A program made the position numbers and the translations under genes. Positions 1 through 64,000 of a stretch of DNA of 64,000 nt are shown piece by piece. The stretch's first letter is position 1. The number at the start of each line of letters is the position of its first letter. The DNA lies in assembly GCA_903813345.2 (NCBI GenBank), contig CAIIXF020000001.1, positions 1,798,001 through 1,862,000 on the forward strand, written 5' to 3'. Below the pieces are notes generated by a model. The model searched no databases. It saw only the letters and a program-made list of their open reading frames with translations, and had not been told where the DNA came from. This DNA comes from Owenia fusiformis. Taxonomy: Eukaryota.

Positions 1-3000
1 AAATTGTATGTATCTATTTTCCAGTAATTTCTTAATTTCTCTTGGTTTTAAGTTTAAATAGTTTGGTGAAGTACCATTGTAAATATATTTAAGTACATCA
101 TTGATGTGCGTGAGCCATGATTGTTTATTCATATCTGTCAGTTGTTTATTTACCTCAAGGGCTTCACGTAGAAGCGAGTCGGTTCCTTTATTGTTAATAT
201 GATTAAGATATTTCATTTGTTGATAAAACAAAGAAATAAATAGTGGAAACCTACCTAAATCGCCTCGTGTAGCGTCATTACTGGCCTTTCTGTTAACACC
301 GAGTATCGATTTCATAAATGATATATGAAGAGATTCAAATGTTATTCCATCATATCCCTTTTCTAATGCCCATTGTGGGTCTTTTTTAATTTTACTCGAG
401 TTTAAGATACCCGTACCCCATATATCAGATCCATAGAGGCATATGGGCTTTATGAGTTGATCAAATAGTTTTAAGCATAATGATGGTTTCATATTACCAT
501 TAGAAATTAGACTTAATAATTTAAATTTTGCCTTTTCAGCTTTGTCTTTGATATGCTGGGCTGCAGGTCTCATTGACCCACTTATGCTTAATTCCATTCC
601 CAGGTAAATGTATCGTGAAACAGATTCTATTTTGTAATTTCCTATAAAGAAGTGATTATCAATAAGTCTACCATTTTTATTCATTACCATAATTTTGGTT
701 TTATCAGTGTTGATATTTAAGTGCCATTCTTCACAGTATTTTTCTAATTTGTCCAATTTGGTTTGCATTTCATCTTTTGAGGATGCGATAATTACTAAGT
801 CATCAGCAAAAAGGAGGCTTCCAATTCGCTTATTATTTAATAATGGGTCTGTTTTGAGATCTAATGTTTTAATAATGTCATTTATATATATATTAAATAG
901 AAGAGGACTTAGGGGGTCCCCCTGTTTTATTCCCTTGTTACAGTCAAATTCATTGGTAAATAAACCCTCATTATCTAGTCTGACTCTTGCTTTTGAATGT
1001 GAATATATATGTTTTATCATTTTATAGAATAAACCGTTTACACCCGATTGCAAAAGTTTCAAAAATAATCCATCATGCCATACCGTATCGAAAGCTTTCC
1101 TCAAATCAACAAAACACATATATATATTCCCTTTTTCACTTAGTACGTATTTATCCACGAGGGTTCGTATTATGAACATGTGGTCAGTTGTTCGTGCTTT
1201 CTTTGTGAAACCGGCTTGATTTTCCGATATTATTTTTCTGTCATGTACAAAGGCGTAAAGTCTATTATACAAAATTATTGAAAATAATTTGCCAAAGCAA
1301 TCAGAAATAAAAATACCTCTGTAATTTCCAGGGTCTTTCGTCGTTCCTTTCTTAAATAACGTAACGATTGATGAAATATTCCATTTCTCAGGGAAAACTG
1401 TTTTGCTCAGTAATATGTTAAACATTTTACAGATAACATTATTTAAAACTGAGTATGACGCTTTAATCATTTCATAGCAAATGCCGTTAAAACCCGAACT
1501 CTTGTTGTTCTTTAATTGCTTAACTGCCTTGTTAACCTCGTTTTCTGTTATTCTGAAGCTAAGTTCGTCAAAATGATTGTCGTTTTCTATTGATTTAACA
1601 ATTTCGTTGACTTTTTTGTTGTTTTCGGTATTTTTATCCTTTTCAAATAATTTGGAAAAATGTTCATGCCATTTCTCTGGTGTTATATACGCGGACTTAT
1701 TGTTTCCGTCTTTTTGCCTTAGTTGCTCAAGTAGGGACCAATATTCTTTAGGGTCATTGTCATAAAGTTCTTCTAATTTATTTATCATATTAGTTTTAAA
1801 TTTCCTCTGTTTTATCTTACAGCATTTCCTATATTCCTTTAGCAACTTGAAGTAATTACCTCTAATCATATTATCATTTGGTGATTTTATTAGTTTTGCT
1901 CCAATTGACTTAACCTTTCTTTTCAGTATACTGCAATCATTATCAAACCATTTTTGAGATATCGAGCCCCCTTTCTTTTTACAGGGTAACTTTTTTCGTA
2001 GTGTTCTTTTTGCTGTGTTAATTATAATTTTTTCGAGCTTGTCAATACAATCATCAATATTATAGGTGTCGTTTAGCTCGTAATTGAGTTCATTTACATC
2101 ATTTCGTGTTTTGAAATTATTGGAGAGGTCCGTTTTAAATAGTACCTCGCGACGGGCGTCCCATTTATATTTGATTGGTTTCATTTTGATAGTATGCCCA
2201 TTGTTTTTAGTCCGATTGTTACCGTGGTCGTTTGGTATTCGTACTTGCATTAATAGAGAAATCTTGCAATGATCAGAGAGCACACAAAGGTTATCATGAA
2301 CCTTGAAGTACATAATATCTGGAAGCATATTTTCATGAATAATACAATAGTCAACTACACTGCTTCCATTCCATTTATGACAGGTGAATCTACCGGGCGA
2401 GTCCCCAAGTACTCTGCCATTTATAATTCGTAAATTAGATGACCTGCATAGGTCTAGTAGCTTCTTACCCGAAGCATCAACAACTGAATCCATGCTGGAA
2501 CGTTCATTGATGGTGACATCATTGGGACAAAGTAGAATGTTTGGGATATGATCATCATAACCGTGATTATTTTCAAAATCGCGTACTTCACCTGTTCTTG
2601 AATTAAGATCTCCCATAATCATAACATCACCTATATTAGAATATTTATTTATTTCTTTTGTCAAAATCTCGTATGGGTCATCCCCTGAGTTGAATTTACC
2701 TTTTGGGTTATAGTTTGCAGGTGAAAAATACGTTATACATAAGTACATGTCATTACTTGTATTAAAGAACTTTTTTGAAAGTTTAACCCACAGGATATCT
2801 GGTGTCTTCGTTTTGATTATTGTCGTTCCTGCTATATATGTATTTCTTATAAGTACAGCTAATCCGCCATGACGTTTCCTGCCAGATTTAGCTCTATTTA
2901 CCGAAAATGATGTGAAGCCCTTAACTCTATCAAAACATATCGGGTCTTTTTCATCACCATGTGTTTCGGTTAGACAGACTATATCATGTGTTATTAATTC

Positions 3001-3111
3001 TTTGATAAAATCATTATCGTGCAATTTGTTCCTTACTTTGCTTTCAATTCCCTGAACGTTCCAGCAAGCGATATTTAAATGTGTGGTAATGGTCGTATTT
3101 TTATATATCAT
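1..3111 (-). CDS. LINE ORF2: apurinic-type endonuclease plus reverse transcriptase (3'-partial)
   Basis: Manual translation from ATG 3111: MIYKNTTITTHLNIACWNVQGI...DIVCLTETH (endonuclease), NYRGIFISDCFGKLF, QAGF, CFVDLRKAFDTVWH, KQGDPLSPLLFNIYIND, LLFADDLV (RT), IKPICLYGSDIWG. The same frame is open at position 1 (KLLENRYIQF), which explains its absence from the ORF track. Confidence 0.95.
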   Translation of the reverse strand, partial: MIYKNTTITTHLNIACWNVQGIESKVRNKLHDNDFIKELITHDIVCLTETHGDEKDPICFDRVKGFTSFSVNRAKSGRKRHGGLAVLIRNTYIAGTTIIKTKTPDILWVKLSKKFFNTSNDMYLCITYFSPANYNPKGKFNSGDDPYEILTKEINKYSNIGDVMIMGDLNSRTGEVRDFENNHGYDDHIPNILLCPNDVTINERSSMDSVVDASGKKLLDLCRSSNLRIINGRVLGDSPGRFTCHKWNGSSVVDYCIIHENMLPDIMYFKVHDNLCVLSDHCKISLLMQVRIPNDHGNNRTKNNGHTIKMKPIKYKWDARREVLFKTDLSNNFKTRNDVNELNYELNDTYNIDDCIDKLEKIIINTAKRTLRKKLPCKKKGGSISQKWFDNDCSILKRKVKSIGAKLIKSPNDNMIRGNYFKLLKEYRKCCKIKQRKFKTNMINKLEELYDNDPKEYWSLLEQLRQKDGNNKSAYITPEKWHEHFSKLFEKDKNTENNKKVNEIVKSIENDNHFDELSFRITENEVNKAVKQLKNNKSSGFNGICYEMIKASYSVLNNVICKMFNILLSKTVFPEKWNISSIVTLFKKGTTKDPGNYRGIFISDCFGKLFSIILYNRLYAFVHDRKIISENQAGFTKKARTTDHMFIIRTLVDKYVLSEKGNIYMCFVDLRKAFDTVWHDGLFLKLLQSGVNGLFYKMIKHIYSHSKARVRLDNEGLFTNEFDCNKGIKQGDPLSPLLFNIYINDIIKTLDLKTDPLLNNKRIGSLLFADDLVIIASSKDEMQTKLDKLEKYCEEWHLNINTDKTKIMVMNKNGRLIDNHFFIGNYKIESVSRYIYLGMELSISGSMRPAAQHIKDKAEKAKFKLLSLISNGNMKPSLCLKLFDQLIKPICLYGSDIWGTGILNSSKIKKDPQWALEKGYDGITFESLHISFMKSILGVNRKASNDATRGDLGRFPLFISLFYQQMKYLNHINNKGTDSLLREALEVNKQLTDMNKQSWLTHINDVLKYIYNGTSPNYLNLKPREIKKLLENRYIQF

Positions 3112-3294
3112 TATAATACGTAAATATGTTAATTAACATTCAACATCTTACATCTTACATCCCGACATACTGAAAATATAATGTAATGATTGCATATAGT
3201 GTACTTCTGCTGATAACGTCTTAAATGCGTAGAAGTATTATACATTCTTACTTGAATTTATAATATAATTAAACGTCTTATATAACTTATTTAG

Positions 3295-3820
3295 TCGCTG
3301 ATCCGTCTAAATTATACAGTCATTTTATCTGACTGAAGTGTCTTTGAAACTGTGACCTACATGTATATCCTGGCTTTAAACCATATCTGGAGTATATTGA
3401 TAACATATCGAATACATATCGGAAACTACTACTACATTATACTACAATACAATATAGTACAACACAATACAATACTACATTATACTACAATACAATACAA
3501 TAATATCGCTGGTCTTGAGTGAGTAGAAGTTAACAATCCGTTTATGGTCGTAAATTCGCTGACCAGTCTAGAGTACCAACAGTTCCTTTATCGATAGTAT
3601 CTTTGATACTATGCCCTACATGTATGTCTTGACTTAAAACCGTAAACGGAATGAATGAGTAAAATTCTTGATTACATTCTTAGTTACCATAGTTTTACAA
3701 AATAGTGAAACATCTTAACTAAATAACGTTTAATTCGTCTAGTGTAGTCACTGATGATCAGTTTAGATTACCATCAGGCCCCGAATCTAGTATCTTTGAT
3801 ACTGTTGCCTATATCTTGGC
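3295..3820. repeat. Three degenerate repeat units plus a (TACAA)n-like tract in the LINE inter-ORF spacer
   Basis: The motif pair tcgctga..gtcta.a.ta / tctttga.act..cctacat recurs at about 3295-3385, 3556-3645 and 3749-3820. A TACAA/ACTAC microsatellite lies at about 3424-3502. Confidence 0.6.
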
Positions 3821-5901
3821 CGAGATCCATAAAAGTTATTGTTACTGGTCATGTTATTGTTGTTACGATGTGCTGGTTGGGAGAGATTACAGAACTTTCT
3901 AACCGTGCGAAGTATATTCCCGCAGAGCACTCTAGTTCCTTGTTCGTTAATATGTACGTTATCTCTGTAGAGATGGGGTTTCGGTTGGCCATTCAGTCCT
4001 AGATTGTCATTGGGGCAGCATGTGACGTTGTCGTTATCGTGGAATACTACTTCCAATTGGCTAGCTATAGATTTCTGACGGAGGTTCCATTTTGGGTTGT
4101 CTTTTCTCGGTGGTGGTAAGGACACTATAATCTTCGAGTTCGGAGCCTTTGTTTCGTTGAGTTTGACCAGTTCCTCCATCGATTTGATGATCCTTTCATC
4201 TGATTGTACTGATTTGACATCATTACTTAACACCTGGAACACTGTTATGTCTGGTTTTGAAGTTGAACCATTTACGTAATCTTTAGCCTGTTGAATTGTA
4301 TAGGCCTGTTCAACTGACACGTTAAGTCCGCTCATCCTCTTGCCATCCACATGGGACAAAATGCTTGATCCGATTAGTTTAACAGTTGGTTCCTTCTCGC
4401 TATTCTCATCGTTTGTTATTTCTATTAGATTGTTAGATTTCCTGGTTACCACTGTGTAAGGCGTGTCGTCTTTCTTCTCGTGTGCTAATTTTTTGCACTG
4501 GAGTTTGAGTTCAAAATTTTCCTCTTCCTTATCTTCTAAATACTGGTTTTTATTTTTTATTCTTTGTTGTAGCTCTTCCATTTCATTGTTATTTGATCTG
4601 ATAACTGAATCCTGTTTCTCCACCTTCTTCCTCAGTGTGTTAAGATCGTGAAGTTCATCATCTTGTTTGGATATAACTTGCATCTTTGATTGAATCTTTT
4701 CATTTAGTTCTTCGATTTCTCTGTTTTTTGAACTTATAATTGTTTGTTGGTGATCAATTTCACTTTGATACGCCTTAATTTTTCTGGCTTGGTCTGTAAC
4801 AAAATCAGCTTGTTCTTTTCTTATCTTTCTTACTCTGCGTAATTCTGTATCATGCTCGCAAGTCGATTCTTCTCCTGAGCATCGCGTTTCTTTCTGTGAT
4901 ACGTTGTTCACACTCACTTTGTCTATTAGATCGCAAACTGTATTTTCTAATTTTTCCATCTTTCTAGTTATTTTTGACAGTTCTTGCTGAAGGATGCTGG
5001 TCTCACAACTCTTTGTATTATTGGATTCGGTTTCAGACACGTTATCTGTTGAAGTTACTTTTGTTTTTTTGTCGCCATCCTTATTTTTTACAGTTAGAGT
5101 CTCGTTATTTACAATTGGAGTCTCGTTATTTTTTACAGTTGGAGTCTCGTTATTTACAATTGGAGTCTCGTTATTTACAGTTGGAGTCTCGTTATTTACA
5201 GCTGGATTTTCGTTATCGTGATTATTGTGGTTCATGATGTTATTTTCGTGAACGTTGTTATCTTCCAAATCCTCTATCTCGTTCTCGTCCTGTGCATTTT
5301 CATGGTCTGGTTGAGTACATCTTAGTTTTACATTTGTGACCTCGTTGTCGTGATAATCATTGTTTATGGTATCATTTTCTGTGCTTTTTATCTCATGATC
5401 GTTAATATCGGTTGTAGATGTTATGCTCTTTATCTGTGTATTTGACTGATCTTGAGTATTGTCCTTTTTTTCTGTGTTTGATTGCTTGATCTGATAAGTA
5501 GTGCTTTTCAAGATTGGAAACACCTGGGATTTGAATTCAGTGATGTTATTTCCTTGTATTTGAATGGTTCCAGTTGTTAAGAAAACTGTTACTTTATACT
5601 CTGATGCTTCTACACTGATCTTCTTGAGATCCTCACAGATTTCCATTTGTTTGTTGTTATAGTCTTCATAATATAGGTGTAATGTTATTATCCAGTTTAA
5701 CAACCCATCTTGATTCGTTCTGAACACACAGTATGTATCTGAGCTGCAATGTTCATTGAGAGAGTCCAGCGTTGCTAATTTAGATTTAGATCCGGTTGCT
5801 TTCTTTAGTTTACTCGGAACGTGCTTCCTGTAATGACTACCAATGGTTTGAATACGTTTCACAACTTCCTTGTTGGACATAAAGACTTTAAAATCAGACA
5901 T
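3787..5901 (-). CDS. LINE ORF1 protein (704 aa): coiled coil plus C-terminal SGNH/GDSL esterase-like domain
   Basis: Long heptad-rich E/K/Q region, then VKLIGSSIL (block I-like), FQVLSND (block III-like) and DNVHIN (DxxH). It lies directly upstream of ORF2. Confidence 0.88.
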   Translation of the reverse strand: MSDFKVFMSNKEVVKRIQTIGSHYRKHVPSKLKKATGSKSKLATLDSLNEHCSSDTYCVFRTNQDGLLNWIITLHLYYEDYNNKQMEICEDLKKISVEASEYKVTVFLTTGTIQIQGNNITEFKSQVFPILKSTTYQIKQSNTEKKDNTQDQSNTQIKSITSTTDINDHEIKSTENDTINNDYHDNEVTNVKLRCTQPDHENAQDENEIEDLEDNNVHENNIMNHNNHDNENPAVNNETPTVNNETPIVNNETPTVKNNETPIVNNETLTVKNKDGDKKTKVTSTDNVSETESNNTKSCETSILQQELSKITRKMEKLENTVCDLIDKVSVNNVSQKETRCSGEESTCEHDTELRRVRKIRKEQADFVTDQARKIKAYQSEIDHQQTIISSKNREIEELNEKIQSKMQVISKQDDELHDLNTLRKKVEKQDSVIRSNNNEMEELQQRIKNKNQYLEDKEEENFELKLQCKKLAHEKKDDTPYTVVTRKSNNLIEITNDENSEKEPTVKLIGSSILSHVDGKRMSGLNVSVEQAYTIQQAKDYVNGSTSKPDITVFQVLSNDVKSVQSDERIIKSMEELVKLNETKAPNSKIIVSLPPPRKDNPKWNLRQKSIASQLEVVFHDNDNVTCCPNDNLGLNGQPKPHLYRDNVHINEQGTRVLCGNILRTVRKFCNLSQPAHRNNNNMTSNNNFYGSRPRYRQQYQRY
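5087..5200 (-). repeat. Coding minisatellite, about 5 x 21-24 bp, encoding NNETP(T/I)V
   Basis: The unit tttacagttggagtctcgtta repeats in frame within ORF1. Confidence 0.9.
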
Positions 5902-6748
5902 CGTAGCTACCCGGTTATTTCACTAAATATGATTACTGAACGTTACACTGTATGAAACGAATTTTACACTGCACGAAACGTTGTCTTTTTAACGTAGTCA
6001 AATAGCAACGTTTTTAGAGTTAGTATATGGGGTCTATCGACCGCAGTCGCCGATAATACAATTAAAATGTCAAAACGTGATATAAACTGTTGTCGTAACC
6101 TGTTTTAGCGTTTTGTTCTTCATACAATCCTTGCGTTAAGGTAAGTAAATCCTTTGTACACTCCAATATGTCGGGATATACGATATTTGAGTATTAATTT
6201 GGAGAGCGCATTTTTAGTCTGCTTTCAATAAGACATATTTAACTCCCTTCAATAAGCATAGTCAAGCTTGTTTACCCAGAGAAATACCAATTACCAAGGT
6301 AACAGTAGCCACTGACCAATGTCCCCACCAGATTACTAATGTGGATCGAATAACATGGGAGATAAACATACTAGTAGGAAAGTGTTTATCTAAACTTTAA
6401 TTTTTATTTGTATAAACTAAAACAGTCACATTTCCAAAGAAAACTGAACTTGAACAATTTTCAAAACCACATTTCTAGATGAAAATTTATATGTAGATTT
6501 CAATGTACTTTGATTAAATATTGAAGATGAAATGACAAAAATCAAAATAATTTCTACATTCAGAAAATACTATTCAATGCCTATAACAAGAGAGCAGTGT
6601 TTTGGAGGATTTGTTAAAATCTTTATATTACGTATAATCATCTAGTACTGGCACTTTATGTCTTAAAATTCCAGCATATTAAATGATGTGCCAATATTTT
6701 TCATTAACAAATCAGAAAAAACAAGATACATGTGACAGTGATAATATA

Positions 6749-8293
6749 CAGGGTGGGCCAAAAAAAACCACCCCCCTAGCCAATATTTCTGATAAATATT
6801 CAATTTTTAACATGCACACCAACAATGATATATCATTTTAAAGACAATTTAATTTGAAACAAAATGATATATAATAGAACAGTTTTCAACAACTCTGGCT
6901 CGAGATATAACCATTTATGTGACATGGGGGTCAAAAAACACCTTTTCAATTTTCGTTTATTTTGCGAACAATTGCCTATTTCTACCAAATTCTAGTAAAT
7001 TACAACATTGTCATGAGTCTTTCATAATTGGATATTATATATTGTTTTCATTCAGTTTTGGAACCTTGCATGCTCAATATACATGTGTATGCTTATAAAA
7101 CTAATTCATTTCTTATTCAGTATGTCCGAATATGGCTCAAAAGACTCACCCCCGGACCCAAATTCTGATTTGATTTCTCGCTTAAAACGCGAAAGCCATT
7201 GGTATAATTGATGGACCTCTGCAGAAGTACCATCCAACACCTAATAATTCATTCTTTCTGTTTGTCTACACCCCTAATGGGCTAGGGATCTCCATATGCC
7301 AACTGTTCTAAATGCCCCAAGTACTATTCATGTAATCAAAAGGCTATACTCTATATCAGTAAGCAAGAATAGTGACATTTGCGATAAAAGGCTACTCAAA
7401 TCGAGATGACATTTTTCTGAAAGGTAGGTGGTGTCCACTCGGTGTTTCCCAAAAAGGAAAGACCGTACAGGCCCTGTTTTTTGAACCAGGAGCAAAAATA
7501 TACTCTGAATGTTAATGACATGAGGTGGTAAAAAAGGACTCCTCGAGAATATAAAAAACATGTGAAAGAAATTTCATTTTCTGATAGAACAGTGCTCCAT
7601 CACACAGGTCCAATGCTACCCTGGAGTTTTTGGAGATTCGAAATGTCACCATCTTTAGCCCAGAAAAATGGCTTATTGGCAGTCCAGTTGCCAATAATGT
7701 TGATTACCATACCTGGGGGCATCTAGAACAGTTGGTATTTAAATATACCCAGCCTATCAGGGATGTAGAGGAACTAAAAGAAAGAATAACTAGTAGTTGA
7801 ATGGTACTTCCGCATACATCCATCAATTATGCCATCAACCAATGGCTTCCGCGTCTTAAGCGAATAATCCAATCAGAGGATGGGTCCGGGGGGTGGGTCT
7901 ATTGAGCTATTTTTGGACAGACTGAAGAAGAAATGAATTAGTTTTATGAGCATACACATGTAAATTGAGCATGTGTGGTTCAAAAACTGAATGAAAACAA
8001 TATATAATATCCATTTATGAAAGACTCATGACAATGTTGTAATTTACTAAAATTTGGTAGAAATAGGCAATTGTTCGCAAAATCGACGAAAATTGAAAAG
8101 GTGTTTTTTGACCCCCATGTCACATAAATGGTCATATTTCTATATGGGGTTGTTGAAAATGGTGCTATTATATATCATTTTGTTGCAAATTAAATTATCT
8201 TTAATATGATATATCATTGTTGGTGTGATTGTTAAAAAATAAATATTTATCAGGAATATTGGCTAGGGGGGTGGTTTTTTTTGGCCCACCCTG
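6749..8293 (+). mobile_element. Defective Tc1/mariner element (DD37D/maT-like) with about 570-bp inverted arms
   Basis: TA|CAGGGTGGGCCAAAAAAAACCACCCCCCTAGCC ... GGCTAGGGGGGTGGTTTTTTTTGGCCCACCCTG|TA. Transposase remnant from 7561: FIF**NSAPSHR...KWLIGSPVANNVDYHTWGHLEQLV...EELKERI, with 37 residues between the degenerate second D and the third D. Confidence 0.9.
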
Positions 8294-8854
8294 TATATGG
8301 CAATTTGACAAGCAAATTGCTGTCTTGTTATATACTCAGTGTACCAAAAACCTTATTTTGGATTTTGATGACAAGAATTATGTGCCGCCGATCACACACA
8401 TCCAGCAGCACCAGAAAATGACAATATAGTTCTTCAGTGTGATAAAAAGGGCTTGTTTGGATACATCAGATATGGTTGAAATAAATAATCAATTCAGTTC
8501 CATATTTGCAATTCATGAATTTGCTACAGTAGCACCAAATGGCAAATTCTCATCAATCGTATCATAAGCCTATTCATATGTACTCTCTCCAAGATTAACT
8601 GACGGGAAACATTTTCACTGTGGCTCTACTTTTACCATGGGCTTAGCCAGGCGTGAGGCAGGCGAGGCAACTGCTTTATTAACATTTTACAGAAATATAT
8701 TTATTTGGACATTATGTAAACTAAAACTATGAAATTGAGTCCAAATGCAGTAATAATATACCACATTTAGCCAATATTTACATTTCCCTCACCTAATCCT
8801 AGTTATGCCTCAGAGAACTTAACACTATACACCTTCTAATGATAACACAAAAGT

Positions 8855-9046
8855 CAATTTTATGATTAAGATTTATTCAAACATGACTTTATACAGGAAA
8901 CCACAAAATGCACAGGTGCTGGTAGAAACTAGAAAACAGAGTCTATTACATGTATTAGAGTCTATTCTATAGTCTTCCATTGTAAACTGTTTGTAGTTAT
9001 TATAAATATTCTGTAGTTCTGTTGAATTGACTGTGCTGTATGTCAC
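8855..9046 (-). other. COX6C: Predicted non-coding 3' terminal exon of COX6C
   Basis: Donor GTAAGT at 9384, acceptor TTTTTTCTTCCAG ending at 9047, AATAAA at 8877-8872. The 3' end is approximate. Confidence 0.6.
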
Positions 9047-9418
9047 CTGGAAGAAAAAATCAATCATGTAAAACATGTTCAAATATACATTTTTATTGGA
9101 GTCGAAAAGGATGACCTATTTTTCAAAAAGAAACACCCATTTATCACAGTATAATGAAGGTCTAGAATGATTGTGTGCAGTTTAAACATTTGGAAATTGA
9201 AATAAAAACCTATTTGAGCCTATTTACATAAACTGTATATTGAGAATCCACAATAGTGGTTCATAAAAGTAGGAAAAAAGCTTTATATTCAGGGTTTTTC
9301 TGCAACTTTTTTTGTACAGCGACTTTAAACAATCAAGGTATCAAGATTATAACACATTGCTTGCTATAAACCAACAATACTTACAAAAAAAGAAAAAATT
9401 GCCTAATGATGTTTCAAA

Positions 9419-10334
9419 CTACCAAGCTTCCGAGTTGATTTCGCCAGAGGGTAGCACAGATTGAAATACACCTGCCTCTACCATCCGTTGGTAATCCTTT
9501 TCCCAGTCATATGTGCTGAAATACAACGGGAAAATTAAATAAACAAGACACACTGTTGTGATGAATATCACACTTTGAAGAGAAAATTGTTAACATGTAA
9601 TTTAACCGACGTGGCCAAAACCTAATCAGATCTTGGCACTATTATTGCATCTTTAAAAATTTTAAGTGAACATTTAACAAGGGTGGTTTTCCTGGAAATT
9701 TTCATGACAAAACAACAAGAATACAACTCTTTCAAAGTGTGATAACAAACGAGACAGCATATCACAAAGCTCAACATTCACCCAGATGGTCAATGGTAGG
9801 ATAGGGGTTTTCACAATAGGCCTATATATCAGATTTCTGAATGTCTGCAAACTTCAAAATATCGCAGGAATAGCTTTAATGCTTACAATGATGAATTTGA
9901 TATCGAAATTGATGTCATTTATATTTTTGATTGAGAGTGAATGTTCTGGCAGTATTCACATTCTAGCAAAAATTCATCTAGTCTATCTAGCCACCAACCA
10001 GGATTTAACTGCACTTTCTTGTTTCTATTCATGGACAGTTTTTCTAATTTCTGCCTGATTGTTCAATGGGCATATATTGCAGTAGATAAACAGTCACATG
10101 CATAATTGCTGTGTTACTAAATTTATACTAACAATAACATATACTAAGAAAAACATACGTGGATACTTACGCATAGAATTCCCTGTAGCGTGCTTTCCTA
10201 GGTTGATACACACCAAACCAATAACCGAAAAACGCAACAGTTCCAGCAACAGCCCCAACAGCAAAGGATTTCTTAGCATGGGCCTTACACATGCCCCTCA
10301 ACTGAGGTTTGGCTAGTCTTGCTACAGCTGACAT
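9419..10334 (-). CDS. COX6C: Cytochrome c oxidase subunit 6C (86 aa; coding exons 10334-10171 and 9515-9419)
   Basis: Spliced product MSAVARLAKPQLRGMCKAHAKKSFAVGAVAGTVAFFGYWFGVYQPRKARYREFYATYDWEKDYQRMVEAGVFQSVLPSGEINSEAW*. It has the COX6C hallmarks KPxLRG, one transmembrane segment, RKxxYxxFY..YD and AGxFQSV. The intron is GT-AG, phase 2. Confidence 0.95.
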
Positions 10335-10814
10335 GTTTGCTCTGAAATAGATCAAAATTAATCATATTTGATTACATTGAATTATGTTTATTACAGTCAT
10401 GGCTTAAAGTCTTCAGGAATTTCAGGAGAAAATTGACCAAAATCTGACCCCATTGAGTTCAATACAAATCTGGATTTATTTCTAGGAGGAGTGGGGGGTC
10501 AAGCAAGAGTTTCAAAATTAAGGTCATATTTTTTTTCCTATGAAAATACTTTTTCCTCCAATTTGAAAGTATTTGTAAAAGGTCTACATTACTCAAAAAG
10601 CACTCAATCGAATCTCATTTTTCCAAAATTTCTTGGAGGGAGGACCTGCCAAAACCCACTGCTCATTTGGCCCACGTCTTTCGCCATTCAATTTTCAGGA
10701 AATTTGAAATTTGTTGCTTTAAGCCATGTACAGTATGCCAATGAAATGAATAGTCAAGGGACACAAAATGAAGAAACTGTAGTCATAATTTCATATTTTT
10801 TGTCATTCTACCTA

Positions 10815-10910
10815 CAGTAAAAACCGTCTAATCCGAACGCCATTGGGACCAGATTAGGAGGTGTTCACATTTCAAGATTTTTACATTCGCGATATTCCGG
10901 ATTCTGAAGA
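10815..10910 (+). mobile_element. pogo/Tigger-like MITE end fragment (related copies at about 34303-34385 and, inverted, about 21185-21215)
   Basis: TA|CAGTAAAAACCGTCTAATCCGAA matches TA|CAGTAAAATCTGTCTAATCGGAA at 34303 and the reverse complement TTCAGATTAGACAAGTTTTACTG|TA near 21200. Confidence 0.6.
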
Positions 10911-11048
10911 AATGTGACATTCTCGGAACATATTTATAGTTCATTTGACCACATAGCCAGAAGTAAATCATTTATCAGAATCAGACAAAACTTATACATT
11001 TTAAATTTTTACAACGATCGAGAGAAATACAAATGTTATTTTAGTTAA

Positions 11049-11649
11049 AGGAACATTCCTTGCCAGACTATTTCTCTCCTGATATGGTAGCTACAATCAT
11101 ATATATACTTTATATATTTAGCAAAACACGGGGAAATGTTTTCATATGGTCAATATTGATCATTTAAAAATGTAGTACTCATTCCCAGTAAGCTGCCATC
11201 TTTTCAGATTTCTTTCAGGAAGTGATGTCATCGACTCTCACCTGTTATAACCTTGTCTATTACAGTATAGGAAAGAATTACAAAATCACTTCTAAACAAG
11301 AAGCCATTATCTTCTGAGTAAAAATATTTTCAGGAGTTGTCAACTTAGAAGTAAAGAAGAGATCATCAAAAGGATTTTAATCATAGACCAAATTGAAAAA
11401 AATATTCAGCTGGTTTAGTAATTCTAATAGCTCCTTACCTAATGTTATATGCAAAGTTGAGAGTTGATGACATCACTTCCTGAGTGAAATTTTAAAAGAT
11501 GGCAGCCTACTGAAATTGAGCACTACATTTTTTAGTGATCAATATTGACCATTTCAAAACATTTTTATGTTTTTTGATAAACTTGCAAAGTATGTATATG
11601 GTTATAGCTACCATATTAAGAGAGAGATGGTCTGGCAAGGAATACCCCT
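11049..11649. mobile_element. Palindromic non-autonomous DNA transposon with TTAA target duplication (Kolobok-like)
   Basis: TTAA|AGGAACATTCCTTGCCAGAC ... GTCTGGCAAGGAATACCCCT|TTAA, with about 200-bp or longer imperfect inverted arms. Confidence 0.8.
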
Positions 11650-11653
11650 TTAA

Positions 11654-12874
11654 GCTCTTCGACATTTAAAAAGTTACTCGACTTTTTTTGCAAAAAAACT
11701 TCCAAAAAGTAACAGTCGCATGAATTCACATTGTCGTACTTACAAAATGATCCACTGCCTAACTTATACACCATCGAACTTGGTAATATTGTACACGTAA
11801 GTATTAATAACGGTATATTCCCATAGAAAACTGAGCTTGCTTTTCAACATTTCAAGCGAAAATTCTCTACGGAGCTTTTGTTTTTCTGACGTAATTCTAA
11901 TAAATCAGTCACGTGACACAGTTCAGTTCATCTTATTTTGAAAGGGTTGTCATCTATTTAGAATATTTATTTTCATCTTGTCCAGTCCTATATACAACCT
12001 GCCCTTATCTTTTTCGCTCGTAAAACCGCGTAGTAATGTTGAAACTATGGAATAGATTCTCTGAGAGTGGCGATATGTTTTCATGTTTACCATCTTGCAT
12101 TTTACACCACTCATTTTGGATGAGTCCAAGTAAGCCGCACATCCGGGTGATTGGAAAAGGGAAATTCTTAAAAAAATCGAGCGGCAACAAAGATACTTCT
12201 GTTCAAACTGAGTTTATGACGAAACTTATGAAAGAATCAATAAAAGGTACTGTAGATTGGGTTAATTTGGCGCCCGCTTTAATTTGGCGAATTTGGCGAA
12301 ATTGAAAAATTCGCCAATATAAATCTCCGCCAAAATTTAGAATGAATCCCCGGGAATCATCTAGGGTATTTCGTCCAGTGTATTAAGGTCACTTCCGGTT
12401 TATTTTTTTCCAAAAATATGAAAAAATGTCTCTCATAAATTGGCTCAGAACTGGTCAGTCACTCATTTATACTCAGGGAAAAGTAGCAGCATCGATTGAG
12501 GTGTAAAATGTAAAGGTTGATCTCACAAAAATGTACAAACGTGGTGAATATCGCCAGTGGTCCTCAAAAGAAAAAATGAACATAGCCAAACATGCCCATT
12601 TAGATCTAGATCTACATGGTAATTCGCAAACAGCGCGTTAGTTTAACATTCCATTAACATTTTTTTTGCATATCCGCCAAATTAAATAGCCGCCAATATG
12701 CCAAAAATGGCAAAATCGCCAAATTAAGTAGCGCCAAATTAACCCAATCTACAGTAAGTGGTATACATTAGACGGATTCCAAAAATTAAACGTGACGCCA
12801 ATTTGAAAGTTCAGAATGCCTTCTGTGATTCAAAATCACAAAAAAGTCGATTAACTTTTTAAATGTCGAAGAGC
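11654..12874. mobile_element. Non-autonomous TIR element abutting the previous one
   Basis: GCTCTTCGACATTTAAAAAGTTA.TCGACTTTTTT ... AAAAAAGTCGATTAACTTTTTAAATGTCGAAGAGC, flanked by TTAA (left) and TTAG (right). Confidence 0.75.
12250..12754. mobile_element. Tc1/mariner-type MITE nested in the 11654-12874 element
   Basis: TA|CTGTAGATTGGGTTAATTTGGCGC ... GCGCCAAATTAACCCAATCTACAG|TA: perfect 24-bp TIR with subterminal (TTTGGCG/CGCCAAA) repeats. Confidence 0.88.
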
Positions 12875-13200
12875 TTAGATAACTTCCCTTTTAGCCAATT
12901 TAGCAAGTATTTAGAATGATGCACAATTAATAGATACTACATACATACATTTCGGGTAAATCAAAAATAAAACACACATAAAACTAACCCAGAAAATAAT
13001 GCACGTGAGATTCGACACCACTCGGTTGATAAAAAAACTGATAAAAAGAATTACACAAAATAAGAAACGCGTTGTCATTTTCTAAATCAGGAAAATATCA
13101 ACCTAAATTTATTGAATCGTATAACCCAGCTATATGACAATACTTTACAAGCATCTACGTCTCATTGCTTAACCAATATAAACAGTAAATCATGAAAATT

Positions 13201-13550
13201 CTCACCAAAAATATTCCGACCTTCAAAATTCCAAAATGGCCGACTACTTGGGAGTGTTTCGAATCTACTTTTCAAAGCGCAGATATGATGTTGATTTCAT
13301 GATTGGCGACTGTTTTCGTGTTTTAAATCAAGGTAAATGATATCAAATTGAAAAAAATCTAAATTTAATCTAAATGGTAGATATGATCAAAATTAATCAT
13401 CAATTAAAAATATTACACTGAATGCTCCCTTGGCCTAATTGAAAAGATGTCTCTGAACTGTCGTTTTGTCAAAACGTGCAAAACAAAAGCATCGTAGTTT
13501 ACGCTCATATTTCCCTTGCATGGTGTGACTACATAAACCACGGTAAGCTG
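13201..13550. promoter_or_regulatory. Putative bidirectional promoter and non-coding first exons of COX6C (-) and TGS1 (+)
   Basis: Minus-strand donor G|GTGAG at 13205. Plus-strand donors AG|GTAAAT (13333) and CG|GTAAGC (13543). YY1-like CAAAATGGCCG at 13232-13242 and an inverted CCAAT (GATTGG) near 13301. Both genes have acceptors upstream of their ATGs (10342 and 14908). Confidence 0.5.
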
Positions 13551-13784
13551 TTAAAATGACGTATAATTGTAATATTGATATGCATGTACAACATGTTTAT
13601 TTTAGGTAATTTGATGATTCAAGCATTTGACATAATTTTCCATCAAATAAAAATCATAAAATGACTGTTTGAAAACAACATGAACATGAAAGTAATTATT
13701 ACAAGTCTTATTTCCTACTTCCTTGTCTACTGGTTCATGACAAAATGTAATTTGTTGCGTTCATCGTTATTTCATGTCCGGTCA

Positions 13785-14480
13785 CCTCTTCTGAAGGCTG
13801 CCTGACTGGTCATATACAGAACAGCCTTTGCTCGCGCTTTACAGGCCGCTAGACTAATTTTAGTGAATGGTGACAGCTGAAACTGAAATACTGAAATCAG
13901 CTGCATATATACTTTATATCTACAAATGTTCATATCGTCCATAAAATTCTGTAAAGTTATCAACTGATTCTGTGTAGATCAGGATTTATTTTTGTACCTG
14001 AATGGATATTTTCTAGCGAGAAATCAAAATGGCATTCTGGGATGCCAGAGTCCCTCTTTTCTGCCATTCCGGCACTTTGGAAGGATAAAAACAAAGGCGT
14101 CGTTATTGCACTTTTGACAAAGATTCATGAAGAAGTGTTTTCAACTCAAAATCTCCAGGGATTTCCAAATGATCTTTAAAAATTGCTGAACTTCCTGATG
14201 GGAATCACCCGAGATTTCGAATGCTACTTCTTAAATTTCCGTCAAAACCACCATTTTGATTTGTCGCTAGAAAATGTCTACTCTGAGATAAAGGCAAGTC
14301 CTGGTCGACACAGATGTAGCTGATAACTTAGACTTTTGCAAACAGAGGGTGTTGAGAGGGAACATTTGGAGATGTTTAAGCTGCTGATTTCAGTATTTCA
14401 GTTTCAGCCATCACAATGCTCTAGTGACCTTCTCCAAACGCTGTTCTGATCATCATCAGTAAGCATTTGAAAGAGGTAAA
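13785..14480. mobile_element. Old palindromic MITE
   Basis: GCTGAAACTGAAATACTGAAATCAGC (about 13876) pairs with GCTGATTTCAGTATTTCAGTTTCAGC (about 14384). TTTTCTAGCGAGAAATCAAAATGG pairs with CCATTTTGATTTGTCGCTAGAAAA. Ends are approximate. Confidence 0.65.
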
Positions 14481-14968
14481 TGGCAGGTGTTTATTTTACA
14501 TATTGAACCACCCTCGATAGCAAGTTGCTATTACAGCATTTAGAGTAGCTAGCCACTCTATTTAAGTTTTGGTTGCTTGGTCAACAACCGTCGGATTGGA
14601 CCTGAGGTTGTTGGGTTTGATTTCTCATGTTGACATCAGCACACTTTCTTGGCTTTCTTCCATGTCTGTATCTGGCTTGTAACACTATGCTTGGCGTTCC
14701 AATGATTCCATTGGTTATTCCCCAGAGACATTTGTCTCGTTACTGTTGAAAGAGGGTGGACACCTACAGTTTCATGTTGTGACATATGACCTTGGTATGG
14801 CCTAAGTCTGGCCTCTTTGGAATTTTAGCTCTGTATTTCTTGATGATTCCGATACATACATTCATAAAAATCACCTACCTCTGACTCTCTATACTCTCTC
14901 ATCTTCAGGTGTGCCACTTATTTAGTCTGGCAAAGAGTGACACAAATTGGGAGGTCTGAAAAAGCAAG

Positions 14969-23321
<8,353 letters not shown>

Positions 23322-24320
23322 AACATGAAATTGATGTACTCTGGATGTCCATATACAGTATGTGGATGTCCATATATGTGGTATAGATGTGCAATTTAGA
23401 TTCAATGAAATGTCTATATGGAATATCAGTGGCCTGATGAAGTCATATACACATAGTAATACACCATGTAGTTGCAGACAAGCCTGTGATGCAATCTATG
23501 ACGTAAAGAGAACAATTGAGTGGACTAGGAAGACATCTGTGCACATAATTCAATAGACTTACATTGGAATATGTCATGGAATGTTTTTATTATCAGTAAT
23601 ATAATCTTAATATCCTTTTATAGTAGATGACCATTTACATCTGGGGGTCCTAACCTTTTTACTATCCCTCCCCTCCCCCATGCCATACAGTTGATATTAA
23701 GAAACAGTTATAACAAATATTCATTGGACTTTGATATGACAGAAGATATTATCCGTCCAACTGTTTCGTAACTAATTAACTTCAAACGTTAGTTTCCCTT
23801 AAGATCTAAAAGATTTGTTTCTTAACATAATAGATAAATGCAGTGTTCACCTTCACAGCAACTACAGTTAACATTTAAGTTAACATTTGCTGAATGAAAT
23901 CACAGGTGCAGTAATCTTTAACACTGGAGCTATGATTAACATAAGATAAAGCCAAATTAAGTCAGCCAGTTGGGTTCCTAAGTTTATTTCTTTTTGTAGC
24001 TTTCTTCGTGAAATCCCTTGAGCATTTTTCAGTAATGCTATTGAAAAATACAATGTATCATTGCAGATTATACTTACTCATTGTAAAGATAACATCTGAA
24101 GTTCTGTATCAAGTCCTTCTTTCCCCTTCTATGTATTTGATAAACCGATAGGGGAAGACAGGAGGGACAAGAGAGTTTGATGTAAGACTTTTAGAAGGTG
24201 CTTTATGTGGCTTGCTTTTATGTCCAGGGCTTCCATTTATATACCAGGGTATGAAGAATTCCATATAATACAAGGCTTAAAATGGTGCCTCTTTCTGTGT
24301 TATGTGTATAGACCATACTA

Positions 24321-24651
24321 GATTCCATTTCACTGCTTCATTTCGTCAGTAGAATGGCAAAAATAAGAAATTGGGAGACCATTGTGCAATAATATATGGA
24401 AAAGTATATTCATAATGTACATGAATGACATTTGTATATTTCAGATTTTTTAGTTTTTGTGCAATAAGCCTGTGCTCGTAATTTGAAGAATTTCAGCCAT
24501 GTTAATCTTATTGAAAATAACATGGCAGAGAAACATCCAAATATAAGAGGCCACACACTTTATAAGCCAAACTAGAAGCAATCCAAGATATACAAATGTC
24601 ATTTCTTATTTTTGCCGTTCTACTGACGAAACAAAGCAGTGAAATGGACTC
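24321..24651. mobile_element. MITE with about 50-bp TIRs and TA flanks
   Basis: TA|GATTCCATTTCACTGCTTCATTTCGTCAGTAGAATGGCAAAAATAAGAAAT ... ATTTCTTATTTTTGCCGTTCTACTGACGAAACAAAGCAGTGAAATGGACTC|TA. Confidence 0.75.
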
Positions 24652-26417
24652 TACTTTGTATTTAAGTCTCTCATTTGTGCATTTATATCGTAGGACGTCA
24701 TCCCAGCCTCTTTCCTACTTGAAGAGTTACCTGGCTAATGATGATATTTGCAGAAAGCTACAGTATGTTTTTAAAATTTTGAATTGGACTGTACATCAAA
24801 TATTTGTTATTTTTATTTATTCTATGATTGTTATTATTAAAACTTTATTGCAGTTGTCTTTACATCTGTACATTATAATGGAAAGAATTTAGCATAATAC
24901 AGTAGTTACTTGTGTTGCATGCACTTAGGCCAGGATATAGCATGGGTTTTGGGAAGTTCAAGGGCCACTTGATAGACATAATGTTTCTGAAAGATGACTT
25001 CATTTAGCATCAATTCATATATGTCTGGGTCTTTTTAGTTTGTGGACGAAGGATTCTGAGCAGTTTTACCCCCCTAGAATAATATTTCAGGGGGGTACTA
25101 TATTATCATTCTATAAAATCAGTTATACATTAACTATAGCACTGATTTATACATATTTTGTTACTAGCACTGTAGTCGAGTGTTTCCCAAAGTTATAGGG
25201 AGATATGTTGATTGGTTTGGGAGAAAATATAATTTATCGAAATAAAAAGCATAGTTTCGTTATCTTTTTATTTTCACCAATCTTATTTTTGCAGCTTCAG
25301 AGAAATAATAGTCAGTAATAGTGCTCCAAGTAGTAATCAAAAATCATTTCCAGGCTATGTGTGACATTGTAATATAAGGAATGTAATGATTGAGTACTAT
25401 TTTGTATTTTTAATATGGATTTGTTTACCCCTACCCCTTACCCCTTTTTAGTCTTACCGATTTTATTGTTGCAGCTTCAGAGAAATAATAGGCAGTTATA
25501 GTGCTCCAAGTAGTATTCAAAAATCATTTCCAAGCTATGTGTGACATTGTAATGTAAGTAATGTAATGATAAAGTACTATTTTGTATTTTTGATATGGCT
25601 TTGTTGACCCCTACCCCTTAGAAATACAAGAACGCGGAGGTGGCACAATTGGATCAGAAATTCTATGATGACTACTTATGTCCTGCCTTGTATATTATTT
25701 TCTTCATGAATATGTTTCTCAAATGTCATAAAACACAAATTTCTTGGGTCAAAAACCTGTTTCAATGTTTATATATAGACCTAGAGGATGGGAATTTATG
25801 GGCTGAAAGATATGGGCCGAAAGAAAATAATGTACATGCTAAGAATGCCTATTAATATAGAGTGCAGGATGTAAAGTTTGACATAATTAGAATTTTCCTA
25901 GTGAACATGAACATTATACGTTCTCAAATATTATGCACCATTCCTGAGAGTAGAGACTTTCAAAAGTATATTGTTAATAATAGGAATTTTCACTATATTT
26001 GACTCTCTATTATTGCTTCCAGGGTGGGGAGGTTGACTCAATAGGTTACTCCCATGATTTGAGTTTGACAGCTCAATCTTTGTTTTGTCAAAACCTCCAC
26101 AACTTCCCATGTGGGGGTCTCACACAAACCTTTGAATTATGCTCAACTGCACATGGGTAAAGGGGATATTTGAAGAAATAATTTTGGAATATGTGAGAAA
26201 AGTCCAGTCCTTCTCCCTTATTAATTGAATGAAATGGGGGGAGGGGGAGTCATTCGGAGTTTCTTCAGAGTCAGAGGTACATGCAAACTTTATCTATTGT
26301 AGAATCATTTTTAGATATAAAAGGAATATTATAAGAAATACTTCTGAACAATCATTTCTGTCTTTCTCCTTTTGCTCATGGATAAAGTGGAGTAGAAGGG
26401 GATTAAGTCATCTTCAA

Positions 26418-27636
26418 AGGAGTGGTATCGATATGGTGAACTTTTTGAATACACGTTTTTCTTAAACCAGTCATCAAAACATTCTGAAAATTTTACATAT
26501 CGTCAATTTAGTGGTTAGCTTTTGTATGGTAACATTATAATTTGAAATATATTTATATACTTTTCTCTATATTGTTTTAGATAACACATGAGCCACTTCT
26601 TTTGTTCTTGGTATCATATGTTCGGAATGAAATGAAACATCTATCCAAACCTCATTGGAACAAAACGACATAAACACAACGTGTGGTCTCTCAATATTGT
26701 AATCGTACAAAGGAAGGTTTGGTTGATATTAAAAAAGTATCTTGTTAAAGATTCCGATAAATCGGGCTACGTATACCGCTGTATAGGGGATTAGAAGGGT
26801 TTATTTTTTATTTAGGTATGCAAGCTATATAAAATTAGGCCTTCTAGCATGCATGTACTCGTGTGTACAATCAGCATGCCCTTCAATATTATATAAACAC
26901 GCTGTTACTATACCAGGCTATTCAATATGTACTACATAATGTACACTATTTATGTGTGTACTACGATTCTCGGGGAAACAAAATACAAATACTTTTTATA
27001 TGTCCAAAATGAGCCATTTGATTGATACATATACTAAATAGTTTCATAAATAACATCTACAAAGTATATCTAATAGTAATTTTCAATTTCAATGGTGAAA
27101 CTTCCCTGGTTACGATTATACGGGAAATCATCACGAGACGAAGATCGTTCGCCTTCCTGGCTTACCTCTGAATCGTGTACCTGGTAATCTCTTTATATAG
27201 TTTAGCGAGAATGCTGCGCCTGCGCAGTATTAAACTTTGGCGCACACTTGAATGAAATTAAAGGTTGAACTTAATTTTTATCTATTTTGGGGGGTTTTGT
27301 AAAAGTTTTTGCATACTTATTGTAAAATCAACCAAAGTTTCCTTTGTTTAACTATAGCATTGAGAGGTCTAAGAAAATGTTGTATATTCTATTTTGTTCC
27401 AACAAGGTTCGGAGAGGCATTTCATTTCATTCTCAAGAATTGGTAGAAAGGACCAAAAAAACAATTGCACTAAAAAAACAAAAAATGTTAACAAAAACAG
27501 TTATATAGAATATATATATTTTTGCATTAAATTGTTGCCAATCGGTCAAAATTATATTATTTTACAGAATGTTTTCAATAATTGGTTTAAGAGAAAAACA
27601 TTGTTGAATTCAGTTCACTATATCGATACCTATCCT
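26418..27636. mobile_element. Degenerate TIR element (Kolobok-like AGG...CCT ends) nested in the 8.4-kb element
   Basis: AGGAGTGGTATCGATATGGTGAAC pairs with GTTCACTATATCGATACCTATCCT. Inner arms include TTGGAACAAAA / TTTTGTTCCAA and AAAGGAAGGTTTGGTTGAT / ATCAACCAAAGTTTCCTTT. Confidence 0.65.
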
Positions 27637-28521
27637 TTTTCTTGGGAGCAAAAACTGTTTACAGTTCCAAACATGACCCTCTGAGGTAGTATATATAAGC
27701 TTTATAAGTCATATTACGATTTCCCTTTGAAGCACAAACTGTAAACAGTTCCACACACCACCCTCAGAGGTACATATGTATATGGGAACTTTATCTACTG
27801 TAGAATCTCTTTATGGCTATGTTATTAGAAATACTTTTGGAATAAGTGACTGCTGTCTATCTCCTTTTGTTATAGTATTTTGTGGATGGTGTTAGAGGGT
27901 TGGCAGTTGGCAGTCAATGGTCGACATCTGTAGCAAATCGCTGGTGGAGACATTTTACATCTCCTTTTGTTAATGAATGAGGTGAGGGAGAGGTTAAGGT
28001 AGATTAAAATTCTCCTTGGGAGCACCATCAGCCATCATGTCCATCAGCCATCCTCTATCGATGAATTGGGGAGGGATAAGTCATAAGAATTTTCCTCCTT
28101 TGTTAATGGATGGGGTGAGGGGAGGTTAAGGTACAACTGTAGATTAAAATTCTCCTTGGGAGCACAAACCACAAACATTATGCAGTTTCTTAACCCTCAG
28201 AGAAATGGGTGAAATGTATCGACTGTAGAATCTTGCCATGGCTTTATGAACAACTTTTGGAGTAAGTGAGTATATACTCATGAATGGAGTGGGACAGGGG
28301 GGTAAACAAATAAAATATATAATCCCTTCATGAATAAATCATATAAGAATTTTCCTCGGAAGCACAAACAGCTTACAGCTCTACAACCCATCCTCAAAGA
28401 TGCAGCTGAACTTCCCGAGTGAGAATTCTTTGTAGGTGTAGTTTAGAGTCACATGTGAATTTAATCAACTGTAGGATTCCTTCAGTGGTAAACAGTGCAT
28501 TTAGGAGTGCTATGTGAATAA

Positions 28522-31500
28522 TAGCGAGATCAATAGTGCAAAAATAGTTTATTCATGGAACGAAGCGTGAAACTTTCCAGATATCATCAGGACACTATTC
28601 CCTTTGATTTAAGAGCCAGAGCCATTTTTGTGGTTCACTAGAATGACCGAAAATTGCAAATACCCCCTCCCATAAAAATCCTGGGGGGAGGAGGAGGGAA
28701 GAATTATTTTTTTGTTGAATTTCTTTTTTGAATATGATTTAACTTCATTTTTAGTATGTTATTTTCAGTGTTTAAAAGCAATTTTCAAGATTGCATCAGT
28801 ATTTCTCATGGATATTCATTGTTAAAGCCTGACCAAGGGCGACGCCCACTTTATCAACATGTTAAATATACAATTTAATGAGTCTTCTATAATGAATACA
28901 ATAATTACTTAATAAGGCTGAATAGAATTGATAAGATTAAGTCAGTTATTTATGTTAAGATGATAGATGCTGTAAGTAAGTCAATTTCACTGTTAAAGGT
29001 TTTTGAAAGGCCACGCCACCTTTTAGATATTAAGATATAATAATATATAATTCACAATTAATGATACATTATTTTGGCTTTTAATGGGAGCACTTTGACT
29101 AATTGATACAAGTTACATGTACCTCATTAAGTATCTTAACTGCAGTTCAAATATCCTATTTTGTGCATTTAAGCACTTCAACACTCTATTATCATTATCA
29201 CTGACTTAGGTGCCATGTCCATTACAATCCCTGTCACACAAACACAGGGCAGTACATGCAAGATTGGCTTTAAAGCACTTGCATCTTTTTTGTTGAGCAT
29301 TGTTGTTTGCAGCTGCATTTTACTAGCATTTGGCATGCATCTGAAGCTTGGGGCAATGTTTTCCACACTGGCACCCAAATCATTTTCCCAGCCTTTGTGG
29401 TAATGGATTCCCAACCCAATTGAAGGGAGGACTGACATAGGTATAATTGGCCCCACAAATAAACTGCCTGGAATAGAACATGTTTGATATGCTGTTGTAA
29501 AGCATGCAACTTATGTTGGTGGTATGCTCTCAATTTGATTTGTTTTCTTGTGAACATTTCTTGTCTTGCAGCATTTACAGTTGTTTCATTGTTGTCTCTA
29601 CTGTATAAAATCACAACAAAATGTTCAATAATTGGCATAACTTTGGCTAACTTATTTGGATCTTCAGCCAAAGTTTTAAGTGCATTTGTCAACTCGGATA
29701 AGTAATCCAATGTTTCCATGCTGTTGTTTTTAATTAACCGTGGAATCCAGATGTAGTGTCTGAACCAGTGTGGGCATGAAATAAGGGGAGACACATAGCC
29801 CTACCATGTCCAAGGGCAGCTGCCAATTCATGGGAAGTGAGATATCTTTAATTTTTCACCTTTTCCAAAGCTATCTATTTTTGAACTTTGAGTTCTGATG
29901 ATATACTGACTGCCAGACAGACAATATCAGTCTACTGTTCTAATCGTCAATGTGTTGTACCTAGACTTTACTGCATGGTGGATGTGCTTATTCATGTGTT
30001 GATGGGGAAATGTTTTGAATGGGCATTGGGGGATATGATAATACATCTTACAATACATTGTTTACATCATCTCTAATAAATTCCAATTTGATGGTAACAT
30101 TGCATCTACCTTTGGGCACTGAACATGATCATATCCTGCAATTTGATTGGACATCGTATAGTGATGATCGTGATTTTTAAATAAATTATGAGTACACGAA
30201 AGAATGATAGTATTATGGGAGCTACTCACTTCTTCTGGACTGATATTGAGGATACAATATCTTTGTTTTCTAATGAGTACATGTCATTTGAAGTCTCCAG
30301 AAAGGATTTCTCATCTATTCTATGGTTTCTTATAATAATTTCACATTATCTTTGAATCTTTGTTGTATGCTTATACTTTGTTCATGATTAGATAGGTCTT
30401 CATCTTGATCATTAGTTATATTGTTCTCAATTCAGTGATCAGCCTGGCCAATTCAGGGCCCCCAACCATCCACTAGAGTTGTCTGGTTGTCAAAGAGCCC
30501 CACCACTTGATTTACATGTATCTAGACTGTTATTCTGCTTGTGAACCTGGTCAGTAGCAATGGCTGAAAAGGTCCATCTTAAATTGGTTACAGTGAAGTA
30601 GTCTTTCGTGAAGGCTTCGTAGACTTCTCGATGTATTTGTTAGAGTTGTAGCATATCCCTTATGTGAACTGGTAATCAGCAACCATATTGACTGGAGATA
30701 AAGAGGGTAATTTCCCTCTCTGATAGCCCACACTTAGTTAAGGCACAGTATTTCGATTAGAATAATAGGAAACCAAAACCTGAAGACTGGTACATTCTGT
30801 TGGTCAGCACACCATTCATCAAACTGTTAAATCCCTTCATATAGATTCTGGACAGCTGTATATTTAGCATAGACTCTCTTGAGAATTTAGATACTGCAGC
30901 CTGTGACTGTGGTGGCCCTTCTGGTTCTGGTTCAATCCATGAAAGAGGTTTAATAGCCTAAATGTTCAGCATATGAAAAGTGGGCGTCGCCCATGATTAG
31001 TCTTTAACAATGATGAAAATCAAAGAGAAACCATCTGGAGATAAAGAGGAAAATTCTCCTGTCCTATAGCCCTCACATAGTCAAGTCTCAGTATTTGAAT
31101 TTGAATAATCAGAAACCAAAGCTTGAAGACTGGTACATTCTGTTGGTCACCACACCATTCATCAAACTGTTTAGGCACTTGGTCAGCACACGATTCATCA
31201 AACTGTTTAGGCACTTCATCAACTAGATTCTGGACAGTTGTATCTATAGCATAGGCTCTCTTGAGGAGAATATAGAGACTTGACATACATGTACATAGAA
31301 TAGTGGATACATGTTGTAGATCTGGGACATCCGTTGCTTGCTTTCTTCTCTCTTCTAAACAGAGGTGTGATATGTTATAAGCCTTTAAGAAGTCAAATTC
31401 TAAGATTAATTATAGCACCTAACATCAAAAAGGTATCTGGTGTTATCCAGAAAGCTGAAGTACATTCATTTGTTCAACTCATGATAAAGATTCAATAACC

Positions 31501-31861
31501 TAAATGTTCAATATATGAAAAGTGGGCGTCGCCCATGACTAGTCTTTAACAATGATGAAAATCGATGATAAATCATCTTGTTATGTTGCAAAACTTCTTT
31601 GTCATGAAAATGGCACACTGAAACTGCAGTATGACCATATTCAAAGAAATTTTTTTATTGAAAAAAATTCCTAACTCTCCCCACCCCCACGGGATTTGGG
31701 GGGAGGGGGTACTTACTATTTTTTGATCATTCTAGTGGACCACAAAAATGGCTCTGGCTCTTAAATCAAAGGGAATGGTATTCTGATGATATGTGGAAAG
31801 TTTCACGCTTCGTTCCATGAATGAACTATTTGCCTGTTTTCTTGCACTATTGATCTCGCTA
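28522..31861 (-). mobile_element. Defective Academ DNA transposon nested in the 8.4-kb element
   Basis: TAA|TAGCGAGATCAATAGTGCAA...TTCATGGAACGAAGCGTGAAACTTTCC ... GGAAAGTTTCACGCTTCGTTCCATGAA...GCACTATTGATCTCGCTA|TAA: TAG/CTA termini, 3-bp TSD, about 330-bp TIRs and transposase remnants inside. Confidence 0.88.
29178..31286 (-). pseudogene. Fragmented Academ-type transposase
   Basis: Frameshifted pieces AIREGNYPLYL, IEHFVVILYSR...VNAARQEMF...ALQQHIKHVLFQAVYLWGQ and WVPVWKTLPQASDACQMLVKCSCKQQCS (Cys-rich CXC-like C-terminus). Confidence 0.75.
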
Positions 31862-34800
31862 TAAGTATGTAACGTCAATTGTCCCTATTGAATGATTATA
31901 GGGGGGGGGGGGGGTATAGAAGATGCTGATATGGCTACTCCCTATTAAACTATATTTGTTAGTTATAAGATTGACAGCATAGACTCAATTACCTGTTCCC
32001 CCTGGAAGGAATCCCTTAGCTGATAAAATGCTCATGTGCCTGCCTGGGTAAGCTATGCTGGACTAGACAGAGCTCATGCTTCAAGGCATCATTGGGATGT
32101 AAATTATTGTACTTTTAAGGATATATTAAATGAAATAATGAGCATACAAATGCAGACTGATGCATCTGACTAAGAATCGTAAGACCTTGACTTATAAAGA
32201 GAAATTCTTGATAAAATTTTAGAAAAAGAAAAATATAAAAACAAGAATTTAACATGAAGAAATGACCCTTTAGACTAACAAAGGCATCCAAAAAATTTTT
32301 TAAAAAAACAGTTGATCATTACAAAATTATAACATTATTCCATAATAGCATGTTTTCCCTGGGAAATAAACAGGGAATAGAATTGATATTCAAAAGATCC
32401 CATATTTTTGCTAGATTCCTATATCAGATCCCGTATTGGATCCTGTATCAGCCTAAATCACATATCAGATCCTATATCAGAACCATTCCCGGGGATTTCT
32501 CTTGATTTTTATGTTTCAGAAAAAAAACAATTTAATAAATAGGTTATTGATGGTGTTGGTGGAATATGAATTTTATTTATTTTATTCGCCTCGAGAACTA
32601 TCATATTAACACTTGGGCTATTGCCCTTAGTCAATATGATGTTTTCCTTGGCCAATATCATATTTTCCCTCAGAATAAAATTCATATTCCATCCCTCCCA
32701 TTAAATTACCTCTATATATCACACATACATTTTTAAAATGCAACTTTGAGAAGTATTAGTACTCATTATAGAATTTCTGATCTAATTGTGCCACCTTCAC
32801 TTTCTCATATTTCTAAGGGGTAGGGGTCAACAAAGCCATATTTAAAATTCCAAATAGTATTGTATCATTACATTCTTTATATTACAATTCCCCACATAGA
32901 TTGGAAATAATTTTAGATTACTTCTTAAAGCAGTATTGGTGCCAATTATTTCTCTGAAGCTGCAACAATAAAGTTGGCGAGACTAAAAAACGAATGAAAA
33001 TATGCTTATTTATTACTATAAATTGTGTTTTTGTCAAAACCGATCAACATATCTCCCTATAACTTTGGGAAACACTTGACTACAGTGCTAGCAACATAAT
33101 ATGTATAAATCAGTGCTATAGTTAATGCATAACTGATTTTATAGAATGATAATATAGTACCCCCCTGAAATATTATTCTAGGGGGGTAAAACTGCTCAGA
33201 ATCCTTCGTCCACAAACTAAAAAGACCCAGACATATATGAATTGATGCTAAATGAAGTCATCTTTCAGAAACATTATGTCTATCAAGTGGCCCTTGAACT
33301 TCCCAAAACCCATGCTATATCCTGGCCTAACTCGATGTCAATTGGTTTGAAAGGAGTCGCATTTTGATTAATTTCCGTTTCAATGAAATCATTTTTCAAC
33401 TGTTTAATCCTTTGTTAGTGTGCGTGTCTTGGAATGTACAAAATCATGTAAGCGTAGATATACAACTGTTTTTGTAAGTGTAAAACTGCAGAATCATGTA
33501 AGTGTATATGTACAAGTGTAAATCATAATGTATATGATCTGTAATTGTAAAACTTCAGAGTCATGAATGTGCATAATCATGAAATTTTAGATGTACTGAA
33601 TCATAAGTGTACATGTACAGGGTTATGTGTAATGTACAGGATCTTGGAGGACATGTAGTAATATATTAATATCTGGTGTGAATACATTACTGGTAAAACA
33701 GGCGCACAATACTTCTGGACAAGAAAACGGAAATTAGGGCAAAAGGATTGAAAAACTGTTTTAGATTTTCTGTATCCATGATAATGATTTAGGCTATACA
33801 ATTTAAATCTGGGATCTTCCTTTTTTCAGGTCTCTAAATCTCTTACTTGAGGCTTCTCATCCCAAACATGTAGTTATTATGTTTAATCCGAGACAAATAA
33901 TTTGATATCTGGCCATGAAATATTTTGGAACAATTGATTTGAAGAGGTGTTTTTTGATTTTCGCTAAATGTCTGATTTTAAGCTCCAGAAATGAAAAAAT
34001 GAAGCTTAAAAATGAGTGTCGTGCAATGAGATATTGAGCCCTGGGTAAAAGTAGGACGTCTTCACTTAATTATGGTGCTTCAGTGATAAAAAACTACAAA
34101 AAATGTAGTGCATCTTTGTGTATATTTACTTAGTAAAACCTGTTGATATTGTTTTGTAACATAGTAAATAAAAATACAATTTGTGTATTGATATTTGTTT
34201 TTGATTTATTTTTTTCTTGTTCCTATAACTTTACAATTATCATCACTCACAAACTCTGCACAGAGATACTCAATCTACATTACAGAGCCTCAAATACATA
34301 TTACAGTAAAATCTGTCTAATCGGAATGCCACCTGACTAACCAAAGGTGTTTGAATCGGCATGTGTTCACATTTTGAGGTTTTTAATCACAGGATAGTCA
34401 AAAGGTGCTAAGATATACAGATTTTGATATACTCTACCGATTGACTGAATGTCAAACTGTAAAAAGCAAGTTGTAATTAGAAGGTAGTGCTCTGAGAAAT
34501 GAATTCTGGGTTCAAATGTCGGTTCATAAAAAAATGAAACAATTAGACTCCCCCATCATCCTTGACAGTCTATTGCACAGACATTTGAATTGTTAGAGAC
34601 CAGTGCTCTATTTACATTTAAATGACGATTCCAATATAATGATTTCCTTCTATGTTTCATTGTAAATTTGGCTAAGGCACAATCAAATTTTCTGATTTCT
34701 GACATTTTTGCCTATTTTCAATTTTCAGAATCTGCTTTGTTGATTTCTCAGCAATACAATAGACATGATTCTTAAAACTGTTTACCATAAAATTCTGACA

Positions 34801-35714
34801 AACTAATGTGTGTGCCATAAATATGTTATAGTTTATCATTGCACAAATGTCACAATTTTCCCTTTTAATTAGTGTTATAAATAGGGGTGAGACGACAACC
34901 CAAAACCCTGAGGGTTGAGGCTTCATGTTGACCCTAATTGATTCCCGAGCTGATGAATCAAATCATTTCGGGTTGAGTAAAAATTGGAGAAAAAAGAAAT
35001 CAAATAGAATATAAGATCAATAAAATAAACATTCTACTTTGGATTGCCTTGAATATACAATGTAATATTTTTTCCATGAATTTAACATATCTGCATTGAA
35101 TTATATGTTGCCTGTACTTTTAAATGAAAGAATATACATGTAATGTTTGCAATGAAATTGGAATAAACTTGTGAATTTTTTTTTTTTCATTTCATTAGCT
35201 ATTGTTGATTAATGCATGAAAAATCATCTGAATAAATCATCATAGTCATCAAACCTGACCGAATCAGAATCTCAACCCTAATTATAAAAGTAAACTACAT
35301 GTAATCAATATGTTGAGAAAACCTATTTTCCTTAACCAAAAATTTCTCAACAGTGCTTCAAGTTTGGGACTCAATATTTTTGTGCACTAAGGCCTTTCAC
35401 AGATCTTAAAATCTGCCCCAAGCTGCAAAAATGGCACCTACCATTCTACAAACTACACATAAATGGTCAGATGGTCAGTTGTGACAAAATCCTCAACATG
35501 ATCAGTTAATCAACAGGGTTAGATTACAGTATTACTGTATTATTACCATATATTAACCAAATAAAATATTTCAAAACAACCAGGAAGTGATCACAAGAGT
35601 TACAACTAGCTATCTTGTATACTCAAGCTACATGCATGAACCTCAACCATTCTTTGGTTGTCCCCTAAAAGTTTCAAACTTACTACTCAAATATCCTGGA
35701 GCATAATATTATTA

Positions 35715-36280
35715 CCAATTCAAACATGACCGTGCTCTATTCGAATTTCTCAACCAATCAGAATGCAGCATAGCCAATATAGAACGTTCTCTAATTCTCC
35801 ATAGATGCACGACCATGCTCTATTCAATCTGCAATTTGCATTGTTTTGAGTGACGTCACATCTCAGCTGCACATCTGGGGCTCTGTCCGGGGATAGCTGT
35901 TCTTTTTTACTCCCTCCGTAACTACTGTAACTATATTTTATCAACACCCCCAGATGTTTGCATACACCGTATAAAATCTAAAACGGGGAGTAAAATAGAA
36001 CAGCCCAAACAAATTCTAAAATTTTTCCGGCCGACTTCAGGATCTTGACAGCATGCGTATTCTTCCTTCATGCCCGTTCCACAGACACGGCTTTTACTAA
36101 TTTTTATGTTTGAATCGGAATAAATAATGATAGGCCATTCAATATGGTGAAATTCAGCACTCGTTGGACAGAATGTTAGTACAAATGCACTCACCTTCGG
36201 TTCGTGCTTTGTACAACATTCTGTCCAACTCGTGCTGAATTTCACCATATTGAATGGCCTACCATTATTTATTCCTTAAT
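35715..36280. mobile_element. Non-autonomous interspersed element ending in a 159-nt hairpin (second, rearranged copy at about 48110-48720)
   Basis: Blocks shared with the 48.1-48.7 kb copy: GATAGGCCATTCAATATGGTGAAATTCAGCAC, TCTCTAATTCTCCATAGATGCA and AATTCAAACATGACC. Near-perfect inverted repeat at 36117-36275. Confidence 0.7.
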
Positions 36281-36507
36281 TCAGTCCATGCTAGTCATAT
36301 CGTATCAATAATATTGCATCAGAATACTGGAGCCAATCTCCTTAGGTCCATATGTACCTCTATGTAAGTGACCTAAGTAGCAATTTTCACTAAGACAATT
36401 AGATATATCATTGGAAATCATCTTATTCTCTTGAGAGATTATTTGATCAGAGCAATGTTCTAAGCAGCAACACCCAGAAGGCCAGAACAGCTCCATGAGG
36501 GAGGGAT

Positions 36508-37932
36508 TTACCACTTTATCCCTAGGGCATTAGTTTCTTTCTCGATGGCGTGATACTGCGTATGCAGCATCTTGAGAGCTTTATCAGAATTTCTACCCCC
36601 TAGCCACGTAGCATAGAGCTGATCCAACTCATCGCTACCACACTCCAATGTGGCATCATTTTCATCATATACACCCTCCACTTCAGCTAAAAGCTCCTTC
36701 TGGGTAACACCCTCCTCTGGCCTCAACTGTGCCCCACCATTCAGGCACCCAGAGGGACATGCCATAACTTCAACAAAATGGTAGTTACATTTTCCTCGTT
36801 TAACCTTTTGTACTATGTTTTGTATGTTACGGAAGCCGTAAGCAATGGCAAACTTCAGCTCCACTTTGCCATCAATTTCAAGTGTGACTTCTTTGAAGTC
36901 GTTGTTCCGCATTGTTTTATACTTAAGGTCTCCAGTAGTGTGCCCATAGATCTCTTTAGCTGCATGTTTCATAACATGTTCAAGGTACCCTCCGGAACCA
37001 TTATTGGGGTGGTTCATGGCGCTACCCTGTCGACCATATATGGAATCAAGAGGCGCCGGGATGACATCACCCAGTTGTATTCCTTCTCTTTTAAACATTT
37101 CATCCACCTCTAGTGTAGATAACACACAATCCACATCTCTTGTACTGTACAAGTCGTCATAGAAATCCTGACGCGATGCTTCTAGCTTTTTGTCATAACA
37201 AGGCATGACAGTCACATGATACACCTGGTCTGGTTTTCTCCCTCCTCCCAAGTGGTCCTTTGTTAGCGATCCCATTATCTGTTGCGGGGATTTTGTAGAG
37301 CTTATATAAGGCAATATATAAGAGCCATGTGTCTTTTCTGCATAGCACACCCAACCAGGGCAAGCTGATGCTAACATGGGCAGGGCAGTTTTGTCAGTTT
37401 CCTTATCTTGGTACCTCCTTATGAACTCATGTCCACTTTCAACCAGGCTTAAATCCCTAGCTTGGGCTACATCATACACAGCACTGGCACCAAGCTGCTT
37501 GAAAAAACCTGATATTTTCTCTATTGCTTCATTTGCATTTAGCTTATATTTCACTGCAAGTGAGGCTTTAGACTGAGGAGATATCGAAATAACGACATAT
37601 TTGCATTCGTCTGATTTTCCCTGTTCAAGTAAGATTTTGTTCGAGTTCAAAATCTTGTACAACTCTTCTTGGCTTTGTTGCGTGATAAGGACGCTCTCGG
37701 CAGAAGTGATACATCCGCTACAAGCTAAACAGTCATTGAGCGTAATCGTTGCTTTTTCAAGCTTCACCTCCCCGCCATCTATACCAATCTGGCTATATTC
37801 ACCATCATCCCCGATTTTAATGGCAGCTGTTTTACCAGACTTCTTAGTCACTTTAACAGGTTTTATACACTCTTGAGATGGAGTGATGAAATCATCGAGG
37901 TCTGTGAGCTGAAGAGCTCCGCTAAATGCCAT
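36508..37932 (-). CDS. CIAO3: Cytosolic iron-sulfur assembly component 3 (NARFL/IOP1/Nar1), 474 aa, intronless ORF
   Basis: [103 protein letters not shown] and a C-terminal IKW. All are Nar1/NARFL hallmarks. Confidence 0.97.
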
Positions 37933-38043
37933 CTTAATGCTGCAGTCAAAACGAACAATTTTTTATAAAATGGAGTCTGTAATTACAGTCAATTGCTGAG
38001 TGTCTCAGAAATACTGATTATGTTCCTATTAATCCTCTACTGT

Positions 38044-39396
38044 TTATTTTCTACTGCTGAAGGTTTCAAGATCAGTTACTGAAAAATATGCAAGAAAGTG
38101 TTATGATTAGAGTATGTTTATAATCAAATCTACAAATGGATTGTACCACTGACTTCTAACGAATTTTGATTTATGGTACACAAAGTCCATGTAAACAAAG
38201 TTAGATGAAGCAGAATTGTTATGTTATTACAATGTACTAAAGGTCATCGTGTTCTAAGAACAGAGCAAGGGATCTTCATTCTTCAATGTCAAAACAATTA
38301 ACTTAAAGGCCTCATGGGTAGCATAAGGACTTGATAAGTGCAGAAGCAACTGACAATGAGCAAAATGAACCATTAGTGGGAAGAATAAGAATTGCACTCA
38401 AGTTTCATTTTCATTTTTCCTAAGAACGTCTTAAAAGCACAATAATGTACAATACCATTATGTATGTACTAATAAATTGATTAAAATTCTCACTTTTCTT
38501 GTTGAGCTCCTTCAATTCTTGCATTTCACTCTTCAGCTTTAACCTCAGCACGTGTCTTAATAATTCCTCCCTTAAAGCAAAAGAATCAAGAATTAAGGGG
38601 TGGTGTCAAAATCTTTACAGTTGTGGAAGAACAAATTGAATTAAAGTCATTATCCCTAACAATACAGGTTCTATGGCAGCTATATTATAAATGTCATCTG
38701 TATAATTTATCAGTAAAATAGAATTCTCATTATCTAAAATTCTCAAACAAAAATTTTATTTTGATTCAAAAATCTGTGAAATCAAAAATGGCCACTGATA
38801 GAGTTACTGTTACTGTTTTTAAATCCAAGAGCCCACGACACCGAACAAGAAATAATTGGAGCAACTTCATGAATTTTGGCAGTAATTGAAAGATCTAAAA
38901 TATCATTTCGATCTAAATTATTTCTGGATCAGATATTTACCTATGTGATGGATCTGTTATTCCCATACGCTGGAGTTTATTATCGTTTAACCTGATTAGC
39001 ACCCGACCTGTAAAATGGATAAAAATAATTTGAAACTGAATAACTGTTATATCTCATATGTGTTCATTACAATTATAACAAATTGACAGGAATAGGATTG
39101 TTTTTAAACTGTTTCACTGGACAAAACAAAGTTGTTTTCATGTTTCTTGTCCAAATAAAATCGTCATTGATAGATAAAAATTGGGCCAAACCAATTTTTC
39201 TGAAAAAAATATAAGTTTTTTGTCATTTACCTGTTATACCGTTGTCCAAAAATAAGTTGCCGTAAAGCTCGTGATATGGTCCAGTATGTTTTTTCATCCA
39301 CTTATTGACATCTGCCGCTAACCAGAAATATAGTGGCTTGAACTTTCCCTTGGCTCGCTTGCCAGATCCCGAACTCGTGCTGTCTTTTGATTTTGA
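38044..39396 (-). CDS. ave: SAM-domain protein of the Aveugle/SAMD10/SAMD12 family (core coding exons 39396-39231, 39007-38941, 38570-38494, 38078-38044)
   Basis: Not in the ORF track. Spliced translation: SKSKDSTSSGSGKRAKGKFKPLYFWLAADVNKWMKKHTGPYHELYGNLFLDNGITGRVLIRLNDNKLQRMGITDPSHREELLRHVLRLKLKSEMQELKELNKKITDLETFSSRK*. It matches the family pattern KP..W...DV.KW..H..ITGR.L.RL.D..L.RMGI...R. Introns are GT-AG with compatible phases. The last exon is the least certain. Confidence 0.88.
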
Positions 39397-42292
39397 CTGG
39401 AAGCAAACAAAGCATGAGGATATTATATACAGGGTGACACAATAATGGAAACCATGTACAAGGCATTAACATGCAAAATGTCACCACCTGCCACTTGCTA
39501 CAGATGTCAAATGCTAACTGCCACCCAACCAAACACCATCCACAAAAAAGTTGGAGACTATAACAATATGTGATATAATAAAAATGTTCATATAGCCTTT
39601 GAGAGCTACATGAAGAGTTTCATCATCAACATTGCCTTATTAGAGGCATCTGCCGATCACAGGCATCCAGAACTCGTACCTCCTTCTTCCAAAAGAAGAA
39701 GGAAGGAACTTAGTGGATGACGTCTGGAACCCTGCGTTCGGAGAATGCATTAGAGGAAGCTCTGGAATAATATAAAAATCATAGGTGCATGGAACATCAG
39801 TGTTTCCTGCGATGAACACTGTCTCAACATATGCAAATTCAAACAGTTCCTTCCTTAAAGACAGTATCATTCTAAAATATAGGGTTGCATTTTTTGTATC
39901 ACCTTGTATAATATCAACATTATAAAGATTATTTCATAATTACATGAACAATTCTGAACACAACTTTCCAAGTCACGCAAGTTTAAATATTATGAAACTC
40001 AAACCCTTTGTTAGTCATTTGACCAAAACACCCATTGTAAACTGAAGAGCATATTTTTCTGGTAAAGGCAAGCAACTTCACAACTGTAATACTTAGAAGA
40101 TTAGATGTAACTTATTATGAAGATTAAGATTAAGTGAGAGACTTTGTTGCAGATTATTAGAGAGGAACTATTTTAGTACTCCCAAATTGCTGAGCAAAAT
40201 GGGAAAATTTGTGTCATCTGAGATGTATAATGTAACCATTATATATGAATGGGATGAAAGTAGACCCCATGGCTTTTATTCTAATGTTGCTAAAACATGA
40301 CTTGTTGTATGATAAGGGCTATATATTAAATAAAACAACTTTCATTAGTTTCAAGTTGTGCCAATTTCCTGATCCTTCATGTTCCTTGCGGCTACACGTA
40401 TTCACTGCATGTATTATAGACACTGGGTCAAGTATGCGACCAATTACTGATTCAAGTATATTAGTATTAGTAGTAAAGTATGTCCAGGATGGTGATAAAC
40501 AATAACTCAGATGCGAGTAGATAGTTTCCAGTTTCACCACCAGGTGGCTCATTCGGGTCAGATAGCATGGCAGGTATTGTAGAAAGTTCCCTTTAACTTA
40601 AATATTTATTAGTTTTAGTGGTTCAAATTTCATATCACCCTTATGTATCTAATATCTAATGCAAATTAAAATATGTCCAGGAAAAGAAAATATTATCTGT
40701 CCAATACAAGAAAAGATATTTCGAAACCATACTTCTAGATGTACTTTTACATGTAGATTTCAAATATGACATCACTTTGAATTTTGAATATTTAATGATG
40801 TAAATCAAGATTATTTCTACTCTCATCTAGTGATCTAGTCTATTCAATTTTGACCAACATGTTTTGAATTATCAACACTGTTAGCACGAAACATCCTTCT
40901 CGTTCACTGTTCTAAATTATCCCACTTCACCCTTGTTCACGTGTGCAAAATTGATTGAATAATACATCAACAGCCATGACAGAGTGAGCTTATCAACATA
41001 TTGATTTAATGCCCAAATATGGAAATGTAATGTTCCAAAATTTACTCCAGAGATGAAAAAACAATCATAGACAAGAAGCAATCTCAAGCAATCTCATTAT
41101 TTAGACATTACTTTACACCCCAACTGTGCCATAATCGATCAAACTTTCTATAATATTGTTACATTTTATGATCAACTCAGAAGATAGAATTTGATACAAG
41201 GTGCTGATCTACTACAATGGATATATTCTCATATAATATATTGGGCAATAAACTAAAGCGAATTGATCCACCTAGCAAGTCATTAGATTTAACCTTTAAG
41301 AAAAAGGATCAAATAAGCTTCAGGGGAAACATGTTTTTGTGACACATATCAACTTGTTGTAATAATACAATCTGTAAAGCAAAGCATGTGTCTCATCCTC
41401 AAGTTATTTGTTTGAACAACTTTGGATAAAATCATGAATTTATTTCATTTATAGAAACAATAATACAAAGCTGAATAATGTTCATAAATTCTTTTTATCA
41501 ACTCAATGTCTTATAGTTCATGGTCTTTACACTAAATAAAAAATAATGAATTTCGACATTTTCCTTATTTTGAAGGACAACTAGTCCTATAAACTGTAAA
41601 AGAATGAATGTTGTTTTCACATGGAAAATACAGACATTCTTCAGCTTATGTAAGCAATTCTTTTTGGCACCTTTTGGTGAAAAATTACCATATTTCAAAC
41701 CCGGATTTCAAAATTAAATTAAGGATTACACCAGGATGTTCAACAGTTTAATGGTGAACCATATTTTTTGAAAGTTTAATGATCTCTATTTGAGTGAAAG
41801 GGAAGAGTTGTGAGCAAATCTAAGTGAGGAACATCATCTTCAACTAAAGTGTAAATACTCTGAAGATTATTCGTCACATTATTTTCCAATAATAACAGAA
41901 ATCATCATCTAGTAGGCAGTAATATTCAGTCGTCACATGGTATATGCTGCACCGTAAAATTCACAAGTCAACAGACTTGCACTTGCGACAAACCTTTGAA
42001 AAAGTCGGCATTGATTTACTTGGAAGACATTGCTGGAAGGTATAAATATTGCAATCCGGATATTGCAGGATCTAAATTCAAAGCTATCATTAGAAATAAG
42101 ATATAATTCGCTTAAAGGGTGTTATTGTTATTTGAATGTAATCAATGTTTATTATGACAAAAATGAAGCCAAGATATTGTTATGATACACTCCATTATGA
42201 CATCATTAGCATTATTACTTCAAATATAATTATTCAAAAACATTTCTCCATTTGTTCATAATGTAGGATCTTTCAACTCTGACAAGTCGCCT

Positions 42293-42580
42293 GGTTGGTT
42301 GGTTGGTTGGTTGGTTGGTTGAGGTGACTCCATGTGATGCCTCAATCAAACAGCCAAATCAACTATATACCCATCATGGTAAGCCACATCATCTCTATCT
42401 CTATCCTTCTGGATGCAACAGAGAGAGATGCTATGAGTATCAGAATGCTATATACCCTCAATCCGCACTCTGAAATCACGATACCGTATCATATCGTAGC
42501 CAGAACAGTATCATATGGTACTCTTGGAGATTGGCTGTGTATCCAATTGTCTCCCAAAGGTCTTCATCAAGTACGTAAGG
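42293..42580 (-). repeat. Interspersed repeat with a (GGTT)n tract, possibly a SINE tail; related fragment at about 48310-48420
   Basis: (GGTT)7 at 42293-42320. GATGCTATGAGTATCAGAATG also occurs inverted near 48350-48370. Confidence 0.55.
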
Positions 42581-44508
42581 TGTAGCCCTTGCACCCTTTT
42601 ATGATCATTCTTTCATCTTATTTTCTTTCGAAAGTAATTTCCTCTTTTTCAGACCACCAAATGTGATAGCTTTTAATGAAGAATGATTATATTTCGAATT
42701 GAACTGTTGAGTGAGAACTCATATTATTAAGATCAATTTAGCAATTTATGGTATCAGTTAAAGAATGTCTTTCTGTCTTTTACAGATTTCGGCCAAAATA
42801 AAATCATCCATGCAAGATAGCAGTATGTAAATACCAAACTTGAGGTAGGACCTGATCCATTGGCCAAACTGTTGATTTGTTTGAAAATTGTACAGTATAT
42901 AATATTAATATATCTACACGATGCACACATTTTAGAGCAAGAAGAACAATTGCATTGTTTTTCTAGAGTTTAATATCTCGAATAGGACTACTTATGTAGG
43001 ATTTGACATTTACGACATTAAAAAGGATCAACCTTCTGGGAAAAGATCAACACCCCCGACAAGATCAATAGCAATCAACAATCAGAATGCAATTTTTACA
43101 ACTAAATAATTCATATTACATACCTTTCATTTCATATCAAGTTTCAGCAGTTATAGTTTAATATGCAGCAATTAGATAATTCATCATTGATCAATCCAAT
43201 AGAAAAAAAAACAAATAAAAATTCCTTCCATAATTATACAAATATACAAATATAGAACACTCATAAAGAGCCCCTTTATTGTTCTGATCCTTACAATAAT
43301 ATTTCTTAGGAACAATGTTTCAGAATAAACTACAAAATTACATAGGCTCAAAACCATTATTTTTACACAATACACTGTAGATGTATATAGTTTTGGAAGG
43401 ATAAAGCGCTAGGTCTTAGCCTTTATCAAATGTTCAATCATCTAAATTAATCATAACTTCATTATAGAATGTGGTTGTTAAATGTCAGTAGTAGGATTTT
43501 GAAAATGGTACCAATGAGTTGGCCCATTTGGTGAAAAGGAAAATGTCATAATTTGGAAAATATTTGGTTACGTCACCCTGAGATAGGACTTAATTTAGCA
43601 AAAATGCCAGATACCAGCAAAAATGATAAAACCTGGGAATTTGACACTGATATTTTTCAACATCATCAGTTGCAATATTTATTATATGATCTGGAAACAC
43701 TTTGAATGATATAGTGTCATCTCTTATGAAATATGATATGTTAATGATAAAATGTGAGCCCCTTAACATGGAGATGAGCATTAGTTAAGACAAATGGAAG
43801 TTCCCATTTGTCCAAAATCTCTCAATATATACAGCTTTGTGTACTTTTGAGTTCGAGTAATAAAACCATACTGTGACATCTAACCACAAAGATCAATCAA
43901 AATAACATTTTTTAAAATTAATCTTGTTACACTTCATTTTCATTTTCATTAATGTGTTCCCCTTCTTAATGGCCTTAATATTCAAGTCATGGTAGGTAGG
44001 TGTAAAATCTATTTTTGATAAAAAAAAGTGGTTTCCAGAGGCTCATCGTGTGAGCAAAAAATGACTGGATAATAAAACATATTCAAAATCACCCTGGCAA
44101 TGAAATACTATATGTGAATGTCAATTGGATAAATGACAAATCATCACAAAAAACTTTTAAATGCTTTTAAAAGCCATTATTGGTTGCATCCGCAGTCTGC
44201 GGTGCTATCTCAAGTGTGATATAAAGAACGACCCCATAAATCAGAATATGATAATTTGGGTCTCTGTTGGCAATTTCTGCTTCATCATATGCTTAAAGTC
44301 CAATTATAAACAGTTAAATATGCCTCATGAGTAAATTTGGATGATGAAATAGGTGAGATAATACTTATAATATTCTGTGCGGAATCGTCGATTGATTAAA
44401 TTAAGTCAGTAATTCATGACATTGGGTTAGTTAGTCATGGATAGTTGGTGTTAAGAATAGTACATTTAGTTATAAAGTGCAGATTAGATAATCCCAGATT
44501 TTGGACAT

Positions 44509-44933
44509 AACTAGCTTCACAGGTAATATTGACTATGTCTCCTGTGCCCCTTGGTATCAGCATATTAATTTTGAACCAAATTCATCCACTGGTACTTGAA
44601 TTATCAAAGATGATGTTTTTACAAAAAATGGCAAGCATTTTGAAGGAAGGAATCAGCACATAAAATTTGAACCAAATCCATCAACTAGTATTTGAGTTAT
44701 CAAACATTAAATTTTTTACGAAAAATGACCATTTTGAATTGAGCGGCCAGATTGAAAATTACTTCTCGAGCACAGGTCCTACACCCATAAGGTATAAGCC
44801 TATAAAATTTGAACTAAATTTGTCATTTGTATTTGAGTTATCACCCGGACAGATGGACAAACGGACAAACAAATGGATGGATGGACAGATGGCTTTCCTA
44901 TATCCCTCTCGAACTTCGTTCAGTGGAATAATA
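44509..44933 (+). mobile_element. Helentron-associated (HINE/DINE-1-like) non-autonomous element
   Basis: AACTAG start, internal repeated core (AAATTTGAAC...TATTTGAGTTATC), a GGAC/GGAT-type microsatellite and a short 3' hairpin (CGAACTTCGTTC). Confidence 0.55.
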
Positions 44934-44974
44934 ACTTTAAAAGATCCCTCACCCTGACCATAATAAGTACTTAC

Positions 44975-45424
44975 TCTAAAAGCCCCCTCCTCCTCATCGC
45001 AGTGAGTAATTTCTATATGTATAGCAGCAAGTGCTTGAGCATTCATAGGCACCTCAACACCAAGAGGTTCTGCGTTCAACTCCATTATATAATGATTCTG
45101 GCCCAAATCATCAAGACCAGGCGAGTCTAAATCATTTGTGTCATTTTGATTTTGAGCACAATCGTTTGTGTTAATATCAGCATCATGCACAACAAGTTGC
45201 CTTGTTCGAATTTCACCATTTTCGTAAAATGTACTTGCAAGGGATGCGGATAGTTTCCTTGTTACACTTGCTTTCCTTGGTATAACCTCCTCTACAATTT
45301 CCTCCTCTTCTTCTGCATTCTCCTCATTTTCCTCACTCCCCTCCTCTGAATCCTCTTCAATCCTCTCCATTGGGAGACTCTGTGAGCGAATATAATGGCT
45401 ACGGAGGACACTTATTCGATGCAT
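44975..45424 (-). CDS. Candidate alternative first coding exon (150 codons, acidic) of the SAM-domain gene
   Basis: MHRISVLRSHYIRSQSLPMERIEEDSEEGSEE...EEGAFR ends at a consensus GTAAGT donor in phase 0, compatible with the phase-0 acceptor at 39396. Confidence 0.6.
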
Positions 45425-45680
45425 TATATATATATATATCTAGCTTGCTCAATATATGATGTTGCTAATTTTACATATAGAACTTTTCTCTATGTGCTAA
45501 TTAGTCTCTTAAGATTTTGTCTAATAACCTTTTTACATAAATCAGAAAAATTACCATCCTAAACTAGTCATATATCATGTATAATGTTGCTTTGTTCCAT
45601 CAGCAGATTTACTTCAATCATTGTAACTTCAGATGTAGTTGTGGTTCAGATGTCATCCATCATTTAGAGTTCATATTTAA

Positions 45681-45745
45681 GAATGCAACAAGTACTTCCA
45701 TCAATGGCACCAACAATGCAACAAGTACTTCCATCAATGGCACCA
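45681..45745 (+). repeat. 33-bp tandem duplication
   Basis: AATGCAACAAGTACTTCCATCAATGGCACCA occurs twice in tandem. Confidence 0.85.
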
Positions 45746-46224
45746 TTCATACTTTATTTTACATCCCCGTTTGTAACAATTATTCACAAATAATCCAGTA
45801 TTGTTCTGAACAAAAACTTTATCACATTCCACTTTCTCGCTCTATAATAGTGCTAAAGGTTTAGTCAATTTTCCAATTGTTCAATAAAAGTCCTCAAGCT
45901 TTATATACTAGTACACCAGTTGTGTTGTCTCTGAGTATAATTTACTAATTGGAAGATATCCTTTGATGCTTGTCAGGCCGGATAATATTATTAGATATTC
46001 ATCATCATACTTATTTCAAATGTCAAATACACAAATGGAGTTTATTTCCAAGGAAGGAAGGCTACCTACATATTTTCATATGTTGCCTTGTCACCCCAAG
46101 CAACATTAAATGCCATCTTGAAGCCTATAGTAAGATAAATGTGTCATTTACCAACTATTAGCGAGCCAAGTAGCTGAGTGTCAAGATCCAAGGTCTTCTT
46201 GACACTTCAAGCAACAATAAATGC

Positions 46225-46945
46225 TGACATCAGAGTTGTAGTCATGTCAGTGTCACATCTGAGTTATAGTATCACTGAGTTATAAATGTCGCGTCAAAAT
46301 CATTGTCTCACAATTCAATTGATATGTCAAACCAGGATTACAGCATCACATTAGAGCTATAATGTCACATTAGAGTTATCACTAGTGTCACGTTAGAGTT
46401 ATAATGTCACATTAGAGTTATAGTGTCACATTAGAGTTATAATGTCACATTAGAGTTATAGTGTCACGTTAGAGTTATAATGTCACATCCGAGTTATAAT
46501 GTCACATTAGGGTTAATAAGTAATAGTTACACAAAGTTATAGCCCTGTTATATCAGAGTCACATCAGAGTTATAGCATCACATCAGAATTATAATGTCAC
46601 ATTAGAGTTATAGTGTCACATTAAAGTTATAATATCACATCAGAGTTATAATGTCACATTAGAGTTATAACATCACATCAGAGTTATAATGTCACATTAG
46701 AGTTATAGTTACACAAAGTTATAGCCTGGTTATATCAGAGTCACATTAGAGTTATAGCATCACATCAGATGTCACATTAGAGTTATATTGTCACATTAGA
46801 TTTTAGCATCATCACATTAGATTTTAGCATCATGTGAAAGTTAACCTTACATCAGAGTTATGGCATCACATTAAAACAAAATGTCACATCAGAGTTGAAG
46901 TGCCGCATGACAGTTACAATGTCATGTCAAAGTTATTATGTTATA
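46225..46945. repeat. Minisatellite with a 19-bp unit (consensus GAGTTATAATGTCACATTA)
   Basis: Roughly 30 or more copies, homogeneous in the centre and degenerate at the edges. Confidence 0.95.
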
Positions 46946-48752
46946 CTAGACTTGCAGATAACATTGTTTTATAAGTCATCACTTGTAGTTGATTAACCAT
47001 CTTAATTTCATCGCTAATTATTACTATCTCGCTATACCTGACTGCATATATCAAACATCTGCAGTTGATGTAACATCCAAATATTTTTGCACGTTCAAAT
47101 ATTAATAGCAACTTCTGCAACGAAGCGGTAAATTTATTGTAAAGTTAGTCTCTAGTTTGAGATTAAACTGCTGTTATCGCATCCCTATCTTCTAACAAGA
47201 AGCAGTTGCAGCCTGTCAAAAAAACTTCCGTAAAGGTCATCTTATTTCAATTTTTCAATTGATTAAAATGCTTTGCACATTTTGTTCACTCAAATGTGAT
47301 ACATTTATCTGCTAAACTCCTTTGTTAATATATCCATTTTCCTTTGGGGTACATATACAAATGTAAATCTATGGCCACTATGCAATTATCTTTCCTGGTA
47401 ACATAACTCGTCTTCTGATAAGAAACAATGATATCCAGTTTTAAGTCTTATTTTGTTAATGTTCCATCCAATGCAAGATATCATTACAGTGAATTAGCAA
47501 ATATTGAATAACAAATGTGAAGAAATAATAACTTAGTTAAGAAAGGTTAATAAACAAAATGGATAAGTATGATGACTTTCCTTCCCTTGCGATAATATTT
47601 TCTCACATTGTAATTAAAACCAAAATGAGGAGGAAGAGAACAATTTTCAAAACTGTGGTGATCATCAATACTTATAGCAGCATTAATTGGAGTGTATATT
47701 GTTTCTCATAATATTTCATTCAACTTTTATTGCTGATCTTACAAACCAAGTTAAAATTTGTAAGATATGTAATATGTAAGAATTTGTAAGAGTACTGGAT
47801 CATCATGACAACTTGTACCAGAGATAAACAAGTGGAGACAATGCTTAATAACAAGCATATGCCATCTCACAATCATCTCAGGCATGTACATGAATTTAGT
47901 TTATTTAGTACAAATATTTAGTTTATTCCATACTTGTAACACTGTAACATATCCATAAGAATAATAAATCAGGTAAATAGGATCCTATGACCCCTCTAAG
48001 TTGAACTCCAAACCCCTGTCTACCCCTTAAGGTTGCTCTACATGATGAGAAGTTTTACATAATTTTCATGATTGGAATTTTTCTTCCAATCAGATTGCAG
48101 CATAGCAATAGGAATAATTAATGATAGGCCATTCAATATGGTGAAATTCAGCACGAGTTTGACAGAATGTCGCACAAAGAATAGAATTTCAACATATTGA
48201 ATGGCCTAATTTACTCCAATTCAAACATGAAAAATGAAAACATTGTTCAGAGAATCGGTGATTGGGGCTCCATAAAATAACCAAACTTGCTGTTATTTTC
48301 GCCATTCCTTGGTGTGACCTCACAACACAACACAATACATAGATAACCATTCTGATACTCATAGCATCTTTCTCAGGGCTGAGAAGATTTGAGATGGCAT
48401 GGTTTATCATGATGATAGATACCCGGATGAGCACGGAATAGAGCACGGTCATGCATCTATGGAGAATTAGAGAATGTTGTATATTAAATATTGCAGTCTG
48501 ATTGGTTGAGAAATACAATTAGAGCATGGTCATGTTTGAATTCTCAATAGATGTTCATTATGCAAACTGCACCCATGAATCTACACTCATTAGACAGACT
48601 GTCGTCAGTGCAAATGCACTTACCTTCAGCCAAGCTTTGTACGACGTTCTGTCTTATCCCAGTTGAATTTCAACATTTTAAATGGCTTTTCATTTTTCAT
48701 TCCTTAATATATTTCTCATTTCTATTTGAATATTCACATATTAGGGTAGAAT

Positions 48753-49559
48753 TAGCCTTGCCCAAGTCGGTATTTTTTACTTATCTGATCTTGAATTATT
48801 ACCGCCTTGTACAATCCAATACACCTGCGCTGATATTATGCAGAGTTATTCAACGGTTTCGAGATTTCCATAATACCTACGCTATCAGGGGTATCGCGAA
48901 ACCTTATTGATTAACAGATATACGCGTGGACACGACGTGTGACTTCAGGCTGATTGACCAATCAAAACGTTATCAGGTTGGCCTGCATAAGCAAAGCAAT
49001 CTTCCCGATTTGAAATTCAATGATCTGATCGATCGTTTCTTTAGAGTTACAATATATTATGTAATTAAATGTACATAGGGAATGTAAGAGTCATTAATAT
49101 AAATTAAATCATGCAATAGATTTAAAACTGATTTCGCGATGAAAATGCAAGACCGAGTCCAATGTAGCGGGTCATGTAGATCAGTGATTGAATCTCAGCC
49201 TACATGTTCATTTGAATTCAGCGATCGTTTTAACGTTTATTGTTGAAATCTTCTCACCTCCGGTTACCGATCGATGCTCCGGCATCCACTAAACTCTAAT
49301 TGATATTTATCTGATAAAATATTTGTATTTTCATGATGAATTCATGCAAGATTTGTTCGTGAAAAGTCCCGGCGAAAAGTAAAAAGTGTACTTGTTTTTG
49401 ACCGTGCATAATAATGAGCTAACGCTGCGGGGCCGTCGTTGATTGGTCAAATTTTACCGACATAAACATTGAGTCGGTAAAGCACGTGGCTTTCTCTTTG
49501 GTACAAGGCGGTCATAATAGAAATCAAGATAGTAAAAGAGACCGACTTGGGCAAGGCTA
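48753..49559. mobile_element. Non-autonomous DNA transposon with 9-bp TSD and TAG...CTA ends (AcademH-like)
   Basis: GGGTAGAAT|TAGCCTTGCCCAAGTCGGT ... ACCGACTTGGGCAAGGCTA|GGGTAGAAT: perfect TSD, 19-bp perfect terminal repeat and imperfect inner arms. Confidence 0.88.
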
Positions 49560-50139
49560 GGGTAGAATTAGATCAAAAATATCTTGATAAAAATGGTGAA
49601 ATAAAAATTTCCAATCCATCAAACTTTTGTTTAAGTGATGAACTGCCTTAAGACAGTATACATGATGGGGTAAATTGATCTAAGTATTTCATAGAAATGA
49701 AATGACAGTAATTTCTGGAAAAGTGTCATTGAACTCTCGATTCATACTTAATCATCCAAGCAGTCACCTACACATTATCTCAAGTTGATGTGACAGGTTA
49801 AGTTGATGTGACAGGTTAATTTGATGTGACTGAATGTGATGTAAGATTGAATTGACTGAATATATTACACATGCATGACTTAATACAATAGAATAATAAT
49901 TATTTTTTATCATAGAGCTAAAGTTGAATATCACGATCCCCAGAAAGACACACAAGTGAGTTATTCCAGAGGATTACCACTAAACATTTACAGAAGACCA
50001 GTTTTGTACTGATAGAGCTACCCAGAATAAATATAGTTTTCAAATAATTGTTGAACCATTGCTTAAGTGACAGTATACATGTTCATGTGAAATGACTTTC
50101 AAAAAGTAATTAATGAATGTCCTTTTTAATTTAAGTGTA

Positions 50140-50468
50140 GTATTTGTTGTATTGTATTTTGTTTACCACCAATTAAGGTGAGCAATACCTCTTAAGTATA
50201 ACTATACAGTCGTAATTTACGTAATTAACTTTGAACATAGACCCAGAAACCCCTCCTTGAAGGAACTCTGTATTCTTTTATGTGGTCTTATACATAGACA
50301 TACAAGTACACTCCACAGCCTGTTGTACGAGTTGTGGACCACTCAGTCAAACACCCTGAAGTACTTTATGCGAATAAGCAAATTAAGTATTGACTGAACC
50401 AGGGATTGAATCCGGGACCTATTGCGTAAGAGGTACATGCGCTTAACCGCTGAGCTATATGGGTGGAC
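50140..50468 (-). mobile_element. tRNA-derived SINE
   Basis: Minus-strand head TAGCTCAGCGGTTAAGCGC (A box) ... GGATTCAATCCC (B box-like) with broken tRNA stems, followed by a body of about 250 nt and an (AATAC)n-like tail. Confidence 0.65.
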
Positions 50469-53400
50469 TAGTATTAATATCGGGAAGTGTTTGATAATAG
50501 AGGCAGGTTTCAGGTGAATTACTATGTACAAAAAATAATAGCTAGGATAAGGTATATCCTGTTTCTCTATTGTGTTATGTTTAGAAGTCAATTCGTGTAT
50601 TCCCATAAAATGTGGCATTTCATTTTTTCAGCAATAAATATATTTAGTAGTAGAGGTTTTTATTATAACTTCACGGACAAGATATTTACCCAATAAATGT
50701 ATTTTGTAGTTTGATAATAATACAATAGAAAGTGAATCCTGGGATAAAAATAAATCCAGATTGAAGATATAAAACATAATCCTAAAATTCCGACAAGTCC
50801 CTTGGGGCTATTTACACCTGCCATATATGGTCATTTTAATCAGCGTATTTCAATCAATGACTTGTTTTTCATTATCTAGCCAATATTCTAGTAACTTTTT
50901 AATACTTGGCAATATACATACATGCATATGGCATTTTGACAGTACCATATATATTTTGGCAGAGGTAGAGAGGAATATCTAGGACTTGTTGTTTCTGAGA
51001 ACATGCTTTGACAAAAATGACAAAGTTTGACAATTAATCAATCTTATCATTTATTATTGGAGTCAAAAAGACTGACAATTGCAATTGCATTTTTTAGAAA
51101 GACATGAATCTTTGAGAATTGGCCTTCAGATAGTCTCAGCTCGAGTTAGATAAATAAATAAGATTTTTAACCCTACTTGCTTAGGACAAAGGTGAGACAA
51201 ATAAAAAACAAACAAAAAACAAATAAATAAAAAGCAATAGTAGTTGTATAAAGGGTAATTGTAATTCAGAAGAACAACTTAAAATAAGAACTATTTGTGA
51301 ACTGTATTGATCTCTATACTCCGAACCATAATATTTTAGTTAACCTAATATAATAGATTGATTCTTCATTTCATCATTGAGGCAATTTGAGACCTGGGAA
51401 CCCTCAGAATTACATTAGAAAACCATCATATTCACTTGAAATATCGAGCTCACTTGATCAATCGAGGCACAAGAACCATCATGACAAGACACAGACTAAT
51501 TGCCTAAGAGAGCTCTAAGACAAGTCACATCATTTTTAAATTATCTGTCATTACAAAAATGGAAAATATTACATCAATTTTGAAGCAGTTTTTAAAAAAA
51601 TAAAGAATTGAAGCGTGAACCAAATGCTGGTTCAAAATTTATATTATATTGCACATCATGCTGCAAAGGAGGATAACAAAGACAAGTGGTAAGGTGCTAT
51701 GGCAGAAAACAGAGTGTATCTGAGTTGTTTACTCCAACTTCCCAGGCACCATGTCCATGAGTCTCATTGATTTAATTGTCCATGCATGATTACATTCATC
51801 AACTGCTAACCATATCCTGTTATGTAAATGAATATAATAATTATTATTATTTGCTTGAAATTAGTATTTGAACTATTGGTCATGTATCACAAGTTGCAGT
51901 TATAATTCCAGATACATATTGTATTTTTTAATAAGGGGTAAATATAGGTGGCAGCAGTGTTTCTATTCAGGCAACAAAATATGACAGGATATACAAAAAT
52001 TGAATCGAATTCTTATTTTATCAAATATTTGCAGTTGGATTGATGTAAATTAAACTCCAGAAAATAATTGAATGTGTTTACATTGTAAATGTTCAACTTT
52101 AGATCATAGAGATAGTTGGCAAAAGGATTATGTATTTACCATATTCTTGCTCATAACATTTCTTGTGATACCTATTTTCTTAGAATTCAGACCTTAAGAG
52201 AAAATATCATTAGACTTATTGAATACTGTATCGATAGGAATTTAACCATGAACCCTTTCAGAATTTATTTTGTCTGTCCTTTGTGATTAATTCTCCTAAA
52301 ACTCCTAAAATCTTAAATAGAGTGCAACCTGCAGAGTAAAAAAGTTAATAAATCTATAAACAGAGTGCAATTACCTTTTACCCAATGCTCGGGAGACTAC
52401 ATATATGTCTCAGTTGATTTTGCACAAGAGAAACCTGTGAAATGAGAACAAAACAAACTCAAAGCCATTTTAAAATTACCAAGTTTTTAGGCAAATGTAT
52501 CCCCAGAGAACATACTGATTGATGCATATTACATTTTAACCGCAATAACATGTAGAGTGTAAAATATGCCTTATCATTATTAATTTTGTCTTGTGAATAT
52601 CTGAATATCTGAATCTGTTTTATGTGACAGCGTGGGAGGATGCTATTCTATTGCGAAGAATATTGAGTTCTGGCAGGTTTGTTTACAGCCTGGTATGTAC
52701 TTGCAAAAAACAAATCGTTTTATTGATTTGCACTGGTGGGAAATATCACACTCCAGTTATTGACTTCATTTGTATATAAAATTGATCGAACAAAAATTCA
52801 TTATTCCAATAAAGCTAGCAGATAACTATTTTCTATTAGAATTACACCTCTGCTTACACGATAATTCTTCAAAATCCTAATCCTAGGTTGGAACAATTTT
52901 CACCCTTTAACTCCAAACACTAAAGATTGAAAGAGTTCTCGGTCTTTATGATGAATTGCTCATAAAAAGTTCACTATACCTTTTTTTACCCAGCCCCATC
53001 TCTTCCCGAGATACTCACTGTCCCCTGATCTCTGTAAATTGGTCATCATCATTTCAGGCAAAACTATATTAGGCAAAATCGGAAATAATCTTGAACTAAG
53101 TCACAGCCTTCTAGAAAAGAACGGATAGAAGCCTGTGATCTCTCATGATGTACCCCCTCACAACCGACTAGCTCCTATTTCTTGTTTGATTTTGATGTAA
53201 GAAGTTGATTTTGAGATGAGAGAATCGGCGAACTTAGTCTTATGTGACAATTCTAAGAGTGTAAATAACATAGTGCATGATGTATAGAAGTAGCTAATGG
53301 GACAAACATTTTATGAAACAAGGACTGAAATATGACGATGATGAGATATGAGATACCACTGCCATCTTTTATTCATAGTAAAGTTTCTTAAATGCAATAT

Positions 53401-53824
53401 CAAAGAGATCAATGAACAGTTCAACCTGTATGAATGGAAACGCTCCCAAATGTGGAGACTTTTCTGTTTCAAACTTTTGTCCCCATTATGCGAACAAATT
53501 TCAATGTGAATTTACTTAATATGGTAGGATTCATTTGGATTCATTTATGGCAGGTTTTACTACACTAAGATACAAATATATGAAAGTAATATGTGGTCAA
53601 AATGTAGGCTATAAATATCAATATTCATTAGCTCATTTGTCCATTTAGCTGATTACCCATTGTGACATTGGTAAGGCCAATTTTCATCACAAACTTTCTT
53701 TGTAAAATTAATTTCCCCCTCTGACAAACATGAATATTCCCATTACCAAATAAATGAGTTAAGACACAATAGCTTCGTTAAACCATGAACCGCAGTAATG
53801 CATGAAAATCACTTTTATATTTAC

Positions 53825-53971
53825 CTTGGTAAATGGTGGATTGTGTGAGGATGCACCTTCTTTAGGACTTCCACTGCCTAGTACGTATCTCCTTGTTGGA
53901 GTGGACTTGCTGCTGCTACCTGACCTTGGACTTGTGGGGGTCAATGGAGACGTGGGTGTTAACCTATCCAT
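53825..53971 (-). CDS. Candidate distal alternative first coding exon (49 codons, Ser/Thr-Pro-rich) of the SAM-domain gene; exon 54030-53825
   Basis: Acceptor TTTCTTTTGCAG at 54031, in-frame stop upstream of ATG 53971, then MDRLTPTSPLTPTSPRSGSSSKSTPTRR...PPFTK and a phase-0 donor AAG|GTAAAT. Confidence 0.6.
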
Positions 53972-55653
53972 AACATTAATACTGCATAGAATGAGAGCTG
54001 GTAAAGCTGGTCATGTTGTAGTTCAACTATCTGCAAAAGAAATTTTGAAAATGTAAATTTCAGTTAAAAATGAGCAATGGTACATCAATCAATTAGAAGG
54101 TGAACTCCAATCAATACTATATTGAATTGCCCAATAAGAAGATAAAGATCCTTTTCAAAATACTTGCTGAAGACATAGTTAGAGACCCATGCCTCTCTAT
54201 CGTTTCAAAAAATGTACCCAACGTATCGGTCTCTGTTAATTTATGGCATCCATACTTTTCTGAAAGGTAACATATTGAGGTTCAATTTTCTGCCGGATGC
54301 CCTTGCAAACTCTCATTGGTTGCTCTGTATTGTAGCATTCCGTTACCATGGTTACGCATCTATAGACATCTTACCTTGGAATCTTAAATCATTTGTAGCT
54401 TTGTCATTATTTTGTCTATAGATATGATATTGGTATCAAATTAAACCTAAATAAATTTCCCATATAATTACAATATTCAATTATGCAAATTAGCTCATTT
54501 GCATAAATTGTGACGTCATAAATCTATTTTTCGTTCAGAATTTTCAAGTATAGCAATGTATCTTTAAGAACTGAAGCCGTACGGTAGAATTTCTTCAATG
54601 TTATGACTTTTATTCTATGAGCAGAAGGTTTAAGCAACATAAAAGTGAAAACAGATTCAAAATTGGATTAGAACTAACAAAGTTATTAAGCTTTCTGGGC
54701 AGCTACCATGAACGTTATCATTGAACAATTAACTTTAAACATCTTACCTTAGAATTGAAATGTTTGGTAGCTTTGTCATTATTTGGTCTATAGAGGAGAT
54801 CTTGGTATCGAATGGTTTTCTAATTGAATAAACGGTATGGTAACGATATTCAATTATGCAAATTAGCTAATTTGCATAAATTATGATGTCATCAATCTAT
54901 TTTGGGTTCAGAACTTCCAAGTATAGCAACAAATTTATTAGATCCGAGGTTGGATGGTGTAGTTTCTGCATAGTTTGTCATTTATTCTATGAGTGGAAGA
55001 GGTATGAGCAACAAAAAAAAATATTCAAAATTGAATGAGTATTAGTAAAGTAATTCAGCTTTTGAGTCAGCTGCTATGAACGTTACTATTTGACAATCAT
55101 AAATAAAACACTGAAATAACAAAAATGAAACAAAGCTGATTCAAGCTTATTGAGTGAAAAATATATATTTTACATGTCACTGAATTTGTTGGTGTATAGA
55201 AATGATATGGGTATTCATAATTTTGACTGTCATTGACAGGGGTCAAAACAGTTTTTTTGATTTTGTAACATGATTTATTGTTTTTGAGAAAGTCATGGAT
55301 TAATCAGTTAGAGAATGGGTAAATGGTATGGTGAAATCTGTTGTAATCTATAAATCTTTGAAATGATTTGCTTCATAGGCATCAATCTATTTAAAAATGC
55401 GAAGCATCGTGACTGGTCAAACATCAATATTTGTGCTGCAATTCAAGCAGTGAACATCTACATGAATTTTTAAACTGATTTGCTTCATAGGCGTCAATCT
55501 ATTTAAAAGGACGAAAACCTAACCGATTTTACCATACTATATGCTTTTTGAAGAAAGAAACCTTATTTGTTGAATTTTCTAGCAGAAATCGACTCACTTC
55601 ACTCATTTTGTCAGATTACTGGCAGTGACATTAAAGAAACAATTTTTATTATC

Positions 55654-56616
55654 TAGAGTGTCTCAAAAAATGAACCAAAGGTATATCAACAGCAAAGATA
55701 AATCAATCAATATTTTCAGATAATTTTGCATGGTCATTTAGGAAAAGCATGTAAGTTTTCTCTCCAATACTAATTTTTTAGCTCAGTCTTGCCTTTTTGA
55801 TGCTTTAACCCTTTTTATACCATGTGTTTAATTTAACCTCCTTACATTTCGATAAAAGCCTGCATCCTTACTGCTACATTGTTTATCATATATGACAATG
55901 TTTCTGGTGGAATGTTTTGAATTTCCTTTCACATGTTGACCTCAAATTGTTCTATGTCTCTTGGCTTTGGGATAAACATAAACATGGTTCTTGAAGTCAT
56001 TCCAGAGAAAATGTTTGGGGTGTCAAATCTGTTGAATAGGGAGGCCTTCACACTGTCTTTATATAGAAAGAAGAAACTGCTTTTATGGGAATTTTTGTTT
56101 GGCCCTTGCTGTACATGGAGGGGCTCAAACTGTCTGGAACCACAGTGTTCTCATTTAGATATCATTCAGTCTCTGTAACTCTGGCAGATGGAACTCCATT
56201 ATCAATTAACCGCTAAATCATTTGACGATAATTGAGCTGGTTCTCTGTGATTGTTATGCCATCTTCAACCTTGGAACTTTTTTCTCTGGGGCTATTTGAA
56301 GGAGCATGTTAAGCTAATCCCAAGCCAAAAGACCTAGAACAACATAAAGCCAACACCCAAAGAGAAATTAAAAACGTTCCACCTGAAATATTATCAAATG
56401 TGATGAACAATGTAGCACAAGGATACAGGCTGTCATCGAAGTATGAAGTAAAAAGTAAAGGGTTAAATCATCAAAATGCAAGACTTAACTGAAAACTTTG
56501 TATTGGGAAGGAAACTTACATGCTTTAGCAACATGACCATGCAAAAATATCTGAAAATATTGATTGGTTTAACCGTGGTGTTAATATACTTTTGGGTACA
56601 TTTTTGAGACACCTTG
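55654..56616 (+). mobile_element. Old palindromic Tc1/mariner derivative
   Basis: GTGTCTCAAAAAATGAACCAAAGGTATAT pairs with ATATACTTTTGGGTACATTTTTGAGACAC. Transposase C-terminal remnant FFLWGYLKEHV..PKPKDLEQHKANTQREIKNVPPEILSNVMNNV at about 56275-56420, mirrored in the left arm. Confidence 0.75.
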
Positions 56617-57229
56617 TACTATTTATCATACCAAGCTATTATAGTTCATAAATAGCATTGCATTTTTATATTAAGTCTTGATGAAGCGAGGACTTTAACC
56701 CAAGAGTTCCTACATCCATGTGACATTTATTTCCATGTGACTAACATCACCTAAATAGTGTAACTTTGAACAAATTAACGTTTTATCACCATGTCATCCA
56801 TGTGACATAAGTATCCGTGTTAACATCACCTCTATGGCATTCATTCATGTTATAGCCATCTACATGTACGTATATGTAACATCAATATTCATGTAGCATT
56901 ACCCATGTCAAGGACCCATATGGCAGTGGTTGAATTTTTCTTTTGTTAATCTATTTCAGTGGTGACTTTCATGACAGGGATGCTTTTTATTCTTAATGTT
57001 TCCATTATCTTTGTCACATCTCCATGTTCACCTCACCAGTGTGATTTGACACCCAAATATCATCTGTGTGACATTAATCTCCTTGTTAACATCATCTGGA
57101 GCTGTGACATTGATTCAGCTCCTCTCAGCACATCTTATTGTGATGACTTTTGCCCCAGCATCCAGGCCTACATAAAATCACAAAACTAGTGATGACTACA
57201 TCAATTTCATTCAATGTACCATAAAGCAA

Positions 57230-57650
57230 CGTCTCTCCTCTTTGCGATGATATGTCTTCATTCACATGTGGTAACGGTTGGGTGAGAAATCCTTCCATTT
57301 GCACAGTGGGTCAAAATCAGCTCTGGACCAAGTTTTAGATATTGCAAAAATCATTGCAAGGGCTAAGTGCCAATGGAAGTTCCCCTGACTTGAAATGCTG
57401 TGACTTTTTCTTTTGAGCTATCTCAGGAGCATCTGTGCTCACAATTCCTTACCAGATATTGTGAAACCTCGAGAAAGAATTGCCCATAGGCTGCTTTTCT
57501 CTGCTTTAACCCAAAGATGACTCAGGGCTGAACCATGCATGATGTGGACAAATGAGCGCATCTTTATGTGCAAGGAAGTGGTGGCAATTTGGAGAGGTAT
57601 AGGATGTATTCTTGCAAGAGTATGAGTATGAACACACCTGTCACACCTTC
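57230..57650 (+). pseudogene. Tc1/mariner transposase C-terminal remnant
   Basis: AGTTCCCCTGACTTGAAATGCTGTGACTTTTTCTTTTGA translates as SSPDLKCCDFFF*, resembling the SPDLxxxDFFLW motif. Confidence 0.5.
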
Positions 57651-59448
57651 TTCCAATAGCCACTATGTCCCTTGTACTGACTTTTGCAATGTTTGAAACT
57701 TGAGTCGGAACTGAATTTTGCCATACTTTGCAAAATAAATGATTATTCAGCCAGCTATGACTCCCTGTGAATGAATGATATTCCATTGCAAAGAGGAGTA
57801 ATTTGGCTTTTCGGTACATTGAATGAAAGGATACAGTCAGAATTGGTTTTATGTATTCTTCCAATATTGCATCGGGCTCCGTACGCTGACTTTTGCGATG
57901 TTTATAACTTGGCCCCAAGCTAATTTTGGCCCACTTTGCAAATGGAATGATAACCCGCCCAACCATGACCAAATATCAATGAATGATATATCATTGTAAA
58001 GAGGAGACACATGGCTTCATGGTGTATTGAATGAAATCAATGCTGTAATCACTGGTTTTGTGCTTTTCAAGGATAACAATCTGTTTAGATCTTGATTAGA
58101 TCTTCATTAGATTAGATCATCTAAACTATAAAAAGTGTAAATTACAATAGTTAAGATTCAACCTCTGTAAATCATACCACGTGATTAACTCCTTTATTTT
58201 GCACTTAAATCTCCTGTTGTTACAGTTCTCAGTTTTGAATGGTATCCATAGTCTATGGGGATATACCTGAAATCCATCCATTTGAGACTCATATTTTTCA
58301 TAGATTTTTGGTATTTCATATTTTGGAAACCTTTTAAAACAAGTTCAGATTATAAGTCCTATACCACAAATACTTTGTGACATAAGAGATAGATGTAGGA
58401 AACCTATATGTAGATGAAGGAAGGGTTAGTTAAAGTTCTACAAAAATCAGTTCTTTCAAAGATATTTTAAAGGGCATTTTTTTCTTCGTGGCTATTTTGA
58501 TCAATATACTTTAATTTCAGGATTACTAGTACTACTGAGCTCTTGTATGGATTTTGTCATCATTTTTCATTGCATATCTAAGAGGTTATACATGTATTCT
58601 GTAAAATTATATAAAAACTACTTTTCATTTTGCTTCCCTAAGTACCTACTTTATGCTTATAGTCCATTTTCAGAAAAGCTATAACATAAATCATTCTAAG
58701 GTTGAATCACCAAGGATTTTGAAGGTTAAAAAATTCCCCTAAAGTAGTTGTCACATTAGCTGTGTGGGCTCGCCATTTGCCACCGATTGACTTATTTTTG
58801 GCATTGATTTTTGGAAATGTTTACATCTAAGTTCTAAAGTTGACACTCTTAAATATAAAATGGTAATTAAGATTTATTTAGTTTATGTCCAAATATCAAC
58901 AAAATTTTGTTTTCAGCTTTTTCACATGTTAGAAATCAAATGAAACCAGGAATACTCTTCCATTTAAATTTTGTAAATACTGATATGTATATTAGTCAAC
59001 ATATGTCAAAATAGCATAATTAAAGCATTACTATGTATTCATATGGATCTTTGACAGTGTATGGTAAATTATAAAATTAGATTTTAAAATACAAGATAAA
59101 GATCTCATGATTTTGACCCCTGTGAATGATAGTCAAAATACATGTAACATTTCCACATACTTTCATGTACAGTTCAATGGAAAAATATGAACAAGTCATG
59201 CACATTTTTACTCAATAAGATTGAAACAACTATGTTTGTTTCTTTTTTTGTTATTGTAATATTTTTATAATTGTGATAATGATAAACAATGACGTTCACA
59301 GTAGCTGCCCCAAAAGCTGAATAACTTTGCTAATTCTAACCCAATCTTGAATCTGTTGTCTCTCGAATGTTGCCTCTATCTTCCACTCATCAAATAAAGG
59401 TCAAAACTATGCACACATTCTGTCATTCGGCCTAAGTTCTAATATATA

Positions 59449-60497
59449 CAGGGTGATCAATAAATAAGGTAAAAGTATCTGGCATTTTGTAAATATTGGT
59501 CCAAACATCCTGAAATTTGGTCAGAATATACCTTGTACATTTCTAAATTAAAACATATAAATATATAACTTCTGCCATATGATTGGTTAATGTTATAGTT
59601 ACCATGGCAACTGGTGTCGGGGATACCCGGGGCAATTTCATTGCGTCAAATTTGAACAAAAAGTGATAAAAAGCACATCTTTTTCAAACTAAAAAGAAAT
59701 AAACGTGGGTGCCAGCATTTATTGAATTAATACTTTGTTTCCACTGTTACATATTTTCTTGCAAATTTGATGTTTGATGTCACAGAAAAGATTAATATAT
59801 AATGAAAACTGATGTGATCATAGAAAGTCTATGACACAGGTCAATGATGAAAAACAATACCCACAAAAGAGATTTGATGAGAGAAAAGAGGAAGAAGCTA
59901 AGACGCCTGCAAAACGTTTCACATTGCACTGGGATGATGCTCCGTTTCACAATGCTATTCATGCGATGCAAACCATTGAAGCACTGGGTTTCCCACTGTT
60001 AGGTCTTGTACTATACTGTCTTGACTTGTCCCCTTATGATTTTACTTTCATGGTGAGCTGAAGAGGGAGTTGAGGAAGTTTCTAATGGGAAGACTTGAAG
60101 TCAGCTATCTTGAAAATTTGCAGGCTATGGGAAAATGGATTTAAAAAGGTGTTCAAAGACTGAAGTAGAAGACATGAACTATATGTAAAAAACAGATGAT
60201 ATTAAGTAGAGTAGTGATGAAGTATAAAATAAGAATACGCTATGCCATTTCAATTGTGATTTGAAATATATTATCAAAAGTGCTTCAACTGAAAATTTAG
60301 TTTTTTGATAGTTGCCCCGGGTCTTCATGCTTTCTGTTGCTATAGCAACCATAACTTCAACCAATCACATCACTTTGATCTGTAACTTAATATATCAATT
60401 CAATAATGTTTGAACATTATTCTGTGCAAATTTCATTAGGATTGGGTAAAATCTGAAGAAATGCCAGATACTTTTACCTTATTTATTGATCACCCTG
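59449..60497 (+). mobile_element. Internally deleted mariner (DD34D) inserted in the right inner arm of the 7.1-kb element
   Basis: TA|CAGGGTGATCAATAAATAAGGTAAAAGTATCTGGCATTT ... AAATGCCAGATACTTTTACCTTATTTATTGATCACCCTG|TA. Remnant LHWDDAPFH...LYCLDLSPYDF has 34 residues between the catalytic aspartates. Confidence 0.9.
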
Positions 60498-62439
60498 TAT
60501 GTTGCTAAACTGGGATATTCTGAACAAAAATAGATTGATGACATCACAATTTATGCAAATTAGCTAATTTGCATAATTGAATATTGTAATCGTACAGGAA
60601 ATTTTATAAGGTTTAATTCGATACCAATATCATTTCTATAGACCAAATAATGACAAAGCTACAAACACTTTAAACGTCCATGGTAAGATGTCTGAATATA
60701 ATTGTCAAATAATGACATTCACAGTAGCTGCCTCGAAAGTTTAATAACTTTGGCAATACTGATCCAATTTTGAATCTGTTTTCACTTTTATGTTGCTTAA
60801 ACCTTTTGCTCATAGAATAAAAAGTCATAACATTGAAGAAATTCTACCGTACGGCTTCAGTTCTTAAAGATACATTGCTATACTTGAAAATTCTGAACGA
60901 AAAATAGATTTATGACGTCACAATTTATGCAAATGAGCTAATTTGCATAATTGAATATTGTTATTATATGGGAAATTTATTTAGGTTTAATTTGATACCA
61001 ATATCATATCTATAGACAAAATAATGACAAAGCTACAAATGATTTAAGATTCCAAGGTAAGATGTCTATAGATGCGTAACCATGGTAACGGAATGCTACA
61101 ATACAGAGCAACCAATGAGAGTTTGCAAGGGCATCCAGCAGAAGATTGAACCTCAATATGTTACCTTTCAGAAAAGTATGGATGCCATAAATTAACAGAG
61201 ACCGATACGTTGGGTACATTTTTTGAAACGATAGAGAGGCATGGGTCTCTAACTAATATACCAATCAGTAATATAACAGATTTTAATAATAAAAAGTGAG
61301 ATTTGTAAAATTAAATAAGATACGAAAAAATTGTCAGTTCCTTCCAGCATGTGGCATTATGAGAAAAACTATATGTGTATGTATATAAAAACTAACTGTT
61401 TATAAAAGGTCTGGTAGTCTTCCTAAACATGCTAAAATTCGATAAAAACGTGAAAAACTTGAGATGAGGCACATTGTATATAAAAGTCCTACAATCATAC
61501 ACCAGCAAAAAATCCAGTATTTTACAAAAGTCCATGTAAAAGTATAGGCACTAACTTCAGGTCAAAAAAAAAACAGACATAGACCACTACTGACATCTTT
61601 CTGTCAACATAGTCCCTTAAGTGTAAAAGGTTGTTATAGTTGTTTTTATCATTCTGATATTCATCACATTTTTCTGTTTTCAAGTTATAAATCCTATTCA
61701 GACTAACAAAAGGATATGATCTATTACTATCTATCCCTAAACTCTACCCTTAGCAAAAACTCCATAAGTGGGCAAATGTTGAGAAAATAGTATGGAAGAG
61801 GATATTATAATATAACACTTCTAGTTACAATCATGTAATTATAGAAACTCTTGATCACTATATAGCCTACTGATACTTTCCATATATTGCGACTTTGGGG
61901 TCTGATGGTTAACCAGAACTGGGAGCTCTGTCATTCAAACAGGAAATTTTTTTGTATTTCATATCACAGCAGAATAAAATAGTGTGAAAAGAACCAAGAA
62001 TAACAAACCAAAAACTGAACCAAGGGAGTCAAAAACAAACCCTAAAATTTTGAAACTGTCAGACCCCTAATTGCAACCAATTTGATGCATAAAGCATTTG
62101 GCGTAATAAAGTAAGTGACTCATTTCAGTACCTCAGGTTTAAACCTTATAACTCTGTGGGGGGAAATGCCTGGGACACAATGCTACTTAAAAGAAAAATC
62201 AGATACATCTTAGGCAAAGGGGTATAATGTCAACTCCATCTCATTTCAATTTGGGGTAACTTCGACGTATGGGGTAACTTCAACACCTAGTTGTTTATTG
62301 GCACTAATTTCCAATCTAGGTCACCGTAAAACCTATGTTGTTTCCCCATTTTTTTCTCACATGGATCAAGAATAAAGATCTCATGAGATTTTGATTTGAT
62401 TGATTTGAAATTGATTTTTTGAAAAATATTTTTTTTGTA

Positions 62440-63460
62440 CTTTTTTTCATCGTCTCATACACTTTTAAAGTGCCCAGTAAGCACCAAATAGCATCTTAAA
62501 ATTGTAAGAATTTCTAGAGGTAGTGGGCCACCCCTCACACCCCCTCAATACAATAGAAAAGTTCTGAATTTATTTTATGTATTGTCTCAGACACTTTTAA
62601 AGTGCCCAGGTGCCCAGACATCATCACATAGCTCCTTGATATAGTCAGTGTTTCTGGGGACTAACTCTTGCTCCTCTTCGGATCCCCACCCCACCTCCCC
62701 CTTTGATACCCCCGCCTCCCTTGACACCCGTCCAAAAAATAGAAAAAATTGTGATTTTCTCAATTTTTTAATTGACTCATACCCTTTGAAAGTGCCCAGA
62801 AGTACCAAACATCATCTTAAAATTGTAAAATTTTCTAGAAGAGTTGGCCACCTCTCACATCCCCCACAAAACAATTGAGAAAATTCTGAATTTCATGTTT
62901 TGTCTCAGACATTTTTAAAGTGCCCAGACATCATCAAATGGCACCTTGATATGGCCAATGTTTCTTGGAGACAACCCCTCTGGCACCCCACCCTACTTCA
63001 CCCTCTCATTCTCTTTGACACCCCCAAAATTATTGACTCATTCACTTTAAATGTGCCCAGAAAGCACCAAATAGCATCTCAAAAGTGCAAAATTTTCTAG
63101 GGGGAGTGGGTCACTCCTCACAAGTTTGGAAGTTGCATTTGTTAATCTTAAACACTTTGAAAGTGCCTAGAAGTCACCAAGTGACATAATAAAATCATAA
63201 AAACATAAACATTTCTGGCAGCCCACCCCAAAAACTAAAGCATTCATTTACTCAAACACATTAAAAGTGCTCAGAATTAACCAGACAGCATCTTGAATTA
63301 GTAAAATTTTCCTTGCTGCTCCCTCGCTTTCCTAAGAAGAAAATGATTGAAAAAGTCTGAATTTCGTATAAATTGATTCTATTTCAATTAAAACACCTTG
63401 AAAGGGTCCAGAAATCACTGAATGTGATCTTGAACTGGTAAGTACACCCTCCCCCTATTC
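62440..63460 (+). repeat. Degenerate direct-repeat array, probably internal repeats of a hAT-like non-autonomous element
   Basis: The motif AAAGTGCCCAG(A)A..ACCAAA..GCATCTTAAAATTGTAAAATTTTCTAG recurs, whole or in part, about 7-8 times. Confidence 0.7.
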
Positions 63461-63840
63461 CAGTGTTTCGCCAAATTGGTCATACAATATTTAGTCTAAA
63501 AACAATATGAAAACAATAAAATACTACAAAATAGGCTGAGTGGCCCAATATAGGGAGTAACCTACCACCCCTTTGACTTACGCAATTTGATTTACTTGGC
63601 AAAAAAATTGACAATTTTATTTTCTCTTTAGTTAAAACCGCACCCCCTTGGAGAAAAGTGTCTTACGGGCCTGAGAAGTATCATACTTTTATTTATTTGG
63701 TCAGACTTTTTCCGATGTACATTGCGATGTGCATCGATGTTTACTATTGAAAATTGCCCATGCATGCATCGATGTACGATTATGGCACATCGCGACAACA
63801 CTAGAGGTGTCACGGTCCAAAAACATTTTGGTACGGTATA

Positions 63841-64000
63841 CAGGCTCGTAGCCAGGATTTGCCAAGGGGGGTTCAGTTTTCAAAAATTTCCAGGGGGGTT
63901 CACATTTGACAATTTTGGCCCAAATATGGCTAAAATCACTTGAGAAGTGCTCAAAATGGTGGAAAATTGCATGATTTTGAAAGTAATTTTGGCCAGGGGG
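63841..64000 (+). mobile_element. Probable left end of a hAT-like MITE, truncated by the window end
   Basis: CAGGCTCGTAGCCAGGATTT...GGGGGGTTC start. The partner TIR is not visible. Confidence 0.45.

Follow-up and report, generated by a model that had tools for sequence, protein, structure and literature searches.

A predicted SAM-domain gene and an intron-free CIAO3 reading frame are co-transcribed with the spacer between them retained

Two-gene transcripts of animals and the layout of the locus

In Drosophila, lemming carries two ORFs (lmgA/Apc11 and lmgB) separated by a 92-nt spacer, and the excerpted text of PMC3372440 describes the dicistronic RNA as its main product. The gene pair analyzed here, a predicted Aveugle/SAMD12-like SAM-domain gene followed by a CIAO3/NARFL ORF, resembles lemming in several respects. 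One mRNA carries two unrelated ORFs about 100 nt apart (92 nt in lemming and 111 nt in the SAM-CIAO3 pair), the dicistronic RNA is dominant and minor monocistronic forms are possible, and a small upstream ORF containing in-frame AUGs is followed by a spacer with no evident IRES, as far as lemming is described in the excerpt of PMC3372440. The two loci differ in that lemming is wholly intronless, whereas the SAM gene is spliced. In addition, the essential gene of lemming is the upstream one, and its downstream ORF is dispensable and, according to the same excerpt, not detectably translated. The downstream ORF of our locus, in contrast, is CIAO3, which is conserved, acts in the essential cytosolic Fe-S assembly pathway, and shows purifying selection.

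Bicistronic mRNAs are also described for the human genes RPP14/HsHTD2, as well as for SNURF-SNRPN and GDF1/CERS1 (excerpts of PMC4705651). The likeness to RPP14/HsHTD2 is that a short upstream ORF (RPP14, 124 aa) precedes a larger, conserved and unrelated enzyme ORF located in the would-be 3' UTR. Translation of the second ORF is thought to occur by leaky scanning or reinitiation, a mechanism given as uninvestigated in the excerpted part of PMC4705651. The differences are that these are vertebrate genes, that the downstream CIAO3 ORF is much longer (474 aa), and that the SAM-CIAO3 arrangement is known from one genome only. The arrangement is an uncommon but already known kind of two-gene mRNA. 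A second cistron is likewise translated from the dicistronic mRNAs of Drosophila stoned and snapin, where such translation is reported to be attenuated when the first cistron contains in-frame AUGs (Wall et al. 2005, cited through the excerpt of PMC3372440). Efficient second-cistron translation in those genes needs an AUG-free first-cistron frame, whereas the SAM ORF has at least three in-frame AUGs, and a stoned/snapin-type route to CIAO3 is therefore unlikely.

Operons resolved by spliced-leader (SL) trans-splicing provide a further comparison, to which a sequence-only reading of this DNA had pointed. As in the operons of nematodes and chaetognaths, the two genes lie on the same strand about 100 nt apart, a poly(A)-like hexamer and an acceptor-like site stand between them, and the downstream gene is a housekeeping gene (excerpts of PMC12460157). 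The excerpted text names nematodes, tunicates, rotifers, and chaetognaths as groups with SL trans-splicing (PMC12460157).

The window, that is, the whole stretch of DNA analyzed, is 64,000 nt long, and both genes lie on its minus strand (Table 1). The elements on which the sequence-only reading was built were confirmed from the sequence. The TAA of the SAM gene (38046-38044) falls inside an AATAAA hexamer, the 111-nt spacer contains no ATG, and the acceptor-like motif ...TTGTTCGTTTTGACTGCAG would open an exon at 37939, 7 nt ahead of the CIAO3 ATG at 37932. The CIAO3/NARFL ORF of 474 codons is free of introns.

Table 1. Features of the SAM-CIAO3 locus, with positions in the window
Feature	Position	Strand	Evidence or remark
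First known coding exon of the SAM gene, 55 codons + 1 nt	39231..39396	-	acceptor AG at 39398-39397; Aveugle match; donor joint
SAM-domain exon 2, 67 nt	38941..39007	-	joints 39005>39229 and 38569>38940
SAM-gene exon 3, 77 nt	38494..38570	-	joints 38569>38940 and 38078>38494
End of the SAM ORF, last 11 codons + TAA	38044..38078	-	joint 38078>38494; start of the long terminal exon with CIAO3
AATAAA	38043..38048	-	overlaps the SAM stop; no poly(A)-signal action seen, depth holds downstream
Intercistronic spacer, 111 nt	37933..38043	-	kept in mature RNA; depth equals that of the flanking exons
Acceptor-like motif	37940..37957	-	no use seen among the 15 listed of 78 joints
CIAO3/NARFL/Nar1 ORF, 474 aa, second cistron	36508..37932	-	Pfam, homologue identity, invariant columns
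Proximal 3' UTR of the dicistronic RNA	36278..36507	-	minus-sense depth about 56 (X18) and 35 (X20) in bin 36203-36603
High-copy element of 561 bp in the reference 3' UTR	35717..36277	.	skipped by joint 35716>36278
Distal 3' UTR	35000..35716	-	depth down to about 8 by 35000-35400; 19 and 25 reads past stretch ends

The hexamer, the AUG-free spacer, and the acceptor-like site are each little above chance in such AT-rich DNA. In the 64,000 nt, AATAAA has a frequency of 1.2-1.4 per kb on each strand, approximately 3.7% of TAA stops are expected inside an AATAAA by composition alone, and of 20,000 randomly drawn 111-nt stretches with intron-like composition, 13.6% were free of ATG. A YAG site that equals or exceeds the one at 37939 in pyrimidine content turns up about 5 times per kb per strand. 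The 37939 site, with 11 pyrimidines in 18 positions, is a weaker one than any acceptor of the SAM gene (14, 14, 15, and 14 of 18); of these four, three are backed by RNA joints and the fourth (39396) is taken from the sequence. The spacer has a GC content of 32%, and its folding revealed no outstanding structure (z-score of -0.08). The CIAO3 AUG stands in a strong context, with A at -3 and G at +4. The SAM and CIAO3 ORFs share a reading frame, but a fusion protein made by stop-codon read-through was excluded, as four more in-frame stops intervene in the spacer.

RNA evidence across the gene pair

The RNA data consisted of two stranded RNA-seq runs with 151-nt reads, X18 and X20, and paired depths are given below in this order. 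All reads on the genes belonged to the first-mate-on-plus class in both runs, corresponding to minus-sense RNA. Three introns of the SAM gene were confirmed by RNA joints, namely 38078>38494 (46 reads in X18 and 35+1 in X20), 38569>38940 (38 and 32+2), and 39005>39229 (24 and 22+1), the last of which, with the cut at +2, backs the donor of exon 39231-39396. All three joints have CT..AC ends, that is, GT..AG on the minus strand. The sequence-only reading had been made to depend on use of the exon starting at 38078, and the first of these joints establishes that this exon is used. Two other runs, X1 and X2, were considered as transcript contigs and rejected; they are DNA, covering 30/30 and 25/30 bins, respectively, with a 2045-nt contig running across an intron.

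The reads continue from the SAM gene through the spacer into CIAO3. The spacer had depths of 50 and 31 at 38028 and of 50 and 29 at 37984, close to the 46 and 36 reads counted at the SAM junction, whereas the last SAM intron (38161-38427) had a depth of 0 at 9/9 listed places in both runs. Expressed as bin means with introns taken as empty, the depths of the SAM exons were 44, 44, and 59 in X18 and 43, 36, and 40 in X20, and those of the stretch 37807-38078 were 53 and 36. The bin means within the CIAO3 ORF were 62, 60, and 74 in X18 and 63, 58, and 52 in X20, with individual depths ranging over 48-85 and 42-65, respectively. No loss of depth followed the AATAAA in either run. No joint into 37939 was present among the 15 listed of 78 joints, and no leader or loose end at this position was present among the loose ends listed (raw-read rows of at least 135 reads; minority forms would fall below that). 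The table of places with many molecule starts or ends listed no entry for the gene pair.

Both ORFs are thus found on one spliced mature RNA, a statement drawn from depths and joints and not from single spanning molecules. Co-transcription of the two genes and retention of the spacer in the spliced RNA are shown by these data. Because the depth is held across the spacer and no joint or end at 37939 is listed, the predominant RNA at steady state is a single spliced transcript with both cistrons. The sequence-only reading had inferred little room for a separate CIAO3 promoter and possible expression from a transcript in common with the SAM gene, and this core of it holds, given the stranded coverage of the spacer at flanking-exon depth next to an empty last intron. 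It had also proposed three mechanisms for CIAO3; the dicistronic mRNA was seen, but SL trans-splicing and cis-splicing into 37939 were not, among the listed joints and ends.

In nematode SL operons, the intercistronic stretch is removed from the mature mRNAs. Our locus behaves differently. Intercistronic cleavage and polyadenylation were not observed, as the depth holds at 38028 and 37984 and no pile of ends is listed, and the intercistronic region is not gone from the mature RNA, with the spacer at exon level and the intron at 0 in 9/9 places. No 3' end is seen past the hexamer, and no leader or joint is found at the acceptor-like site among those listed. An operon in which the precursor is cleaved and polyadenylated past the AATAAA and a spliced leader is joined at 37939 would agree with the layout (both genes on one strand, 111 nt apart, with AATAAA at the stop and a YAG 7 nt ahead of the AUG) and with the spacings of less than 250 bp that define operons in SL-using animals (excerpts of PMC12460157). 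Exon 39396, with no visible cis donor within 7.6 kb, is also compatible with a leader, and a minority form could sit among the loose ends below those listed. Nevertheless, we consider such an operon highly improbable, because the spliced RNA contains the spacer at SAM-exon depth, without a drop past the AATAAA, and because the hexamer and the acceptor-like motif occur at chance frequency. The analogy, which took its cue from a poly(A) signal some 100 nt ahead of an unpaired acceptor, is not supported by these data. Furthermore, the CIAO3 protein groups with a brachiopod sequence (SH-aLRT 91) in a quick single-gene tree, and no paper describing SL trans-splicing for brachiopods, bryozoans, or phoronids came up in our search of literature listings. 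The sole abundant constant RNA segment seen, the strand-biased 39458-39489, was examined as a spliced leader and rejected: its constant sequence extends at least 56 nt further (>88 nt in total), and its DNA depth of about 5e5 against a baseline of about 15 marks it as a very high-copy repeat.

The depth of CIAO3 exceeds that of the SAM gene and the spacer approximately 1.3-fold in X18 and 1.5-2-fold in X20. The excess could be a 3' bias, or it could reflect a second CIAO3 RNA lacking the spacer. The latter leads to a serious though doubtful alternative, in which the dicistronic RNA is the bulk but the CIAO3 protein comes from a minor monocistronic mRNA, produced either by cis-splicing of a shared first exon to 37939 or from a weak internal start in exon 4 or the spacer. 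A phase-0 first exon joined to 37939 would read ...CAT TAA, with the stop 1 nt before the CIAO3 AUG, a short-uORF layout favouring reinitiation. The excess is clearest in X20 (52-63 in the ORF versus 29-31 in the spacer), whereas X18 is almost stepless (50 in the spacer versus 53-62 in the ORF). The donor for 39396 lies outside 35000-47000, and its joint to 37939 would show only as a loose end; no such joint or pile of starts occurs among those listed. Minor monocistronic forms accompany the dicistronic RNA of Drosophila lemming (excerpt of PMC3372440). Against this alternative, the site at 37939 does not reach the strength of any of the four SAM-gene acceptors and is of chance frequency, and unspliced starts upstream of 38161 are excluded, as the last intron has a depth of 0.

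Identity and integrity of the two reading frames

The upstream gene is predicted to encode a small SAM-domain relative of Aveugle. The translation of exon 39232-39396 matched residues 18-55 of Drosophila Aveugle (3bs5_A, E 7.5e-4), and that of exon 38941-39007 matched Aveugle residues 57-74 (E 0.02), SAMD12 (9k1l_B, E 0.1), and Pfam SAM_2 (E 0.013), so that two consecutive exons are collinear with Aveugle. The match to the small, single-SAM class of Aveugle, SAMD12, and SAMD10 was scored exon by exon, not over the whole domain. This class is further characterized by binding of the SAM domain of CNK and by a function in Ras/MAPK signalling. No SAM match in PDB was obtained with the third exon (38494-38570), comparison of the SAM exons with longer proteins gave no match, Atlas gave no usable match, and Pfam searches with single SAM exons gave nothing beyond SAM_2. 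The C-terminus of the translation is ...TDLETFSSRK*, and the known part of the ORF comprises 114 codons with three in-frame AUGs and one out-of-frame AUG. An unspliced start upstream of 39396 was rejected, since the nearest upstream stop is reached without an in-frame ATG; the initiating ATG probably lies on a further exon, upstream of the known ones. The donor feeding 39396 is located outside 35000-47000, and no joint into 39396 is listed despite 23-39 reads on this exon. An ORF at 44759-45439 (minus strand) has a fitting phase, but was rejected as the first exon on account of an RNA depth of 0 in bin 45025-45425 in both runs. No outstanding CpG or GC island was present as a promoter mark in 39000-64000.

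The downstream ORF is hydrogenase-like: it matches the C-terminal domain of the Fe-only hydrogenase large subunit (Pfam Fe_hyd_lg_C, PF02906, 4e-73) over profile positions 1-245 of 245 and, in its tail, the small subunit (Fe_hyd_SSU, PF02256, E 4.3e-6), and it is 60-68% identical to animal CIAO3 over 100% of its length. CIAO3 proteins contain two sets of four cysteines for two Fe-S clusters, and the C-terminal tryptophan is also conserved. In a 13-sequence alignment including the protein from the window, C22, C68, C71, C74, C191, C245, C392, C396, and W474 are invariant columns, and the ORF keeps every invariant column, including the eight cysteines and the C-terminal tryptophan. Both listed RNA variants in exon 39231-39396 of the SAM gene are synonymous (2/2), as are five of the seven listed in CIAO3, where the other two, I>T and L>I, are conservative. 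Both ORFs are thus intact, with the listed variants biased toward synonymous changes. The CIAO3 ORF has been kept by purifying selection.

These results bear on a rival explanation, in which the CIAO3 ORF would be a passenger that goes untranslated, having arrived recently as a retrocopy in the SAM 3' UTR, with a working, intron-bearing CIAO3 elsewhere in the genome. The lack of introns in the ORF beside a small SAM gene with at least four introns, its long terminal branch in the tree (0.69 versus 0.19 for Lingula), and the normally inefficient translation of second cistrons would suit this explanation. It is nonetheless highly improbable, given the full-length ORF with all invariant residues and the nature of the variants. 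The hallmarks of a young retrocopy, a target-site duplication and a poly(A) remnant, were not found. In addition, no second protein more than 68% identical to the ORF appeared among the best 120 of 5662 matches, which weighs little because the collection may not cover the whole protein set of the genome.

Downstream of CIAO3, the depth in X18 remained at 60-61 at 36337 and 36384. The joint 35716>36278 (18 reads in X18 and 10 in X20) skips 561 nt and has non-splice ends (AA..TT) with six shared letters. The skipped element has 61-nt inverted arms that are 95% complementary and a DNA depth thousands of times the baseline, and at least some of the transcripts in the animals used for RNA-seq lack it. 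An Rfam search of 35000-47000 gave a sub-threshold mir-266 alone (27 bits versus a gathering score of 80), within the inverted arms of this element. No tRNA genes were found in the 64,000 nt. The window also encodes a LINE reverse transcriptase, whose best matches are 36-40% identical.

Origin and translation of the CIAO3 frame

We judge it about evenly balanced whether the following reading holds in full: the SAM gene and CIAO3 form one transcription unit with a spliced dicistronic mRNA as its main product, CIAO3 is translated from this mRNA, and the ORF arose by retroposition or intron loss. Five or more exons would be joined to form the SAM ORF, including one beyond those located. The last SAM exon, starting at 38078, would carry 11 SAM codons and the stop, the 111-nt spacer, the 1425-nt CIAO3 ORF, and a long 3' UTR, with no cleavage in between. 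Most likely, CIAO3 would be an intron-free copy, generated by retroposition or by complete intron loss, that landed within the SAM 3' UTR or immediately after it. A search for a target-site duplication around the CIAO3 block found no direct repeat of at least 14 nt on its flanks, and sequence inspection revealed no clear poly(A) remnant, the sole downstream A-tract being an A12 run at 35174-35185. It is consequently from intronlessness that we infer retroposition. No relevant paper came up in a search of literature listings on NARFL, CIAO3, or IOP1 together with two-gene (bicistronic or dicistronic) mRNAs or with retrogenes.

CIAO3 belongs to an essential pathway, and it presumably must be translated. 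The in-frame AUGs of the SAM ORF would tell against its translation as a second cistron, and leaky scanning to CIAO3 is ruled out by a SAM ORF of at least 115 codons containing such AUGs. The protein may instead be produced by ribosomes that reinitiate once the SAM ORF has been translated, or that enter internally at the spacer, which is unstructured and free of AUGs. A stronger proposal, which we regard as unlikely, is that the only CIAO3 of the animal is made from a second cistron, by efficient reinitiation after a long ORF or by a cellular IRES-like entry in the spacer; a bolder variant would place a spliced leader at 37939 and 39396. If true, the latter would be the first SL trans-splicing in a brachiopod-related lineage. 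The coupling of a Ras/MAPK scaffold to Fe-S assembly, put forward in the sequence-only reading, gained nothing in support beyond the co-transcription.

For annotation, our results mean that an SL operon in an AT-rich genome cannot be called from a poly(A) hexamer together with an acceptor-like site at a spacing of about 100 nt. Animal dicistronic mRNAs with two long, conserved, and unrelated ORFs are rare, and the translation of their second ORF is mostly unresolved. The SAM-CIAO3 pair is useful in this regard in that RNA support for its spliced dicistronic transcript is already present. Reinitiation or internal entry could be tested cleanly on this natural example, which would also show a retrocopy surviving on the borrowed promoter of its host gene.

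Identity and layout of the gene pair

Judged from its sequence, the downstream ORF is a complete CIAO3 (NARFL/Nar1). It matched Pfam Fe_hyd_lg_C across the whole profile (4e-73) and also Fe_hyd_SSU, and its full-length identity to animal CIAO3 proteins was 60–68% among the best 120 of 5662 matches, Lingula anatina being the top named match among those listed (68%). All the invariant columns of a 13-sequence alignment are retained, among them eight cysteines and the tryptophan at the C-terminus. The upstream gene (SAM gene) is Aveugle/SAMD12-like: its 55-aa exon resembles residues 18–55 of Drosophila Aveugle (E 7.5e-4), and the next exon, collinearly, Aveugle 57–74 (E 0.02) and SAMD12 (E 0.1). 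Its four known exons encode 114 codons ending in ...TDLETFSSRK. No in-frame ATG was found between the acceptor at 39396 and the nearest upstream stop, and thus the gene must have at least one further 5' exon.

Features of the SAM/CIAO3 locus and of its surroundings (X18 and X20, RNA-seq runs)
Feature	Position	Strand	Basis or detail
SAM-gene exon	39396–39231	-	sequence; donor side confirmed by RNA joint
SAM-gene exon	39007–38941	-	RNA joints
SAM-gene exon	38570–38494	-	RNA joints
SAM-gene terminal exon, on the simplest reading also carrying CIAO3	38078 onward	-	RNA joint 38078>38494
SAM stop TAA	38046–38044	-	inside AATAAA 38048–38043
Spacer	38043–37933	-	111 nt, ATG count 0, GC 32%
Acceptor-like motif ...TTGTTCGTTTTGACTGCAG	end at 37940	-	sequence; 7 nt before ATG 37932
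CIAO3 ORF	ATG 37932 to 36508	-	474 codons, uninterrupted
Joint	38078>38494	-	GT..AG; X18 46 reads, X20 35+1
Joint	38569>38940	-	GT..AG; X18 38 reads, X20 32+2
Joint	39005>39229	-	GT..AG; X18 24 reads, X20 22+1
561-bp element	35717–36277		61-nt inverted arms 36117–36177 and 36215–36275, 95% complementary
Intronic repeat	39458–39571		core 39458–39489
High-copy repeat, internal tandem structure	44560–44960		DNA depth ~1e4
226-aa open frame	44759–45439	-	acidic N-terminal run; GTAAGT donor in phase 0
TGS1-like gene	15464–20978	+	multi-exon
Retroelement ORF	1–3132	-	PF03372, PF00078
Retroelement ORF	3787–5919	-	
Retroelement ORF	21558–22745	+	

On the re-examined sequence, the arrangement of stop, AATAAA, spacer, acceptor-like motif and ORF described by the sequence-only reading proved exact to the base. 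The layout hardly exceeds chance. AATAAA occurs 1.2–1.4 times per kb per strand in the window, ~3.7% of TAA stops are expected by composition to lie inside it, and 13.6% of random 111-nt stretches would be expected to lack ATG. Pyrimidines make up 11 of 18 positions in the acceptor-like site, compared with 14–15 of 18 in the SAM gene's four acceptors, and sites equal to or better than it occur ~5 times per kb per strand. The spacer fold was unremarkable (z -0.08).

Transcription across the spacer

Two stranded RNA-seq runs with the same species label (X18 and X20) and two contig sets (X1 and X2), which turned out to be DNA, were mapped to 35000–47000. The gene reads of both runs fell entirely in the first-mate-on-plus class, corresponding to minus-sense RNA. 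The three introns between the four SAM exons were confirmed by RNA joints, indicating that the SAM gene is expressed and uses the 38078 exon, as the earlier proposal demanded. RNA depth in the last intron (38161–38427) was 0 at nine of nine listed places in both runs, and unspliced precursor is thus negligible. In the spacer, the X18 depth was 50 at both 38028 and 37984, and the X20 depth was 31 and 29, respectively. Depths per stretch, computed from bin means with introns assumed empty, were 44, 44, and 59 (X18) and 43, 36, and 40 (X20) for the SAM exons, 53 and 36 for 37807–38078, and 62, 60, and 74 (X18) and 63, 58, and 52 (X20) for the CIAO3 ORF bins. Neither run displayed a drop downstream of AATAAA, and no position in the gene pair was tabulated as a frequent start or end of molecules. 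SAM and CIAO3 are therefore co-transcribed into a mature dicistronic RNA. The simplest reading of the short-read depths and joints is that one mature spliced RNA carries both ORFs, with CIAO3 in the SAM gene's last exon. The depth of CIAO3 above that of SAM and the spacer (~1.3-fold in X18, 1.5–2-fold in X20) is compatible with 3' bias or a second RNA form.

What defines spliced-leader (SL) operons is that a 3' end is formed between the genes and that the spacer is removed. The SAM/CIAO3 pair has the spacing alone in common with them; judged by RNA depth, no 3' end forms between the genes and the spacer is kept. Thus, the shared transcript of the sequence-only reading stands, and its SL trans-spliced operon is very improbable. 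No joint into 37939, the would-be exon start, was present among the 15 of 78 joints listed, and the raw-read loose ends listed had at least 135 reads each, with 788 others beyond these, so that a minority form at 37939 (a leader, or a distant first exon spliced there) would escape display. Similarly, the 39396 exon is covered by 23–39 reads with no joint into 39396 listed, and a donor beyond 47000 would thus give no visible row.

Neighbouring repeats and open frames

The 561-bp element lies within the CIAO3 3' UTR of the reference. An RNA joint, 35716>36278 (18 and 10 reads), skips it exactly, with non-splice ends and 6 shared letters; the element is thus an insertion polymorphism and belongs to a mobile element of very high copy number. 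It is transcribed from both strands, and its arms gave a sub-threshold match to Rfam mir-266 (27 bits versus 80). The repeat in the intron directly upstream of the SAM exon has a DNA word depth of ~5e5 (X1) and 3e5 (X2), the baseline being ~15, and an RNA depth at 39473 of 2756 (X18) and 2063 (X20), ~10:1 minus sense; one flank is heterogeneous and the other semi-constant. It was rejected as a spliced leader because of this very high DNA copy number and a constant sequence of more than 88 nt. The high-copy repeat at 44560–44960 has internal tandem structure and RNA joints that go back (44678>44590 and 44703>44662).

The 226-aa open frame could be joined in frame to the SAM exon at 39396, but it was rejected as its upstream exon, the RNA depth being 0 in bin 45025–45425 in both runs. 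No Pfam family was found for it; possibly it belongs to another gene, as an exon that is unexpressed or tissue-specific. The TGS1-like gene is so assigned because its exon 20646–20978 matched PF09445 (7.4e-22), the domain of RNA cap guanine-N2 methyltransferases; no Pfam family was found for its long 550-codon exon (15955–17607). The retroelement ORF at 1–3132 encodes endonuclease and reverse transcriptase, its closest database relatives being 36–40% identical, and no Pfam family was found for the 710-aa and 395-aa retroelement ORFs.

Proposed translation and origin of CIAO3, and its parallels

We infer that CIAO3 is translated from the dicistronic RNA. A read-through fusion was rejected: the two ORFs share a frame, but four more stops lie between them. 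Leaky scanning to the CIAO3 AUG is unlikely because the first ORF, as far as it is known, contains three AUGs in frame and one out of frame. In Drosophila stoned and snapin, the second cistron is reported to be attenuated by in-frame AUGs in the first (Wall et al. 2005, as cited in an excerpt of PMC3372440). Ribosomes might instead reinitiate over the AUG-free spacer at the CIAO3 AUG, whose sequence context is strong (A at -3, G at +4), or enter internally, or a minor monocistronic CIAO3 mRNA might be used.

Among the variants listed, with 303 others beyond these, five of seven in the CIAO3 ORF are synonymous and two conservative (I>T, L>I), and both of those in the SAM exon 39396–39231 are synonymous, so both ORFs look constrained. 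The RNA-seq animals vary in the spacer, with an AC insertion behind 37984 (8/29 reads in X20, 0/50 in X18) and A>C at 38028 (12/50 in X18, 17/31 in X20), implying that its sequence is not tightly constrained. The lack of introns in CIAO3, beside at least four in the 114-codon SAM gene, suggests that CIAO3 is a processed copy or has lost all its introns. No target-site duplication was found around CIAO3 in a search for direct repeats of 14 nt or more, and the sole A-tract downstream is an A12 run (35174–35185). In a quick single-gene tree, CIAO3 and Lingula were sisters (SH-aLRT 91, not starred), the CIAO3 branch being long, at 0.69 versus 0.19 for Lingula.

The nearest known cases are animal dicistronic mRNAs. 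In Drosophila lemming, the spacer is 92 nt, compared with 111 nt here, and the dicistronic RNA is the main product, with minor monocistronic ends (excerpt of PMC3372440). In human RPP14/HsHTD2, the upstream ORF encodes 124 aa and its 3' UTR holds a larger ORF, for an enzyme (excerpt of PMC4705651); as in SAM/CIAO3, the larger ORF lies downstream on one mRNA. SL trans-splicing is named in nematodes, tunicates, rotifers, and chaetognaths in an excerpt of PMC12460157. Among the titles listed by our literature search, we found no report of it in brachiopods, bryozoans, or phoronids, and none of CIAO3/NARFL in a bicistronic arrangement. The proposed functional coupling of Ras/MAPK to Fe-S assembly is unsupported beyond shared transcription. 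The SAM/CIAO3 transcript, which carries two genes, is real and expressed; it is a further case of the known animal dicistronic mRNAs, and its interest would grow if this CIAO3 is the only copy and is translated from the dicistronic RNA.
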